A DNA stretch of 64,000 bases from a virus: IMG/VR virus record IMGVR_UViG_3300022752_000025, positions 1-64,000 of that record. The stretch is one strand, 5' to 3'. The translations under genes and the position numbers were made by a program. Positions within the stretch are counted from its first letter, which is position 1; every line of letters begins with the position of its first letter. Positions 1 to 64,000 of this stretch are shown here, piece after piece. Under the pieces are notes generated by a model. That model saw nothing but the letters and a program-made list of their open reading frames with translations, did not search any database and was not told the DNA's origin.

Positions 1-147
1 TTGAGCCTGTAGAGAATAAATTGTTAGACAAACTTGAGCCTGTAGAGAATAAATTGTTAGACAAACTTGAGCCTGTAGAGAATAAATTGTTAGACAAACT
101 TGAGCCTGTAGAGAATAAATTGTTAGACAAACTTGAGCCTGTAGAGA
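1..147. repeat. 33-bp tandem repeat (about 4.5 copies, cut by the window edge)
   Basis: Unit TTGAGCCTGTAGAGAATAAATTGTTAGACAAAC with no spacers; encodes an 11-aa repeat in the minus-strand CDS. Confidence 0.95.
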
Positions 148-616
148 AAAGATTATTTATTGTGCTAAAATTATTAATTAAATATCCGCTTAATGAATTT
201 ATTTTTATTATTAACTGCTCTCCAGTACTTGCAAGCTCTAAATCTGTGGCGTAATTATTATTTAAATCATTTATAGTATTTTGTAATACTCCACTTACAT
301 AAGAAATATTTGAATTAAGATTAGATCCAGTTAAATATAAATTAGAATTTAATGTATTTATTTGTAATTGAAAATATCCACTATTTCCTGAGATATAAAT
401 TGTATCAAAATTATTATCTAGTATAGATATGCCGTCTTTTCCAGATAAATATAAAAAAGAACCAGTTAAATTATTTATTTTTGAATTTTGGCCCATTGGA
501 CCCCTAGGGCCTTCTGGTCCAGCTATAAAAACGCTAGCGTTTATTGATTGAGTAGGTGAACTAACATCAACAGATATAGGATCTGGCAAATTAACATCAA
601 CATTAATGTCTGCCAT
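2..616 (-). CDS. Tail fibre/structural protein; N-terminal part only, runs off the window start
   Basis: Not in the ORF track. Manual translation from ATG 616 gives MADINVDVNLPDPISVDVSSPT...GPEGPRGPMG (short collagen-like triplets), stays open to position 2 and ends in LSNNLFSTGSS repeats. Same strand as neighbouring structural genes. Confidence 0.8.
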   Translation of the reverse strand, partial: MADINVDVNLPDPISVDVSSPTQSINASVFIAGPEGPRGPMGQNSKINNLTGSFLYLSGKDGISILDNNFDTIYISGNSGYFQLQINTLNSNLYLTGSNLNSNISYVSGVLQNTINDLNNNYATDLELASTGEQLIIKINSLSGYLINNFSTINNLFSTGSSLSNNLFSTGSSLSNNLFSTGSSLSNNLFSTGSSLSNNLFSTGS

Positions 617-620
617 ATAT

Positions 621-965
621 TTATCTCGTTACTTCTGGTAAAATTGAAAATTTTCCTCGCATTAATTTAATACTATTTCCAGTAGTAATACCTGATGGAT
701 ATCTTTCAATATCATAGATATGATCTCCGACGGGTATATCGTCAGATATATAAGAATTGATATTAATTCTTGCAATTCCACTTATTCCACTGGTAATTAA
801 TGGATTCAAATCCAATAAAACTCCAGACCATCCATAGCTTGGGCGAACCTGACCTCTTATTTCATAACCATCTAAATTAATTGCGTGTCCAGAACTATCT
901 TTTACATTTAAAACTAGCTGTATATAATCGCCTTGATACCCAGTAATATTATAATGCGTGGCCAT
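621..965 (-). CDS. Putative virion structural protein (BppU N-terminal-like beta-sandwich)
   Basis: YNI..YQGD...YDIE...GKF.I.PEVT pattern typical of small phage structural proteins; GTGTAAT motif upstream. Confidence 0.55.
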   Translation of the reverse strand: MATHYNITGYQGDYIQLVLNVKDSSGHAINLDGYEIRGQVRPSYGWSGVLLDLNPLITSGISGIARININSYISDDIPVGDHIYDIERYPSGITTGNSIKLMRGKFSILPEVTR

Positions 966-1037
966 ATAAATTATTACACGATATATATCTAAAATGATTT
1001 AAATCGTGCGAATAATTTAAAAGATTTTTTAAAAAAA

Positions 1038-1373
1038 TTATCTACCTTCAGATAAAATATCTTTTGCTGTTTTTGATATACTATTGTTTTTTACAATTGG
1101 CCTTTGTTTAAATTGAGAAGAAAATTTTTTAAATTCTAATTTAAGTCTTTTAATTAAACTATTTCTATCATCCACAGGAACAAGTCCAATCTTTATAGCG
1201 TGAGCTTGTAGATCACTTTTATTTAAATTATTTAAATAATCATCATACTTTTCTAGATCAAGAGTTCCATATTTAGACAAACCATCATTACCCCATACTT
1301 GGTCTAATGTTATTGGTTTTTCTATTTTACCATGAGCTTGATGTAAATTATCTAATTTTGATTTTTTTGGCAT
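1038..1373 (-). CDS. Hypothetical protein
   Basis: ORF track; AGGAG Shine-Dalgarno upstream. Confidence 0.75.
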   Translation of the reverse strand: MPKKSKLDNLHQAHGKIEKPITLDQVWGNDGLSKYGTLDLEKYDDYLNNLNKSDLQAHAIKIGLVPVDDRNSLIKRLKLEFKKFSSQFKQRPIVKNNSISKTAKDILSEGR

Positions 1374-1429
1374 ATTTTCTCCTATTATTTATTATAATGA
1401 AAAATAGTAATTTAGTCTAAAAAAAAGAA

Positions 1430-1455
1430 GACCCCTCAAACTTAATTGAGGGGTC
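1430..1455 (-). terminator. Rho-independent terminator after the major capsid gene
   Basis: GACCCCTCAA/TTGAGGGGTC stem followed by a U-tract on the minus strand. Confidence 0.85.
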
Positions 1456-1479
1456 CCCTTAATTTTAATTTACTAATCT

Positions 1480-2520
1480 TTAGTAAATATTGACGCCAGC
1501 GATTGCACGAGCATCAATACAAGCGCGACCTTCTTCAAGGAATCCATAAAAACCAATCTTGTCTGCGCGAGCCAAGAATTGATCGTCTGGAATGGCGGTG
1601 AATGTTCCACCGGACTCTGCTTGACGAGCTACTGGACGAACAAAAGCGTCTTTTGTTAAATCCAAGCCAATAATAAGTTCATTATTAGCGGCATCCCAGT
1701 TGGTGCTGTAGAATTCGCTGAACAATGTTTGATATTTTTGACCTTTTCCAAGCTCAATTAGATCATGGATGGTTACTCCATAAATCTCTTGAGTGCCTGC
1801 GCCGCGATAAATTTCTTCGCGAACACCGGCTGGAAGATCTGTACTTTCATTAGTTACAGGATTGTAAGCAAAAGAACGAATGTCTTGCTTGACTTCTGGA
1901 CTAACGAATAGATCTGTTAGGCTATAAGCATCTGTTGTAGAACCACCAGCATAAGAAGTATTCTTTCTTTTCATTGCGGTGATTAGTCTATTTAGATGAG
2001 TTAAAGTAAATGCAACTGTTGTTTCATTTACGCCAACTACATTACCACTTTCAGCTAAAGCTTTTAGAAGAACAGCCCAAGCATTACGCTCTTGTTTTAC
2101 AAGAACTTCATTGCTCATGCGTTCTACTGCTTTACTGACTACATCCAAACGACCACGGCGAGCATAGCGTTTTAGGAAACTTACTGCGCTATCTAAACGA
2201 TATGTAGAGACTTTCATTTCACTGAAACCTTCTACTGCAGAAGTTGGAAGACCACCTGCTACGCTTTGACTCCAAGTTGTAACATAGCCTTGACCTTCAT
2301 TATAAAGATCTAGAGGGATAGATGGACTATCATCTTCATCAAAAGGAAGATCTGTGTAAACAGCGGAGGCTGTTGAAGCTTGCATTAGTACTTTATTGAC
2401 TACTGGGCCAATAAAAGCTGCAAAAGCTTCAGATGCTTCTTTAGCAACAGATGCTTCACGACTTCCCATGGCTTTTACAAGCTCGATTTGTTCTGGGGTA
2501 TTTTTTAATCTTAATTTCAT
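1480..2520 (-). CDS. Major capsid protein
   Basis: 346 aa, strong SD, last gene of the protease-decoration-capsid order, followed by a terminator; HK97-like C-terminus (GFYGFLEEGRACID.RAI). Confidence 0.8.
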   Translation of the reverse strand: MKLRLKNTPEQIELVKAMGSREASVAKEASEAFAAFIGPVVNKVLMQASTASAVYTDLPFDEDDSPSIPLDLYNEGQGYVTTWSQSVAGGLPTSAVEGFSEMKVSTYRLDSAVSFLKRYARRGRLDVVSKAVERMSNEVLVKQERNAWAVLLKALAESGNVVGVNETTVAFTLTHLNRLITAMKRKNTSYAGGSTTDAYSLTDLFVSPEVKQDIRSFAYNPVTNESTDLPAGVREEIYRGAGTQEIYGVTIHDLIELGKGQKYQTLFSEFYSTNWDAANNELIIGLDLTKDAFVRPVARQAESGGTFTAIPDDQFLARADKIGFYGFLEEGRACIDARAIAGVNIY

Positions 2521-2543
2521 TTTAAATTTTCTCCTTTATAAGA

Positions 2544-3101
2544 TTATAGCTCAATTTTGAGAAGAGCGACGTTTTGAACAGCTGTGCTTAGCCATCTGCC
2601 AACTTTAACTGCTCCACCTGCTGGTAGAACGGCTGCGGAAGCTAATTCGCCATCTGTAGCGCCTACGTAAGCTACGTGACCGGCTGTAGCATTTGTTCCA
2701 CTGTACATAACAAGTCCTTTTGTAAGAACTGGTACAGCTTGACCACTTACTACTACGCCCATCTCTGCTGCTTTACGTGGATTGAAAACTAGTTTTTCAC
2801 CATTTTCGTCAGTTTCACGGACATCCATGAGGGTTAGTCCTAGAACAGCTTCGCCAGAAGCGGCTACTGCTACTTTAGCGGAAACGCCATATCTTTGTGA
2901 AACTACATTAGATCCAAAATTTCCACCAACATTACCTAGAAGTTCTGTTGGAGAAACATTTGTGATACCAGGATTAAATCCTGGAGCCATTACTTTAACA
3001 GCTAGACCTTTTACAACATGTGTACTGTCGCCGCTAAAGGAAAAGAGATTGATGACATCGTGTTCATCATAATCTCTGAATGGTTTTAGGTTGTGTGCCA
3101 T
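2544..3101 (-). CDS. Capsid decoration/cement protein
   Basis: Gly/Ala/Val-rich 185 aa between scaffold and capsid genes. Confidence 0.6.
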   Translation of the reverse strand: MAHNLKPFRDYDEHDVINLFSFSGDSTHVVKGLAVKVMAPGFNPGITNVSPTELLGNVGGNFGSNVVSQRYGVSAKVAVAASGEAVLGLTLMDVRETDENGEKLVFNPRKAAEMGVVVSGQAVPVLTKGLVMYSGTNATAGHVAYVGATDGELASAAVLPAGGAVKVGRWLSTAVQNVALLKIEL

Positions 3102-3113
3102 ATATTTATCTCC

Positions 3114-4679
3114 TTATTTATTTATTAATTCAAATCCGTCCAAACCAAAAGCTGCTGCATATTTTTCTTTTATGCTTGGCTGTGAAGCTGGTGCTGAATT
3201 TGGAATATCTGTAGAAGCTTTTGCTCCGTTATCTACAGCTTGTTCAACAACCTCCTGGGTTGTAGAAATTTCTTTTGCAGATTCTAAAGAAGCTTTGACC
3301 ATTTTGGTACTTTCTTCTTCTTTATTTTCATCTGCGCTTTTATCTTTAGCAATTTTTTTGGCAGCTTTATTTTTTTCTTTCATAATAACAGCCATTTTAT
3401 TTTTATAAGCAGAAAATGCTTCTTCAGACATTTCTTTGATGTCTGCTGCTAAAATTTTACGTTCTTCATCGTTTAATTCGAACTCTTCATCAAATGAAGC
3501 CATACGCATGTTGAAAGCTTCTTCTTGAGCTTTAGCTACTTTTTCGGCCTCTAATGAAGCAAGTTTTTGAGTTAATTCCTCTACTTGTTTTTTGACGCTT
3601 TCATGCTCGGTAGAAACTGCAGCAATTTTATCATTAGCAGCTTTGAGTTCATTTTCTTTTTCACTTTTTTCTGCTAGAAAAGCGTCATTAGCTTTTTTAA
3701 TTTCTTCTGCAATAAATTCAACTACAGAACTAGCTGTAGCTTCTTTTAGCAGAGAATCAGTAATATCTTCAATTTTGGTTATTTTCATATATATCCTCTC
3801 TTTTTTTACATTTAAATTTTCATCTTGGGAAACGTTATTTTCTGAAGCAATTAATGGTTCTATTATGTCTTCAGTTTTTTCTACGGATTCTTCTGAGCTT
3901 TTATTATCTTTTAATTCGATTTTTACGGGCTCTTGAAGAGGCGCAGCGATTCCTTGAACATCAGCCGCAGGATTTAACGTAAATCCTATGCCTAATGGGA
4001 CAACTTTCCCTAAGACTTGTCTGTAAATTAATTTATTATCTAGTTTACCTGTTCCGCCAAACCCTCTTAGATTATCTTTTATTTTTTCAATTTCATTTGC
4101 ATCAGATATAATTGTAGCATTTTCTATATTTTTTTCACCATTCTCTAAAACAACTATATTAAAATCATTAAATCCAAGCTCCCAACTAGCAGAAATTGTC
4201 ATATAATTATTACTAGTTGGATCATTTGACTCTTCTATTTGATCGGCTAAATCTCTGTCTACAACTTTCCAGATGACTCCTCCCAAAGTAATATTAAAAG
4301 GATTTTTTATATCTTTTATTTCTGATTCAGCTAAAGCTTCATTTGTACCAAATTTACTAAAATTAGCAGATAATATACATCCTATTACTTGTTTTCTATT
4401 ATGTTCAATATTAATTGGTTTGTTAATAAAATTTTTAGCTATTTTTGCTGCAGTTTCTCCATCAATAACATCTCCATTTTTATTAACACGATTTACAACA
4501 CAGGCATCAAAAGCTACTGGTAATAAATCAATATTATCTTCTGTATTTATTTCTGGTAAAAATTTTCTTAATTTATCCAAAGATGCAACAGATAAATATT
4601 TATCTTTTTCTTCACTCACTATTGGGCGAATTTTAATATTCGCAAATATTGATTCAAATTTGTATTTTTGTTTTTTCAT
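3114..4679 (-). CDS. Prohead protease fused to coiled-coil scaffold
   Basis: NKNGD...INIEH...SASWE...PAA herpes-type maturation protease motifs; E/K/A-rich helical C-terminal half. Confidence 0.7.
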   Translation of the reverse strand: MKKQKYKFESIFANIKIRPIVSEEKDKYLSVASLDKLRKFLPEINTEDNIDLLPVAFDACVVNRVNKNGDVIDGETAAKIAKNFINKPINIEHNRKQVIGCILSANFSKFGTNEALAESEIKDIKNPFNITLGGVIWKVVDRDLADQIEESNDPTSNNYMTISASWELGFNDFNIVVLENGEKNIENATIISDANEIEKIKDNLRGFGGTGKLDNKLIYRQVLGKVVPLGIGFTLNPAADVQGIAAPLQEPVKIELKDNKSSEESVEKTEDIIEPLIASENNVSQDENLNVKKERIYMKITKIEDITDSLLKEATASSVVEFIAEEIKKANDAFLAEKSEKENELKAANDKIAAVSTEHESVKKQVEELTQKLASLEAEKVAKAQEEAFNMRMASFDEEFELNDEERKILAADIKEMSEEAFSAYKNKMAVIMKEKNKAAKKIAKDKSADENKEEESTKMVKASLESAKEISTTQEVVEQAVDNGAKASTDIPNSAPASQPSIKEKYAAAFGLDGFELINK

Positions 4680-5263
4680 ATTTCAAATCTTCCATAACCA
4701 AATATTACACCATCTTCTTCATCATCTAGATATAATTCGTCAGCAGAAGAAAAATCAAAATCTCCAAGATTATTTTCTTTAATATCTAAATCTGCCATTT
4801 CAAAATCTTCATCAGATGGTTCAAGCATTGGTTCAATTACAATTCCTGTTCTGGCTTTGGCAATGTCTGTGTCTGCTTTACGATATGCATCTTTGACGGG
4901 TTTTCCACTAACCATCCTAAGAAACATATTTACGCGAGCCATTGCCCACTGTCCACGGGTTTTACCTGGGCGATGAGAAGATGAAAATGCTCCAGCTCCA
5001 CGACGATAAACTTTTTTAAGTTGGCTTAAACTAACTTTCTTTTTATTTTTTGAATTATGTTCTTTTGCTTTATTTTTAAGAGACTCAATAACTTTTTTAG
5101 AAAATTCAATAGCTTTATCGCTTTTAGTTCCAGCGCTCCCAGGTTTATTTTTAGAAGAACCTTTTTTTCTCTCGGATGGTTTTGCTGGAGTTTGTGCTGC
5201 AGACTTAGGGCCTTTTCTTTTAGCATTATTTTCTATGCCATATTTTTCTGGATCGTAAGTCAT
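4676..5263 (-). CDS. Basic head-associated hypothetical protein (DUF5824-like)
   Basis: LKKVYRRGAGAF...QWAMARVN motif; family name from recall. Confidence 0.55.
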   Translation of the reverse strand: MTYDPEKYGIENNAKRKGPKSAAQTPAKPSERKKGSSKNKPGSAGTKSDKAIEFSKKVIESLKNKAKEHNSKNKKKVSLSQLKKVYRRGAGAFSSSHRPGKTRGQWAMARVNMFLRMVSGKPVKDAYRKADTDIAKARTGIVIEPMLEPSDEDFEMADLDIKENNLGDFDFSSADELYLDDEEDGVIFGYGRFEI

Positions 5264-5359
5264 ATATCTATTAAATAATATTATTAATTAATATTACACA
5301 TAATTCTATTATTTTTAATTAATTTTAATTATTTTTAAAATATAATAATCTATTATTTT

Positions 5360-6226
5360 TTAAGATAAAATTATTTTACCTTGCGAAACGCCCTGTTTAT
5401 TTATATTAAGTTCTCCAATTTTATAAGTTGGTAAAATATCATTAATTGTAAATAAAGTCGCTGTATATCCTCCTCCAAGACTAGTCATAGTCGAATTAAT
5501 ATCATTAATATAATAAGAAAGACTAGGGCCACTTATACTAAGAAGAAATGTAAAAGTTAATATAATTTTGTTTTCAAATACAAGGCATATTGGATTTCCA
5601 GAATCTCCACCTACTGGAACTTCATAAAAATTAGCTCTTTGTGCAAAATCAGTTGACGATTGACATACTCCACCCGCTCCATCAAGATAATATTCTCCAA
5701 CAAGCGCATTTCTGTCTTGATCCATAAAAAATGCAGGGAGTTTAACGCTTGAATTAGTTTGATTTGCTATATTAATATCTAATATTTTAGCAAAAGAAAC
5801 GCTAGTAATATCTGAATCTAATAATCCTATTTGAATATCTGTACTACCAACTTGCGCAGAATTTGAAAGAGTTCTTGTATAACAGTTATTATTCATATCA
5901 ACAAAAACAAAAGTTGTTCCATTATAAAATCTAAAATGATTTGCATAAACTATATGTCTAGGACTAATAAGCGTGCCTGATCCTCCATATCCGCCAGGAT
6001 TAAAAGGTATTGGTCCGCTAGCATTATTATTCCAAATTGATTGAGGAGAAGTGTCTATATTTTTTGCCCAACATGTTGTGCTTCTTGTGAAAGCTGGAAT
6101 TGTAGCGCTAGGACTTTTAGAAGAAAATATTTGTTTAGTAGTTGAATTAGCTGTTAATCCTACTATTTTATTATCTATATTAGGATCAAATATAGATCTA
6201 ATAGATGCGCTTTGAGTAATAATCAT
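5360..6226 (-). CDS. Trypsin-like serine protease domain protein
   Basis: GTLISPRHIVYANH (His), DIQIG (Asp), GGDSGNP (Ser) triad motifs. Confidence 0.75.
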   Translation of the reverse strand: MIITQSASIRSIFDPNIDNKIVGLTANSTTKQIFSSKSPSATIPAFTRSTTCWAKNIDTSPQSIWNNNASGPIPFNPGGYGGSGTLISPRHIVYANHFRFYNGTTFVFVDMNNNCYTRTLSNSAQVGSTDIQIGLLDSDITSVSFAKILDINIANQTNSSVKLPAFFMDQDRNALVGEYYLDGAGGVCQSSTDFAQRANFYEVPVGGDSGNPICLVFENKIILTFTFLLSISGPSLSYYINDINSTMTSLGGGYTATLFTINDILPTYKIGELNINKQGVSQGKIILS

Positions 6227-6255
6227 ATACGTATATTAAAATTACACAAATTACT

Positions 6256-6288
6256 AGATAATGCAACGGTTAGAACATTGCATTATCT
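6256..6288. terminator. Strong hairpin, possible terminator
   Basis: AGATAATGCAA/TTGCATTATCT 11-bp inverted repeat; U-tract weak. Confidence 0.45.
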
Positions 6289-6338
6289 TTACCTAACTTT
6301 CGAGGCTTCCGCCTCCGAGACCGTAGTCTTCCAAGTCT

Positions 6339-7613
6339 TTATTCGTATCTATTGATAAAATTATTATATAATTGTATTATCTCATTTTGAGAAAGAACAG
6401 ATTTATATATATGTATTACACCAACATCTAAATTATTTAAAAATCTTTTTGATGCTCCGCCGCTATTTGCAGGATTAATGGAGTATCGTTTATTTTTGAA
6501 TTTAACATTAGATTTACCAATATAAAGTTTTTTTATTTCAGTTAAAGGAACATCCGCAGGAATTTTACAATCAAAAATAGGATTTTGATATGAATAACAA
6601 ATAGATCCATTAATTCTTTTAAATCCAGGTCTAGTAGGAGAAATTTGATTTCTAGATGAGCTTGATCTTGAGCCAGGATTTCCAGGACTACCCCTTATTA
6701 AAGGATTAAAATCTAATTTAGCTATATTCATTAAATTTCCATTAACATAAACGCTTACTCTCGTTGGAGCAAGATCATAATTTTTTGGCTCTCTTTGTCC
6801 GCATTCCATTGTAATTACCAAATGATACGTTTTATTAAATTCAAATAAAAAATCTGTCATTAAAGTATGATTTTTTGCACGATCTTTTAAACTAAAAACA
6901 AAAGAAAATGGTTCAAATTTATATTGATAAGCTCTATTATAATTTAATATATACTGACTATTTTTTCCTAAATAATGTGGAGATCTATATCCTATTGCAA
7001 AATCTTTTGTATTTAAAAATATTCCCTTTTTTTCTCTAATTATTTTATTATTAACGGTGTCGCTTCTATGAGTTACTGGTCCTTTTAATTTTATAAAACA
7101 AGAAAAAGTTTTATAAGTATTTTCTTGTAAAAAATTAAATGTATTTTCTTTTGGATCTGTTAATTCTAACAAAGCATTAGTTCGTTCTTTTACGCCATAT
7201 GCTTGACTCTTTTTTATATAAGAATAAAAACCTATTGGTACATCTGAATTATCATTAAATTTTTCATATGAAAAAAATGCACCACTAATTCCACCTTTTC
7301 TAATTAAATTATTTGGATCATCTGTTTTATTTAAAATTTTTCCTTGAGATTTAACGTATGCGGTTGGTGGTATGATGTTATTTTTATCATCAAAAATATT
7401 ATTTAATTTACAGAAAGCTCGTTCAACTTCTGCGTCTTCGCCAAGAAGAGGATTAATTGCATAGCCTTTATAATATAAAGGATCAAATAAATAAATTAAA
7501 TTATTATTTTGTGGCGACATAGCTATAGACCCTGGTAAAATTGGTATTTCTGAATTCCCAGGAAAACTAAATGCATTCCCACTACCATTAAAATCTATTT
7601 CTATATTATTCAT
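6339..7613 (-). CDS. Putative LamG/concanavalin A-like structural protein
   Basis: YHLVIT...VYVNG...IHIYKSVLSQNEIIQLYN LamG-type signature. Confidence 0.55.
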   Translation of the reverse strand: MNNIEIDFNGSGNAFSFPGNSEIPILPGSIAMSPQNNNLIYLFDPLYYKGYAINPLLGEDAEVERAFCKLNNIFDDKNNIIPPTAYVKSQGKILNKTDDPNNLIRKGGISGAFFSYEKFNDNSDVPIGFYSYIKKSQAYGVKERTNALLELTDPKENTFNFLQENTYKTFSCFIKLKGPVTHRSDTVNNKIIREKKGIFLNTKDFAIGYRSPHYLGKNSQYILNYNRAYQYKFEPFSFVFSLKDRAKNHTLMTDFLFEFNKTYHLVITMECGQREPKNYDLAPTRVSVYVNGNLMNIAKLDFNPLIRGSPGNPGSRSSSSRNQISPTRPGFKRINGSICYSYQNPIFDCKIPADVPLTEIKKLYIGKSNVKFKNKRYSINPANSGGASKRFLNNLDVGVIHIYKSVLSQNEIIQLYNNFINRYE

Positions 7614-7641
7614 TAATTTATATAATTAAATTACACTTGTT

Positions 7642-8334
7642 CTACTCTTTGAATTTATCAGATATAATCTTATCTGTTTCTTTTATATTATCTTTTGGAT
7701 TAATTACAGCATTAGCGAGCGCCTGTTCTATTAATTTAGCTTCAGCATCACGGCGGCGAGTCATACCTTTTTCTATGCTTCCGCCCATCCAAATCCTTTT
7801 CATACTTCTAATTTGCTCTGCAATTTGATTCAAGGTTTTTTCGTCAAAGCTTTCTGCTTTTAACATAATATCACGGATAGCTTTCATTTCGCGGCGACGA
7901 TCACCTTCTAAAGCTGCGCCACGATTAAACACAAGGCTAACTAACCCACCTTTGGCATCTTCTGGAAGTTTATCAAAATTTGGAAAAGTTGCTTGGGTAA
8001 GATCATAAAATTTCTTTACTGTTTTATTCATAAATACTTTTACTGATAATTCCCAAGGTATAATTATATCTTTTAATCTTCTAGCTAGCTCTTTTGCTTG
8101 ATAACCTTTGACTCCGACAACGCGGTATAATCTGTCAAATATTTCTTTAGGAAGATCTTTCCAATCATTAGAAAATTCTGTTTTGTTTACATATCCAAGA
8201 TCATAACCAACGCCAACTGTAACTCCACTCTGCTCTCCTGGCCATGTTGGATTTTTTAAAAATTTATTATAATAATTTTTGCCACCACCAACTTCAAATT
8301 CAAGAATAAGTTCTAAAGATTTATTGTTTAACAT
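7642..8334 (-). CDS. Endolysin (lysozyme, pesticin-C/GH24-like)
   Basis: FEVG...WPG..SGVTVGVGYDLG...LVSLVFNRG...RRRDAEA. Confidence 0.8.
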   Translation of the reverse strand: MLNNKSLELILEFEVGGGKNYYNKFLKNPTWPGEQSGVTVGVGYDLGYVNKTEFSNDWKDLPKEIFDRLYRVVGVKGYQAKELARRLKDIIIPWELSVKVFMNKTVKKFYDLTQATFPNFDKLPEDAKGGLVSLVFNRGAALEGDRRREMKAIRDIMLKAESFDEKTLNQIAEQIRSMKRIWMGGSIEKGMTRRRDAEAKLIEQALANAVINPKDNIKETDKIISDKFKE

Positions 8335-8336
8335 TT

Positions 8337-9443
8337 TTAATAAAATTTATTTATAATTGCTCCTACGCCAACATTAAAAGTCTTATTTGTTACAGGATAC
8401 ATAAATATTTTACTATTAGGTTGAATTACATACCCAGATTGATCTGCGATACTTCCTACCATTTGCCATTGAATAGGATCTGCGTCGCCATTAAATCCAT
8501 CATCATAATAATAAAAAGCTTTAAATGTTCCATTAGGTTCTTGAATATAAAAAGTATCAGCAGTTATAAATGCATTATTTCCACCAGTAAATTCATTTTT
8601 ATTGAAGATTGTATCTATCGTATTAATTGATCCGCCTTTATAAATATAAATATTTTCTGTATTTGTAATTACATTATTTATAGCATAAGGTTTTAGTTTA
8701 GTAACATTTTGTTTTCCTAAACTTAATTTTCCACTATAATATTTCTCTATAAATGCACCACCACCTACATGAATATCAAGATCTGGGTTATTGCATGTAA
8801 AAACTAAAATAGATCCATTTGGAATTACATAATTATCATAATTAAGTTCATCCATTGGAGAAATCCATTCTGAAGTAGTACTAAGAAAACTATCGCTTGG
8901 ACCACTTAAACTTCCTTCTTTATATATATCTATTTGATCCAATAAAGCAAAAATAGACGGATTAAAAATCTGGGCTAAAGTATTATTTGTTGCAGATCTA
9001 AATACATATACTGCATCATCGAATTGATTAATAGGTTTTAATTTAGTTAAAATTTGTTTTTTAATAGAAGTTTTTCCAGAAGAAAAATTCTCTACCATAG
9101 CATTTACATTTGCATTTTGGCCTAAATTAATTGCTGAATAATTTACAATATCACTTTTTAATCTAAAAACTGCATTTATTGGTACAACATAATCGTTAAC
9201 TATTTCTGAAGCGCTAGAATTATACCAATCTATGCCATCTGTAGAAAAAGTAATTGGATCATTTATATCACCATTTATATACATATTCAATGCATATTCC
9301 GTATTAAAAACACTATAATAAGTTGGATCAATAAAATTTATTAAACTTAGTCCTACTGGACCTTTAAATCTAATATATTTTTCTTCGTATGATTTAAGAA
9401 TAACTTGACTAAATAATTTTTTGTTTAAAATCAAACTACCCAT
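8337..9443 (-). CDS. Putative structural protein with three internal repeats
   Basis: Repeated blocks DYVVPINA / NYVIPNGS / GYVIQPNS, each followed by a G-rich linker. Confidence 0.65.
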   Translation of the reverse strand: MGSLILNKKLFSQVILKSYEEKYIRFKGPVGLSLINFIDPTYYSVFNTEYALNMYINGDINDPITFSTDGIDWYNSSASEIVNDYVVPINAVFRLKSDIVNYSAINLGQNANVNAMVENFSSGKTSIKKQILTKLKPINQFDDAVYVFRSATNNTLAQIFNPSIFALLDQIDIYKEGSLSGPSDSFLSTTSEWISPMDELNYDNYVIPNGSILVFTCNNPDLDIHVGGGAFIEKYYSGKLSLGKQNVTKLKPYAINNVITNTENIYIYKGGSINTIDTIFNKNEFTGGNNAFITADTFYIQEPNGTFKAFYYYDDGFNGDADPIQWQMVGSIADQSGYVIQPNSKIFMYPVTNKTFNVGVGAIINKFY

Positions 9444-9444
9444 T

Positions 9445-9861
9445 TTAGTTATTTATTTTATCTATTGTTTTATCTAGTATATTATCTGCTGGAACTTTTT
9501 CTTTTAGCCAAGAGTTTAAAACTCCAAAATAAACGAGATGTTCATTATCAATTAAAAAAAGATCATTTCCATAACGATCTTTATATGGCTGTACTCCAGC
9601 ATTCTCAACAAGTTCAATAGCTTTTTCTTTTTTAAATTTTATTTTATACATTTCAATTAATTTATTATATCTATCTCTTGCTTGATAAGTAATTACTGCT
9701 CCATTATCTAAAAGAGCAATTAATCCTCCGTTATCTTTATTATAATTTGCTGGGGTTGAACTATCAAAAGATGCAACATCGTCTTGAATTTTATCTGGAG
9801 TTACAGTTGCACAGCTAACAAGAAGAAAATTAAGAACCAATACGTTTACGAATTTTTTCAA
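9445..9861 (-). CDS. Lipoprotein, o-spanin candidate
   Basis: Signal peptide with lipobox LVSC; overlaps the upstream small membrane gene in the lysis cluster. Confidence 0.55.
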   Translation of the reverse strand: MKKFVNVLVLNFLLVSCATVTPDKIQDDVASFDSSTPANYNKDNGGLIALLDNGAVITYQARDRYNKLIEMYKIKFKKEKAIELVENAGVQPYKDRYGNDLFLIDNEHLVYFGVLNSWLKEKVPADNILDKTIDKINN

Positions 9862-10030
9862 GATCTTTCTCCTTAATCTCTTGCTCTATTTCATTTTGAT
9901 ATTCTATTTCTTTGCGAGCTTGATCACGGTCTTTCATTTCTTTGGTGTTTTTTGCACCAAATACATTATTAATTGCTGAAAAAATACCAGAAATTGCACT
10001 TAAAAAAGCTTGTACAATTCCAGTTGGCAT
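9830..10030 (-). CDS. Small membrane/coiled-coil protein, i-spanin candidate
   Basis: Hydrophobic N-terminus plus charged helix. Confidence 0.5.
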   Translation of the reverse strand: MPTGIVQAFLSAISGIFSAINNVFGAKNTKEMKDRDQARKEIEYQNEIEQEIKEKDLEKIRKRIGS

Positions 10031-10489
10031 TTAATTTACGTATTCTGCTGTAGCGTCTTTACATCCAGCCGCGATAGCATTAAGAACTTTTACAGCAAGA
10101 GCAGCGTCTCCATTAATTTTAGCGAATTGTGCGGCATAAATATCTTTAACTGCTACAATATATTTTGCCCAATGAGTTTTTTCTGCTGGAAGATAATCTG
10201 TAAGAGCTTTTTGTAATTGATCTGGAGTTGGAGTTTGACCAATAGTAAGAGCTTCTACTATAGTAGAGATATGGTTTATCATTTTAGCTTTTTCAACTCG
10301 ATCTTCTGGAGAGATCGCCTGTTCAAGAACTACTGTACAAGCAAGAATAACTGCTGGTTTAATATAAGGGAGAGCATTCTCTACCGCAGTTGTGCCGCCG
10401 ACTTGATTATCTCCTCCGGTATTTGTTGTAGAACAGCCAGTAATAAAAATACCCATAAGGGCAATTGCGATTAAATTTAATTTATTCAT
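10031..10489 (-). CDS. Lipoprotein
   Basis: Lipobox ITGC. Confidence 0.7.
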   Translation of the reverse strand: MNKLNLIAIALMGIFITGCSTTNTGGDNQVGGTTAVENALPYIKPAVILACTVVLEQAISPEDRVEKAKMINHISTIVEALTIGQTPTPDQLQKALTDYLPAEKTHWAKYIVAVKDIYAAQFAKINGDAALAVKVLNAIAAGCKDATAEYVN

Positions 10490-10785
10490 ATATTTTCTCC
10501 ATTATTAATTCCTTTACTTACTCTCTTTTTTGCTTCGATTGTTTGTGCGACTTTGCCTCCAGTTACTTTTGCGTCTTTAACAGTAAGAGCAAAAATAATT
10601 CCACCGACAACGGCAATAAGTTTTGAAATTCCAAGAACATAAGCTTCTACTCCATCCGGAAGAAATGCTACTAATGAATTATCACTATGAATTGCAACTG
10701 CTGTGGCTACTGCTACAACTGTTAATATTCCAGATGTACTAGATCTCCAATTTGGGCCAAAAATAGTATTTAACATATTTTTCAT
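10486..10785 (-). CDS. Holin candidate
   Basis: 99 aa, NWRSSTSG followed by two TM segments and a basic C-tail; lysis-cluster context. Confidence 0.55.
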   Translation of the reverse strand: MKNMLNTIFGPNWRSSTSGILTVVAVATAVAIHSDNSLVAFLPDGVEAYVLGISKLIAVVGGIIFALTVKDAKVTGGKVAQTIEAKKRVSKGINNGENI

Positions 10786-10832
10786 AATATATTACACTAT
10801 ATTATATATATAAATAATATTAATATCTAATT

Positions 10833-11603
10833 TTAATATTCTAAACAAACTAATGGTCCAAGAAGAGTAGAGCTACTCGTCCAAAACCCCGTGCGAATAC
10901 TTGAATACAAATTAATTCCTGTATCGTATAAATGAACTGTTGTAGAGCTTGCGGTTACGCCTCCAATTATATTAACTCCTGTATTTTCTCCATAAACCGA
11001 TCTTGAATGATTTGTATTTAATGCTCTAAATGAAGAACTTGATGATCCAGTATAATTCATAGAAGCTATAATATAAGAATTTCCTTTTTCTAACTTATAT
11101 GGTATATCTTTTCTATAAATACCCGTATTAAATTGATCAGTTCGTATATCTCCTGACCAAAATAATTTAGCATTTTCAATGCCATATTTTCCAGAATATA
11201 AACCAATTCTAATGGTATTATCAGATGTCCAGGTCACTAATTCAACGCAAGCTTTAGCATTTGATGTAGTTTTTTTCATTATAAATGGAAAATAATTTAT
11301 ATATCCACTCGCCGAAGCTGTCGAGAAAGTACTTTGAAATGTCTCCGGAAAATATCTTCTTATACCTGTGGCTGGTGGAAAATTATCGTTTAAATTTACG
11401 TCGGTTGTATCATCAAATGTAACTTTTGAACCAGATATATTTATAATTATATTATTTAAATTTATTCCTCCAATACTACTTACATTAAACCCTGTTCCAC
11501 CATTATACATTAAAGTATATGAATTAGATTGAATTACATTTTGAACAAGACCTGTTATTTCTGTTTGATTTAATTGTTTTAATCTTATTAAATTTTCAGC
11601 CAT
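10833..11603 (-). CDS. Hypothetical virion protein
   Basis: ORF track; stop/start overlap with portal. Confidence 0.65.
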   Translation of the reverse strand: MAENLIRLKQLNQTEITGLVQNVIQSNSYTLMYNGGTGFNVSSIGGINLNNIIINISGSKVTFDDTTDVNLNDNFPPATGIRRYFPETFQSTFSTASASGYINYFPFIMKKTTSNAKACVELVTWTSDNTIRIGLYSGKYGIENAKLFWSGDIRTDQFNTGIYRKDIPYKLEKGNSYIIASMNYTGSSSSSFRALNTNHSRSVYGENTGVNIIGGVTASSTTVHLYDTGINLYSSIRTGFWTSSSTLLGPLVCLEY

Positions 11604-13506
11604 TTTTATTATCCTCTTTTCGGCTATGATAAAGAATTCCAGCTATATAACTATCTAATCCGTGTTCGGCAGCTATATCTTGTACATTACCCAGTGTCTC
11701 AAAATTTTTATCTTTTGGATCATTTATATAATTTACTATTTGACTTTCCCAATCTTTTGGATTTTCATTAGCAACAATGATTTTTGTTATTTCAAAAGCT
11801 ATATCTTTCTGTTGTTTAGATAATTTTTTAAGATTATGCTTTTCTCGTAATGATGACTCTACTTTATCTTGTAACTTAGATGCTAGAATAAAATTATCTT
11901 TAATAAAATTAATATCAAATAGTGTCGCCTTTGATTGTTTTCCTTGGCCAATAGGTTTGACATTTTTAGTTGATTGCTGTATACCAGTAGAGCCGCTTGG
12001 TCTTCCTGCTTCTCCCATTTTTGCTCCACCAATTAATGGTTGATATAAACCTTGATCTTTTAATTCTTTAAATTTTTGCTGAGATAACACGGAATCTTCA
12101 TTAGATGGAAGTCTACCGCTTTCGATAGCTTGCAAACCTTCTTCTGGAGTTAGTACTCCTAATTCAACTAGCCTTGTATATACTCTAGAATATTGAATAT
12201 CATCTTTCAAATCTATATCTTCAAAATGAGGGGTAGGATAATTTTTAAAACCAAGTTCTTTGCTAATTCTTCTAATTTCTGGAAATAAGAAGTCATTTAT
12301 AAATGTTTCTCTTGCTTGCTTGAGTCTTTCTATAAAAACTTGCACTTTTATACTTTGATTTGCAAATTTTTCATTACCAATTAAAATATTATTAAGACCA
12401 ATTTGAATATCTCGATCAACTACTTCATATTTTTGTGGGCCAATTAAATTACCAATATCGGGAATAACAAATTGAGCTTTGGTTGTATAGTCTGCGATTA
12501 ATACTCTACCAACGCTTTGGTTTTCAAAAAGCTTTCGCATTGCTTCTAAATTTTTTTGATTAATTCCACCTTTATCTGGATCCGTTCCCATCGTTATTAA
12601 AAGTACTGCTTGCTGCATTGTTCTTGTGACGGCCATATCCATTTTTTTCATTTCTGCTTTCCAATTTATATCATCTAATACTGGATATCCCATTGGAACA
12701 GAGAATGGCTCATAGTCTTGTTTTTTGTAAAATACTGCTGCGAGTCTTTCTCTATCTAATGGCAGAGTAAGAACTCCGACTGTTTTTTGTTGTATTAATT
12801 TTTGCGTTTCTGCTGGAAGACTTTTTAAAACTTCATAGTCTTCATCAGTTTTTGGACTTTTTAATCTTTCCAATTCGTAATCACTAAGTAATTTATAATA
12901 TCTTCCAATAGAAAAATTAATTGTTCCGCCAATTTGAATATCAGCTGGATTTAATATAATATATTTTGATGGAAGATTTACTGACGCTTTTGAAAAAAGG
13001 CCAAATGTTTGAGTTATTTTATTTAAATCATCATCTCTTACTTTTGTATCAAACCTATAAACAAAAACATTTCCACTTCTATAGTATTCACGAAAAAATT
13101 TATCTTGAAAATCAAAAAGGTTTATTTTCTTAAAAAGAGCTGTAAAAAAATCTCTACTTTTTTGACTTCCATCTTTAAAGTAAATATTACTGCAGGAAAA
13201 TTCAGTCATTAAATCTATGGTATTTCTAAATATAGCAAAATTATAATAAGCTTTTTGACATAGAATAACTGCATCTCTGATATTCATATTTGAATTAGAT
13301 TTAATTCCAGAAGAATATCTAAATGGGATTATACCGTCTTCAATATTTTTATATCTATCAGTACGAGTTATAGTAGAGGCCGCATTTCTTCTTGCTCTAT
13401 CTTCAGAAGCTTTAATTTCTTGAGTATAAGATGCCTCAGAAACCATCAATGGTTGGGCTTCTTGATTTTTTTCAATTTTTGATTTATTTTGGTTCTTTTT
13501 AGGCAT
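11596..13506 (-). CDS. Portal protein
   Basis: 636 aa immediately after the terminase; FFREYYRSGNVF portal-like motif. Confidence 0.75.
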   Translation of the reverse strand: MPKKNQNKSKIEKNQEAQPLMVSEASYTQEIKASEDRARRNAASTITRTDRYKNIEDGIIPFRYSSGIKSNSNMNIRDAVILCQKAYYNFAIFRNTIDLMTEFSCSNIYFKDGSQKSRDFFTALFKKINLFDFQDKFFREYYRSGNVFVYRFDTKVRDDDLNKITQTFGLFSKASVNLPSKYIILNPADIQIGGTINFSIGRYYKLLSDYELERLKSPKTDEDYEVLKSLPAETQKLIQQKTVGVLTLPLDRERLAAVFYKKQDYEPFSVPMGYPVLDDINWKAEMKKMDMAVTRTMQQAVLLITMGTDPDKGGINQKNLEAMRKLFENQSVGRVLIADYTTKAQFVIPDIGNLIGPQKYEVVDRDIQIGLNNILIGNEKFANQSIKVQVFIERLKQARETFINDFLFPEIRRISKELGFKNYPTPHFEDIDLKDDIQYSRVYTRLVELGVLTPEEGLQAIESGRLPSNEDSVLSQQKFKELKDQGLYQPLIGGAKMGEAGRPSGSTGIQQSTKNVKPIGQGKQSKATLFDINFIKDNFILASKLQDKVESSLREKHNLKKLSKQQKDIAFEITKIIVANENPKDWESQIVNYINDPKDKNFETLGNVQDIAAEHGLDSYIAGILYHSRKEDNKNG

Positions 13507-13525
13507 TTTACTTAAATATTACACA

Positions 13526-15370
13526 TTATTTGATTAATATAGGAGAAAAAGTCTCCGATGTATTTATATTTTGCGTTGACATCATATCATTATAGCACTT
13601 TATAGCCCAATTTGCTAACATAAATGCAGAATAATTATCTTTTCTAGCTTTATTTGCTGAAACGCTTCTTTTTAAATGCTGTGGCAAGTCAAAGCTTTGT
13701 GTCCCTCTGCTTGTCGCGGAGTGCTCAATCAAAACGCATTGTTTTTTTGTTTGATATATAAAATCGTCTTGATTTTCAATAAAATCTAATAATGTCCAAT
13801 CTTTTTTATCTTCCGTTTTCATAAGGTCAAGCGGTATATTTAAAGAAATTGTTTCATTGAAAAAGTTTTCGTCAGAAGCAGTTCTACTCGCGAACCAAAC
13901 TTTTTTATAATCAATACAGGCTTGAAGATATTCGTTTGATTTACGTATAAAATTAGATGTAAAAACTTGATTAAAAGCAATTTTTTTATCTTCTAAATTA
14001 TATTGGTTTTTAACATTTCTCATCATTATTTCGTAATCTTGACCCTCTAATTCGCTATTCATATCCAAGGTTTTAATATTAATTTTATCTTTTTTAAATA
14101 GCTCAGACTCATTACATGCAGCTAAAAATGTATCGGCTCCAGCATTATCAAGAATCATGAATACAATATTAAAATTAGTTAATATATAATATAAGTAATT
14201 AACATGATTTTTGAGATTTCCTAATCCAGCGTATGTATGAACAAGTATACCTTGTTTTTTTTCTTCATCTAATTCCATTACTGCCATAGCAAAATAATCC
14301 GCGTTTGGACTATCACTCATATTAGGATCAATTCCAATGATATATTTTTTATCTTTATTGCCTTTCATTAATGTGTGTGGGTTTTCTCCAGATTTTAATG
14401 TACAATCTTCCATTTTTTTAGCGTTAAAATAACTATCGCTTCCATCTGTGAATTGAGCGCAATATTCTCTAAGAAATCCACTATGACTTGATCCTCCTGC
14501 TTGAGCTTCCTCAATGATTGTTTTGTCTATCATTTCTTCTGGCAATGCTTCGTAGCTCATTTGACTTACGAAATAAGTGGCTTCTCCCCTTTCTTTACTA
14601 TAAATTTTATCTGACCATTCTATATAAGTTTTATATAAATTTTCAAATGTATAACTCGCTGAAGAAAGTGCTATCATTTTACTACTATTTTCAAATACTG
14701 CCCTATCTTCTTCTTTCATGACCCCTTCGGATATTAATTTATCTTCAAATTCTCTAATTTCCATTCTCTCTTTCATGTTTTGTGGAGCTACCAAAAATGG
14801 CATCAATACATTTTTTATAATCTCTTCTGGCAAAAGCAAAAACTCATCCAATACAAGCACATTAGCTCTGAATCCTCGAATTTTTTCTCCATTAAGAGGA
14901 ATCGCTACAATGCTTCCTCCATTTATTTGCCATTCAAATTGATCATTTCTTTTAGTTTTTGCTCCAAAGCATTGCGCTAATAATTCTGCGCCTTTACTAT
15001 TTACAATTTTCTCTAAATTATTAAAAATAAATCTTGCAGTTCTAAAAGTAGGCCCTGCGATTAAAATTTTTGTATTTGGCTCAAATACGCATTGAAGAAA
15101 ACAAAAAACTGCTGCCATAAATGATTTGCCACAGCCTCTACCAAAAACACACATATTAAAATTTCTATTAAGTAAAGCTTTTAAATGTATTTCTTGATAT
15201 GGAGCAAGCTTTACGCCACTTATTAATTCTGTTGAAAATCCAATATTTGCTCTTAAAAATTTTGCCAAAGAGATTTTAGCTTCTTTATCATTAAGAAATC
15301 CCTTAAGCTGTGATAATTCAGCATTTATATCTTTAACTTCTTTTATATATTTTTCTGGGCAATAAATCAT
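13526..15370 (-). CDS. Terminase large subunit
   Basis: Walker A GRGCGKS, Walker B VLVLDE, REYCA, nuclease IIGIDP and C-terminal KDNYSA. Confidence 0.92.
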   Translation of the reverse strand: MIYCPEKYIKEVKDINAELSQLKGFLNDKEAKISLAKFLRANIGFSTELISGVKLAPYQEIHLKALLNRNFNMCVFGRGCGKSFMAAVFCFLQCVFEPNTKILIAGPTFRTARFIFNNLEKIVNSKGAELLAQCFGAKTKRNDQFEWQINGGSIVAIPLNGEKIRGFRANVLVLDEFLLLPEEIIKNVLMPFLVAPQNMKERMEIREFEDKLISEGVMKEEDRAVFENSSKMIALSSASYTFENLYKTYIEWSDKIYSKERGEATYFVSQMSYEALPEEMIDKTIIEEAQAGGSSHSGFLREYCAQFTDGSDSYFNAKKMEDCTLKSGENPHTLMKGNKDKKYIIGIDPNMSDSPNADYFAMAVMELDEEKKQGILVHTYAGLGNLKNHVNYLYYILTNFNIVFMILDNAGADTFLAACNESELFKKDKINIKTLDMNSELEGQDYEIMMRNVKNQYNLEDKKIAFNQVFTSNFIRKSNEYLQACIDYKKVWFASRTASDENFFNETISLNIPLDLMKTEDKKDWTLLDFIENQDDFIYQTKKQCVLIEHSATSRGTQSFDLPQHLKRSVSANKARKDNYSAFMLANWAIKCYNDMMSTQNINTSETFSPILIK

Positions 15371-16302
15371 AAAATTTTCATATCATATATTAATTGAAGA
15401 TCTACTTTTTTATAAAAACATTTACTTGCAAAAATAGATTCAATTACTCTTGTCATTTCATTTCTGCCATCTACAAATAAAAATTGAAGATTATTATAGT
15501 TTTGCAAAAGATCTCTGACATTATGAAATATATATTCTGGTGTAGCTTTTATTTTTTTACTTATATGCGGAAGATACTGAAAACTTAAAGCATTAGATAA
15601 TTTTTCTTCTACCATTACTATAATATAAGAATTATTATCTTTTGCTTTTTTTATTTCATCATTAAAACGATCAAAATTTTTTACGCTTAAAGTGCTTATA
15701 AAGTCACTTAAACTTTTTCTTTCTATAAAACAACTACAATTATCATTTGAACAAGAATAATCTCCAAAGGGTAATGTTTTTATTTCAAATGGGATATTAA
15801 ACTTAAGCCAACTTTGCTCGCGAGTATCTACGTATATAATATCTTTTTGAGTTAATTTATTTTTGAAATTGTTTCCAGTTAAATTTGGATGAATAAATCT
15901 ATTCTCTAATCCGATTTCAGAACAAACTTCATAATAATCTTTAAATATTTTATTATAAAAAATAATTGAAGGAGACATTATTGTTCTTAATTCTACTTGA
16001 GTTGGAGAGTATTGTAAATTTTTAAGTTGTTTTCTTTTAATTAATAATTGCTTGCAATATTCTTGAGCTTTTTCTATTGGCTGCTCTTTAAGCCATTTTT
16101 TCATATTATTTTTATCATTAAAATCGCTATTTAAATACTGTTCTTTTGTTTTAAAATTAATTAATTCATTTGTAAATAAATCTCTGCGCTCATAATATGT
16201 CTGATAATATTTTACTTTATTTAATCCATATCCTTTTAAAGCGAGATGTAGGCTTTTCTCGTCTTTAAATTCCTTGCCGTCTATTTTGCATACTATGCTC
16301 AT
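15367..16302 (-). CDS. ERCC4/XPF-family nuclease with a degenerate N-terminal Zn-finger
   Basis: VDTREQ...GDY...IERKS..D. Confidence 0.8.
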   Translation of the reverse strand: MSIVCKIDGKEFKDEKSLHLALKGYGLNKVKYYQTYYERRDLFTNELINFKTKEQYLNSDFNDKNNMKKWLKEQPIEKAQEYCKQLLIKRKQLKNLQYSPTQVELRTIMSPSIIFYNKIFKDYYEVCSEIGLENRFIHPNLTGNNFKNKLTQKDIIYVDTREQSWLKFNIPFEIKTLPFGDYSCSNDNCSCFIERKSLSDFISTLSVKNFDRFNDEIKKAKDNNSYIIVMVEEKLSNALSFQYLPHISKKIKATPEYIFHNVRDLLQNYNNLQFLFVDGRNEMTRVIESIFASKCFYKKVDLQLIYDMKIL

Positions 16303-17408
16303 CCATTTAATATCTCATCTTTTGAGATTCCTAAAATTTTAGATTTTATTTCCTCCATGCTAGATAATCGATCTATTTCTTTTTCAATTACCTTTTTTCT
16401 CATTTCTGCCATTTTTAAGAGCTTTGCTCTGCTTTCTTCTTCTTTCCACATTTGGACTAAATTGATAATAGACGCTGTTTCTTTAACTTGTTTGCTTAAT
16501 CTTTCGCTCCTTTTTACCTTTAAATCATTTAAAAGTTTTTGCTGGCGATTTACGCAATCATTGTATTCTTTTCTTGCTGTATTACTAGCTTCGACTAAAG
16601 TCATTGGAATTTTTCCATCTTCTTGTATTGCTAAATCTATTTGATTTTGCAAAATATTAATTGTTTGTTGAATATTTGAAGATATTACAACCTCTGTAGA
16701 AAGAACAATATATTGGTCAACCTCTTCTTGAGTTAAGTCGCCTTTGTCATATGTATATCTTACAAAACTACTTTCAAAAAGTTCCCTATCTCTTTCATCT
16801 TCATATAAATTAATTTGATGACAAAATCTAAAAGTGTTCATGTACCCTATCAATGAATTAATTTCTTGTTTATTTTTATGGGTCAATTTATTTTTATCAA
16901 TTCCATCTAAAATATATTTATTTATTTTTGCTATCATTCTTTCTTCGCTTCTTGGTGGGCGATATTCTTCTGTTGAAGCATTTTCGTTTTCATTATTATT
17001 AAATTTAACATTACTTGGTATATTTTTCATATACTCTAGGACGCTTCTTGTTTCTTGTGAGAGATTTGTTAATTTATCATTTTTAAAAAGTATTCTCGCT
17101 ATTTCTAATCCTGTCATTGTATGGCAATTATTACTAATATACTCCTTTTGATCTAAAGATAATTCTAATAAACCCTTGGCTTGATATTCGTGGCTTTTTT
17201 TAGGCTTTATTTGTCTAGATGCAAGAAAATTTTTGACAGCTTTTCCTTCTTTACTTCTTCCATCCAGATCATCTCTATCAAAAGCTAATTTAACCAATTC
17301 AACTAAAGACGGAGGATTATCTGGACGACTATTCCATTCATTTAATAGTTTTAATTGTTGTTCTTCTGAAAGATCTGGTAAATTATCATTCATATTAATA
17401 TATATCAA
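16299..17408 (-). CDS. Hypothetical helical protein, possible small terminase
   Basis: Position upstream of terL; coiled-coil C-terminus. Confidence 0.45.
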   Translation of the reverse strand: MIYINMNDNLPDLSEEQQLKLLNEWNSRPDNPPSLVELVKLAFDRDDLDGRSKEGKAVKNFLASRQIKPKKSHEYQAKGLLELSLDQKEYISNNCHTMTGLEIARILFKNDKLTNLSQETRSVLEYMKNIPSNVKFNNNENENASTEEYRPPRSEERMIAKINKYILDGIDKNKLTHKNKQEINSLIGYMNTFRFCHQINLYEDERDRELFESSFVRYTYDKGDLTQEEVDQYIVLSTEVVISSNIQQTINILQNQIDLAIQEDGKIPMTLVEASNTARKEYNDCVNRQQKLLNDLKVKRSERLSKQVKETASIINLVQMWKEEESRAKLLKMAEMRKKVIEKEIDRLSSMEEIKSKILGISKDEILNG

Positions 17409-18078
17409 TTTCTCCGTTATATAAATATTTTTTAACTTTAATTATTATAGACTTTTTTAAATTTTTTATTTGTTTATATCCCGCTGTCCTATTTTTTTCT
17501 GTAGTTTTATATCCCATTAATTTTGCAGTTTGCTCCTCATCTTTGCCTTCTATATATAGATATTTATAAACTTTCCATTCGATTGGCCTAAGAGTTTTTT
17601 CCATTTTTAAATGGATGCTTTTTGCTGCGTCTTCTATTCTCATTGAATCAGAAGGCATATCATTTACTTCTTGAGAGTGATTTTCAATACTAACCGTTAA
17701 TTTCGTATCATGGGCATTTTTTTTACTTCTTTCCCAATTTGCATATAGTGGACAAGCATTGCATTGTTTTCCATAAATTGAACAATCTTCTTCATTTTCT
17801 GCTGCGGCACATTTTAAACATGGGCGACTAAAGTTGCTATAATTATTTCTAATAAGATTTTTTATTTGATTGCTTATGATCCTATTTACCCAAGGTGCCA
17901 AAGGCTTTTTTTGATTATAAAGATGCCATTTTTTAAAAATATGTATCCTCAAAATTTGAGAAACATCATTGAAATCCATCCAAGATATAGCTGTTAAATT
18001 CCATTTGGCTCTTCTTTTAGAAATTTCTGTATTTATCTGAGAGATGTTATCTTCAAAAGAAGATTTTTTATGACGCAT
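17395..18078 (-). CDS. Phage sigma70-family (ECF-like) factor with Cys-rich insert
   Basis: Region-2-like D..Q.L.IH..KKW..Y...W..RI..N and region-4-like HTH; CLKC...C...C..C insert. Confidence 0.65.
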   Translation of the reverse strand: MRHKKSSFEDNISQINTEISKRRAKWNLTAISWMDFNDVSQILRIHIFKKWHLYNQKKPLAPWVNRIISNQIKNLIRNNYSNFSRPCLKCAAAENEEDCSIYGKQCNACPLYANWERSKKNAHDTKLTVSIENHSQEVNDMPSDSMRIEDAAKSIHLKMEKTLRPIEWKVYKYLYIEGKDEEQTAKLMGYKTTEKNRTAGYKQIKNLKKSIIIKVKKYLYNGEIDIY

Positions 18079-18508
18079 TTTTTCTTGTTCTTGTTCTTGG
18101 TTTTAGAGCGCCAGCTTCTTTAGAAAATTCTTCTAGAAATTTTTTACGTTCTGCTTTTGAATATTTTAAACTTTTTTTATCTAAATTATTTTTTTCTCTA
18201 GGAACTCTTTCTGATGTTCCAACTATATTTCCTATTTTTTCTCCTCTTTTATATGTCTCTACAATTTCGCAATCTAATTTATTTAAATTTGGAACATGAT
18301 TGATTTCTGTTTCATTATCATAATCGTCATACTCATCATCATCTAGTTGTTTTATTTGTGGCTTTTGAATTACAGTTGATGTGATATTTTTTACTGGTAT
18401 TTTTGATATATTTTTATCAAATGGTAGACCGCACCCTGTGCAAAATTTTGGTTTATTAGATGTATAATTTGTTGGAGCACCACAATCAGAGCAGTATATT
18501 TTTAACAT
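18068..18508 (-). CDS. Zinc-ribbon protein
   Basis: YCSDCG...KFCTGCG. Confidence 0.75.
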   Translation of the reverse strand: MLKIYCSDCGAPTNYTSNKPKFCTGCGLPFDKNISKIPVKNITSTVIQKPQIKQLDDDEYDDYDNETEINHVPNLNKLDCEIVETYKRGEKIGNIVGTSERVPREKNNLDKKSLKYSKAERKKFLEEFSKEAGALKPRTRTRKNAS

Positions 18509-18548
18509 AATATAAATTATATTAAAAATTAATTAAAATTTCAAGTAA

Positions 18549-18818
18549 TTATTTTCCTTTATTACATCCACAACCTGAAGGAGGTGGAGGAGGACCACCA
18601 TTATTTCCATAATATGCGTATGAACAGGGAATAGCTCCTCCTCCAGCTGCAACGCAGTCTTCATATTCCTTCTTAGTTTGTTTCCATTTTTCGCATTCTG
18701 CGTTAGATGCAGTTTTATTTTTTTCATCGGAACTCGTAGATTTTTTAATATTATTATAAATTGAAAGAGCTAATATTCCTACTAATGATGCGGTTCCTAC
18801 TGCAAATGATATTGTCAT
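18549..18818 (-). CDS. Small membrane protein with Cys/Pro-rich tail
   Basis: N-terminal TM; CV..GGG and GPPPPPSGCGC. Confidence 0.6.
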   Translation of the reverse strand: MTISFAVGTASLVGILALSIYNNIKKSTSSDEKNKTASNAECEKWKQTKKEYEDCVAAGGGAIPCSYAYYGNNGGPPPPPSGCGCNKGK

Positions 18819-18830
18819 AAAATTTCTCCC

Positions 18831-21617
18831 TTAAAATTGAATATTATCAAAACTATTAATACCAGAAAATACAAAAGGTAATTTAAAATTACTATTTATA
18901 TTAGAAGTATATATATTTAGATTTCCACTAAATACTGGATTTGTTAGTTCAGAATAATTACCAGTACTTTCTACAGATAAATTTTCTGGAACTATTGAGA
19001 CTGGAAGCCCAAGTGCAAATTGTCCCCCAGTTATACCAACGTATAGTGGAATACTATCTGAAATTGTACTTGGTACATTAAATATAATTGTATTTATTCT
19101 ATTCCCACTTATTATATTATAAAATCTTGCTGCGCCATTAAAAGAATATAAATTAGAATTATTATATATTGGTTGCCCAGTCCAAAAAGCTAAACCTAAA
19201 TTATTTATAATATTATCATTTAAATTAGTTGCATTAACAAATGCGTAAGATTTATTTTTTTCTAATTTTAAATCTTTCATTAATTTATAATTTATATTAT
19301 CTGAGGTATACATTGGTTGATCTGAGGAAATTGAATAACCAGTTGCTACATATCGCTCTGTTACTTTCCACCAAGGATAATAATTAATTCTTTCTGTTGC
19401 TCTTATTTTACTAAATAATGGAGTTCTTCTTGCGTTAAAATTATAAGTTATAAAATTATATTCTTTAACTTGACCAGTTAAATTAACTCCTGTTGTAAGA
19501 AATGGTATTTTTTCTGTACCGCCCAATATATTAAAATATCCGCTAAATTGAGCTCCTGCATTCCAATAAATTTTATCTGCAGTATTTAAATTTGGATTGA
19601 ATTCTGTTAATCTATAATTATTTAAAACTTTTTTATTGTATTCTGGTTCAAAAACTCGAACTTGATCTGCTTTTATTTCAAATGAATTTGAATTTCCAGA
19701 ATTTATTTGTAAAAATCTATATCTTTTACCTCTAAGTAAATTAAGGATTCCAGTAGAACTATTGAATTTAATATTTCCATTTTCAAATTTAACTGTAAAA
19801 TTTGCTCCACTAATATTTGGTTTTGGTGGTAACATTACTGATGTATCTATTACAAATCTTAAATCTTGTTGGATTGCTCCAGAAATTGGATTAAATTTTT
19901 TATCTGTAAAAAATCCACTAAAACCAGAAATCCATCTAAATATTTGGGTAGATGAATTTAAATTTTGAATCCAAGGAACGTCACTACTAACTGAGTAATA
20001 TGTTTCTCCTTGTTTTAATGGGTAAATTGTTTTTAAATCTTTAAATATTCCAGTATTAGAATATTCTGCAATTTTATTTATTTTTTTATTTAAATCATTT
20101 TTAATAGAATCTGATTCTAATATACCACCAGTAGCATACAAAGTAAGTCCAAAGAATTTATTATTTTTATTTATAATTCCAGAATTATAAAATTTAACTA
20201 TTTCATTTTTAAGAGAATATGGCTTATAACTTCCACTTATATTTGTTTCATAAAAATAATCATCAGAAAAAATTTCTGCATTATTGAAATTTATATTTAA
20301 ATTTAATGGAATTGAAAATCTTTGACTTTTAAATCCAGTAAAATTCGACCCTAGTATTTCGCCAGTAGCTCTATAGATATAAATATTTTCATTTCTTGAA
20401 ATTAAATTAGAATTAATATTTCCAGTTAAATTTTTTGTATCAATTTTAATTTGAAAATATAAAACTGAATCCTTACCAAGAGAAAATAAATTAATATTTT
20501 GACCAGAAAAAATACTATTTTGTTCAGATGTCCATTTATAATCAAAATTATAAGAAGGAATATCTGGTATTATTTCCATAATTCCTGTATCTGATCCGCC
20601 AAAATAAAACTTTTGTGTAATTGTTCCAGTATTATAAACATAAAAATCTTTAATAAAAAATTGAGGATAAGTTCCAGAGCATTTAATATTAAATCCAGAA
20701 TTGATATTATATAAGCTACCAGTTAAATTCGTGGCGTATAACTCTCCCCAACCTAAAGTATTTGGAGTATTAGTTAAAGTTGGAGTATATTGTACATTTA
20801 AATTACCAGTATAAAAGAATACATTATATCTTGTTTGATTTGGTTGTTCATTTATTTTTCCTAAAATTTTTCCTGCAGATGTTATATTTTTTCTTTTATT
20901 ATATTGATTTTTATCTGGTATTAATAAAATACGATAATTATAATTATTAACATTTTCTCTATTTAATCCAGAAAGAAAGAATATTTTATTATAACCAATT
21001 CTTTCTCCAGTAGCATAACCCAAAGTTTGTCCTGTCAAAATTCCGTATTCAAATAATTCTTGCTGAGAATAAGCTATGTTTGCTCCCATATCTCCAATTT
21101 GTACTCCACTGTGATCAAAAATTTCATTTAAATTTTTATATGGGAATGGTCTTGCTTCTCCTCCTGAAGCAAATGTGTTTGCGTTGATAAATCCACCTAT
21201 AACATAATTTGATGAGTCAATTTTTGTATTATATCCAGACCAAATTTCATCTATATATAAACCGGTAGATTTTGCATTTGTATATGGTAAATTATCCCTA
21301 GAATAATAAATATTATCTGTATAAGAAAAAGAAAAATCTCCATCCGCTAAACCTTTTTGTGAAAACCATCCGTCTCTATACCATTTACCTAAATAATTTT
21401 CTTCTCTTTTTGATTCTATTGTGTTTATATATTTTTGGTTCTTTTTAGATGAACCTTTTGGAATAAAGCCTAAATTACTAGCTTCATTAAATTTTTGTTT
21501 AAAAATTGGTTTTAATAAATTTAAATTTCCATTTTCAATAAAAATCTCATCTTTTAAAGCAATAAAATCATTTATTGCTTCTGCAGAAATATTTCCTGTT
21601 ATTCCAAATCTTTTCAT
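18831..21617 (-). CDS. Large Asn/Ser/Gly-rich virion (tail) protein
   Basis: 928-aa ORF with frequent SG/TG motifs like the other structural genes. Confidence 0.65.
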   Translation of the reverse strand: MKRFGITGNISAEAINDFIALKDEIFIENGNLNLLKPIFKQKFNEASNLGFIPKGSSKKNQKYINTIESKREENYLGKWYRDGWFSQKGLADGDFSFSYTDNIYYSRDNLPYTNAKSTGLYIDEIWSGYNTKIDSSNYVIGGFINANTFASGGEARPFPYKNLNEIFDHSGVQIGDMGANIAYSQQELFEYGILTGQTLGYATGERIGYNKIFFLSGLNRENVNNYNYRILLIPDKNQYNKRKNITSAGKILGKINEQPNQTRYNVFFYTGNLNVQYTPTLTNTPNTLGWGELYATNLTGSLYNINSGFNIKCSGTYPQFFIKDFYVYNTGTITQKFYFGGSDTGIMEIIPDIPSYNFDYKWTSEQNSIFSGQNINLFSLGKDSVLYFQIKIDTKNLTGNINSNLISRNENIYIYRATGEILGSNFTGFKSQRFSIPLNLNINFNNAEIFSDDYFYETNISGSYKPYSLKNEIVKFYNSGIINKNNKFFGLTLYATGGILESDSIKNDLNKKINKIAEYSNTGIFKDLKTIYPLKQGETYYSVSSDVPWIQNLNSSTQIFRWISGFSGFFTDKKFNPISGAIQQDLRFVIDTSVMLPPKPNISGANFTVKFENGNIKFNSSTGILNLLRGKRYRFLQINSGNSNSFEIKADQVRVFEPEYNKKVLNNYRLTEFNPNLNTADKIYWNAGAQFSGYFNILGGTEKIPFLTTGVNLTGQVKEYNFITYNFNARRTPLFSKIRATERINYYPWWKVTERYVATGYSISSDQPMYTSDNINYKLMKDLKLEKNKSYAFVNATNLNDNIINNLGLAFWTGQPIYNNSNLYSFNGAARFYNIISGNRINTIIFNVPSTISDSIPLYVGITGGQFALGLPVSIVPENLSVESTGNYSELTNPVFSGNLNIYTSNINSNFKLPFVFSGINSFDNIQF

Positions 21618-21676
21618 AATTTTAGCCTTAATTTATTAAGTCTGCAGTGTTGTCTTTGGATCAACAAACTCAAGGA

Positions 21677-21995
21677 ACCGGCCTTTAGACCTTTATCCGT
21701 AAAGAGTTCTATTTTTATGATCCTCTAGACGAGGCTCTGTTTTTTTGGCTTAATAAAAACACATTAACGTTTATTTCTCGAAATTTATATCAAGAAACTC
21801 GGTATTACTACCAAGATCGGACTATATCTTGCTTACTAACTTTCATTAGTAAGACCGGGCGCTCGTGTCTCTGTTATTGTTACGGTAACTCAAGAGTTAG
21901 TCTCTACACCTTCATACTTCGTTTTTACCGTGAAGCAAGCTTGGCTCGGTATAATCCACTTGGGACTTCCACCGAATTCACCCAGTATGGCCAAT
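21677..21995 (-). ncRNA. Group I ribozyme (complete P3-P9 core; apparently permuted, not inside a gene)
   Basis: Minus strand: P GAATTCGGTGGAA, Q TATACCGAGCCAAG, R GTAGAGACTA (21898-21907), S AAGATATAGTCC (21819-21830). P3 ACTGGGTG/CGCCCGGT, P8 with GAAA loop, P9 with GTAA loop. Confidence 0.88.
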
Positions 21996-22028
21996 AGAAT
22001 TTTAAAGAACTATTTTAAATTACACTTT

Positions 22029-22751
22029 TTATTTCAATTCTTCAAATTTTTCAATAATATAAGCTAAGATATCATTCCTCATAATATCATCTGTTCCAAA
22101 TTTAAAAGTAACAATACCTTTATCAAAACTTTTTTTATCATCAAAAAGATTATATATTTTTTCAAATCCACTATTTTTAATATCTGATTGTCTTATATCT
22201 CCTATTAATATTAACTTACTAAATCTACCCATTCTAGTAGTAATTAATAAAAGATCATGTATACTTAAATTTTGTGCCTCATCGCAAATTATATAACTCG
22301 CATTTATGCTTAAACCTCTAAGAAATCCTACGGGTAATCCTTTAACTCTTTCTTCTTTTAATAATCTTTCTACTTGATTTTTGGGAAGCAATTCATGTAA
22401 TTTATCCATAAGAGGTTGTAAATATGGATCTAATTTGCTATGAAGATCTCCTTTAAGGAACCCAAGATTGTGAGTAGAGCTTTCAACTGGATTGCGAATA
22501 TAAAATATTTCTCCTATTTTTTTATTAGATAAAGCCTGTAATGCTCCATATACTGAAAGTAAGCTTTTTGCAGTTCCAGCTGGGCCTTTACAAAAAACTA
22601 TTTTTGTATCTTTATTTTGAATTAATTCAATGAATTTCTTTTGATTTTCTGTCCATTGTAATTCTCGAATATCCAAGCCGCCTTCAATTTTATCTCTTTG
22701 AGGAACTACTGGCGATCTATCTTCTTGTTTTTGTTTATGTTTTTTTGACAT
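22029..22751 (-). CDS. phoH: PhoH-family ATPase
   Basis: GPAGTAKS, LGFLKG, FLRGLS, DEAQN, TRMG..SK.IL.GD..QSD. Confidence 0.93.
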   Translation of the reverse strand: MSKKHKQKQEDRSPVVPQRDKIEGGLDIRELQWTENQKKFIELIQNKDTKIVFCKGPAGTAKSLLSVYGALQALSNKKIGEIFYIRNPVESSTHNLGFLKGDLHSKLDPYLQPLMDKLHELLPKNQVERLLKEERVKGLPVGFLRGLSINASYIICDEAQNLSIHDLLLITTRMGRFSKLILIGDIRQSDIKNSGFEKIYNLFDDKKSFDKGIVTFKFGTDDIMRNDILAYIIEKFEELK

Positions 22752-22767
22752 TCTACGTTACAAAAAT

Positions 22768-22784
22768 AATTACACTGTGTAATT
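22768..22784. promoter_or_regulatory. Back-to-back copies of the putative late promoter motif GTGTAAT serving divergent genes
   Basis: AATTACAC-T-GTGTAATT between the phoH start and the 22800 start. Confidence 0.6.
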
Positions 22785-22799
22785 TAAAATAGAAATATT

Positions 22800-23441
22800 A
22801 TGAGTTTTTTAAATGCAAATATACCTCCTATTGAATGTTATGTAAGAGGCAATTATTTAAGAAATCAAAAAGATTCTCATGATAAATATTTTTCATGTTT
22901 AATTTTTGGGGTATCAAGTATTCCTGGTCAAGTTCCGCTTTTTAATTTTTTAATGGAAGATGGAGGAATCTGGTGGCATGCTCCAATTAGCGCATTTACT
23001 TCTAAAGAAGGAGCACCAGAACAAGATCTTCATGAATTAGAACTTTGGGATAGTTTTAGTTATCATATTGCTATAACTAAATTTTCTTTATTTGAAAATA
23101 AAAAAATGAAATTTCTTTCTAGGAATGGTGAAGAATATTTAGGTACATATTTATTTACTTTAGATTGGGCGCATAGTGATCATAATGAAATAAATTTTGG
23201 TTTTAGTGAGCATCCAGATCAACATAAATGTGGGCATGTGCTTAAATTGGATAATGGTAATTTTGCAATACAGCCTAATAATCGTATAAGAGTTTATGAT
23301 CCTAATTTTGTGACAAAACAAGGGCAAACTCTTATAGAAAGAAAAGTAAATACTCAGATTTATACAGTAGAAAATTGCCCAAAATGGGTAACTGAGGATT
23401 CTGATAATTATGAATATAGTGTAAATAAGACAAATGGCTAA
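22800..23441 (+). CDS. Conserved phage hypothetical protein
   Basis: LNANIPP...LWDSFSY...YLFTLDW...HKCGH...GNFAIQPNNR, a recalled aquatic-phage family. Confidence 0.75.
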   Translation: MSFLNANIPPIECYVRGNYLRNQKDSHDKYFSCLIFGVSSIPGQVPLFNFLMEDGGIWWHAPISAFTSKEGAPEQDLHELELWDSFSYHIAITKFSLFENKKMKFLSRNGEEYLGTYLFTLDWAHSDHNEINFGFSEHPDQHKCGHVLKLDNGNFAIQPNNRIRVYDPNFVTKQGQTLIERKVNTQIYTVENCPKWVTEDSDNYEYSVNKTNG

Positions 23442-23838
23442 CGAAGGACTCATTTTCCCTAAATTAACAGAAAGACAAAAAGATCTTTATCTTAAAGTCA
23501 TAACAAATCTTCAAACATACGGATATTTTGATCGTGGCAATGGGTCAAATGGAATACAATATTTAAGCGCTGAACAAAATCCATTTAAAGAACAAGGCCT
23601 TGAATGTGAATATTGTGTTTTTTATTATTTAGAAGGAAATAACCCTAGGTGCGAATTAATTCAAGGCGATATTGATAATGAGGGATGGTGCAAATTTTGG
23701 ATTATAAGCGAACAAGACATAAGAGAAGAATCTAGAGCAGCTTTTAGATTACTTAATAAAAAAAATAAAACTTATGAAATAACTTATGATCTAAAAAGAG
23801 GTAAAGATGAAACAACAAACATTCAAAATAACAAATAA
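23434..23838 (+). CDS. HiPIP-like (4Fe-4S) domain protein
   Basis: CEYCVFY...CELIQGDIDNEGWCKFW. Confidence 0.6.
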   Translation: MANEGLIFPKLTERQKDLYLKVITNLQTYGYFDRGNGSNGIQYLSAEQNPFKEQGLECEYCVFYYLEGNNPRCELIQGDIDNEGWCKFWIISEQDIREESRAAFRLLNKKNKTYEITYDLKRGKDETTNIQNNK

Positions 23839-24091
23839 AAATATTCTTGAGGGAGAAAAAGCAAATCCTCAAAATTGCGCTATAGCTAGAGCTATTAAAA
23901 GTAAAATGAATAAAAAAATTAAAAATTTATCTGTACTACCAACTCAAGTAGTAGTTGAGATTGATAAAAATATTTTTGTTGCTGAAATGCCAAAAGATGG
24001 TACAAATTTTATCAAAAGATTTGATCGTGGTCTTGCTGTAAATGCTTTTAAATTAAATTTAAAATTTAAAAAAGGTTACGCTTTAGTTTAA
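23807..24091 (+). CDS. Hypothetical protein
   Basis: ORF track; CAIARA motif; SD GAGG. Confidence 0.7.
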   Translation: MKQQTFKITNKNILEGEKANPQNCAIARAIKSKMNKKIKNLSVLPTQVVVEIDKNIFVAEMPKDGTNFIKRFDRGLAVNAFKLNLKFKKGYALV

Positions 24092-25083
24092 ATCTTAATA
24101 TTTGGGTCTGCTAGTTCTGGATTGTGAGGCCTTTTCGTGCCTCTTTTATAATCTTTATATATATGTTTTATAATTTCAACAGGTTTTTCTATAACTTTTT
24201 CTACTATTTTCTCTATTACTTTCTCATTAGAGGAATTTAGATTATTGGCGTTTCCTTCTTTTAATAAAGAATTATAAGCTATAACTAAACAAACAGCTAA
24301 TGGATCAAAGACTATAACAATTAAAATAATAAAAATTCTTACGGCGGTTTCTATTTTTAAATTAAAAGCTTCGGCAACAAATTTAAAAGTTCCAATTTCT
24401 CCTTTTGTATTGTCTGCTTCTAAAGTCATAATTTCTTGCGCATTTTTAGAAGCTTTCTCTTCTAAGTTTTGAAGATCTAAAGTTACAGTTTGTATTTGAG
24501 TAAAAAGTGTGTTTATATTTTGTTGTGAATTTTCTACTATTTTATTGCGGCTTTCTAATAATTTATTATCTGTAACTTTTTCGGTTTTACCAGAACTAAA
24601 TAATCCGCCGCTAGTAGTTTTAGTTGTAGTAACATCTTGTTTTACTGCTGAATCTAAAGAGTTTTGGTATGTTTTTTGAAGTTCAATTAAATCTCTTAAT
24701 TTATTTTTATTAAAATCTACTTGGGATGTCAAAAAGGTTTGTTGAGATTTTAAGGCTTGGATCTTAGAAATATTTAAACTATATTGAGAAAAATTTCTTT
24801 GAAATGCATCTGAAAGAAAACCAAATATACCTAAACTCGTTATACTCATTAATAATAAAACCGCTATTAACATATATCTTTTAAGCACTTTATTTGCCTG
24901 TTTCCAATATCTATATAAATAGCTTGCTGATATTAATTTGGCAAATTCAAGGCTTCCTGCCATTAATGCAACACTCCAAAAACTTGCTGCAAATAATAGA
25001 GCTATTCCTTTTACTGAAAAAAACGCTGCACAAGACGCTAATATAAATGCTGATGATCCTAATAATATATTAAATAACTTCAC
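24088..25083 (-). CDS. Membrane protein with coiled coil
   Basis: 3 N-terminal TMs, coiled coil, IVIVFDPLAV TM. Confidence 0.75.
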   Translation of the reverse strand: MKLFNILLGSSAFILASCAAFFSVKGIALLFAASFWSVALMAGSLEFAKLISASYLYRYWKQANKVLKRYMLIAVLLLMSITSLGIFGFLSDAFQRNFSQYSLNISKIQALKSQQTFLTSQVDFNKNKLRDLIELQKTYQNSLDSAVKQDVTTTKTTSGGLFSSGKTEKVTDNKLLESRNKIVENSQQNINTLFTQIQTVTLDLQNLEEKASKNAQEIMTLEADNTKGEIGTFKFVAEAFNLKIETAVRIFIILIVIVFDPLAVCLVIAYNSLLKEGNANNLNSSNEKVIEKIVEKVIEKPVEIIKHIYKDYKRGTKRPHNPELADPNIKI

Positions 25084-25086
25084 ATA

Positions 25087-25347
25087 TTATTTACACTTCT
25101 TTGACTTTATATTTTTCTTTAATATTTCTTTTAAATCTAATAGTTTTATATCTTTCTTTGGGTTTTTATATTTTGCTTCTAATATTGATTGTTTTATAAT
25201 TATCTCTTGCTTATAAGGCGTTATATCTTCTGCTCCGACCAAAATTAAAGGCTTACTATCTGAATTAAATTTAAATAAAAATAATAAAAATTTAAAAGAA
25301 ATAAAAAGTAAAAATAAATATATTATACTACTAATTAACCCAGACAT
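25087..25347 (-). CDS. Small membrane protein (start re-assigned to MSGLISS)
   Basis: The longer ORF-track version overlaps the + strand gene at 25416. Confidence 0.5.
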   Translation of the reverse strand: MSGLISSIIYLFLLFISFKFLLFLFKFNSDSKPLILVGAEDITPYKQEIIIKQSILEAKYKNPKKDIKLLDLKEILKKNIKSKKCK

Positions 25348-25415
25348 ATTAATATTATAATATAAACACAAAAGTAAGTAAAGTAAAAAAAAATAATATA
25401 GTGTAATATAAACGT

Positions 25416-25907
25416 ATGGCCTGCGAGTATATACATATTGATGATTGCATGATGACTCCTGTTGGTCAACCGGATTGTCCAGGCTGTGAGGGATCTTGTC
25501 CTGATTTTGAGCCATATGGATTTGGTTGTGATGTACCAAAGTATTGTGAAGCATGCGAAGAAGATGGATGCTCTGAATGCAAACTTGTTCAAGAAGGTCC
25601 AGAGAAAAGAATAGTTGGTCCATATTGGTGTGGTCCAACTTTTAATATTAACCCAAATCCACCACCAGAAAGACTTTTTTGTAAAGGGTTGGGGATAGGA
25701 GCAACTAATACTCTAGATAGATTGTATGGATATAAATGGGTATATGATTGCTTTTGGAAAAATCCTCTTCCGCCCCACTGTTCACCTCCACCACCCCCAC
25801 CACCATCTCCACCATCTCCACCAAATCCTAATCCTCCAACAAATTGCGTTGGAGGAGGAAAAGGTGATAACGGCGGACAACCTCAACCTCAGCCTCCACC
25901 AGAATAA
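25416..25907 (+). CDS. Cys-rich/polyproline protein, paralog 1
   Basis: CEACEEDGCSECK; C-terminus PLPPHCSP(n)PPTNCVGGG...PPE; GTGTAAT upstream. Confidence 0.8.
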   Translation: MACEYIHIDDCMMTPVGQPDCPGCEGSCPDFEPYGFGCDVPKYCEACEEDGCSECKLVQEGPEKRIVGPYWCGPTFNINPNPPPERLFCKGLGIGATNTLDRLYGYKWVYDCFWKNPLPPHCSPPPPPPPSPPSPPNPNPPTNCVGGGKGDNGGQPQPQPPPE

Positions 25908-25933
25908 ATTAAACTTTTAATGTAATACTTTAC

Positions 25934-26617
25934 ATGAAAATCAGAAAATGCAAACAACATACGCACAAATGTAAATATGCAGAAATGGGAAATAGTAGAA
26001 GGCGTGGATATAGATTAAAAAAATGTTGCAGAGCAGGCTTAATGGCTATTTTAGAAAAAATTCCTTATATTTTTGAAGGATTAGATTGGTGGCTAGAATT
26101 CGGCACATTGTTAGGTCTTGTAAGAGAAGGAAAAATTATAGATTGGGATAATGATTTAGATATAGGAGTTATGGAAGAAACTATGACTCAAGAAAATATA
26201 GAAAAAATAAAAAAAAGATGTGAAGAATTTGGTTTTTACTTTTTTTCAAAAGATTATAATGGATTTAGAAGAATTTATTATAGCAAAACAAATGGTTTAT
26301 ACTGTGATATATGGACTTTTAAAAAAGACGAAAATAATATGATTGATGCAATCAGCAATTGGACTCCAGCTATGCATGATGAAAAATTTACTAAAAATAA
26401 AGATATCTTAATTAGAAATAATATTTCTTATAATATACCATCAAATGTTAATGAATTTTTACGAATAAGATATGGAAATTGGCAACACCCACGAGAATGC
26501 AGAAGATCTTATAAAGATGGCAGACTTTTGTACAAAGAAAACTATGAGGTTAAACTAAATGATAAAAAACAACCTCTTCCATCAATCGTAGAAGATCATA
26601 AAAAAAATAAATATTAA
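25934..26617 (+). CDS. licD: LicD-family phosphotransferase
   Basis: WWLEFGTLLGLVREG.IIDWDNDLDIG...L..RYGNW..P. Confidence 0.88.
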   Translation: MKIRKCKQHTHKCKYAEMGNSRRRGYRLKKCCRAGLMAILEKIPYIFEGLDWWLEFGTLLGLVREGKIIDWDNDLDIGVMEETMTQENIEKIKKRCEEFGFYFFSKDYNGFRRIYYSKTNGLYCDIWTFKKDENNMIDAISNWTPAMHDEKFTKNKDILIRNNISYNIPSNVNEFLRIRYGNWQHPRECRRSYKDGRLLYKENYEVKLNDKKQPLPSIVEDHKKNKY

Positions 26618-26619
26618 AA

Positions 26620-26994
26620 ATGAATGTTATAACATATGGGACTTTTGATACGTTTCATTATGGACATTTAGAATTACTTGCAAGATGTAAAGATTATGGA
26701 GATAAATTAATAGTAGGCTTATCAACTGATGAATTTAATTTAACTAAAGGTAAAAAAAGTATATATAATTATAATAAAAGAAAAGAATGGTTAAGTTCTA
26801 TTAAATATATTGATCTGATCATTCCAGAAACTTGTTGGGAACAAAAAGAAAAAGATATAGATAAATATAAAATAGATTATTTTATAATAGGAAATGATTG
26901 GGCGGGTAAATTTGATAATTTAAAATGTAAAGTAGTATATTTACCTAGAACAGATAATATTTCTTCTACAAAAATAAAAAAAATTATTATTTAA
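26620..26994 (+). CDS. tagD: Glycerol-3-phosphate cytidylyltransferase (TagD-like)
   Basis: YGTFDTFHYGH, LSTDEFN, W EQK, G.DW.GKFD, RT..ISST. Confidence 0.88.
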   Translation: MNVITYGTFDTFHYGHLELLARCKDYGDKLIVGLSTDEFNLTKGKKSIYNYNKRKEWLSSIKYIDLIIPETCWEQKEKDIDKYKIDYFIIGNDWAGKFDNLKCKVVYLPRTDNISSTKIKKIII

Positions 26995-26999
26995 ATTAG

Positions 27000-27782
27000 T
27001 TATTCTGGAGGTGGGCCGCCGCCTGTACCAGGACTTTCGCTACTTCCTCCACCAACGCAATTTGTTGGAGGTGGAGGTGGAGGTGGAGGTGGAGGTGGAG
27101 GTGGAGGAGGTGGTGGAGGAGGAGGTGAACATGGAGGGCTAGGGGCTATCCATTCTGGGTCTTTTACTCTTTTAAAATCTGTTTTAGGTAAAGTTTGCTT
27201 ATATTGACAACTAAGACATTTCAAGCTTGAATCTGATGGAAATGTTTTCGATCCTGGCGTTTCTTCGATAATCCATGGCGGACAGCATCCTTTTACAATA
27301 CAAGGTGTTGTAGTATTTAATAAAACACATTCTGCTTCTAAAGCTACAAGACATAAATCTGGAACATATTTATTTTCTAAAGGTTGAATATCTGAGGTAT
27401 ATGTGCTGTATGCTTTTTGTTCAATTTGATCTGATAATTGATCTCTATCATTACTAAAATTACCTACGCCTATGCTATGTGGTCCAGCGTAAGGAGAACA
27501 TGGATTAGGAAATTGAAGGCTACATAAACTACTGCATTCTGATGTATAATTAAAACTTGAACCATTTTCATAAGCAGGACAAACATCGGTTATATTATAA
27601 TCATAATAAAGATAACATCCTCCATTCCAATTTGCTTGAGGAGTACCTGGATATCCTAAAGTTGATTGGATTTGATCTTCTAGACATGCACATTCGGGAC
27701 CTGGATCTAAACCTTGATGACATTTATTATAAGCATCCTGATAAGGTGGTGGCCCAACTTCTGAATATAGTGTACATCCCAT
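27000..27782 (-). CDS. Cys-rich/polyproline protein, paralog 2
   Basis: Run of about 20 Pro encoded by (CCACCT)n, then TNCVGGG...PPPE. Confidence 0.8.
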   Translation of the reverse strand: MGCTLYSEVGPPPYQDAYNKCHQGLDPGPECACLEDQIQSTLGYPGTPQANWNGGCYLYYDYNITDVCPAYENGSSFNYTSECSSLCSLQFPNPCSPYAGPHSIGVGNFSNDRDQLSDQIEQKAYSTYTSDIQPLENKYVPDLCLVALEAECVLLNTTTPCIVKGCCPPWIIEETPGSKTFPSDSSLKCLSCQYKQTLPKTDFKRVKDPEWIAPSPPCSPPPPPPPPPPPPPPPPPPPPTNCVGGGSSESPGTGGGPPPE

Positions 27783-27787
27783 AATTT

Positions 27788-28237
27788 TTATTCTGGAGGT
27801 GGACCCCCTCCGCCGTTGTCATTACTTCCTCCTCCAACGCAATTTGTTGGAGGATCTCCTGGTGGTGAAGGATTTGGTGGAGATGGCGGAGAGGGTGGTG
27901 AGGGTGGTGAAGGTGGAGGAGGAGATGCACAACCAGGAGGAAGAGGATTTTTAAAAAAACAGCCTACATCTTGTTCAGTTCTAGTTCTTGTGCATATCAT
28001 TTCTACAAGATCATTTACGCTACATGTTCCGTTTGGCCCAGGCTTTTTGCAACCTAAAGCGAGATATTCTTGATTTATCCACCTTGTGTCACCTTCTTCT
28101 TTACATTCTGAACATCCATCCGCTGCACAAGCTTCACAAAATTCTCCACAATCGTTGCTTGTTGGAGATGGTGGCGTAAATGGAGCCATTGCTTGATATG
28201 GACAACTCCAATCTGATTCAGTATATATTGTGCACAT
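27788..28237 (-). CDS. Cys-rich/polyproline protein, paralog 3
   Basis: CEACAADGCSECK; CFFKNPLPP...PPTNCVGGG...PPPE. Confidence 0.8.
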   Translation of the reverse strand: MCTIYTESDWSCPYQAMAPFTPPSPTSNDCGEFCEACAADGCSECKEEGDTRWINQEYLALGCKKPGPNGTCSVNDLVEMICTRTRTEQDVGCFFKNPLPPGCASPPPPSPPSPPSPPSPPNPSPPGDPPTNCVGGGSNDNGGGGPPPE

Positions 28238-28273
28238 ATAAATCTTTACACTTAAAATGTAATGTTAAAAAAA

Positions 28274-28774
28274 TTATTCTGTAGGAGGTCCTTCAATTCC
28301 TCCGTCAGTATTCCCTCCGTCAGTACTTCCTCCTCCAACGCAATTTGTTGGAGGCTCAGGATTTGGTGGAGATGGTGGAGATGGTGGAGAAGGTGGAGAT
28401 GGTGGTGGTGGCGGCGAACAGTGGGGAGGAAGTGGATCAGATCTTCTACATTCATAACATTGATAAGTTGTCTTATGCTCATCTGTTCCCGGTTCTATTA
28501 TAGGATCTGGATCCGGTAATGGACCTCCGTTTTGCCAATCTCTATATTGTTGTAAATCTTCTGGATCCCAACAGCCTATCTGATAAGTATATTCTTCTAT
28601 TATTTTCCCTGCATCATAACAAGTTTTGCATCCTTTAGATTGCTCGGCACAAGCTAAACATGCTTTTAAATTTGGACCGCCGTCATCAAGTGGCCCTGTA
28701 TAACAACTACTGGCTGGCACCAAATTAGGTGGACATTTACAATTGGATTCAGCATAAACTTGATCACATCCCAT
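28274..28774 (-). CDS. Cys-rich/polyproline protein, paralog 4
   Basis: PLPPHCSPPPP...PPTNCVGGG...PPTE. Confidence 0.8.
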   Translation of the reverse strand: MGCDQVYAESNCKCPPNLVPASSCYTGPLDDGGPNLKACLACAEQSKGCKTCYDAGKIIEEYTYQIGCWDPEDLQQYRDWQNGGPLPDPDPIIEPGTDEHKTTYQCYECRRSDPLPPHCSPPPPPSPPSPPSPPSPPNPEPPTNCVGGGSTDGGNTDGGIEGPPTE

Positions 28775-28944
28775 ATTCTGGCGAGTTCATTTCTATATTA
28801 AACATATATAAATCTTTACACTTATAATCATATTAATAAGAAATATATTAAAAATACTTTTATACAAAAATAGCTCCGCGGATTTTTTTACTTTCACTTA
28901 TATAGATTTGTATTGAATTTTAATAGATTTTAAAAAAGGGTACC

Positions 28945-29157
28945 CTATATTTTAGGATCAATTATATCATCAATTCCATCTTTATCTTTGTCTTTGAATG
29001 TTTCTGGATCTCTGGTAAAGATCTCTTTTGCAAATAGATACTCACTCTCAGGTGTGTTTTCTATTGAATTTTCTGTTTTTTTATGTTTTATTAATATAGA
29101 TATAGATCCAATTAATAATATTAATGCTGATATAGTAAAGAATAAATAAAATAGCAT
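28945..29157 (-). CDS. Small membrane protein with DxDxDG Ca-binding-like motif
   Basis: TM plus DKDKDGIDDIID. Confidence 0.6.
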   Translation of the reverse strand: MLFYLFFTISALILLIGSISILIKHKKTENSIENTPESEYLFAKEIFTRDPETFKDKDKDGIDDIIDPKI

Positions 29158-29379
29158 ATAGATTTATGTATATTGATATAATATATTACACATATATTAA
29201 TAATAGTTTTATTATTTTGGGGAGAATGATATTAGTACCCCCACGGTCATATTGTGTTTTTGGAGTAGCCATTTTTTTCAAAAATAGGGGGGTATCTTTT
29301 TGCTTAAATTATCATAAGTTATTGATAATCAATGAAATTTAAATGTTGCATTTATTCTATTCTGTGATAGATTAAGAGC

Positions 29380-29541
29380 ATGAAGAAGAAATTAAGCAGA
29401 TACGAACAACTGATAGCTAACCTCGACAAAGCGGCCCAAGACCTCAAGGACGCTTCGGCTCACGCCGTAGCAACCCTTGAAGCTCACGCTAATAAGATCG
29501 AAGAAATTAACCAAAAGTATTCTACCAGCGAAACAAAATAA
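29380..29541 (+). CDS. Small early protein (53 aa, leaderless)
   Basis: Manual translation MKKKLSRYEQLIANLDKAAQ...; TTGCAT and TGaTAGATT promoter ending 6 nt upstream. Confidence 0.7.
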   Translation: MKKKLSRYEQLIANLDKAAQDLKDASAHAVATLEAHANKIEEINQKYSTSETK

Positions 29542-29580
29542 CCATTGACGAAACATAAATCAGAAAGCATAATAAGCACT

Positions 29581-30000
29581 ATGAAAAACCAAATCACAAT
29601 CACAACTCAAACCTTCGGCAACACCAACGCTTTCCTCTTGGAAGGCGATAAGAAGCAGATCGAAAACTTCCACAACGCTATGTATAACTACTCAGCGACT
29701 AATGGCGAGTTGCATGATATGGGTAACGGCAAAGCGTTCTACTTCTACGCTCAACCCGAAGCCGTGCTAGAAGCGATGACCAAAGTGGCTCTCTATGCCC
29801 TATGCAATAAGATCAAAGCTAAAGGCATGAAGGGTGGATTGCTCGCTCTTGCAAAGCAGAAAGCACAGATCAAGTTCGATGCAATTAAAGAAGGTCGCTT
29901 CCTTCGCACCGCTGAATCTAGTGATACCTATAACCTTGGCACTATCACCGCAGAGCGTCCTAGTGACTACTGCGGAGCGATCAGCAACGGGAGAGACTAA
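29581..30000 (+). CDS. Unknown early protein, family A copy 1
   Basis: FHNAMYNYSATNGEL...GKAFYFYA; start set by promoter TTGACG-17-CATAAT-7-ATG. Confidence 0.75.
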   Translation: MKNQITITTQTFGNTNAFLLEGDKKQIENFHNAMYNYSATNGELHDMGNGKAFYFYAQPEAVLEAMTKVALYALCNKIKAKGMKGGLLALAKQKAQIKFDAIKEGRFLRTAESSDTYNLGTITAERPSDYCGAISNGRD

Positions 30001-30377
30001 TGACCGCTGAGATACTTGTTATAGCTTTAACGCTACTTGGTGAAGCAAGGGGCGAAGGCTTTGAAGGAATGGCTGGTGTTGCGTCTGTTATTCAGACACG
30101 AGCCATCGAGCGTAAGCAAACGCCTACGCAGGTCTGCCTTGCACCAAAGCAGTTCAGCTTCTGGAATGGTGGAGTAAGTGAAGCTAAGAAGCAGGAGCTT
30201 CTAAAGAATCCTCAAGCACACAACGCCATTCGTCTTGCTAAACTTGTAGCAGAGAAACGAATGCCTGATGTTGTAAATGGTGCTAACCATTACCACACCT
30301 TGCAGGTATCCCCTAAATGGTCGAAGGGTGAGAAGCCAATCGCATTAATACAGAACCATAAGTTCTACCGATTGTAG
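30000..30377 (+). CDS. SleB-like cell wall hydrolase (Hydrolase_2)
   Basis: EARGEG, QFSFWN, GANHYH, HKFY. Confidence 0.85.
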   Translation: MTAEILVIALTLLGEARGEGFEGMAGVASVIQTRAIERKQTPTQVCLAPKQFSFWNGGVSEAKKQELLKNPQAHNAIRLAKLVAEKRMPDVVNGANHYHTLQVSPKWSKGEKPIALIQNHKFYRL

Positions 30378-30414
30378 GACTTGACAACCACGAAAGACAT
30401 GATAATATAAAACT

Positions 30415-30798
30415 ATGAAACCAATAAGAGCAATCCTCATTGACCCATTCACAGAAACTGTATCACAGGTAACCCTTGTAGATGCTAAACTCCAAACGCT
30501 CAAGAGCCTCATCGAGTGCGAGATTATCACGATGACAGGTTTGGCAAATGGCGTAGATATGATCCTAGATGACGAAGGACTCTTGAAGGACTCAAACTCT
30601 CAAACTTACTTCAAGTTCGGGATTGGTTCACAGCCTTTTGCTGGCAAAGCTCTGATCGTTGGCACAAACGATGAAGGCGAAACTGTTTCGCTTCCAGAAA
30701 ATATCACAACCGAAAAAGTTTTTGAGCGTATCATCTTTTTTAAACCCTCAAAAAAATATCTTGATGAATCTTTAGAAATTAAAGTTATCCCATTCTAA
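30415..30798 (+). CDS. DUF3846-like protein
   Basis: AILIDP...DDEGLLK...FAG.ALIVG..DEGE..SL. Confidence 0.65.
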   Translation: MKPIRAILIDPFTETVSQVTLVDAKLQTLKSLIECEIITMTGLANGVDMILDDEGLLKDSNSQTYFKFGIGSQPFAGKALIVGTNDEGETVSLPENITTEKVFERIIFFKPSKKYLDESLEIKVIPF

Positions 30799-30809
30799 AT
30801 TCTGCCTTC

Positions 30810-30884
30810 GTAAGTTGTTGAATATCAATGACTTACGCGGGGCGGGAGGCTGTGTCTGTAAATGCTTGATAATCATATACTTAT
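30810..30884 (+). repeat. 75-bp bipartite element copy 1 (27-bp palindrome, 21-bp GC spacer, 27-bp palindrome)
   Basis: GTAAGTTGTTGAATATCAATGACTTAC-gcggggcgggaggctgtgtct-GTAAATGCTTGATAATCATATACTTAT. Confidence 0.9.
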
Positions 30885-30969
30885 ACAAACCTGATCTTAG
30901 ACTAAAACCTGAACGAAGCCAAAAGATCGAAAACGATCTTAGACCAAAACCTGATGGAACGCATAAAAC

Positions 30970-31044
30970 CTAAACCTCTAAGTATCAATCACTTACAGAG
31001 ACGCCCTCCCTTGCGTTGTAAGTCGTTATCAATCAACGAAAAAT
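30970..31044 (-). repeat. 75-bp bipartite element copy 2 (spacer inverted)
   Basis: Same 27-21-27 geometry; spacer contains CCCTCCC. Confidence 0.85.
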
Positions 31045-31109
31045 AAATGAAAAAATATCTTGCAAAAATAAAATTTTGTGATAGATTAAAAATAGAAAGA
31101 GAGAAAAAA

Positions 31110-31316
31110 ATGAAAGCAAAAATGAAAATCAAATTCGACCTCAACGAAACAATCCGCAGACTTAACGAAATTTCCAAAGGCTTTGAAGCCTCGGCAAATC
31201 GTATCCAAGTGATCGTGGAAGATGCGAACAAAAAGAAGCAAGAAGCCCACGAAAAGTTTATGGCTTCTTCGCAACTCGTTGATACTCAAGGAAATTTAAA
31301 TGGAGAAAAAATTTGA
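31110..31316 (+). CDS. Small early protein
   Basis: ORF track; start moved to after the TTGCAA/TAGATT promoter. Confidence 0.6.
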   Translation: MKAKMKIKFDLNETIRRLNEISKGFEASANRIQVIVEDANKKKQEAHEKFMASSQLVDTQGNLNGEKI

Positions 31317-31387
31317 CTTTTCGCTGGAGTGTGATAGATTAAAGGTATGAAAGATAAGAAAGAAAATAAGAAAGGTAATAAAAGAAA

Positions 31388-31660
31388 ATGAGTCATAGAA
31401 TGATAAATTGGAACTATCAGCGTAGGCTGATGCGTGAAACGATGCGTAGTGCATCAAGCGAAGTAGATGCTTCTAAAGTCTACCCAAAAACCGAAACCTT
31501 TTTCGGTGATGTTTACTTATACGAAGGAGTTTTAGTCAAACTCGTTTACAAAACAACGGCAGAGACTGCCGTAGCTGAAATCCTCGAAGGTGAGGATAAA
31601 GGTAAGACCACAACGATCTACCTTAACAAAGCAGAATTCGTAAAGAAAGAGAATAAATAA
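31388..31660 (+). CDS. Hypothetical protein
   Basis: ORF track. Confidence 0.65.
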   Translation: MSHRMINWNYQRRLMRETMRSASSEVDASKVYPKTETFFGDVYLYEGVLVKLVYKTTAETAVAEILEGEDKGKTTTIYLNKAEFVKKENK

Positions 31661-31903
31661 AATGAATAAAGATAATAAAAAAGAACTAACTTCCCAAGAG
31701 TGGGAAATTCAGCGTTGGGAAAATAACAATAAGAAGTGGGCTAGACTCAAAAAGAGTTGGGCTGATTGGAAAAAGAACAATCCAGAAAAGGCTAAAGCTC
31801 ACGCCTTACTAAAGGCAAAACTTAATGGAAAGAAGTCCTAAGTCGTTGATAATCAACGCAAAATAAAAGTTGACAAAATTAAAAAATCTGATAGGATAAA
31901 GGT

Positions 31904-32323
31904 ATGACAAAGAAAGAACTAATGAAAGCAAACAGAGAAAAACTACAAACCATCCGTGCAGAGAACGCACGAAAAGAAGCAGAAGCCATTGAGACTTTTC
32001 GCTCACTCAACATTCAAGCGGGAGACTTCATCCAAGTTTCCTACATCTCCAAGTGGAGAATCACAGGTGAACATACCGAGACTGAAATCTGGTATGCTGA
32101 TGCTACTGAAAATGATCACTACTCAAACCTTCCGTTCATCAAAAAGATAATGTTTTGGAACTTGTCTGGTGGATACAATCTTCTCACCAGCGTTGGACAA
32201 TACTTTGACATCCAAAAAGTCGAAGCAACTCCCGAACTTCTGGAAAGAGTTGAAACTACCAAGGGAATCTCTGCTGGAATCCACGAAGCGTATAATAGCG
32301 GTGGACAATATAAAGGAGACTAA
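31904..32323 (+). CDS. Hypothetical early protein (leaderless)
   Basis: TTGACA-16-TAGGAT-6-ATG. Confidence 0.75.
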   Translation: MTKKELMKANREKLQTIRAENARKEAEAIETFRSLNIQAGDFIQVSYISKWRITGEHTETEIWYADATENDHYSNLPFIKKIMFWNLSGGYNLLTSVGQYFDIQKVEATPELLERVETTKGISAGIHEAYNSGGQYKGD

Positions 32324-32324
32324 T

Positions 32325-32528
32325 ATGGACTTAACAAATAGCGTTCAAAGACTCAAAGAAGAAATCTACTACGGAAGCGAAGCTCTCCAAAGCTTAAGTC
32401 GAGCACTTCAAATTGCTAAAGACAAAAAACTAAACCGCAACTATTCAATCCCTGACCATATGTGGCCTGATATAGAAGCGGAGATTGAAGAAGAAGCAAG
32501 CGAATGGGCAGTTGATTACCAAGGGTGA
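32325..32528 (+). CDS. Hypothetical protein (start re-assigned to MDLTNS)
   Basis: SD AAGGAG before ATG 32325. Confidence 0.65.
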   Translation: MDLTNSVQRLKEEIYYGSEALQSLSRALQIAKDKKLNRNYSIPDHMWPDIEAEIEEEASEWAVDYQG

Positions 32529-32832
32529 AAAACTTTCTCGCCTCTTTTCGGGCGACTCTCACCAAAAAGAAGGGTTGGTGGGAGCAAACTTTTCTTTTCT
32601 GGCGTGTGCTTGCTGGCTTGCGTTTTTGTGAAGAAATGATAGACTTAATAAATTACAAAACAAAAAACAAAATAAAATATACTAAAATGAAAACATTCTT
32701 ACGCCGTCATATCTTGCAACTCTCAAAAATTTTCTATTCTCTCGCTGTTAAAAATGGCGAAAGAAAAAATTACAAACTCGAAAAATTTTTCTACTATCCT
32801 TCTGCGTTTTTGCTTGAACTAAAAGATCTCGT

Positions 32833-32907
32833 ATAAGTCTTTAACTATCAACGACTTACACGCGCAGGGAGGGCCCGCGCGCAAATCGTTGACTATCAAC
32901 AACTTAC
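32833..32907 (+). repeat. 75-bp bipartite element copy 3
   Basis: ATAAGTCTTTAACTATCAACGACTTAC-acgcgcagggagggcccgcgc-GCAAATCGTTGACTATCAACAACTTAC. Confidence 0.9.
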
Positions 32908-32948
32908 AAAAGCTTGACAAAAATAAAAAATCTGATATCCTTTTTTTT

Positions 32949-33311
32949 ATGCAAAACAAAACAAGAATCTTCTCTGAACCTTTTGGCCCTAACCTCGCCT
33001 ATTTGATTGAGGCTGATTTCCTATCTGCTGAAAGATTTTATAATGCTATTTATAATTTCGGTGGAACGAATTACAAATTACAAGATCGTGGAAGTGGTAA
33101 AGCATTTTACTTTTATGCAGAACCAGCGAAGTTTCGCAGAGCATTGTCTCTTGCTCTCTCAAGCAATCTTGAATCTTCATTTGGTGATGGCGACTGGGAA
33201 CCTCATGGAGAAGCCCTAGCAGATCAAATCATTTCAGAAATAAAACCAGCAACTTTTGTAAGGCGTTGTCATTCAATAGAATATTCTTATAGAAAATCTT
33301 TGACAGAATAG
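32949..33311 (+). CDS. Unknown early protein, family A copy 2
   Basis: FYNAIYNFGGTNYKL...GKAFYFYAEP; leaderless promoter upstream. Confidence 0.75.
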   Translation: MQNKTRIFSEPFGPNLAYLIEADFLSAERFYNAIYNFGGTNYKLQDRGSGKAFYFYAEPAKFRRALSLALSSNLESSFGDGDWEPHGEALADQIISEIKPATFVRRCHSIEYSYRKSLTE

Positions 33312-33333
33312 TAATCTGTGATACATTACAAGT

Positions 33334-33573
33334 ATGACAAACGACATCAACTACCTCGCCTCTATAACCACAGCCGAAGCCTTTGCTGATGCGGAAGCAT
33401 TCTTCGACTACATCAACTCCGCTGATGCCATCAACGATATGCTTGATCGGATGGCTCCTACCTACGACGAGCAGGATACGGAAGTAGTGCATTTTAACAA
33501 GCCTGCTACTTTCTGCGGGATGCCTTTTATCACTTTTCGTCTTACCTGTCAGAATGGAATGGAGGTTAAATAA
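33334..33573 (+). CDS. Hypothetical protein (leaderless)
   Basis: TTGACA(33300)-16-TACATT-6-ATG. Confidence 0.7.
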   Translation: MTNDINYLASITTAEAFADAEAFFDYINSADAINDMLDRMAPTYDEQDTEVVHFNKPATFCGMPFITFRLTCQNGMEVK

Positions 33574-33574
33574 T

Positions 33575-33859
33575 ATGGCATACGACTACAAAGCCTCTCT
33601 CAAGGAGTGGATGAGCCAGCACATGCTGACTCCGCTGGATGTGCGTGACATCCTCAGCGAAATTCGTAAGGATCGCGAGGAGGGGCGCGTCCTAGAATCT
33701 TCTCAATCTAACCTCTCTGATGTAGACGAATCGATGGATGGTGACTTCGATTCTGCTATGGCCTCTGCTGGTCATGGAACCGATGAGGACTATGGTGGCG
33801 GATGCTACCAGATGGAAGACTTCGGTTGGGCTGGTGATCCAGAAATTTGTGGAGAATAA
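33575..33859 (+). CDS. Acidic hypothetical protein
   Basis: SD GGAGG; MDGDFDSAMASAG.GTDEDYG motif. Confidence 0.7.
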   Translation: MAYDYKASLKEWMSQHMLTPLDVRDILSEIRKDREEGRVLESSQSNLSDVDESMDGDFDSAMASAGHGTDEDYGGGCYQMEDFGWAGDPEICGE

Positions 33860-33966
33860 TATGGAAAAATATATGCTTGCAATTGCAGGGCTTGGAATTT
33901 TTTTCCTTGCTCTTGCCATATTAGAAACCCTTATCAATTTTGCTGTATGGTTTTGGAATCATAAGC

Positions 33967-34041
33967 GCAAGTAGTTAACTATCAACGACTTACGCGCGCA
34001 GGGTCCCTGCCCTCGTAAGTGCTTGATAATCAAATACTTAC
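33967..34041 (+). repeat. 75-bp bipartite element copy 4
   Basis: 27-21-27 geometry; overlaps the stop codon at 33974. Confidence 0.9.
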
Positions 34042-34256
34042 AACGATGCCCATTCTCTAAAATCTTCTCGCAATTCTTTTTCGTAACTTACAAAATCTTT
34101 TTTTGCATCAAGTGGAGGATTATCTCCATCGCTCCATGGATAAAAAGTTTCTAAATTTTCGTTTAATAATTTTTCGATATTCATTTTAAGCTCTCCTTAA
34201 TCATTACAAAAAATACAAAGGTAACAATCAATAAGAATAAAGTCATATGTTGCATC

Positions 34257-34892
34257 TTAATGTTTTTTGTAGTTAATTGCAAACTCATTTTTATGCCAAC
34301 ACGCACGGCACGAACCGCACTTGTTACCTTGTTTCGATGAGGGACAATTAAACTCTCCCTTTGTGCTTGCACCACTAACGCAGAGGCCAAGGCGTTCTGC
34401 TAATCCAACAGGTGCGGGGCCATTCATCATAAGAGCAGATAAGCGGATAGTAAGATTGAAAGGAACTTCACCGCCCTTTGCTATATACTCTGAAACGAAA
34501 GAGTATTCCCTAGTTGGCAACCAAAAAGAAATATGCGGAAGATTCTTTGCAATCTTTACAATTTTTTCAAGATGCCATACGCCTTGCAAATCTCCCGAAT
34601 CGTGCCAACGGAAGTGCGGATTGTTTGTCTTACCGATAAGATAAGTCATAGCATCCACCCAAAGATCGTGAGTAAGAGAAGCAAAACGCTTTTCCATCGC
34701 TGCTTGAACATTGGGGAAAACATAACGCCCTTTAAGAGCATAACAAAAAGCACAAATGCTTCCCGCAATACTACGCATTTTTTGTCCAATAATGCAACGC
34801 TTGGCTGGCGTGGAATAAGCATAACCTGGCATCTTCGAGGGTTTGGATAGTGTTCCAACTATCGCTTCGGCTTGTTTTTTGTTTTTGAACAT
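34257..34892 (-). CDS. GP88-like protein (radical-SAM-like Cys motifs)
   Basis: SKPSKMPG, C...C..CYA.KG.Y, FRWHDSGD, WLPTRE, CP...C.SCRACW. Confidence 0.75.
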   Translation of the reverse strand: MFKNKKQAEAIVGTLSKPSKMPGYAYSTPAKRCIIGQKMRSIAGSICAFCYALKGRYVFPNVQAAMEKRFASLTHDLWVDAMTYLIGKTNNPHFRWHDSGDLQGVWHLEKIVKIAKNLPHISFWLPTREYSFVSEYIAKGGEVPFNLTIRLSALMMNGPAPVGLAERLGLCVSGASTKGEFNCPSSKQGNKCGSCRACWHKNEFAINYKKH

Positions 34893-34941
34893 AAAATAAA
34901 TGTATCACTTTTTTTTCTTGTGACAAGTTTTTTTTATAGTT

Positions 34942-35016
34942 AAATCTCGTTGAGTATCAATGAGTTACAACTGCAGGGAGGTGGCTTGCCTAAGTTGTTG
35001 ATACTTAAGCGGTTAC
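34942..35016 (+). repeat. 75-bp bipartite element copy 5
   Basis: 27-21-27 geometry; second arm overlaps the ardC stop. Confidence 0.85.
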
Positions 35017-35844
35017 AGCTTCTTCTTCTGGAATCTCTTCGGTTTCTTTTTTACCCAAAAAAGCGTCAAATCTTTTTTGTGCTTTGCTAGAAGCTGAAAT
35101 AATAAAGTTCATATCCTTTTTTAATACTTGGAGCCAACTCGAAAGATAGCTCGCAGAATTATTGAAACATTTTTCAGAATTAATCCCGCAGAAGTTAAGA
35201 CAAAGACTCGCAAAAATCTCTGCGGTCAATTCTTCTTTGCTATAATTCTGTGAACCAAATCCATTCTTCACATCGTCATTGGTTGCCTTGTGCATAGCGT
35301 GACCAATCTCATGAAATGCTGTGGAATAATACTCTTCGACGCTGTTAAAGTTTTCTTTTGGAGGAAGATCAATCTTATGTTCCTGCGGATAATAGCAAGC
35401 ACGACTGCCACCATACTTAATCTTAATGATACACTTGTTGATCAACTTTTCTGCTTCTTCTACTGGCGAAAACTCCAGTTTCTTAACTTCAGGTTGTTTC
35501 CACTTCAGTCCTTCGATATCACTTAAACCAAAGACTCTGTAGTAACGCATCATAGGAAAACTTTTGGTTTCATTATCTTTTTCTGTCTTGAGTAGTTTGT
35601 AATAAACTACCATGTGAGACTTTGCACCAGCTTTGATCTTTCCACCAAGTTCTTTGATCTGATTAAAGGTAAAGAAAAAATCATCAGAAGAAAGCATCCG
35701 AAGCAAAAATTGATTGATGCCACGATAGTTCTTTTTCGACACGCCGTTGCAGAGGTCAAAAACTTTCCAAGGTTTCTGCCAAGGGCACACGCCTTTGTTG
35801 AGAGCTTCGATGAATTTTTCTGTGATGATTTCGTTTACTTTCAT
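35005..35844 (-). CDS. ardC: ArdC-like antirestriction ssDNA-binding protein with zincin domain
   Basis: PWQKPW, YRGIN, TFNQ...GG.IK.G.K, YYSTAFHEIGH, YSKEELTAE, SASYL.SW. Confidence 0.88.
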   Translation of the reverse strand: MKVNEIITEKFIEALNKGVCPWQKPWKVFDLCNGVSKKNYRGINQFLLRMLSSDDFFFTFNQIKELGGKIKAGAKSHMVVYYKLLKTEKDNETKSFPMMRYYRVFGLSDIEGLKWKQPEVKKLEFSPVEEAEKLINKCIIKIKYGGSRACYYPQEHKIDLPPKENFNSVEEYYSTAFHEIGHAMHKATNDDVKNGFGSQNYSKEELTAEIFASLCLNFCGINSEKCFNNSASYLSSWLQVLKKDMNFIISASSKAQKRFDAFLGKKETEEIPEEEAVTA

Positions 35845-35883
35845 AGCTTAAATATATCAGCTTTTTGTTTTTTGTCTACAAAA

Positions 35884-35958
35884 GAATCTCATTCACCATC
35901 AACGACTTACAGCGCAAGGGAGGTCACCTTCATAAGTCATTAATAATCAATGAAATAA
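35884..35958 (+). repeat. 75-bp bipartite element copy 6 (between divergent promoters)
   Basis: 27-21-27 geometry; spacer agcgcaagggaggtcaccttc. Confidence 0.85.
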
Positions 35959-36012
35959 AATTGTTGACTAAAAATAAAAATATGATAATCTATAGAAAGA
36001 AAGGAGGCAAAT

Positions 36013-36147
36013 ATGATGGATATATTCGATGACCAAAAAACATTAAACATCTGGGCAAAAGAAATGTGGGACGATCAAGCTATGGAACGAGCCTTAGAAA
36101 CTCAAGCAGAGCTTGATGCTGACCATGCTCGTGATATGGGAGAGTAA
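36013..36147 (+). CDS. 44-aa acidic protein
   Basis: Manual; own promoter and SD AAGGAGG; bracketed by element copies 6 and 7. Confidence 0.6.
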   Translation: MMDIFDDQKTLNIWAKEMWDDQAMERALETQAELDADHARDMGE

Positions 36148-36221
36148 TAACTCTCTCATTATCAACAACTTACAAGGGCAGGGAGCTCGCCGCTGTAAAT
36201 CTTTGATACTTAATTACTTAT
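36147..36221 (+). repeat. 75-bp bipartite element copy 7
   Basis: 27-21-27 geometry; spacer aagggcagggagctcgccgct. Confidence 0.85.
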
Positions 36222-36237
36222 AACTATTATAAATATC

Positions 36238-36309
36238 TAGGGCTAAACGGATTCGAACCGATATACCCTCATTGAAAGCGAGGAGTCCTAACCATTAGAC
36301 GATAGCCCC
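36238..36309 (-). tRNA. tRNA-Glu(TTC)
   Basis: Cloverleaf, anticodon loop CT-TTC-AA, GGTTCGAATCC. Confidence 0.9.
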
Positions 36310-36393
36310 AATATGTAGTATTATTATATTTGTTATTTATCTATTTTGCAAATATTATTTGCTATTTAGTGTAATCTAATTTAGAATTTAGAG

Positions 36394-36576
36394 ATGAACT
36401 CAAAAGTAAGTGGTATATTAGAAAATTCTGCATTGTATAAAGAATTTCTTCGTGAACGAGAAGAGATATTAAAACACAAATGGATTGAAAGTGAAAAAGC
36501 TGGGCGTGATGTAGGATTTGAATGGGCTCTTCTTGATTGGAATTTCAATCACAGAAATAACTGGCGTAATAAATAA
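36394..36576 (+). CDS. Small DUF4032-like protein
   Basis: EREEILKHKWIESEKAGRDVGFEWALLDW; GTGTAAT upstream. Confidence 0.7.
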   Translation: MNSKVSGILENSALYKEFLREREEILKHKWIESEKAGRDVGFEWALLDWNFNHRNNWRNK

Positions 36577-36577
36577 A

Positions 36578-36829
36578 TTAAACTTTTCTCTCAACAATAG
36601 ATATTCTATTAAGATAATATTTTAGAGACTCATAAGGAAATCTAGTCGTTTGAGAAGCTATTTCCTTAATCATCCTATCTATAATATTGGGTCTAACAAA
36701 GATCCTTGATTTATTCTGAACAAAGATAGTTAGCGGAAAATTATCAAGATTATATCCAAATCTTTGTTTTCTTCCACGAATATTGCAATAAAAAGTAACT
36801 CTTAAATTCTTATATGAAACATCTTTCAT
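36578..36829 (-). CDS. Hypothetical protein
   Basis: ORF track; own TTGACA promoter. Confidence 0.6.
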   Translation of the reverse strand: MKDVSYKNLRVTFYCNIRGRKQRFGYNLDNFPLTIFVQNKSRIFVRPNIIDRMIKEIASQTTRFPYESLKYYLNRISIVERKV

Positions 36830-36871
36830 TTATGTAATATACTATTAATTGAAATTATGTCAATAAAATTT

Positions 36872-37001
36872 AGTTCTTCCGCTCTCTTTATTCTAGAACT
36901 AAAGAGAATATATTCCCACCTTTAATTGCCTCAGACTCTGGGCATTGGGGCTTCAATGGCTCTTATGGAGGAAGTCATCCTCACTCATTGCGGAAAGAAC
37001 T
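36872..37001 (-). ncRNA. Candidate 130-nt structured RNA
   Basis: Own promoter TTGCAA-16-TAAGAT; terminal stem AGTTCTT(T)CCGC/GCGGAAGAACT with 3 inner hairpins. Confidence 0.5.
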
Positions 37002-37026
37002 ATCTAAATCTTATCAGAGTTTAATT

Positions 37027-37260
37027 TTATTGCAAGACTTTTTCTAAACTATCTGATTTTGGCCAAAGAGAACAAATGACTTTATCTAAAAGCATTTCAT
37101 CGTGTATCTCTTTCCAGTTTAGGTCATAGATCCCCTCGTCAATAACTGCACCAGTACTATCAGTAGTACAAGTATAATTAAGTTTTTTTCCTTTATATTT
37201 GAATGTATGGAAAGTTCGAGTTTGAATATCAATTTCTTCTTTTACTTTGGTTACTTTCAT
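37027..37260 (-). CDS. Hypothetical protein
   Basis: ORF track; promoter directly upstream. Confidence 0.65.
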   Translation of the reverse strand: MKVTKVKEEIDIQTRTFHTFKYKGKKLNYTCTTDSTGAVIDEGIYDLNWKEIHDEMLLDKVICSLWPKSDSLEKVLQ

Positions 37261-37302
37261 ATTATCAGTATACCTTTGATTGTTTTAATGTCAAATAAAA
37301 AA

Positions 37303-37324
37303 GGCGAGGATTTTACTCCTCGCC
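37303..37324 (-). terminator. Rho-independent terminator
   Basis: GGCGAGGA/TCCTCGCC stem plus U-tract. Confidence 0.75.
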
Positions 37325-37348
37325 CTTTCTATGATTGTCTTTCTGTTC

Positions 37349-37609
37349 TTAAACTGGCGAAAGACCACCAGAGATCCGATCATAACGGAACTGACGATGT
37401 CCGAATCCGTCACGACCAGAAAAGCACCAAGAAATGAAAAGTTTGTTTCCAGCCTTGGAAATGTAATGAGTGGTAGGAACGCCAACGATGTAAGTATAAG
37501 CCTCGGTTCCATTGTAAGGTTTATAGTTGATGATATACCGCTGTCCCAGCACGAACCAGAACAGACCCTTAATCATCTCCCACAGGGTGATGTTGTTTTG
37601 TTTCTTCAT
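37349..37609 (-). CDS. Hypothetical protein
   Basis: ORF track; WYL-like ending RQFRYDRI. Confidence 0.6.
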   Translation of the reverse strand: MKKQNNITLWEMIKGLFWFVLGQRYIINYKPYNGTEAYTYIVGVPTTHYISKAGNKLFISWCFSGRDGFGHRQFRYDRISGGLSPV

Positions 37610-37648
37610 TTAATAATCATACCATAACTTCATTTTTCTGCAAGAAAT

Positions 37649-37723
37649 AAATCTCATTGATTATCAACGACTTACGCGGCAAAAGTCCCTGCCGTTTTAA
37701 CTACTTAATAATTAAAGACTTAC
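37649..37723 (-). repeat. 75-bp bipartite element copy 8
   Basis: 27-21-27 geometry; spacer with CCCTGC (inverted). Confidence 0.85.
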
Positions 37724-38124
37724 AGAGGTTAATTTATTCTTCTGTTTCTTTCCAATTTGGATGCGCTTTGGCCCACTTTACAAAAACAACTTCAAGATTT
37801 TCCAAGTATTTATCTATCTGTGCAATAAGTTTAGGATCTTCACCTTGCAGAACTCTTTTTTCTAAGATTTTGCTGATCCTATTTTCATGTTTCATATATA
37901 CTATTTTACAGTAGCGTTATAAATATTTCAATATTTTATTTTATCCTGTAAGATTTAAAGAAAAAATTATTTTAGATGTGTAATTACTATTTTAATTAAT
38001 TGTTCTAATGCGCCCCAAAAAATAGAAAAGCCAATAGCAGAAGCAATAATGAATGGGGCGTTTCTATCAAAAAAATTTCTCACATAAAAACTTTACAGCG
38101 AGAAAAAACTTTTGGGAAAATTCT

Positions 38125-38198
38125 CGCTTTCAGCAGGGATCGAACCTGCAACCTACGGATTAGAAATCCGTTGCTCTATCCAATTGAGCTATGAAAGC
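38125..38198 (-). tRNA. tRNA-Arg(TCT)
   Basis: Cloverleaf, loop TT-TCT-AA. Confidence 0.92.
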
Positions 38199-38200
38199 GA

Positions 38201-38276
38201 TGGTCGCCTAGGTCGGACTCGAACCGACACTTGAACGATTTTAAGTCGTTTGCCTCTGCCATTGGGCTACTAGGCG
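38201..38276 (-). tRNA. tRNA-Leu(TAA), short variable arm, encoded CCA
   Basis: Loop CT-TAA-AA; variable region only CAAGT. Confidence 0.88.
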
Positions 38277-38282
38277 GATCTT

Positions 38283-38669
38283 TTAGCTATCGTTGTCTAA
38301 CTTTTCAGCAGAGACTTGACCGATAGAATAAAAATCTTGAACTTGTGCAGTTTTAACAAAACTTTCAACAGGAATATTTTTAATCGTATTCGAGACACGA
38401 TTCAGAACAACCTGTTTCAGACCACCTTTAGCACCACGAAACTTCTTTCCAAGTTTGTCACTCATACTATTCATAACATACTTAAACATCACACGCTCTA
38501 ATTTTTCAAGAGTGATCCAAAAATATGCAAAGGATTCACTCATCCATTGAAGTTCGCCATTTGTTCCACCCCAATTATAAATTCGATTGTGAAACTGCTC
38601 AATTTCATCTTTCTTTCCTTTGATACCAATAACCCAATGTGCTCCAAGATTTTGTTTAACGAGTTGCAT
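38283..38669 (-). CDS. Unknown early protein, family A copy 3
   Basis: FHNRIYNWGGTNGEL; SD AAGGAG before MQLVKQ. Confidence 0.75.
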   Translation of the reverse strand: MQLVKQNLGAHWVIGIKGKKDEIEQFHNRIYNWGGTNGELQWMSESFAYFWITLEKLERVMFKYVMNSMSDKLGKKFRGAKGGLKQVVLNRVSNTIKNIPVESFVKTAQVQDFYSIGQVSAEKLDNDS

Positions 38670-38862
38670 TTTGTTTTTCTCCTTTTTGTTTGAAATATAA
38701 ATCAATATCTTCTTGTGTCAAGTCTGTATGTTTAGCGTATGAGTTCAGCATCCAATGTAGTGTTGGAGCTACAAGCCAGCTATACTTAATAAGGTCATAG
38801 GTTTCTTTCATTGTTTTTAGTTTAACAGGATTTGTTTTTTTGTCAAGGGTTTTCTTAATTTT

Positions 38863-38934
38863 TGGATCGCGTAGGACTCGAACCTACAACCAATTGGTTA
38901 AAAGCCAACTGCTCTACCATTGAGCTAGCGATCC
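38863..38934 (-). tRNA. tRNA-Lys(TTT)
   Basis: Cloverleaf, loop CT-TTT-AA. Confidence 0.92.
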
Positions 38935-38941
38935 GAAATTT

Positions 38942-39014
38942 TGGGCCTGATAGGATTCGAACCTATAACCAAAGCATTATGAGTGCTCTGCTCTAACCGT
39001 TGAGCTACAAGCCC
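38942..39014 (-). tRNA. tRNA(CAT), probably Ile2 (lysidine type)
   Basis: Loop CT-CAT-AA; GGGCTTG acceptor typical of Ile2. Confidence 0.85.
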
Positions 39015-39305
39015 ATCTTTTTAGGAAGCTACTACCTTCGCTGGAAAACTAGAAGGCTTTGGAACTTGCACAAACTCGACAGCAAAAGCCTCGGCAATGT
39101 TCTGCAACTCTTTCAGAGAGCAAGTCTCTTTTGGAGTGCACATACGAATTGAAGTGTTTAAGATGACGGCTCGATCTTGACCGAACACATTCATCACATA
39201 GAATGGAACTGATTGGTTGTTTGTCATAGGTTTAATATACAACAGTTTGATAAATAGTCAACAAAAATAATTGGTTGAATATCAATAATTTACATATAAT
39301 AAGAT

Positions 39306-39399
39306 TGGTACGAGGGGAAGGATTCGAACCTTCATTTTGCCCAAATCTAGAGCGACCAGAGTATAAGTCTGGGGTCTTAACCAGTTAGACGACCCTCGC
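39306..39399 (-). tRNA. tRNA-Ile(TAT) with long variable arm, encoded CCA
   Basis: CCAGA-CT-TAT-AC-TCTGG; variable arm of about 22 nt; GGTTCGAATCC. Confidence 0.8.
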
Positions 39400-39607
39400 A
39401 TTACCAGCCGTAGCTAGTATCGGCCTCCGCTTTAGGCTTTCTTTTCGGATTTCTCCGAGCCAATCTTTTTAATGATAACTTTCGTGCCGTCAGGCCAAGT
39501 GCGGATAATCTTACGCCAATGCTCTGCTTCATGCTCTGCTTCGGCAAGATCAGTATGCATATCCTCGCTGACACGAATACCATCACGCAAAACGATATAC
39601 TTTACAT

Positions 39608-39838
39608 TCATTCTTCTACCTCTGCGATAATTTCATTGTCAAATAGTGAGCCACCATCTACCTTGTCGCAGATTACGATGTCATTACTGCCATCATCACC
39701 AGCATACACGGCACGAAGTTTTTTTACTTGACTATACTCTTTTTTCGTCCATTGACTCTCTGGAACGCCGAGGACTTGCAGAGCCTCAACTCTCTCTGGA
39801 GGAATTGCCTCACCACTTACTGCACAATGATAGGTCAT
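39608..39838 (-). CDS. DksA/TraR-tip-like small protein
   Basis: CAVSGEAIPPERVEAL resembles C..CG..I...RL.A. Confidence 0.5.
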   Translation of the reverse strand: MTYHCAVSGEAIPPERVEALQVLGVPESQWTKKEYSQVKKLRAVYAGDDGSNDIVICDKVDGGSLFDNEIIAEVEE

Positions 39839-39845
39839 AGTTTTA

Positions 39846-40232
39846 CTATGCTACAATGTTTTGATTTTCTGTCAAGAGATTTTTGCGTGGGCGACCACGG
39901 CCACGCTTTTCTCCGCTGGGCAGAATTGCTGTTGCATTATAGTTTGTTAATTTCTCTTGTAGTTCGCCGAAACGCTTGTTTGCATCTTCTATAGTCGTGC
40001 AAGTAAAAGCCCAATCGCCCCATTGACTATCGCTAGGATACATTTCAGCGGGAGGCATTTTTACGCCAGCAATCTCATACCCATTATGACGCTTAATTGC
40101 TACAACTTCATAGTGATAGTTTTCGCTCTCACCATCATCAAGTTGTTTTTTGTAAATAGCGATGTCGCCATCACGCTTTACTTGTTGAAGTTTGAAACCT
40201 TTACTTGTAAATGATTCTTCAAGAATTTTCAA
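39846..40232 (-). CDS. Hypothetical protein with C-terminal AT-hook
   Basis: E.YPSDSQWG..AFT; KRGRGRPRK. Confidence 0.7.
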   Translation of the reverse strand: MKILEESFTSKGFKLQQVKRDGDIAIYKKQLDDGESENYHYEVVAIKRHNGYEIAGVKMPPAEMYPSDSQWGDWAFTCTTIEDANKRFGELQEKLTNYNATAILPSGEKRGRGRPRKNLLTENQNIVA

Positions 40233-40399
40233 TTTTTACTCCTTCTGGAAGCCAGCCTTTTGGATCAAGGTTTTCTCCAATATAGCCAACTTGGGACTCT
40301 TGCTTGGTTTTGGGGTCAATAGCATAAAGAGCATAGCCACCTTCAGCCAGCTTCTTTACTTTAGTAATGTTCATATAAAGATTATAGTATAGTTTTAGA

Positions 40400-40738
40400 T
40401 TAATTCAAGACAAAAATTTCTCTACCAATCACCCCAGCCCATTTTGCTTTATATACTGGTTTTTTAGTATCGGCATAAACAAAAGATTTATACTTGTAAG
40501 GATTATATGTCACAAGCCTCTCTCCGTGAATAGGCCATCCATCGTCTCTATGTCCGCATACAAAAGCGTGAACATTTTTTCTTTTTTCTTTTAAGACCCT
40601 ATCCCTACCAGCTTGGCTTACTCTAAATTCAACATCTTTAAGAAAGAACTCTGAACTATGCTCTAATACTTTTCCTTTTAGCATAATAGAAAGACAATGC
40701 TTATGCAGATTATAATAAACTTTATGTTTTGCTCTCAC
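40400..40738 (-). CDS. Conserved phage hypothetical protein
   Basis: VYYNLHK...F.VSQAGR.RVL.EKRKNVHAFV.G...YNPYK. Confidence 0.75.
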   Translation of the reverse strand: MRAKHKVYYNLHKHCLSIMLKGKVLEHSSEFFLKDVEFRVSQAGRDRVLKEKRKNVHAFVCGHRDDGWPIHGERLVTYNPYKYKSFVYADTKKPVYKAKWAGVIGREIFVLN

Positions 40739-40778
40739 TAACTTAACTATAAGATAAATTCTATAAATGTCAAGCTTT

Positions 40779-40853
40779 ATAAGCAGTTGATAGTCAATGA
40801 CTTACAGCGGCGAGGTCCCCCCGCGCGCAAGTCCTTGATAGACAACGACTTAT
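40779..40853 (-). repeat. 75-bp bipartite element copy 9
   Basis: 27-21-27 geometry; spacer agcggcgaggtccccccgcgc. Confidence 0.9.
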
Positions 40854-40878
40854 AATTAGTCAAATTTAGACAAAAAGA

Positions 40879-40901
40879 TGCGAGGGGTTTTGCCCCTCGC
40901 A
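40879..40901 (-). terminator. Rho-independent terminator
   Basis: TGCGAGGGG/CCCCTCGCA plus U-tract. Confidence 0.75.
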
Positions 40902-40924
40902 CTTGTTAAGGTTTACGTTTTAGT

Positions 40925-41782
40925 TTAGGCGATCAGTTTCAAGAGGTCTTCGTCACGGGTTTGACCGCTGAAGACTTTGAGCAGATCACGATTCACACGC
41001 TCGCTGTACTCATAACGCTCTTGCGAGACATTGCGAGTCAGGAACTGAGTTGAAGCGTTGTAGAGGTTGTAGAGGTTGCGAGGCTTGTCCTCATCATACT
41101 GAGGATTCAGCCACACCGCCTCGATCCCTTCACGCACCTTGCCAGAGATAATGTCTTTCTCTTCCAGCTTGGTGAGCAGTTTCAGACCGTTCTCATTCGA
41201 GAGATCCTTCAGGGCAAGCCTGTTGAAAATCTCGGCAGACTGGTCAACGTTTGACATAGCCTTGAGAAGCGCATCATTAACGAAATCCAGATTGACAGCA
41301 AGCGTATGCCGCTTAGTCATGCTGAACTCCTTAGTGAGCGAGGTCATGCCATTCTCGCAAACGAGACGAAGGAAGCCAAGGGTGAGAGACACACGGCAAG
41401 AGCGATCATAACTGTTGTTAACAGTCAGACGCAAGCCGAGAATGTCACCTTTCTTACGGTCTCCCACGGGCTTGAGTTTGGTCTCAAACTTGGGGAAATC
41501 ATAAGATGCATAGAAGCGAGCCCCATCACGCACAACGATCTTCTTCGAGTTGAACTCGGAGAGCCTATCATGCTTGACGAGATTGGTTTCCACCATCTCA
41601 ACGAGGTCTGCATTCTTCACCACACCATACTGCTCGGTGCAAACTCCGAGTGTAATGGGTTCGGCGGTGTCACGGCGCACCATGCCGAAGTATCCTGTCC
41701 TCTTGCCGTCAGTTGTGAGGAGTGGCTCTTGGTGTACGTCAAAATCGTATACACTTTGAGCGGGTTTTGTTTTTCTAGCCAT
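40925..41782 (-). CDS. DUF932-family protein
   Basis: Y.VV.N...NSYDRS...RLVCENG...LYN.YNA.T. Confidence 0.8.
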   Translation of the reverse strand: MARKTKPAQSVYDFDVHQEPLLTTDGKRTGYFGMVRRDTAEPITLGVCTEQYGVVKNADLVEMVETNLVKHDRLSEFNSKKIVVRDGARFYASYDFPKFETKLKPVGDRKKGDILGLRLTVNNSYDRSCRVSLTLGFLRLVCENGMTSLTKEFSMTKRHTLAVNLDFVNDALLKAMSNVDQSAEIFNRLALKDLSNENGLKLLTKLEEKDIISGKVREGIEAVWLNPQYDEDKPRNLYNLYNASTQFLTRNVSQERYEYSERVNRDLLKVFSGQTRDEDLLKLIA

Positions 41783-41887
41783 AAGTTAATCATACTATAC
41801 TTTTATAATCTGACAAGAAAAAAATAAATGTCATAAGATACTAAATATCATAGGTTTAAGACTTTTTGCTAAAATAATTTTATATCT

Positions 41888-41962
41888 GTAAACCCTTGAT
41901 TATCAACGACTTGCGCGCGCGGGGGGCCCGCCGCCCTAACTATATAATAATTAAGTACTTAT
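41888..41962 (+). repeat. 75-bp bipartite element copy 10
   Basis: 27-21-27 geometry; second arm overlaps the stop at 41959. Confidence 0.85.
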
Positions 41963-42453
41963 GTCAACTTAAATTTAATATTACTTCTTCTGTACTCTCT
42001 TACTTTTCTCATAGCATATAAACTAGCATCAACTTCACATAATTTAGCTTTAGTTCCCATGTTATATTTTCTTATCTTTTTAATACCATGATAGAACTTA
42101 CCTTTCTTATATTGATAAATATGTCTTAATTCATGAGCAATTAATTCAATTAAACTTTCTTCCCAAGTATATGTATTAACTTCTAAATATCCTCTAAATC
42201 CACCACTCTTATATGGTTTAATATATTTATTATATGCTGGGACTCCTACATGAAGTCTCATACTGCCCCATGCTCTGCCGTGCCAACCTAATTTAGTATT
42301 ACCAATATCTATTTTTCTGATGTCTTTAAGGAACACCCCTTGAGGCATACACCATTTAATAATTTCTTTTAATTTATCAGAACAATATGAGGTTGTATTA
42401 ATGAGCTTCATAAACTCAAATATACAATAAATTAAAATTAAGTCAAGGCACAA
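41959..42453 (-). CDS. HExxH metallopeptidase-like protein (true start probably MKLIN)
   Basis: LIAHELRH..Q...EVDA. Confidence 0.65.
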   Translation of the reverse strand: MCLDLILIYCIFEFMKLINTTSYCSDKLKEIIKWCMPQGVFLKDIRKIDIGNTKLGWHGRAWGSMRLHVGVPAYNKYIKPYKSGGFRGYLEVNTYTWEESLIELIAHELRHIYQYKKGKFYHGIKKIRKYNMGTKAKLCEVDASLYAMRKVREYRRSNIKFKLT

Positions 42454-43110
42454 AGTTCTGCTTCTAGTCTTTTCCTTTCACTAGCTAAATCTTTTAATTT
42501 TTTTGCATTATCTTTAACTTCACCATACCCTTTTTCAACAGAGTCAATAACTTTCTGAATATTATCATTAATAATACTTAACTGATCTTCATTTATCTTT
42601 TTGAGCTTATCTCGAAGCTCTTGATATGAATATGTCATAGGTTTATGATATATTAAATTAATTAGATGTCAAGCGCAGGCTTTATTGACTAGATACATAG
42701 CAAATGCTTCTTCTAAAATCTCGCCCTGCTCGCCAAGTATTCTGTTGTGATTCTTATCAAAGATATTAGTTTTGATATTAAAACCAGCATTATTTAGCGA
42801 AAGCTCACAATAGTAATCTTCGCCATTATGGTTCCAAGGTACTGTTCTATACGATACAGGAGTGTACATTTGTTTTTTGGTCATAAGATAATAATATATT
42901 AAATTAATTTTATGTCAAACCAAAAGGCACAGAATTAGTTTGTCTTACAATAACAGGATGTCCTTCATCTAATATATCTATCCTATAATCAGTAAGATAC
43001 ATTGTAGCTTTATAGAACTCACTATCTATTTGAACAGTTATATCACTATTTAGTTGAGCTTCATTTAGCTTTTGGAGTTTATTTAATAAATCTCTGTATG
43101 TAATTGTCAT
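42438..43110 (-). other. Three small leaderless CDSs (42438-42638, 42669-42884, 42910-43110), each with its own promoter
   Basis: ORF track; TTGAC-16-TAnnnT-5/6-ATG before each. Confidence 0.7.
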
Positions 43111-43144
43111 GTATTTAATATAATCTAAATTATTATTTAGTCAA

Positions 43145-43684
43145 TTAATAAAGATCTATTGGTGGTCCTACTAAATCTAGTATTACTGTAACATTTTCTC
43201 GTCCAAACATAGTTAATCCGCTCCCAGCAATCCAAGAATCATCTCCCACTCTAGCATGAATCGTCAAGAGTAAATTATTATCATAATATTGAAAGGTGGC
43301 CGTCTCGAAAATGGTCTTAGGACCATAACAATAAACCGTTTGAATTGGAGTGCTTGCGAATGTATAACCGTAAATATTAGTAATATTAGAAGGTATTATT
43401 ATATTAGTAAGATTAGCACATCCAATAAATGCGCTGGTGCCAATACTGCTTGCGCTATTTCCTATTAAAACTTTATCAATTGAGGTAAAAATTTGAAAAT
43501 AGGCTGGTATATTTCCCTCTAATGTTTGAATTAAATTCGAGTCTTGAAAAGTAGAGGTATAAGATGTGGTTGGAATATATTGGTATGGTGATTGTGATGC
43601 TCCGCCAATTATTTTTTTCTTTGGGACGTATATATTAACACCCCTTTTAAAAGATCCTAATTGTTTTGTTCCCTTCACTATCAT
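43145..43684 (-). CDS. BspA-type leucine-rich-repeat protein
   Basis: SIGTSAFIGCANLTNIIIPSNITNI...FA; GTGTAAT upstream. Confidence 0.7.
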   Translation of the reverse strand: MIVKGTKQLGSFKRGVNIYVPKKKIIGGASQSPYQYIPTTSYTSTFQDSNLIQTLEGNIPAYFQIFTSIDKVLIGNSASSIGTSAFIGCANLTNIIIPSNITNIYGYTFASTPIQTVYCYGPKTIFETATFQYYDNNLLLTIHARVGDDSWIAGSGLTMFGRENVTVILDLVGPPIDLY

Positions 43685-44261
43685 AAAAAAGATTACACTT
43701 TATATAATATAAATTCTTATTTAGTCAATTTCTTTTTCTTAGAAGGTTTATTCCACGTAGGTTTGCTCCATATACTATGAATCATTTTAAGGTATCGCCT
43801 TCTTTCTGCCCAAGTCATTTCATAGTTTTGGAATATCATATATTATTTAATTCTAGTATAAGTAGCTTTTATTTTATTAAGCCACGCTTTGCACTCTTTT
43901 AATTTAGGAAAATATAATTCTTCTGCTGGTTGGCATCCATCATATTTAGCCATATATACTGGCTTATCAACATATTCTTCCTCATAACCACCGCCAAATA
44001 AATAAGGATTTTTATTTATTACTTTTTGAATGGTATAGTGCATCTATTTAGAATATATTAAATTGTTAATATTTTCAATGATATTCTTATCTCGAACAAT
44101 ATTTCCTTCTGAGTCTCTTACAGATAATTTTACTCCTGCAAAAGCTACCCAAGTTCCTTTACATGGTTTAACAACACTATATATGTTATTATTATCTTCT
44201 ATCGTATAAGAAGAATAATCTGTATTATCTTGTTGATTAAGTATTTTCATTTAGTCAATAT

Positions 44262-44329
44262 AAAAAACAAGGGCTAGGGTTTTAATCCTAGCCCAAGGCC
44301 GTGTTCCCCGAAGGTACTAGCGGGCGGTG
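44262..44329 (-). ncRNA. Candidate sRNA of about 65 nt
   Basis: TTGACA-17-TAACAT promoter, short GC-rich body, GGGCTAGG/CCTAGCCC terminator. Confidence 0.4.
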
Positions 44330-45395
44330 TACATTATGTTACACTTTTTGTAATGTAATGTCAAGTTTAATAATGATTAAGATAAATATAAATAGCGGTG
44401 AATATTACAATAATAAAAGAAACTATTGTGTCTCCTGTGATCATACAAATGGCAATATTAATCCTGCGATAACAAAGCCAAAAGCAATCAACATAAGAAC
44501 ATCAGCAATAATTTTAGTCATTTATCTTTTCTTCCATAGTCAAACTTACTTTCCATATAGATATATCATCATCACTAAAAGGAGATAATTGTTTTCTCAT
44601 GGGTTCAGCTTCATCTATACTGGAATATATTCTATGACAAGATAACCTATTATTGTTATCAAACAACGCATAACCATATTTTGTTTTACTCATTAATCCA
44701 CTCCAATAGATGATCTAATTCATGAATAGTAGTTTGTAATTCATGCACAGCATCTTGGTTGTTATCATGCTCAATCATGAGTGCTTTATATTCTGCAATC
44801 CTATTATTGATTTCTTGGACTATTTGATTACTCGTTTTCATCTTCGTCCTCCTCGCACTCGACATCAATAGCTTCGAAGGTATAATCAACCTCGTCCCAA
44901 TCAAGGGCAAAGCCATTTGCGTCTGTGCAATTCTCGGCAAGCTCCATAGCCTTGTCAATCGCTTCAGCATCATTGATGGCTTCCACCTCGATGTCTACTT
45001 CTGCGATCTGGTTGCGTTGCATACGAATCGTGAATTTCTTTGTATTTTCGGTGTTGTTCATATATCTACTATAATGTATTTTTTAATATAGTCAAATACT
45101 ATTTTTGATTAATTCTACTTTCCAGTTTTTAGTAATCCAGCTAGTAATCATATCAGTATAATAAGTAGTAGTAATCTGCCACAAGTCTCTTTCGATCCTA
45201 ATCCTATCAAAGCTATAATAGATATATTGATTAACCAATTTGCCTGTGCCATAATTGCTATCAAGCACATCTATTTTAATATTAGTTAAGGTTTTTGGAA
45301 TAGAGACACGGATCTTTCCTCCAACAGCATATTCGCCAATCTTGAATGTTTTAGTCATATAATTAATATATGCTAAATTTATATTTTGTCAAGCT

Positions 45396-45469
45396 CGGAA
45401 CCGAAGGGACTTGAACCCTCACTCCCCGCCGTGACAGGGCGGTGCTTTAACCAGTTAAGCTACGATTCC
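45396..45469 (-). tRNA. tRNA-Asp(GTC)
   Basis: Cloverleaf, loop CT-GTC-AC. Confidence 0.92.
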
Positions 45470-45678
45470 TCAATCTTCGATGCTTTGAAGCTTTCACACT
45501 CGAATCCTATGATATCTTTTATTGCTTGACCGCCTCTGCAATTAAGATTACCAAAACCAATGCTTGCTTTATATTTATTTAAGTCTACTATAATACTATT
45601 TGGAAGAATACCATTGATTATTCCATTTGGTTGTTTGTAAACTATGTCGTATAACTTATATTTCAAAATAAAAAAATA

Positions 45679-45943
45679 TGGTTTCGGCGACACCAAAAAA
45701 CGCTCACAGGATATATGGTTGTTACAGGGTTCCGCTTTGCAACAACATCCAATCTGTGATCTACTGCGGAAAACTTTCCACTAGGATCTCAGCGTCCTAA
45801 CACGCATCAGGCCCGAAAGGATAGACCTGCCATAGTGATTCGGTTAGTTCAACCATTTTCTCTTGAGGGACAATCCACGGCTCGCCAATTACGAGGCGAT
45901 GTTAATCCTTGGTTTGGGTTGGATAACCCTTTAATTAACCCCC
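45679..45943 (-). ncRNA. Candidate multi-hairpin RNA of about 265 nt
   Basis: GC-rich, no ORF over 60 aa, at least 7 hairpins, boxA-like TTCTTTGA upstream. Confidence 0.55.
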
Positions 45944-45959
45944 ATTGATATCAAAGAAT

Positions 45960-46042
45960 TGCAGGGAACGAAAGACCATTAGGTGATCAACTCCTAACAT
46001 ATCTTCCAATACATCCTCTCGCAACCGAGAGTTTGCCCTGCA
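45960..46042 (-). ncRNA. Structured RNA resembling a degenerate c-di-GMP-I (GEMM) aptamer
   Basis: CAGGGCAAAC-stem-GGATGTA...ATGGT...GTTCCC; starts at the predicted TSS of TTGACA-17-TAATAT. Confidence 0.35.
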
Positions 46043-46237
46043 TCTTTATATATTAATTGTTTTTTGGTTTTTTGTCAATAGTATTTTCTATCACTTCAGA
46101 AATTCCTTCAAAAATATTACTAAAAAAACAGAAAATATTATTGCAATCACCATAGTTTAAGTTCTCCTCGAATTGTTTTTTGCTCATACAACCTATTATA
46201 CATCAAATACAATATTTTGTAGAACTATTTTTTTATT

Positions 46238-46309
46238 CTGCCTAAATAGGACTCGAACCTATAACCATACCGTTAACAGCGGTACGCTCTACCATTGAGC
46301 TATTAGGCA
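46238..46309 (-). tRNA. tRNA-Asn(GTT)
   Basis: Cloverleaf, loop CT-GTT-AA. Confidence 0.92.
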
Positions 46310-46539
46310 AAAATTGCGAAGGTTTACGATACCCCCAAACGATTCGCTTATTACGGAAGCGACCACCGATGACCTCACCATCACCTCACACAACAAATTT
46401 ACTTTTTCTTATTTTTAAAATAGTCTGAATGAAAATATCTAATTTGTTTATCAGTGAATTTCTTTTCAGCGTATACATAGAATGTATTGCCAATTAGAAT
46501 AACAATAAATAATTTAATTAACTTGGACATATATATACT

Positions 46540-46893
46540 TTAGGCCAATTCTAGTTCGCTGTCAAGTTTCTTGGTTTTGCCCATCCAACTTTCGGGCATA
46601 ATATTCTTAAACCAATCTTGCATCGAAGGAATACGACCCAAATCTTCTAGCACATGCTGTTCGCCAATCCAACGAGTAGGAATCTTTTTGCCGTTGGTAG
46701 ATAATTTGATCGTGTGACCAAATATCCTCTCACACATAAAGATGCCCTCGGCGTGATGACGCAACGCACGATGGCGGAAGTCTGCCATCATCATCTTGCT
46801 CTCATCAAACCAATCGTGAATCTTCTGATAATCAGATGGGACTCCTCCCCATTTTTTAACAGAGGATAATGAGTGATGGTAAGGATTAGCCAT
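46540..46893 (-). CDS. DUF6915-like protein
   Basis: PYHHSLSS..KWGG...IHDWFDESK...RHRALRHH.EG...EQHV.ED. Confidence 0.75.
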   Translation of the reverse strand: MANPYHHSLSSVKKWGGVPSDYQKIHDWFDESKMMMADFRHRALRHHAEGIFMCERIFGHTIKLSTNGKKIPTRWIGEQHVLEDLGRIPSMQDWFKNIMPESWMGKTKKLDSELELA

Positions 46894-47411
46894 TAGAATA
46901 TCTCCTCGGTAGTATTCACGCTTTCGATACGCTCATTAAACTCAAGACTAATCTTGCGATTAAGAACATCAAAGCTGAATGTGCCATAAGAACCTTCGTT
47001 GATCTCCCATCCCATATGCTTTGAAGCTAACTTATCATAGCATACCTCGTGAACAAGCTCCTCAACGCAACCTTCTCGAATTGGCAATTCCTCCATTTTC
47101 TTGGTCTTATCATTCCAATGATACCCTGCTTCTAGCCTAGACCCTGGAACTTTGCCGACTGGAGTAGCCACATCTTTGCCCCTATGGTCAAGATATTCTA
47201 CGCCGTTGATCTGTCCACTATCGCCACAACCATCAAATGTTGCATTGATAGTCGCAATTCTTGATTCTTGCAAGAAATCAAATAATGCTTTGGCGTTGTG
47301 TTGAACTGCTTGCTGTTTAGTTAGACGCTCTTGGGCTATCTGTTGATAGATGTCGTTCATCTTCGGCATTTTAACTTTTTTGGATTTGCTCATATAAAGA
47401 GCATACCACAA
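46893..47411 (-). CDS. DUF6878-like protein
   Basis: FDGCGDSGQI...GWEINEGSYG.F; adjacent to the DUF6915-like gene. Confidence 0.7.
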   Translation of the reverse strand: MWYALYMSKSKKVKMPKMNDIYQQIAQERLTKQQAVQHNAKALFDFLQESRIATINATFDGCGDSGQINGVEYLDHRGKDVATPVGKVPGSRLEAGYHWNDKTKKMEELPIREGCVEELVHEVCYDKLASKHMGWEINEGSYGTFSFDVLNRKISLEFNERIESVNTTEEIF

Positions 47412-47789
47412 ACTAAAATATCGTCAAGACTTGCGTTTCTTTTTCTTTTTCTTGAACAGATTAAAGATATCACACTTATAATCATATAGCTTTCCACAAG
47501 CCCAATAAGTGCTATACATCGATATCCAAAGTACCAGAGCTAATCCTAAGACTCTTATTTCAGTAGATCCAATTAAATTTTCAGTTACAATTAATAGCAT
47601 ATATTTAAACCCTTGGTGTTAATCCTTTCACACGAATCTTGTCTAGAAGAATTTCCAATTGATCAATCACATCTTCGTGACCGTAACTTTGTCTGTGCTT
47701 AACCTCTGAAATCTTGTCTACAACACAATCTTGAATTAATCTCCACTCATCTAGAGATAGGTTATTTTGCTTCATTTGATTAGTTTATT

Positions 47790-50700
47790 TTATTTATTTA
47801 ACTTAGTCAATTTAATTTTTGTATATCTATTATAAGAACCAATTCTATTAATCTTATTTACAGATAGATGTTTCTTATTTCGCTTCTTAAAAGTCTTATA
47901 TCTTTTCTTTATTTTTTGTTTCTTATTTAGCCAATAATGAATAGGCGTTGTGTCTACATAGTAATATTTCGCATAAAGGTATTTATAAATAGGAATAATA
48001 CTAATTAGCCCCGCACTAATTAAAAAAGCATAAGCATATATTTGGTTCATATTTAATAATTCTGCTCTAGTTTATTTAATATGTCAAGGACTATTTTTTT
48101 ATTTTCATCTAGTAAATTATTAGAGTATTTATTTAATAAATGTTGAATAGTATCATTCCTAAAACATTTCATAATATTTAAGTTCATTTCATAAGGCATA
48201 TTTTTGCTTTTCCACTCAGTATCTAAACAATAATAAAGATAAGCTAATTCATCTTCATTTAATGCTTTTATTTGATTGTTATTTATCATTATTTAGTTAT
48301 TTCGTATTCTTTTATTAGTTTATTTATTTTAGGATTCTTATTTATTTCTTTTATTTCGGCCACTAATTTTAGTAATCTATCTATTGTTCTTTGATAATCT
48401 ATTATAGTATCTGATATGTCTCTTAAACTAGGCATAAGGAGATGGTTTTCGTGATTGTGAAGGGGTCGAAAGCAATCACAGGATTACCACAAACCTTGGG
48501 TTTCACGGTTTAATCTAATATACTCTAAATATATTATTTAGTCAATAAAATAACGCAAATATCCCTAAAAGGATAAAAAACTATTTAAAATAATCTATAT
48601 TATCTTTTGCTTTATTAGTTAGTTTCCATCCAAATAAAGAACTAAAATACTTTAAATTTAAATCGGCGTTATTTATTTTATTAGTTTTATTAAATGTTTT
48701 TTCATTCTCTGCATAAGCAAAGTATCTATTAATAGCTAATAAACTATAATCTCCAATAGCTAAACCATACTCTGTTTCACTAGGTTTAATACATACAAAT
48801 TTATTGTTATATTTAATAGAATAGTAATAGTTTTTATCTTCTATTATTATGATATATTCATTTAGCAAATCATCATATACTCTTGAAATAATATTAGTTA
48901 TTTTTAGTTTATTTTTGTATTTTAAGTATAGGTCATCTGATACTATTACCCAATCTTTTAATATATAAGTAGGATTCTTTAGTTTATTGTAGTATTCGTA
49001 TAATTTATCTGCTTTCATCTATACTATATACTAGGTAATATAATAAAAAAATATTATTTATTTTACTTGACTTATTTGTATATATAAATTATCGTCAAAC
49101 CCACTTAATACCTTTATATTTATCTTTTTTATTGTTTTCTTTAATGGTATTTATGCTATTTAACAGAGTATCTTTCATATACAAGTAAAAATAAACCAAA
49201 AGCAAAGGAATAGATAAGCCTATAAACATCAATATTCCTAACAATAAGATAAAAGGCTTAAATTCATACCCTTTTAAACTCATTTCTATACCTAATAAAG
49301 ACCTAAATGCTTTTTTCATAGTTCTTTTTAATATATGCTTTATCTTTCGCCTCTCTTTTTAATATACTCTCTAATATTCTTTAAAGCAAGCAGTATTTTG
49401 ACCGAAAGACCAAAAACAACCAATCCAATCAATGTCATTATACCAGAAAATAATAAGAATAGCCCCAAGATCAAAAAGTTATCTGTTCCAAAATAAAAAT
49501 ACATATCTATTCCCCATAATTAGTATAAAGATACGCTATAATTATTAATGCTATAATTGCAAATAAAATATTCATTTATTTATATAGCTAAAAACTAATA
49601 TAAAAGTCAAGCAAGTTGCTAATCCTAATAAAGTATATAATTCGTTCATATTTTATCTCTATAAAAGAAAGCTATGCCCCAACAAGTTAAGGTAATAACT
49701 CCAAAAAACATCATAACTGAAAAGCTCATATTTTCTTTAGTATATCCTTTATATCTTTTTTTGAAAAGCCAAAACTTAATATTTTACTTAATACTGCTAT
49801 AAGATAGTTCTTTTCTGTTTTCTTCATTTTTTTGGCTTTCTTTTTAAATTTAGCCATTTTTTACCTCGCCCAAGCCTCGTATTTATTCATACCCCGCTTT
49901 TCTATCATTTTCTTCCTCATCGGCATTTTCTCGCCTATAATCTTCAACCTCTGCTTCAATATCATCACTAGGCATATATTCAAAAAGAAGATCAATAAGA
50001 TCACTTACTGCCATATCATTATACAATTCATATATATAATTCTGTTCTTCATCAGAGCAAGTTTCAAGAAATTCTATTGCAGTTTTAACTCTAGGTTTGC
50101 TCATTTTTTACTCCTAATATACTTAATAATATCTTTAATACCATCTTGAGTCAAAGGTAATTGTTTATTTTGAGCATCCTCATAAGCCATATCAAGATAA
50201 GAAAGAAGCATCTTCTTTTGCTCTTTAGTAAGATTAATAGCGATTTTATCTGCTTTCATTGTTTAATGTTTCTATTATTTTATCTATTTCTGAATGAAAT
50301 GCAACAAAATTATAATTTATTTTTTTACCTTGTGATAGTAAAAGATAGGTTTTAATTATTTCTGCTTCTCTGTCAGATATTTCTATTTTCACGATTCACA
50401 AGTTTGTTCTTCATTAATATATTCAGCTAAATTGCTATCAATCTGCTCTGAAATACTTTGTTCTTCGCTCTCAGTATCTACCATCTCACAAGCATCAATA
50501 AATTGTCTATTAGTAAATTCAACATCCTCATATTTTGCTTCAACTTCATCTTTAAGGATAATTAAAGCAAACAAGGGGTCATTAGGTTTTAAATAGGTTT
50601 TAAGCCACTTTTCTAGTTCTTTTCTTGTATAAATTTGCATAAACTACATTATGTTTGCTTTTGATATTGGGTCAAGAACAAAATGCACAGCTTCTTCACG

Positions 50701-50937
50701 AACATACCATTCCCAAGGAGTTTCACTTCTATTAACTATAACACGATAATGTTCACTATTAGGAACGCCAGCAATTTTACCATAGAATTGAGTCCCATCT
50801 TCTGTTTGAAACATAACTTCTTTATCAATATTTCTTTCCATTACTAGCATTTTTGCCTCATCATTTGTATGAGTATCTGCTGTTTGCGGATATTTAGCAT
50901 CATAATCTAATGGGTTTGCATTAACAAAATGGCTCAT
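47790..50937 (-). other. Run of small hypothetical CDSs (47790-48050, 48053-48289, 48581-49018, 49095-49319, 49883-50104, 50389-50640, 50644-50937)
   Basis: ORF track, co-oriented; no recognisable motifs. Confidence 0.6.
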
Positions 50938-51269
50938 CTGTTATCTCCACTTCCTTTTATTTTGCCTCTTTTTAACCTATCTGCAAGTTTATTTAAATTA
51001 GATTTTGCAACATCTTCAAGACCTACCCCAAGTTCATCGGCTATATTAGCACAATACCAGAGAACATCACCAAGTTCAGCATAAATGTCTGCTTTAGCTT
51101 CTTTGGTGAGTTTCCCATCGTTATCTCGCATTATTTTTTTGACTTTATTAGCGATCTCACCAGCTTCGCCAACAAGACCTAAAGTAGTATAGTATAAGCC
51201 TTGATTCTTAAACTTTCTTGGATAAAAAGCGGTTCTACTAGCATTAGTTTGATAGTTATTAAAAGTCAT
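50934..51269 (-). CDS. MazG-like nucleotide pyrophosphohydrolase
   Basis: LGLVGEAGE...ELGDVLWY...N..KL..R..RG.I.GSGD.R. Confidence 0.88.
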
Positions 51270-52506
51270 TTCTTTTTCTTATTCTTTTTAGCGATTTCTT
51301 CTGCAAGTTCTAAACCTTTTAAAAGAGCATAATTAAATCCAATATTAATAAACTGGTCATCTGTAATAACTTGCTTGCCAAGATCAAGAAAATAAGTTCT
51401 ATTATGATCGCTCATATCTACATCAACATCATAAACATTCTTCTTTTTAAATTTGCCGATTTTAAGATAGCTTGGGTCATTCTTTTTCATAGTTTTCCTT
51501 TTCTTTGATTGCTTCAATTCTCTCCAAATAGAAACCGCATCCACGAAGAAACTCCGTAAATCTTTCACAGATTTCCTCAATATTCCATTCATTACATTCA
51601 AGAGTATTAACGATTTCTTTGCCTTCGTTATGCCACTTGTAATTGAATTTAAATCTATGATTGTTCACTCTATGATTGTTCACGCTCTTATTTTCCTCTT
51701 TTTTCCATCTCTTGTCAATAATAATTTACTCCGCATTTTTTCAAATTTTTTAATTACAATAGGATTCTCTGTATTTCTTAATGCCATATCTAAAGCGTAA
51801 ATTAATGCTATCTTATCGTCAGAACCTAACTGATAAAGTTCTGGAGTTATACGAAAATTACTCATTTTAATATTTTGTGCCAAACACTTTCACATTTGCA
51901 TTGGGGTCATTATAACCATTATCCATAGTATTATATTTGCTATTATAAAAACCTTGGTCATCTTCATTCATACCAACAGGAAACCAACCTTCTTGCTCTT
52001 TAACCTTGCCTACATTCGCACATCCAATAAAAAAGAATGTAAGAAGAATCCAAGCAATTACAACCATAACAAAAGCAACTGCTTTGCGAAAATTAAACGC
52101 CATCTCTTAATCCAACGCTTTCCATTATTGTTTTATTTTCTTTTACTTTAATAGTTTCTGATACATTTAACCTTGCATCTTGACAAGGAGAAAAATTACA
52201 AAACCACGCTATAAAAAATAAATCTATTGGCGACCACATATTTTATATATATATTAAATTTAAATTTATAGCAAATTATTTTTTAAACTTTTTTCTAAAT
52301 ACCTCTTTACGCTCTTGACGAGTTTGCTTGTCCTCTATGATAACCTTACCATTAATAATATTATTTAACCAACGCATTGTAGGTAAAGATTTTGCGTATG
52401 CTTGTCCTACAAGCGGAAGTAATCTGTCATACGCTTCTTTTGCTGTAATCTTTTTTGATTTAACAGATTGTTTTGTTTGTAATGTTGTCATAGTTTTTAA
52501 AATATA

Positions 52507-52540
52507 AATAGGGCATCGGGGATTAGCCCAATGCCCTATT
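52507..52540 (-). terminator. Terminator hairpin after a small basic ORF (MNTTQTQY...)
   Basis: AATAGGGCAT/ATGCCCTATT. Confidence 0.65.
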
Positions 52541-53905
52541 ATTAATTACTTGGCCGAAACAGAAACTACTTGACCACCAGTTTTATTAGCGAAACGCTTG
52601 CTGGCGATCTTAGCACCACGGAGAGTAGGGTAGCTCTTTGGAGCTACAACTACTTGCCCGCTGGTAGCTTTTACCGACCAAGTATATTGGGTTTGAGTTG
52701 TATTCATATTGTTATATTAATATATATTTTGATTAATGTCAATATATTATTTAAGATTTTTTCTTAAATTTTTCTTCGGTAGGAGATTCCGAAACATCTT
52801 CTCTATTAAAGATTTTACTCTTTTTTGATCTAGGATTGGTCATTCTCATTTCTTTGCTACGCTTGAGATTGCCCCAAGGATTCATACCAGAGTTTTTAAT
52901 TGAATTAACAATCTTAAATACTTCTTTTAGTTCTTGTTTTGATAGTGCCATAGTTAGTATATACTAACTGAATTTAAAATTTAGATCAAGTTATTTTTTA
53001 CAACGGCAACCAGAACAAGCACAACTTAATTTAATACCTAACAACCACTTAAACGCTTTTTTTAGTTTTTTTAACACTTTTCTTTTTGCTTTTCTTTTTT
53101 GGTTTAGCTTCTATTTCTTCTATAAGCTCAAATTCTTTATCAACATTTTTTAACTCTTTCCAAAGAGTATATTTATCTTGAACAGCCCAAACTGCATCTT
53201 CAATTTTCCATTTAATTGAATCAAAAATATTTAGGAGCCAGTTCATACTAGGCGAACCCCTAAAACACTACCGAGAGCAAAACATCCGAATAATATTAAA
53301 AGTTCCATAAAGTCCTTATTTCGTATTACACCTATTTTTTAGGCTTTTCATTATATTTTTTATTATGCTCTAAAACATCATCCAGATATTTATTAATCAT
53401 ATTTTTAATAGTTCGTTCTTTTTCGTGATCTTTATGAAAATAAGTTTTATCTAGTTTTAATAGTTCATCACGCCAATGATTTAAACTAGCTATATGCTCT
53501 GATAGGAATTGAATTTTAGGTTTCTTTGGTGGCATTTTTTACCTCTTGCTTCCATTGTTTTACAATTTCTTCTGTATCAGATATATCATAATTATTATTA
53601 CTTCTTAAAAGATAAAATGTTTTTTCGCTAGATTCTATTCTATTAGATAATAATTTAAAGCCATCTTTTAATTCTTGCTTATCTCTAAAATAATGGCTTT
53701 GCATATACGGATTTTTTCCATTTTCTTCCATAATAGATTGTGTCAATAAATAACCACCATTTTGATCTTTTTGACAAAGAACAACATTTTTAAACTTATC
53801 TTTTGAATAAATATCAGCAAATTCTTTTGATAAATTTAAATGAAATATACAATTATGATAATAAATGCCAAAAAAACTAATACTATCATCAATAATCATT
53901 TAATA

Positions 53906-54385
53906 TTAGCCTTTATTATAAATCTTTACCTTCACTATTTTAGGATTATTATTGGCAAATTTCAAAGCATCTTTTTTATTCAAAAAGAAAATATCAATAA
54001 CAGGGTATTTACCTCCGCTTGCCTTTTTATTGATAACTGCTGTTCCAGTATCGTGAGCCACTCTAAAACCAAGATTAGGAATATAAATTCTACTAAAGTA
54101 TGGTATGATGCGAGGGTCTACTGCTACTGAAACATTAGGTTTAAGTGTCACGCCAGTAGAACTTTGGCGTTTTTGGCTCCAACCATCGGTATCACCACCC
54201 TTTGCCCAATAAGCAGTTATACGAACTTTAATTTCTTTTTTGGGAATCATAGACTTCACAAATTTTTCCACCATAGCGTCTTTAATAGTATTAAAGTTAT
54301 CTTTATTAGATGGTGCAGTAATTTCTGGTTTAAATAAAAACCAGATACCACACAAAAACACGGATAAACGGCATAGTATTTGCAT
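53906..54385 (-). CDS. 3D-domain (MltA-like) protein
   Basis: ITAYW...VAVDPRIIP...AHDTG.A...IDIF. Confidence 0.8.
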   Translation of the reverse strand: MQILCRLSVFLCGIWFLFKPEITAPSNKDNFNTIKDAMVEKFVKSMIPKKEIKVRITAYWAKGGDTDGWSQKRQSSTGVTLKPNVSVAVDPRIIPYFSRIYIPNLGFRVAHDTGTAVINKKASGGKYPVIDIFFLNKKDALKFANNNPKIVKVKIYNKG

Positions 54386-54751
54386 AACTTGTCCTCTTTG
54401 AATTAAATTTAATTTAAATTGGGGAAAATGTCAAGCCAGATTAGCTTCTTCTGGCGACCACTAGACTCCTGTTATAATTTTAGACTTCATAACAAATAGA
54501 TTACACCCATAACTCAGTATTTCTACTGAATTAAGGGTGGAATCGTATGATAGTTATTTCGTTACTAAGACCGAATTGCGGAGCTTGCTAGTCAATCTAC
54601 GCTTATCAAATGATCTCCAATGACGAGCGTGCTGATTAACCTTATCAAGAACCTTTGTTTCGCTAATGGTAAATGTGCCATCAGTATTATCGGTCATCTT
54701 AACAAAATATGTTTTTGGTCTAATTGCCATAATGTTAATATTAGTTGATAT

Positions 54752-55165
54752 TTAACTATTTGTCAAATTTAATTTATCGAATTTACCTTGAATATTACTA
54801 AAATAAACATTTTTAAAATTTAATTGTTTAATCATATCACAACATCCACGGCAAGGAGCAGAAAAATCTAATACATTATTTCTATTAATTCTTGTATTTA
54901 CGAGAGTTAAGCCAGAGCAATCTTCTTCTCCGAGTTTAATAACTGCACTTAATTCACTATGAGTTCCAACAATATCAGAAATCTTTTCATTATTTTTATT
55001 AACATAATTGTATTTAAGATTAAGAGGATGAGTTTTCGGTGAATTTAATCCAATGCTTACAATACGATTTCTGTCCATAATAAAACTAAAGTGACGGCAA
55101 CGAAGATCAGCGTTATGTTTATTAATCAAAGCATAACTAACTTCAATTATTTTATTAAAGTTCAC
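54752..55165 (-). CDS. Zn-dependent cytidine/dCMP deaminase-like protein
   Basis: HSE...SAPCRGC. Confidence 0.75.
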   Translation of the reverse strand: MNFNKIIEVSYALINKHNADLRCRHFSFIMDRNRIVSIGLNSPKTHPLNLKYNYVNKNNEKISDIVGTHSELSAVIKLGEEDCSGLTLVNTRINRNNVLDFSAPCRGCCDMIKQLNFKNVYFSNIQGKFDKLNLTNS

Positions 55166-55623
55166 TATTTAAATTTAATTTAAATTTATAATTTACGCAA
55201 GTCTAAATAAAATAAATAACAAATTCCACCTATAATTATATTAATTATAACACCTAAAACTGAGCCTATTATAATATCTGTCATTCATACACATTTTATA
55301 TAAATTAGTCTTTTTTGTCTAAATCTTTATATTGTTCTTCTATTTCGTCTGCTTCACGATTCAAACGATCTTCCACTTCTTTTAAATAGCCATCTATTTT
55401 ATCTAAATCCATAGGTTTAGGAGAATAAAAATTGCTAACATAACTTGTATTTGTATTACCAAACATTAGTCGAGCAATCGTATAAGCACCAAGGATTTGC
55501 AAATAACTAAAAGTCAGATCAAAAAATGGAGCAAAAAGAAAGTTCCAAATTATCCAAATTACTGCACTATAAATAAAAGCAAAGAGAAAATAAGAACCGA
55601 TAACGCTAAACCAATCTATCTTT

Positions 55624-55956
55624 TTATTCATATCTTTCCAAATATTTTGGAGTAAATTCTCCAACATACGCACCAGCTATATTAAAATCAAAATACTCAA
55701 GTGCTTCGCCATCATCGCTTTTCAAATCTTTAGCAAGTTGTTTAATCATTTTCCACTTATCATAAACTGCAATAGGATTGCCTTTTTCATTCTCTATAAT
55801 ACCCAAAAAGCAATTATCAAATCCATCAGCAAGAAGAATATTATCTTTATAATCTGGATAATTGATTTCAATAAATTGCGAGATTTCTTTTCTCGCTTTG
55901 CTCATTTTTGCGATTGCCATAGTATAGGGTGTCCTCTTAAATAAACTTATACCCAC
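55624..55956 (-). CDS. Conserved phage hypothetical protein
   Basis: ADGFD..FLG...AVYD...EALEYFDFNI.GAYVGE.TP. Confidence 0.7.
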   Translation of the reverse strand: MGISLFKRTPYTMAIAKMSKARKEISQFIEINYPDYKDNILLADGFDNCFLGIIENEKGNPIAVYDKWKMIKQLAKDLKSDDGEALEYFDFNIAGAYVGEFTPKYLERYE

Positions 55957-56072
55957 ATTTTAAATTACACGCAAGCATTATTTTTTAAATAAAGTTTTAG
56001 TATGATAGTATATATAACAAACAGGATAGGCAACAAAATAAAATAATGTTCCAAGAAATTTGTAAATAAAAT

Positions 56073-58111
56073 TCATTTCTTAAAATGTTTCTTGAGCTTT
56101 TTTACAAGTCCTTCTACTTTATCAAGTTCTTTCCAATTTACTCCCGCAATATTTTTATGATTTTCTTCGTGCCATTTAATAATACTTTTAATATCATCTT
56201 CAAGTTCTACAAGGTCTTTATTTAAGTGTGATACTAATGTTTTTGCATTTTCCATTTTATTGTCTTTCTATAATTAGAGGTTTTTCGGATGGTTCTTGGT
56301 CTACTATATATTTAAATTTAATATAAAATTCGTGAAGTTTATCTGTTGGCATTTCTTCTCTGGACTCATACCAAGCAACAAATTCCTTCATTGTTCGGAT
56401 GGCTTTTCTTTCTTCTTCCATACTATCTATAATAATAGTATTTTATTTTTTCTTCAACTTTAATTTTGCGTGATCTGCGAATAATTTTGGGTCATCCTTG
56501 TAAAGACTTTCAAGGCATTGTTTAGTAAATTCTCTCAAAAATTTTTCATCTTTAATAGCATCAACAATCTTTTTAGCCATAGCAGAAAAAGTTTTTTCTT
56601 CTTTTTCTAAACTCTTTTGAATCCTAGATTTTTCAATCTTTCTTTTGCCCATAATTACTATTACACATTAGAAATTAAATTCAAATTGTTCTGCTTTATA
56701 TTTACCATTCGTTTCAAATTTTTCAGAATATCTTTGGCAAAGTTCATAATCCGAAAGATGAACATAAAATTCCATAACACGATCTACAAGAGTTTTACTA
56801 TCCTCTTTGAGATACGCTTGTTTCAAAGCGTTAAGAATCATCTCTCTAGGCTCAATATGTCTAATTACTTTATTCATCTTCTTTCTCTAATAAAAATTCT
56901 GGAATCATATCTTCCCTTGCGTTCTTATCTTCGATAACATCAATCCAATTACCGATATTACCATACTTAACGCCTTGCATCAAATCTTCATATAAACATT
57001 CGTAGGCTCGTTTAACCATTTCTTCGTTATCCATATCTACAATATAATTTAAATCCAAACAAACTCGTCCCATTTTCATACTTTGCTTTCTTTTATATAA
57101 TAATTGTCATAAATATCATCCCAAGATGGAAATTCAAAATAAGGTTCACCCTCATTAACACATTCGCCATCTTTAGTATAAACATCATAAAAATCTACTT
57201 TTCTATTATCATAACTTTCTAAAGAATCATAACAAGCAAAAATGTTAAAAGAAACTTCTGGCGAATAATAATATGTTGCAACTTGCTCTACCATAGTTTT
57301 CATTTTGAGTTTCTATACTCCTTTATAAATTCACTAGCTTCTTCAAGAATATTGGTGAAGTGAATAGTCCTACAATCGTGAGGACAATCTTCGTCAGCTT
57401 GATCTACAAGCTCTGCTAATAACTTAATTGCTTTTTCCATATCCTTATTTTGCTTCTTTTTCATTTTTTGGCAAGCCAAATCCTAGTTTTGGTCTTTCAT
57501 CTTCGCTAAACAATTCTATTATACGAATGTTGTCTTTCAAATGCCAGTCAGCATTTATTTTAATACATTTTTTAGCAGGGGAAATTTCTGTAACCTTTCC
57601 TTCTTGAATTGCATATTTATTGATAGGATAATTCAAGTAGAGAATCTTGCGGTCAATTAAATCTTCTAGATTCATTCTTGAGGAACCTCATTTTGCATTG
57701 ATCTAAAAAATTCAATTTTTTCTTTAAGATTAATTAATTTATCGCCAGCATCATAAGTTATAGATGTTTCATTCATAAGCTCTTGATCTTCAAGAGTATC
57801 AGCGAAAAAAGTAAGAGCAAGATCAAGCTCTCCTTCCGTAAAATAAGAAGTGATCTTCATATTTAATTTATATGATTTTTATTGTAGATTGTCAATTCAA
57901 AAATCGTCCAGTTCAAAACTATAAGAGAAAAATTTAATTTAGGGTTATGGTCTGCCTCATAATAATCTGTATTAACATTTAAATCAAAAAAAGTTATACC
58001 ATCTGCCATTTTTCTTATTTTATACAAAATGCAAAAGTCTATTGCATAATTCTTTGATATTGAAAATGTAATACAAGGAATCATTAAAATGGTTTTAAAA
58101 CATATCCCCAA
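56073..58111 (-). other. Run of small hypothetical CDSs
   Basis: ORF track, tightly packed minus-strand ORFs of 60-82 aa. Confidence 0.6.
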
Positions 58112-58761
58112 TAATCACTATCGGGCTGTTTCTGAATCTCGTCCCACATAATGCAACGAGCGATATAAGATGGAACATTTAATCTCTTACAATTTTCCAT
58201 CCAATGTTGTTCCATAGCTTTATACTTCGCAACGCCAGTTTTTGATTTTGTATATTTTAAATCTGGCATACCATAGAAGCGAAGATGGTGAACATCGCCA
58301 CATAAAACTCTAGCAAAAAGCGGATCAATCATCTCAAAGCTAAAGCTAACTTTAGCATAACTTAATCCACGAATACGCTCTACAAGATTATCACGAACAG
58401 AAACATATCGGTTTCTCTTTTGTGGGCAAGAAAAGTCTTTAGGGTTTTGCCAGAAATCTTTTGAGAAATCCCAAATGTAATCTGTGCGTTCTTTCTGACA
58501 ACCAACGCCAGAACGAGTAAGACGCTTTAGAAGTTCTTTGCGATTGTGTTTCCAATAAACAAAATCACGAATAGCAAGATAGCCATTGATATTACCTTTC
58601 CAAGTAGTGTGAACAGAGCAGAAAGCGAAAAGCCAACGCCTAAAAATATCTTCATCGGTTTTGGGTCTTACACTCTCCCAATACTGCTTGTAAGGTTCTA
58701 CTTTGTGACGATGAAGCTCATCAAAGGTGGCAAAAAATTGATCTGGTTTAGTTGTGTCCAT
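58084..58761 (-). CDS. HhH-type DNA glycosylase-like protein (8-oxoG glycosylase-like)
   Basis: R..LV..IRGLSYAKVSF...CGDVHHLR...Y..ME. Confidence 0.6.
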   Translation of the reverse strand: MDTTKPDQFFATFDELHRHKVEPYKQYWESVRPKTDEDIFRRWLFAFCSVHTTWKGNINGYLAIRDFVYWKHNRKELLKRLTRSGVGCQKERTDYIWDFSKDFWQNPKDFSCPQKRNRYVSVRDNLVERIRGLSYAKVSFSFEMIDPLFARVLCGDVHHLRFYGMPDLKYTKSKTGVAKYKAMEQHWMENCKRLNVPSYIARCIMWDEIQKQPDSDYWGYVLKPF

Positions 58762-58801
58762 AGATCAAATATAATTTAAATTTAATTTAAGTCAAAGAAA
58801 A

Positions 58802-61800
58802 TTATTGTATCACCCAAACAATTTCGTCAAATCCTTCGCTACCAGCATCTAATACTTCTTGGTGATTGCCGTAATACCATTCAGAATTTACATCACGAAT
58901 AATTTTTGCTTCTCTTAATAACTGAACATAGGCTAACCCATCTTCATATCCTTTCACACATATATGTGTTTCTGGCGGTAATTCTTTAAGGCAATTAATT
59001 AATTCTTTTGCCGTCATATTCCATCCAATTTCTTGCGTGATAAGGGCTTGGAAAAGTTTTTACTATTTTTGCGTCTTTAAATACCCAATGTCCTTTAGCA
59101 GTAATTTGTTCTTCATAAACTGCCCATTTATCTAGAGGCTTACCAAATTCATCTTCAAGCTCTTTAATATAACGAATTACTTTATTCATTGATACCAAGC
59201 AATTTATCTAAATATTTCTGTGCATCTTTGACCGATTCAAATTGCTTTAATATTTTAACAATCATCTTTGGTTTTTCACCAATATTTTCTAGAGTAATTG
59301 TCTTTTCATACACTCCCCAAGAAAAAAGAAGATTGCCGTATTGATCTTTAATTTGATCTATGTAATGATAAGTAGTTTTCATTTATACTATGATATTAAT
59401 TTTGGCATTAAGTTTATAAACTTTATCGCCTTGTTGTTCATCGGGGTCATTTAAAGTATTACGCTTTTTCTCGCTAAATCCATAGACTTTACCATCATCA
59501 AGATCAACAATATTATTTGAACCATTCTTAATCTTCATAAAGACCGAATGATTCCCTCTCTGGACAGATTCGGGGTCAAAGAAAGAAAAAACTTCTCCCT
59601 CTTTAATCGAATCAAAGTCTACCATAGCCTCTTTATCTCTAGATGTTATTGTATATTTCATATTTAGAATTTTTTATCTGTAATTTGCTCCGATTTTGTT
59701 GGCTCTGGTTTGGTTAAGTTATTAAAAGGTATTGAATCTATTAGTCTAACTAATTCTTCTAATTTCTGTATTTTTTCAGTTTTCGTTTCTTCATCCATTT
59801 TTAATATAATTGTTGTTTGTGCGGAGGTCATATTTAAACTAGATATAACTAATTCTAGTTGTTCCTCAGAAAATGTTATTGTTTTGGTTTTCATAAATTT
59901 TAAAATGGTCTAAAGTTATACATCCTTTCTGCTATCTTACTAATATTTGATTTATTTGTCAAACTGAATCCGTATTTTTTCTTAAATTTTTCTAATAAAA
60001 CTTTATTTATAGTTTCTTTACCAAAATCTCCAATACTGCTTTCGTCAGTTAAAATATATTCGCCTTTTTTTAAATTAAATAAACGCATTATTTCTTCAAC
60101 TTGATCTTCATACCTCTCTATCGTCTTAGTTTCGGCAAAATCAATAATTTCGCCATCGTATGAAATTAATTTTCCTTTATTAAGGTCGTATCTAGATTTC
60201 ATCTGCTCCATTGAAACTCAAAAATCCATCCTAGCCAATTAACTCCACATTCAATATAATATTTGCTTGTCCTACCGAAAAATCTTGGAAACAATCTAAA
60301 TTTATATGAATTTAAAATATAAAGTCCAGAATCTTTAAATCTGATGCGATAATGAACTTTGCTAATAAAAATGTCATTTTCTTTAGCCCACTTTTCATAT
60401 TCTTCACTCGTCATCTTTTTTGCTTTCCTTCATAATCTGCTTTGTTAATTTGTCAATATTTTCGGCCAGACTATATAGTGAGCCATCAATACCTTGCAAA
60501 GTGCCTTTAATCTGTAATAGTATTTTTGTATAATCGTTGTTCATTTTATCCTTTCTATTAGATGATCTAATTTAAACATTAGTGATTCGTAATCAAAATG
60601 TGATGAGTCTTGATCTTTAATATGATGCAAGGCTTCATCTAATTTTAATAGTTCTTCTTTCGTGAACCAAACATCATATAAATCATTCATAAATTAATCC
60701 CATAAATCTCTAAAGTAAAGTCCAAGCAAAAGAAAACCATTTCTTTGACGCTCGTAGGCTTTATTTAATTTTGAGTAATCTGGCTTAATATTATCTTTTG
60801 CCTCAAATTCAACAGAATAATTACCATCACTTTCTTTTGTTAAAAACATTTTATTATCACGAATAGGGTCAAAACCTTCTGGATAAACTTCATAGAGCTT
60901 ATCAATCTGTGCTTTAGAGTCATCTTCAAGTAAAAGAAATTCAAGAGCAAAAATAATCTCATCTAAAACATTTTCATATTCTTCTTTAGAAAGAGAAATG
61001 TTTTTATTAATTGATTTGTCAATGAAATCGCCTTGTTCTTCGCTATATTCTAAATTTTTTTCATCATATATATACGGAACAATCTTATCGTCTACTACGA
61101 GATGATGACGATTAGAAAGACTATTAAAGTTTTTGCGAAGATGTTTGATTCTTGGCAAAATAAATTCTGCGGTAGCTTGTGGAAGATTCCAACAATCGCT
61201 ATCAGAATAACCACGAATTAATTTTTGAAATGTATTTTTTATTTTAAACTTACCATTTAAAAAAATATGAGAGTAATAATTTACTTCACCAAAAAACCAA
61301 TTTAAAATAGGATTCTTGTGAAATCTAAAACTACGCATCAATTCTTCTAAAGTTTGTCTTTCGTTCATATTTTGTTTAAAATATCTTTGCAATAGTTTAG
61401 TGCATCTGTAATATCTTGTAAAGAATAATCTTTTGTAACGCCCCCATTAAAATTAAATCCTTCGCTTTTCTTGTGAAAAGTAACCATTAATTTTCCATCT
61501 GGATGTTGATAGCTATAACCACCTGCACTATTATATGTTTTTTGTTTGCCATAAAAATAGGCGGTTCCAACTAAATTTTCCTTGCTGGTATTATATAAAC
61601 GAATAGTAATTTTATCGGCAGGGAAATCTGCCGTTGAACTTTTATTAATAATCTTAGATGGATTAATCAAATTAGAATTTTTAACTCTAGCATTATTTTC
61701 CCAAACAATTTTATCTATAACTGGATTCATAAACCTTCCTCCTTGCATTTGTCCTCGTATGCTTTAACTTCGTTGTATTCTTCCCAACGCCCAGCGTTAG

Positions 61801-62702
61801 CAAGAACATTACTAGTTAAAAGAACTCGGTGTTCGTCTACATTTTTAATATTTTTTTCGTCCCAAGTCAAGAGAATAATGCCAAGACCAAAATTATCATA
61901 GTCATCAATTTTTAATTCAACGCCCTTTTTTTCTTCTTGATCTAAAATGCTTTCTACTGCTCTTGTGCAAGCCTCGCTATACCAATCACTCTTACTTATA
62001 ATTTTGGTATCAATGTCTACCTTGGCAGACCAATTATGTCCAGTAACATAAATATTCATATTAAAATGGGAGATCACCTCCTTCATCTTCGCTTTCGTCA
62101 ATAAAATCTAAAACTCTTTCATTTTCTTCGTTAGAACGAAACCATAAGATCGTATTATCCCCAACCATTTGAGCGTCTTGATATTCTAATGGACATTTAG
62201 ATAAACGCTCTTTAACAATATCTACAAAACGATTTGAAACACGAACAAATAAACTTTCATCATTCTCAATCCATTCATAGGATTCAGCAAATTCATCACA
62301 AATCATTTTAATTTTAGGATGCAGTTTCATAGATTATTTAAATCAACCTTATCTGGTTCGCCTTCTTGACAAAGAAGCTGACCTTTAATGTGCATAAGAG
62401 CTTCAACAGCAGAGTCTAAGTCATATTCTGATGTATCACTCGTATCAAAATCAATACTTTCTTGAAGATCAAGAATATCTTGAATAATTAAATCAATTTT
62501 ATCAATTTGTTTTTTGTTCATTGTTCATCTCCTGTTTAAGATTATCTACCCCTTTTTGTCCTAAATCAAGAACAAAAGCGGAAGGATGTATGTGCAAGTG
62601 CATATCTAGGTGAGGAATAAAACAATAAAACATATCAATTTTACTATCATAGTATTTTACTTCTGATATTGTTCCGTATTTTTTGCTTTTAATTTTTTTC
62701 AA
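58802..62702 (-). other. Operon-like run of hypothetical CDSs, including 60694-61392 (232 aa)
   Basis: ORF track, overlapping stop/start codons. Confidence 0.6.
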
Positions 62703-63624
62703 GATGCTCCTTATGATATTCGTGGCCTTTTTTGGTCAAAGCACGACCAGTAGGACGAATTTCTATTAAGTGATTACGCATAAGATATAATTCTACATTT
62801 TTCTGCAACATATCTTTGCTTAAATTAGTTTTTGCGGAAAGATTAGTCAAACGCAATTCACCATAATTTTTAAGAATTTTAATTACATTAAGTTCAATTT
62901 CTGTTAAGCCCAAAGGATAAATGGATAAACTATCTTTAATTTCAACCCAGCCATTTTTATCTAATTCTTTGGAATTTTTAGATGCCAAATAAGACGAAAT
63001 TTGATTTGCCATAGCTTGAGCTTGTCTGGCGTTGCCACGGCAAACACTAGCTATATCATTAATAATTTCTTCTTTTACAAAACGATTTTTTAATTTAAGA
63101 TTATTATTTATAATTTTACCGAGATCAATGTAGGAATAATCTTCAAGATCAATTCTATAAAGACGATCAAGAAGTGCGTGAAAAATCTTTTGTGCTTCTG
63201 TGGTGCAAAAGAAAAAAGAATTTTGATCGAATCTAAATTGATATGTTCCTTCATCAAAAGTAAATTGATTCATATTATTTTCATTAGGATTAAGAATCGT
63301 AAGAAGTGCCATCGTAACATCTCTAGGTAATTCACTCGCTTCATCAAAAATAATAGTTACATCTTTATCAAAAACATAGGGTAACATAATTTGATTAAAA
63401 AAACTTTTAACATTTTTAATAGTAGAACAATTAACTATAATCGTTTTTTCACGCTTCATTATATTTGCCGTCTCTTGAGCGATAAGAGTTTTCCCGCATC
63501 CTCTTGGAGCTACAAAAAGAAGATGAGGAACGATTTTTGTTTTAGAAAATCCTTCTAAAAGAAAGTTCAATTTCTTTTTTACCTTGTCTTGGCCTACGAT
63601 TTTAAAATAATTTTCTTGTGACAT
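62689..63624 (-). CDS. RuvB-like AAA+ ATPase
   Basis: IVGQ...HLLF.APRGCGKT, FDE, CTTE, RGNAR, GL...E.YL...I...GR.LT. Confidence 0.8.
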   Translation of the reverse strand: MSQENYFKIVGQDKVKKKLNFLLEGFSKTKIVPHLLFVAPRGCGKTLIAQETANIMKREKTIIVNCSTIKNVKSFFNQIMLPYVFDKDVTIIFDEASELPRDVTMALLTILNPNENNMNQFTFDEGTYQFRFDQNSFFFCTTEAQKIFHALLDRLYRIDLEDYSYIDLGKIINNNLKLKNRFVKEEIINDIASVCRGNARQAQAMANQISSYLASKNSKELDKNGWVEIKDSLSIYPLGLTEIELNVIKILKNYGELRLTNLSAKTNLSKDMLQKNVELYLMRNHLIEIRPTGRALTKKGHEYHKEHLEKN

Positions 63625-63661
63625 AAGATGTTTATATACCAGTTTAAAAGTAAGATCAAGT

Positions 63662-63904
63662 TTAATTTACTTGAAAATCAATCTGTTCTTCTAAACTATT
63701 ATATGTTTTAGTATTGACTTCCTTTTCAATTCCTTTTATATTTAAATTGTCGAGGAATTTCTTTGATACGATAATAACCGCATCTTGTTTCAATACTTTA
63801 TTAAGTTCGCTCAATGGAATCATTGAAAAACAAAACGAGCCTTTTTTACGCCCACGATTAGATTTCATCTTCTTCATCATCCTTTGATAGATTTTGCATA
63901 GCAT
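63662..63904 (-). CDS. Hypothetical protein
   Basis: ORF track; RGRKKGS motif. Confidence 0.55.
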   Translation of the reverse strand: MLCKIYQRMMKKMKSNRGRKKGSFCFSMIPLSELNKVLKQDAVIIVSKKFLDNLNIKGIEKEVNTKTYNSLEEQIDFQVN

Positions 63905-64000
63905 TTAATAAATCATACTTCAAAGATTCTAATACGCCAATAACTTGATAAGCGGTCATATCACTTTCGTAGGCATATCTCACAATATCCTTATATAAGA

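Follow-up and report, generated by a model that had tools for sequence, protein, structure and literature searches.

Group I ribozymes are the textbook example of selfish introns. Canonical phage introns, such as those in a tape-measure gene (L122) and a tRNA gene (L143) and that at locus L171, have in common with the element described here the P3–P9.1 core, and also GUGAAUUCGG...CCGAGCCAAGC, AAGAUAUAGUC, an A-rich P9.1 loop and an AUAAC..UG tail. These introns interrupt genes. Upstream of their core lie a 5′ exon strand, a guide and a P2 hairpin capped by a GNRA loop, and an A-rich J2/3 comes next. In the present element, by contrast, the guide abuts P3 and has its target about 370 nt farther downstream, and the element does not interrupt any gene. 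In PIE constructs, which are based on T4 td or on an Anabaena pre-tRNA, the intron core is split in a peripheral loop and the two halves flank the exon that is circularised; the order of the splice sites around the exon is likewise swapped in our element, but its core stays in one piece, and the P1 substrate strand alone has changed place. A group I ribozyme in a 5′ UTR of Clostridioides difficile, gated by c-di-GMP, reportedly sets the context of the downstream translation start through its reaction. It too is borne by a leader, but it has the canonical splice-site order and a riboswitch, and the element has neither.

Engineered Tetrahymena STS constructs, which consist of ribozyme, insert and target, are described as circularising with P1 alone and without P10 (PMC10457212). 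As set out there, the order of parts is the same, with guide and ribozyme first, then the insert, and the target at the insert's 3′ end; STS was designed in the laboratory on a different intron, however, and in the natural element mRNA follows the target, so that the first step would also make an mRNA 5′ end. The ND5-717 group I intron of corallimorpharian mitochondria is reported to span 18–19 kb, with most of the genome in P8, and to join coding exons (PMC6545197), whereas the element measures about 230 nt, is borne by a phage and flanks no coding exons. Bacterial circularly permuted group II introns are described as stand-alone elements that interrupt no ORF and make RNA circles, but they belong to a different ribozyme class, use branching chemistry and, in the account given, are not mRNA leaders (PMC8637638). 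The GIR1 lariat-capping ribozyme, as presented in the same source, is derived from group I, stands before an mRNA and shapes its 5′ end, as the element would; GIR1 no longer has P1 and forms by branching a 2′,5′ lariat of 3 nt (PMC8637638), whereas the element keeps the P1 wobble, the P7 guanosine site and a candidate terminal G. With P1 present and RF00028 the sole RNA family above chance, the element does not fall within GIR1. Searches of the literature turned up no permuted group I ribozyme that occurs naturally in phages or bacteria, and the guide-first layout was met there only in engineered RNAs and in one coral mitochondrial intron.

The element lies in the first 64 kb (hereafter, the window) of a 132,273-base IMG/VR virus record with 30% G+C, from a freshwater phage. 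We read the element as a probable “guide-first” group I ribozyme with a circular permutation in the P1 loop, serving a late gene at 18831–21617 as its 5′ leader. The same catalytic core would then be kept under selection in different wiring and for a different job, as the leader of a phage late gene. A preliminary description of the locus had already proposed a natural permuted group I ribozyme, and this general idea holds, although the helices specified for it do not. All features discussed below are on the minus strand.

A complete group I core between phoH and a 928-aa ORF

The element is situated between phoH (22029–22751) upstream and an ORF of 928 aa (18831–21617) downstream. A Pfam search showed PhoH to be complete, with PF02562 covered from profile position 6 to 204 of 205, and the downstream ORF opens with an ATG of its own, preceded in frame by a TAA at 21635–21633. 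As the preliminary description had stated, no ORF is interrupted, and there is no gene that exon joining would restore; the element is therefore a group I ribozyme but not an intron in the usual sense.

A search of about 1 kb with the Rfam group I model RF00028 gave a match of 66.6 bits (E 1.8e-16; gathering score 50) at 21798–22062, and a search of the phage's own genome recovered the core again. Two whole-window Rfam scans, one at each threshold, listed no group I match, apparently owing to speed filters. In a permissive Rfam scan of 21300–22400, with E values up to 10 accepted, RF00028 alone stood above chance and four other matches were at chance level. The catalytic core runs contiguously from 21986 to 21774, without being split into halves, and comprises P3 (21986–21979/21861–21854), P4–P6a, the guanosine-binding helix P7 (21902–21898/21824–21820), P7.1/7.2, P8 with a GAAA loop, P9 with a GUAA loop, and P9.1. 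When the core pairings were scored on 24 sequences, 89.6% of cells were paired as against 74.1% in shuffles, none of 500 of which reached the observed value, and pairing dropped to 36–38% when the partners were slid. All of the helices from P3 to P9.1 are supported and covary, and P7 and J8/7, the stretch from P8 to P7, are invariant across the 24 diverged members. The complete minus-strand core of the preliminary description is thus confirmed by the Rfam model at a score above the gathering score. Its stand-alone character, with neither P1 nor P2 in front of the core, is likewise borne out, and the GTGTAAT (22025–22019), GTTCTTTAAA (22010–22001) and TAA sequences that it listed are present.

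Guide and target covary across the ribozyme

Two bases before P3 lies the internal guide UUGGCC (21989–21994), the 3′ strand of P1, which very likely pairs with the downstream strand GGCU|AA (21622–21627), where the bar marks the predicted 5′ splice or cleavage site, U21624|A21623; the pairing is assigned by covariation. The wobble pair of this P1, G21992·U21624, lies six bases ahead of the ATG. The guide and the 5′ splice-site P1 with its U·G wobble are those of a group I ribozyme, but the substrate strand is downstream of the core. It had previously been suggested that the orphan strand before P3 pairs downstream of the core, which is supported here, with GGCUAA at 21627–21622 in place of the GGCCGGU then named as its partner.

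Relatives were collected by pattern searches, which yielded about 32 non-identical loci without upstream P1 and P2, together with 67 canonical introns of the same family that served as controls. One pattern, GTTCTTT..GTGAATTCGG, gave mostly chance matches, and the only new members that came from it are L277 and L307. Across the approximately 32 related loci the order on one RNA is the same, namely guide, core, terminal G, insert and target. Wherever the guide sequence changes among these non-canonical relatives, the target changes too: UGGUCC is accompanied by GGACUA, UGGGC by GCCUA, UGCCC by GGGUA, UAGCGU by ACGUUA, UUGCCU by AGGUAA, UGCCA by UGGUA, and UGUCCG by CGGAUA.

The wobble G, G21992 in the window, stands 11 nt ahead of the invariant GUGAAUUCGG in most members. 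A rule based on position only was fixed beforehand, in which the wobble G is the base 11 (rarely 12) nt before GUGAAUUCGG and the predicted 5-nt target consists of the complement of the three bases after it, a U, and the complement of the base before it. By this rule 17 of 24 members have their own target in their own leader, compared with 21 of 240 for the targets of other classes (Fisher p 2e-11), and when each class is represented once, the counts become 11 of 13 and 16 of 130, respectively (p 9e-8). The Watson–Crick version of the target, with C replacing U, occurs in 1 of 24 members (L097), and 3 others are a single base away from an exact match to the 5-nt target. In a prospective test, all 8 members that were later fetched from metagenome contigs carried the predicted target, new guide variants included. 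Of 30 members, 27 had the target within 250 nt downstream and 5 had it within 250 nt upstream, the latter being the chance level.

In an alignment of 24 rows (A2), P1 is 84% paired and four of its six pairs change on both sides, values that lean towards pairing because the rows were cut at the predicted sites; the target-rule, prospective and side tests avoid that bias. The wobble column of this alignment is G·U in 20 of 24 rows, G–C in 1 and other in 3, which are shifted by one column, and the pairs neighbouring the wobble are GC in 13, CG in 9 and UA in 1 row on one side and CG in 18, GC in 2, UA in 2 and UG in 2 on the other. A conserved G·U flanked by Watson–Crick pairs beside an intact core is the signature of P1, whose substrate strand has here moved behind the ribozyme. 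A generic search for helices of at least 5 bp that join guide to leader gave too much noise to be informative.

As a separate observation, the GGCU of the target overlaps a Shine–Dalgarno-like AAGG, and the pairing could also act simply by masking it.

Promoter-like motif and presumed transcript start

The promoter-like motif GTGTAAT at 22019–22025 is one of 52 GTGTAA sites in the genome, about 28 of which sit 12–36 nt before the ATG of an ORF, and the motif is found ahead of 28 of the 33 members of the ribozyme family. In protein genes, the ATG typically begins at the eighth base after the 7-mer. In the ribozyme family this eighth position is taken by the first base of AGUUCUUU in 11 of 33 members, A22011 of the window among them, and by the wobble G of the guide in 12 of 33, so that in 23 of 33 members either the guide wobble G or the leader box follows exactly 8 nt after the 7-mer. 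The leader box of the window, AGUUCUUUAAAA (22000–22011), has what we take to be a resemblance to the bacterial boxA sequence. Composites of motif and box number 5 in this genome, of which 3 precede two ribozymes and the tmRNA gene.

On the spacing of these motifs, the RNA probably starts from GTGTAAT near A22011, the presumed first transcribed base. If GTGTAAT is taken as a promoter in this way, transcripts of the family would start with the guide or with the short leader box, and there would therefore be no upstream exon. One further hairpin, a P2 formed by AAUAG (22014–22010) and CUAUU (21997–21993), showed seeming covariation in three lineages; it was not counted as part of the element because it needs bases from the 7 nt that separate the promoter-like motif from the presumed start.

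The tail, the candidate terminal G and the spacer

The core is followed by the tail UAAACGUUAAUG (21762–21773), which ends in G21762. A tail of the form AUAAC-N(2-5)-UG is present after P9.1 in 21 of the 25 rows listed; the three rows that lack P9.1 retain a UUG end, and L181 is a misfit. In the canonical intron of L122, the homologous tail ends exactly at the 3′ splice site, where joining restores a tape-measure frame of 1372 codons (..LALFAQNG|LKGSDAGTSLKTML..). By homology G21762 is therefore the favoured candidate for the terminal G of the window. Of the three positions given for it in the preliminary description, 21760, 21762 and 21768, the second is thus preferred over the other two, and the order proposed there, of core, terminal G, spacer (“exon”) and splice-site helix, stands.

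Between the terminal G and the predicted cut lies a spacer (“E”) of 138 nt (21624–21761), which is topologically the exon and would become the circle. Its closing stem is formed by a 5′ strand, UUUAUUAAG (21749–21757), and a 3′ strand, CUUAAUAAA (21632–21640). The consensus fold of the spacer in 6 relatives is a rod with paired ends, and 16 of its 38 pairs show a compensatory change. Folded as single sequences, 15 of 21 spacers gave end-to-end pairing; the window's own spacer, folded alone, gave no end-to-end pairs. Spacers range from 15 to 192 nt between subfamilies and share little sequence, with those of L165, L188 and L216 only 15–20 nt long. ARAGORN, run on doubled spacers in search of a permuted tRNA, found none in 24. 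A start codon is held by 18 of 24 spacers; the window's spacer contains no ATG, and a peptide encoded by the circle was accordingly rejected as a shared feature. A by-eye search for a P10 between the 5′ side of the guide and the start of the spacer found none that is consistent.

Proposed mechanism and alternative readings

In the reading that we favour, transcription from GTGTAAT would begin near A22011, so that the RNA opens with the boxA-like leader and the guide UUGGCC. The guide would then pair, as covariation indicates, with GGCUAA far downstream of the intact P3–P9.1 region and form P1 with its G21992·U21624 wobble. In the ordinary manner of group I ribozymes, P7 would bind free guanosine or GTP, which would attack after U21624 and release an mRNA that begins G-AAAAUU-AUG..., with a very short leader like those of the other GTGTAAT-driven genes of this phage. 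We predict this guanosine-dependent cleavage at U21624|A21623 with fair assurance. Less certainly, the 3′-OH of U21624 would attack after G21762, yielding a circle of 138 nt (21761–21624) and freeing a linear ribozyme of about 250 nt. STS constructs share the order of parts and need only P1, and the second step is therefore chemically plausible without P10; back-splicing of this element at the terminal G21762 into a circle is nonetheless predicted at slightly less than an even chance. The junction would read ...AAGGCU|UGUUUU..., which replaces the 55–63-nt circle and the junction put forward in the preliminary description; the 5′ processing of the downstream mRNA, which it had listed as an alternative, forms part of the reading favoured here.

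Should the chemistry work as predicted, the element would be a natural counterpart of ribozyme-first circular-RNA designs, and small circular RNAs would arise naturally in bacteria under phage infection. An mRNA would also gain its 5′ end by a new route, through which the expression of late genes could be linked to the guanosine nucleotide pool of the host. The covarying guide–target pairs provide a ready set of natural specificity variants. It is possible, though on balance doubtful, that aquatic phages carry a diversified guide-first lineage in which one reaction, driven by the guanosine nucleotides of the cell, yields both a late message with an added 5′ G, in the near-leaderless form that this phage translates, and a conserved rod-shaped circle with a role of its own, while the boxA-like leader, which the tmRNA gene has as well, guards these long untranslated RNAs against premature termination. 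The sequencing runs aligned here contained no joints, RNA being represented among them by a single run, X10 (share 0.10), the sole RNA run of the 22 listed; its contigs lie in the 928-aa gene and at the phoH end of a relative, and none lies over the ribozyme.

A ribozyme that only cleaves, in which the downstream P1 is real and the leader cuts itself at U21624|A21623 by guanosine attack or hydrolysis, with the spacer as a structured tether that presents the target and no second step, is the likeliest of the alternatives, and we regard it as rather unlikely. It would suit the wide range of spacer lengths, the scant sequence that subfamilies have in common and the lack of a drawable P10. In 10 of 24 members, moreover, only 5–11 nt separate the cut from the start codon, as would be expected if the product under selection were the mRNA end. 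In L165, L188 and L216 a circle would be implausibly small, so circularisation may not be the common purpose of the family, and the 15–20-nt spacers of these three members suggest that the cut, and not the circle, may be the common selected outcome. Against cleavage alone, however, the AUAAC..UG tail, which in canonical relatives marks the 3′ splice site, is kept in every subfamily with P9.1, and its UUG end survives even in the three rows that lack P9.1. Within subfamilies, moreover, the spacer is conserved and forms a rod with paired ends, and the gene is separated from the unit by a terminator or a second promoter-like motif in L097 and in the L085 type, so that the unit seems free-standing there.

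Ordinary cis-splicing would place the 5′ splice site in the last codons of phoH (UAUAUUAU|U, paired with GUGUAAU) and replace the C terminus of PhoH. The Rfam model does align a weak P1 with mismatches there, where 5 bp and a U·G can be drawn by eye, and AAUAAAAA upstream of GUGUAAU could pair with UUUUUAUU after G21760. The presence of GTGTAA requires no P1, however, since it is a genome-wide motif before gene starts. The Pfam match of PhoH reaches the penultimate profile position without a second exon, the pairing is weaker in L050 and L062 (GUGUAAC), and the upstream sequence is unrelated in other family members. The true guide, for its part, finds its predicted target upstream at no more than the chance level given above. 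Cis-splicing is therefore most improbable.

We give as little credence to a non-catalytic structured leader, whether a relic core or a long-range pairing that merely masks the start region. The overlap of GGCU with AAGG just ahead of the ATG would fit such a role, but a masking helix would not require a wobble, and the cut-site pair is G·U in 20 of the 24 rows of the alignment and G–C in 1. In several subfamilies, furthermore, the target lies 30–70 nt from the ATG, and the invariance of the P7 pairs and J8/7 in diverged members, with covariation in every core helix, tells against a relic.

The guide-first layout permuted in P1 also differs from the arrangement of the preliminary description, in which the intron was opened in L2, P2 was formed by AUUGGCC (21995–21989) and GGCCGGU (21683–21677), and P1 was a hairpin at 21711–21686, with a 55–63-nt circle as the outcome. 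Both pairings can be drawn in the window, the former over 7 bp of which two are U·G. The hairpin is kept in none of five close relatives (L050, L062, L088, L341 and L347), nor in the second copy of the core in the same genome. The GGCCGGU strand differs in L050, L062 and L088, is lost with its whole segment in L341 and L347, and is not kept in the second copy. Four-way and six-way alignments showed both elements only in the window, where they make up the variable, non-conserved tip of the spacer rod (21677–21711). The break in topology lies instead in the P1 loop, with only the P1 substrate strand moved and the core unsplit. As the guide also has a covarying partner elsewhere, that arrangement is scarcely credible.

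Distribution and evolution of the ribozyme

The protein encoded by the 928-aa ORF, the predicted beneficiary of the ribozyme, matched no Pfam family and no PHROGs entry. Comparison with the Atlas gave best scores of at most 0.77 and TM of at most 0.28, and no assignment was made; an AlphaFold2 model from a 6-row alignment had a pLDDT of 39 and was unusable. The label of tail gene, given in the preliminary description, found no backing in these comparisons. Its N-terminal domain is homologous across 6 ribozyme subfamilies at 28–38% identity. Among 12 viral loci that encode this domain, 11 have a core 350–586 nt upstream; in the twelfth, the sequence is cut within the ribozyme. Other subfamilies of the ribozyme head unrelated genes, including glucosyltransferase-like and virion-protein-like ones.

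A second, intergenic copy of the core is found in the same genome at 84423–84733, 90% identical over 232 nt; it stands ahead of a gene whose product, over its first 200 residues, is paralogous to the 928-aa protein (27% identity). Of the best 80 of 171 confirmed loci that encode close relatives of PhoH, only L050 and L062 carry the ribozyme; both have the same downstream gene as the window, whereas a different gene follows phoH in the remaining loci. The ribozyme therefore travels with the downstream gene, not with phoH.

A tree was constructed from 100 cores by a quick search of 196 columns, and its branching order is accordingly tentative. The 33 permuted rows require 5 label changes on this tree, compared with about 28 in shuffles, none of 500 of which was as low. 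The window falls in an all-permuted clade of 23 rows (SH-aLRT 98), beside the genome's second copy, and the well-supported branches are compatible with a single origin of the permuted rows. The clustering in the core tree, together with the second copy at the head of a paralogous gene, suggests that the permuted layout is kept under selection. A blastn search of the region against deposited phages returned a single match, of 50 nt and 86%, in an unannotated stretch of Pseudoalteromonas phage H101.

A second copy of the ribozyme in the viral genome

Outside the window, a second guide-first group I ribozyme was found at positions 84256-84650 of the whole 132,273-base record (locus L001), with a core 90% identical to that of the window copy. 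Its guide, the strand just before P3, is UGGGC, and its downstream target is GCCU|AAAAAUCAUG, in which the bar marks the predicted cut. The gene led by this ribozyme is paralogous to the 928-aa gene that the window copy precedes, and the two cores are sisters in the core tree. In three DNA sequencing runs (X1-X3), assembly contigs stop at either edge of the ribozyme core (window 21855-22002) and depth rises across it, as is expected of a repeat common to two genomic copies and to relatives.

The promoter-like motif and boxA-like box in front of other genes

A phage tmRNA gene, also outside the window, was detected by ARAGORN on the plus strand of the record (97160-97547; tag AKTAKYKGHISARVSLVEETASVA). 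In front of it stand GTGTAAA and, after a gap of 7 nt, AGTTCTTTCTAA; the tmRNA gene shares this promoter-like motif, spacing, and boxA-like box with both ribozymes. GTGTAAT placed 7 nt ahead of an ATG recurs in the window and the whole genome (e.g. at 10797, 28251, 43698, and 56666 on the minus strand), and this spacing is also present in 14 of 54 related phoH loci. If GTGTAAT serves as a -10-type promoter, the phage would make many late mRNAs that have no leader or almost none.

Variant units in relatives

In the related IMG/VR contig L097, the predicted cut has a G-C pair in place of the G.U wobble. In the 120 nt that follow its ribozyme unit, an intrinsic terminator-like hairpin and a second GTGTAAT both precede the gene, which gives the unit the look of an independent transcription unit or of one in decay. 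The subfamilies represented by L085, L086, L089, L090, L091, L092, and L189 carry the AGUUCUUUGAAA box in the P5 loop rather than at the 5' end, with the G of the guide occupying the inferred +1 position. In locus L181, the guide/target pair has A-U in place of G.U, and the upstream box region (AAUAAUUACAGUUCUUUCU, about 6150-6230) forms a perfect 19-bp long-range duplex with a strand about 200 nt downstream of the core. Locus L035, from a relative that lacks the ribozyme, has an untranslated stretch of ~170 nt bounded by two GTGTAA motifs upstream of a homologue of the 928-aa gene (L035:5185-5365). The ends of this stretch are able to pair (AUUUGCCUC with GAGGCAAAU), and it may represent a ribozyme-free RNA that resembles the spacer.

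Other genes of the window

PHROGs searches identified a large terminase subunit (13526-15370) and an ERCC4-type nuclease (15367-16302), both on the minus strand. Five ORFs separate the terminase from the ribozyme-led gene, and none of them has a family. Rfam and ARAGORN located eight minus-strand tRNA genes in two clusters (36238-46309); a weak plus-strand Rfam match to plastid-ycf2 (38124-38198) lies antisense to a tRNA and is surely spurious. A ferredoxin gene lies on the plus strand at 22800-23441 (PHROGs).

Follow-up and report, generated by a model that had tools for sequence, protein, structure and literature searches.

The early anti-restriction island of an uncultured lake phage carries ten copies of a bipartite element, each built as 27-bp arm, 21-bp GC-rich spacer and 27-bp arm. 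We put forward, as a tentative reading that may well be right, that these elements are docking sites on duplex DNA for a bending or regulatory protein, likeliest a host protein of the IHF type, at the borders of transcription units, and that recombination between them would be a by-product. Protein binding as such, the identity of the protein and the effect of its binding are all inferred from features of the sequence.

Results

The window, i.e., the whole stretch of DNA analysed (64,000 nucleotides), comes from an IMG/VR virus record of 132,273 bp that is 86%-complete. Ten full elements of exactly 27+21+27 = 75 bp and five solo arms were found between positions 29314 and 41962. The observation of the ten bipartite elements by an earlier note on this DNA is thus confirmed, with all ten start positions and the 75-bp length as it gave them. 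A de novo repeat search also recovered the family (D1, 7 copies of 75 nt; D2 and D3, 11 arms each). Its description of the element as exact holds for the geometry but not for the sequence, which diverges among the ten, the remaining copies being 60-76% identical to the reference copy. The solo arms that it listed at 29314, 31838 and 39267 are real and the one near 41833 is degenerate, but its list lacked a further arm at 31271-31297.

A symmetrised arm matrix built from the window arms was scanned over the whole record. All 24 matches of at least 12 bits fell within 29314-41962, in agreement with the claim that no copies lie outside 29.3-42 kb. Twenty real arm matches scored above 18 bits, while the maxima of 20 shuffled genomes ranged from 9.9 to 17.4 bits. 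As the matrix was trained on window arms, independent support comes from the de novo search and from the relatives. The island holding the elements makes up 9.6% of the record and is GC-richer; no result points to the label of first-injected DNA that had been attached to the region.

Among 60 fetched IMG/VR loci, 35 contained 143 further copies, bringing the family to 153 copies (134 unique); the terminases of the source phages are 80-89% identical. The arm-to-arm spacing of 150 close pairs was 48 bp in 145, 47 bp in one and 49 bp in four, counts that are not independent events since many copies are orthologues and the matrix was trained on window copies. The order of the elements is largely kept among the relatives. 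In 51 orthologous comparisons the inner arms were 87% and 81% identical and the outer arms 83% and 80%, and the spacer was only 68% identical as against 80% for the surrounding alignment. Its length, the 21 bp that the earlier note had proposed to check in homologues, never changed.

Terminal inverted repeats, high copy number and intergenic position would suit a selfish miniature mobile element (MITE, REP or REPIN-like) spreading in the island. However, no Y1 or other transposase was found, and the positions are orthologous and stable across the relatives. In four of these (G007, 100% complete, and G008, G009 and G010) the matches are gathered in one island of about 10-12 kb, outside which there are no full copies, only a few two-mismatch matches, all lacking the GC-rich spacer. 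The element is also absent from 185,579 species genomes, save two contigs of about 1 kb, and no presence/absence polymorphism with target-site duplications was seen at otherwise identical junctions. We regard a selfish element as the least probable of the explanations.

The elements lie at gene ends and promoters. Element 1 (30810-30884; arm 30810-30836, spacer 30837-30857, arm 30858-30884) starts 12 nt past the stop of a DUF3846 gene and forms the left half of a tandem pair with element 2 (30970-31044). The 85-bp gap between them is filled by a direct repeat of about 40 nt in two copies (GATCTTAGAC..AAAACCTGA..) on the plus strand (30893-30974), and by the same repeat in relatives. In element 2 the outer half of the right arm is A/T-rich, and 15 nt separate this arm from the -35 box TTGCAA at 31060. 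Element 3 (32833-32907) contains the stop TAA (32834-32836) of gene 32636-32836, and its right arm lies 6 nt before TTGACA at 32914. Element 4 (33967-34041) occupies a convergent strand switch with no adjoining promoter, its right arm taking in the stop (34038-34040) of the minus-strand gene 34038-34184. The left arm of element 5 (34942-35016) is 15 nt from TTGTCA (34926, minus) of the GP88-family gene, and its right arm encodes the last residues and the stop (35005-35007) of ArdC. Two promoters pointing away from each other flank element 6 (35884-35958), each with its -35 box at a distance of 5 nt: TAGACA (35878, minus) for ArdC and TTGACT (35964, plus) for a 44-aa gene.

The first base of element 7 (36147-36221) is the final base of the stop of gene 36013-36147, and tRNA-Glu has its 3' end 16 nt past the right edge of the element. 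Element 8 (37649-37723) has its left arm 5 nt from TTGCAG (37643, minus), and gene 37734-37895 has its stop 10 nt from the right arm. Element 9 (40779-40853) is 5 nt from TTGACA (40773, minus) on the left. Element 10 (41888-41962) overlaps with its right arm both the stop (41959-41961) of gene 41959-42411 and a promoter-like site on the minus strand (41967-41939). Four of the stop-codon overlaps reported earlier were recovered (32834-36, 35005-07, 36145-47 and 41959-61), but that at 33974 rests on a doubtful ORF; a further one was noticed at 34038-34040. Among the solo arms, 29314-29340 lies 5 nt before TTGCAT at 29346, the promoter of gene 29380-29541. The arm at 31271-31297, within the 3' end of ORF 31047-31316, lies 15 nt before TTGACT at 31313; that at 31838-31864 overlaps the stop TAA 31839-31841, 5 nt before TTGACA at 31870; and that at 39267-39293 is 5 nt from TTGACT (39261, minus). 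The degenerate arm (41833-41859) is 16 nt from TTGTCA (41816, minus) of the DUF932 gene promoter.

These distances recur in the family. Of 570 promoter-like sites, 123 have an arm end 0-60 nt upstream, and in 109 of the 123 the arm ends 5-6 or 15-16 nt before the -35 box (45 promoters before at least 11 different gene clusters and 64 before at least 10, respectively). The window alone has eight distances of 5-6 nt and four of 15-16 nt. Four of its ten elements have no adjoining promoter, and many island promoters have no arm, which counts against the docking-site reading. So does the fact that contigs from RNA libraries cross element 5 (34795-35199): if the material is really RNA, this element is not an absolute transcription block.

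The claim that most arms contain the IHF consensus was borne out: an exact WATCAANNNNTTR occurs in 15 of the 20 element arms and in all four solo arms, and 23 of its 40 matches in the genome lie within the island. Across the family, the inner half-arms match it with at most one mismatch in 117 and 109 of the 134 unique copies. The invariant arm columns A18, A19, T24 and T25 and the R-only column 26 are IHF consensus positions, and promoter-side arms have an A/T tract 8 nt from ATCAA. IHF may or may not be present in the host: terminase relatives in Bacillus and Clostridium phages, together with an LPXTG match near threshold, would even allow a Gram-positive host, and Gram-positive bacteria are not known to have IHF. 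Searches of this record and of the complete relative gave no HU/IHF gene. The KOPS octamer GGGCAGGG, correctly reported in two window spacers, is not a feature of the family, as GGGNAGGG occurs in only 7 of the 134 unique members.

Conserved positions also lie outside the IHF consensus (T6/A22, G21, C27 and GGG at the spacer centre) and point to a binder more specific than IHF. The duplex sites could then serve a dedicated phage-encoded regulator, in the manner of operators or 'stoperators', that shuts off or roadblocks the early island. Elements at promoterless gene ends are as expected of roadblock sites, and the island encodes homologues of mycobacteriophage L5 gp82 and of the GP88 family; in L5, many intergenic repressor sites are in use. 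On the other hand, no DNA-binding domain was found in the 40 island and flank ORFs, a part of each genome, that were scanned (Pfam, PHROGs). The arm also occurs, with 57-bp spacing and an AT-rich spacer, in unrelated phages of about 180 kb and 37-38% GC that have no island protein in common with the window phage, and other lineages show further arm geometries. This recurrence favours a conserved host factor, and we consider a phage regulator possible but rather doubtful.

The intergenic position and the minimum free energy fold of 91 of the 134 copies, a long hairpin, raise the possibility that the elements work as RNA between early genes, whether by terminating transcription, by being processed by RNase III or as a hairpin that stabilises 3' ends. 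In other lineages, moreover, a true GC hairpin with A and T tracts lies between these boxes. The whole element folds at -20.3 kcal/mol versus -14.0 for shuffles, with a spacer z-score of -0.5. However, no compensatory change was found in the family alignment. When each arm is modelled as its own hairpin, 69.8% of cells pair versus 69.1 ± 0.3% in column shuffles; when arm 1 pairs with arm 2 in the long hairpin, 66.5% pair versus 69.6%, and 500 of 500 shuffles reach the observed value. A separate count agreed, with pairing equal to or below that of column shuffles. Relative to transcription the units face either way, no U tract follows them and Rfam gave no match. A canonical GC hairpin with a T run (40878-40902, minus) stands 3' of the DUF932 gene, between that gene and the right side of element 9, so element 9 is not itself the terminator there. 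A role as RNA therefore appears very unlikely.

The leading idea of the earlier note, integron- or pdif-like site-specific recombination with a recombinase cutting in the spacer, could draw on the two inverted arms around a centre, the placement at gene ends and some element-bounded modules. It is not supported. The absence of a recombinase from the window extends to the whole 86%-complete record (no Phage_integrase, Resolvase or Y1_Tnp match, i.e., tyrosine, serine and Y1 enzymes), and G007-G010 gave no match to Phage_integrase or Resolvase. The 27-21-27 layout matches neither the 11-6-11 layout of dif nor attC, whose length is variable. There is no folded-strand covariation, the cassettes have their own promoters and face both ways, and spacer polarity is neither alternating nor constant. 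Together with the largely conserved element order, this leaves such a system scarcely credible.

Gene-change breakpoints at the elements, also named as a check, showed no enrichment. Variability was no higher at junctions that have an element than at the others (odds ratio 0.65, p 0.12; with solo arms counted, 1.1, p 0.70), and 25 of 63 alignment ends in non-coding DNA fell within elements versus 32.5% expected. These figures also bear on the idea that the repeats are kept chiefly as portable homology for modular gene exchange, with regulation secondary, as PeSLs (promoter-early stem-loops) are reported to act in T4-type phages (PMC2839356). A few element-bounded deletions or replacements do exist among the relatives. 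In locus L005 one hybrid element replaces element 5, ArdC, element 6, gene 27 and element 7, and in locus L053 a different ORF, whose GIY-YIG match is weak (E 0.01) and misses the cut-off, stands between the same flanking elements. Two spacer-to-spacer joints, 34002 with 36194 and 30838 with 31007, occur in metagenome contigs, but their sides are short (21 and 29 letters, 90% likeness) and were flagged unreliable. Against this, junctions such as GP88|ArdC have retained their element (14 of 14 loci), the move of gene 27 involved no element at the upstream joint, and single-gene indels (32323/32528 and 36576/36865) lie away from elements. Portable homology by itself also leaves the fixed 21-bp spacer unexplained, and we think it unlikely to be the main reason for which the repeats are kept.

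Discussion

The closest known systems share only parts of this design. PeSLs of T4-type phages are described as a promoter combined with a real stem-loop terminator at variable position (PMC2839356; PMC4122927). Like our elements, they are short composite repeats limited to variable regions rich in small accessory genes, where they separate a gene's stop codon from the sigma-70-type promoter of the following gene; the centre is GC-rich in both (GGGG..CCCC in PeSLs, GGG(A/T)CC here), and both serve occasionally as crossover points. Unlike PeSLs, the present unit is a rigid double palindrome that shows neither a hairpin signal nor a U tract; where a promoter adjoins, it is not part of the unit, and gene-order change is not enriched at the units. 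The likeness to attC and pdif sites, imperfect inverted repeats at the 3' ends of small accessory genes, is offset by the lack of an integrase or Xer-type enzyme, the fixed length, the missing folded-strand signal and the cassettes' own promoters. In the IHF-binding BIME-1/RIP, GC-rich hairpin palindromes flank one IHF site; the window architecture is inverted, with two IHF-like palindromes around a GC block. REP-BIMEs are likewise mosaic repeats with palindromes and an IHF site, located between genes where transcription units end, but are chromosomal, present in hundreds of copies and linked to RAYT transposases, whereas our element is phage-only and the record gave no Y1 transposase. BIMEs have been proposed as supercoil or domain barriers in enterobacteria (PMC6907758).

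A new lead is the cultured Stenotrophomonas phage DLP6 (KU682439.2; T4-like, 56% GC), which has the same 13-mer box, paired, before promoters. The core of this box and of the inner half-arm is the 11-mer TCAAYGACTTA, of which DLP6 has 24 occurrences, most of them paired and located upstream of gene-cluster promoters; like the other recurrences of the arm in unrelated phages, this speaks for a conserved host factor. The box is followed by about 20-21 nt of GC-rich DNA, as in our elements, but the boxes are direct repeats 25 bp apart and not palindromic arms, and the GC segment forms a genuine hairpin with a T run overlapping the -35 box. A spacing of 25 bp is tight for two IHF footprints and counts against the IHF reading. 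Proteins common to DLP6 and the window phage are only PhoH, a SleB-like hydrolase, DUF6915, dCMP deaminase and RNR. The DLP6 paper interprets the paired boxes as 'phage promoter' sequences (PMC5349666).

The interpretation of the earlier note is thus partly supported: its second alternative, protein-bound bending or loading sites, fits the palindromic symmetry without compensatory change, the rigid spacing around a drifting spacer, the IHF-consensus match and the helical register with promoters. On the docking-site reading, each 27-bp arm would be a candidate site on double-stranded DNA for a sequence-specific bending or regulatory protein, most likely of the host IHF type, and the 21-bp GC-rich spacer would act as a stiff ruler that keeps two bound arms 48 bp apart. 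The distance from a promoter-side arm down to the -35 box would equal a whole number of helical turns, which would let a bound protein act on RNA polymerase, while arms beside gene ends would close the transcription unit. Being repeated, the units would occasionally be used as crossover points. The elements may thus mark the borders of transcription units in the early anti-restriction island of these phages.

The Elements and Their Setting

Ten copies of a 75-bp unit had been described in the earlier note, starting at 30810, 30970, 32833, 33967, 34942, 35884, 36147, 37649, 40779, and 41888 (elements 1–10), and all ten were confirmed with the same layout of a 27-bp arm, a 21-bp spacer, and a second 27-bp arm. 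De novo repeat finding in the 29.3–42 kb stretch recovered the 75-nt family together with two arm families. The arm is an imperfect palindrome of 27 bp with the consensus GTAAGTCGTTGATAATCAACGACTTAC, and the spacer consists of 21 GC-rich bases in each of the ten elements. The whole 132,273-bp record, which is rated 86% complete and of which the window is the first 64 kb, was scanned with a symmetrised arm matrix at a threshold of 12 bits; with this matrix, the best scores of 20 shuffled genomes were 9.9–17.4 bits. Every one of the 24 sites scoring at least 12 bits was located within 29314–41962, and the elements of this phage occupy a single 12.7-kb island. The matrix also found a solo arm at 31271 that was missing from the earlier list.

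The island (29300–42000) consists of small genes on both strands. Its GC content is 33–42% in contrast to mostly 24–35% elsewhere in the genome, which suggests a different origin of, or a different constraint on, the early genes. GATC is not enriched there (3.54 per kb vs. 3.52 expected). Among the gene products are a SleB-type cell-wall hydrolase, a DUF3846 protein, a GP88-family protein, an ArdC-type anti-restriction protein, a homologue of phage L5 gp82, and a DUF932 protein, in addition to six tRNA genes. Three paralogues of one uncharacterised family are encoded at 29581–30000 (+), 32949–33311 (+), and 38283–38669 (−). This family forms the largest cluster of the island, with 35 members over the loci fetched, and searches of Pfam, PHROG, and Atlas gave no lead on it. 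The tRNA-Ile(TAT) at 39306–39399 (−) is, at 94 nt, far longer than the neighbouring tRNAs; a 92-nt tRNA-Ile-TAT is likewise listed for the cultured Stenotrophomonas phage DLP6 (KU682439.2). To the left of the island, a 70-aa ORF (28945–29157, −) matches the LPXTG cell-wall anchor at 19.9 bits, with the cut-off at 20, and may give a hint on the host envelope.

The Element Family in Related Phages

A search pattern running from the inner half-arm (the half facing the spacer) over 21 free positions into the beginning of the second arm matched 60 stretches in IMG/VR. True elements were present in 35 of these, a second family in 12, and the remaining 13 were chance or other matches. Altogether the 35 loci hold 143 copies. 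The distance between arm starts is rigid, being 48 bp in 145 of the 150 close pairs over the loci, 47 bp in one, and 49 bp in four. Maps of the 18 loci with at least four elements shared a single backbone in which the elements occupy corresponding junctions; the one between the GP88 and ArdC genes, for instance, has retained its element in 14 of 14 loci. The gene content between copies differs among relatives. In three of the four whole records tested, the terminase was 80–89% identical to that of the window. One of these three is complete (G007, 171,916 bp), and in this and three other whole records (G008, G009, and G010) the elements lie in one island of about 10–12 kb each. No cultured relative of the window phage was found by DNA or by terminase.

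A stricter pattern was run against one genome per species for 185,579 bacterial and archaeal species and returned two contigs of about 1 kb; the remainder of the MAGs holding them contained no other arm. Because these two contigs were the only matches among the species genomes, we regard the element as a feature of a phage lineage and not of the host chromosome. No description of it was found in the freely accessible literature searched. A lone arm-like 28-mer is located between genes of coliphage C130_2 (MH363708.1, 2021–2048). It matches arm 1 of element 3 at 26 of 28 positions (E 0.02) and may be due to chance.

Symmetry of the Arms and Folding

The folding tests were carried out on a gapless alignment of 134 unique copies. 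Eight columns are invariant (T10, A18, T24, T25, A51, A52, T58, and A66), and the near-invariant ones include A3, T6, A19, A22, C27, G35–G37, T54, T57, A60, and T73. For a hairpin in which each arm folds on itself, with an additional stem in the spacer, 69.8% of the cells could pair, compared to 69.1 ± 0.3% with shuffled partners. For a long hairpin between the two arms the values were 66.5% and 69.6%, and all 500 shuffles were at least as high as the observed alignment. At every pair, the observed pairing equalled the product of the column frequencies. Since pairing is no better than in the shuffles, the symmetry comes from a pair of half-sites that both tend to one consensus, like those of a protein site on duplex DNA, and not from selection for pairing. 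With no covariation, attC-like folded strands, RNase III sites, REP-like RNA hairpins, and cruciforms are all disfavoured. The folding energies of the elements were unremarkable (z-score of the spacer fold −0.5), and no Rfam family matched them, the only scores being those of tRNAs and weak tRNA look-alikes. A reading as terminators was also rejected, as no T run follows the units and a canonical hairpin with a T run (40878–40902) stands beside element 9, between it and the DUF932 gene.

In 51 same-place comparisons of window copies with their orthologues in relatives, the inner half-arms were 87% and 81% identical, the outer halves 83% and 80%, and the spacer 68%, against 80% for the surrounding alignment. 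In the spacer, little is kept beyond the length, the high GC content, and GGG(A/T)(G/C)(G/C) at the centre. This is how a ruler setting the distance between two sites would behave. A KOPS- or Chi-like role of the spacer was rejected, as GGGNAGGG occurs in only 7 of the 134 copies and with mixed polarity.

Promoters and Register

The outer ends divide the arms into two kinds. Arms ending in ..GACTTAC adjoin the 3′ end of a gene, a tRNA, or another repeat, and arms with the outer half replaced by ..GA(A/G)ATTT stand before a promoter of the sigma-70 type whose −10 box is extended. Counted over all loci, an arm ends within 60 nt upstream of 123 out of 570 promoter-like sites. In 109 of these 123, the gap between the arm and the −35 box is either 5–6 nt (45 cases, ahead of at least 11 different gene clusters) or 15–16 nt (64 cases, ahead of at least 10 clusters), and a few have a gap of 26–29 nt. 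In the window, eight promoters show the shorter and four the longer gap. The gaps thus step by about one helical turn, as would be expected if a protein bound to the arm must face RNA polymerase. A promoter adjoins six of the ten window elements and is absent at elements 1, 4, 7, and 10; several promoters of the island, in turn, lack an arm. Therefore, promoter help cannot be the whole function, and the constant trait of the elements is their position at a transcription-unit border.

The gap between the tandem elements 1 and 2 (30885–30969) holds two direct repeats of about 40 nt, GATCTT..AAAACCTGATGGAA..AAGATC. Repeat-filled tandem gaps are also present in 14 of the related loci (L005, L006, L009, L012, L021, L023, L025, L044, L045, L048, L053, L054, L056, and L062). 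They are 84–87 or 123–124 bp long, and the GC spacers face each other (E> E<) in 15 of 16 distinct gaps, L056 being E> E>. The longer gaps carry an additional promoter-like TGTTATGCT stretch directed into the repeats. The repeats could encode a small RNA or serve as an iteron-like or other protein site.

The Same Box in Other Phages

The second family has the same 27-bp palindromic arms set 57 bp apart, with an AT-rich spacer of 30 bp. It was found in loci L007, L014–L016, L020, L024, L028, L037, L042, L046, L055, and L059 (records G003–G005), where a TTTACA −35 box and TGATATAAT come 5 nt after the second arm. These phages are of about 180 kb with 37–38% GC and have no island protein in common with the window phage. 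Inverted pairs of the 13-mer box occur in further loci (L082–L094) on contigs of 33–62% GC, with spacers of 11–12, 15, 17, 31–32, and 38–39 bp. Some of these spacers form a true GC hairpin between A and T tracts, which gives the unit the look of a two-way terminator.

The box also turned up, by text search, in the terminator table of the DLP6 paper (PMC5349666). The genome of this T4-like phage (168,489 bp, 55.8% GC) contains 24 exact TCAAYGACTTA boxes, mostly as direct pairs 25 bp apart. A pair is followed by a GC-rich hairpin of about 20–21 nt, TTTACT, 16 nt, and TATAAT. The paper reports 25 PHIRE-predicted "phage promoters" before gene clusters, 22 of them in groups of two (PMC5349666), and the box positions agree with the gene clusters named there. 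The order of the DLP6 module, a box and then about 21 GC-rich bases, is that of half a window element, and the window element looks like two such modules placed head to head on a common GC block. BLAST found the module in no other cultured phage, and the direct pair at 25 bp is also present in three IMG/VR contigs. DLP6 and the window phage have in common only PhoH, a SleB-like hydrolase, DUF6915, dCMP deaminase, and ribonucleotide reductase.

The Probable Reader of the Arms

The IHF consensus is 13 bp long, WATCAANNNNTTR, and full IHF sites carry an A/T-rich tract 5′ of it. The inner half-arm, (T/A)ATCAACGACTTAC, agrees with this consensus, which is exact in 19 of the 24 window arms and present with at most one mismatch in the inner half-arms of 117 and 109 of the 134 copies. 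Of the 40 exact matches in the genome, 23 fall in the island. The columns of the arm that never vary are consensus positions of IHF. Promoter-side arms have an A/T tract, AAAT(T/C)T, 8 nt before ATCAA, and the gene-end arms have none and are palindromic instead. This record, the complete relative, and four other records yielded no HU/IHF-family gene (PF00216), so the binder would be a host protein. Scans of 40 ORFs of the island and its flanks against Pfam and PHROGs returned no DNA-binding domain.

The reader is probably an IHF-type host protein. The presence of the same arm in a second family, in phages with no common island protein, favours a conserved host factor. However, columns beyond the IHF consensus are conserved too, the DLP6 boxes are only 25 bp apart, and the host could be one without IHF. 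We consider it fairly likely that a protein of some kind docks at the elements.

Gene-Order Changes and the Elements

The earlier note had proposed two readings, an integron- or pdif-like system that shuffles gene cassettes and an array of protein-bound bending or loading sites. The first was not supported. Changes of gene order were not enriched at elements (odds ratio for variability 0.65, Fisher p 0.12; p 0.70 with solo arms included), in a comparison blurred by paralogous clusters (0, 1, and 5) and crude ORF calls and with ORFs below 60 aa without relatives dropped. Alignment ends fell in elements in 26 of 201 cases vs. 7.5% expected and, within non-coding DNA, in 25 of 63 vs. 32.5% expected; once coding DNA is set aside they are not enriched. 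No tyrosine-recombinase integrase (PF00589) matched in the window phage record (86% complete), G007 (100%), G008, G009, or G010, in a scan whose control was positive in 14 of 14 genomes, and the Y1 transposase PF01797 gave no match in the window phage record. As no recombinase was found in the record or in the complete relative, a system of the integron or pdif type is not supported.

Individual changes do involve elements. In L005, one hybrid element replaces element 5, ArdC, element 6, a 44-aa gene, and element 7 of the window. In L053, a 155-aa ORF (5297–5764, −) stands between the same flanking elements instead of ArdC and the 44-aa gene; it has a weak GIY-YIG match (E 0.01, 16.6 bits, below the 22.6-bit cut-off) and could be a homing endonuclease of the free-standing type. 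In metagenome contigs, 34002 is joined to 36194 and 30838 to 31007, in each case from spacer to spacer, with short sides and 90% likeness. The contig joints at elements are partly cross-matching of similar arms, e.g., 32860 to 33965, with short sides as well. All four runs surveyed consist of contigs, a material in which transcript ends and circles are not visible, and stretches lacking cover are uninformative.

Other changes occur away from elements. In L006, the 44-aa gene directly follows another gene with no element upstream, and contigs show single genes excised at 32323/32528 and 36576/36865. Contigs of close variants skip 36577–36864 and 36857–37287 (within 36576–37290), so the small ORFs at 36578–36829 and 37027–37260 are dispensable. 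The promoter-early stem-loops (PeSLs) of T4-type phages undergo occasional homologous exchange between repeats (PMC2839356). The most economical reading of the element-bounded changes would be the same kind of occasional exchange.

Comparison with Known Systems

Like PeSLs, the elements are a repeated motif clustered where gene content varies and the genes are small and non-essential. Unlike in PeSLs, the −35/−10 promoter lies outside the unit, 5–6 or 15–16 nt beyond the arm, and the element has no stable terminating stem-loop. In PeSLs, exchange between copies yields indels and mini-circles; the counterpart here amounts to two locus examples and two weak contig joints, with no enrichment. In contrast to integron attC sites, no adjacent tyrosine-recombinase integrase was found, folded-strand pairing is absent, and the spacing is nearly fixed. 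A dif or pdif site spans about 28 bp, with a centre of about 6 bp between arms of about 11 bp each, whereas the present element has arms of 27 bp and a centre of 21 bp, and no tyrosine recombinase was found in the phage. REP, BIME, and REPIN sequences are GC-rich hairpin palindromes with many chromosomal copies and a cognate Y1 (RAYT) transposase, whereas here the arms are AT-rich, hairpin covariation and PF01797 matches are absent, and bacterial and archaeal genomes yielded just two short contigs. The element bears some functional resemblance to PeSLs and to IHF-bearing BIMEs, yet it fails the tests that define either.

The elements are a real, rigid, and conserved family of cis-elements. That they are bound at all, by what protein, and with what effect on transcription is our inference. 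The reading that we favour, still tentatively, is that a protein, probably a bending one of the IHF type, docks on the elements as duplex DNA, and that early transcription units would have their borders marked and regulated in this way. A bolder and rather unlikely proposal is that the units are phage "insulators" built from one 13-mer box. Two U-turn bends by an IHF-type protein, with the 21-bp GC ruler between them, would then give a fixed nucleoprotein knot. Such a knot would feed upstream DNA to the outward-facing early promoters in helical register and would block the spill of supercoils and read-through between tightly packed, oppositely oriented, and very strong units. The same box is found in differing geometries, with spacers of 11–12, 15, 17, 21, 30–32, and 38–39 bp as well as the direct 25-bp pairs of DLP6; the phages bearing it are unrelated and range from 33 to 62% GC. 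If this insulator proposal were true, the box would be an undescribed and widespread piece of phage regulatory hardware.

The early islands of large phages are crowded with small genes for anti-defence and take-over, dozens of them, and outside T4 and T7 little is understood of how such units are separated and timed. The element is rigid and conserved, has a clear sequence code, and occurs in numerous uncultured phages from lakes and, in the form of a half-site, in DLP6, so it gives a testable handle on this question. It leads us to ask by which protein it is read, whether it activates or insulates, and whether the repetition guides gene exchange. The link to DLP6 shifts the question from metagenomes to a bench system, and if IHF reads the arms, this would help to narrow the hosts of these phages.
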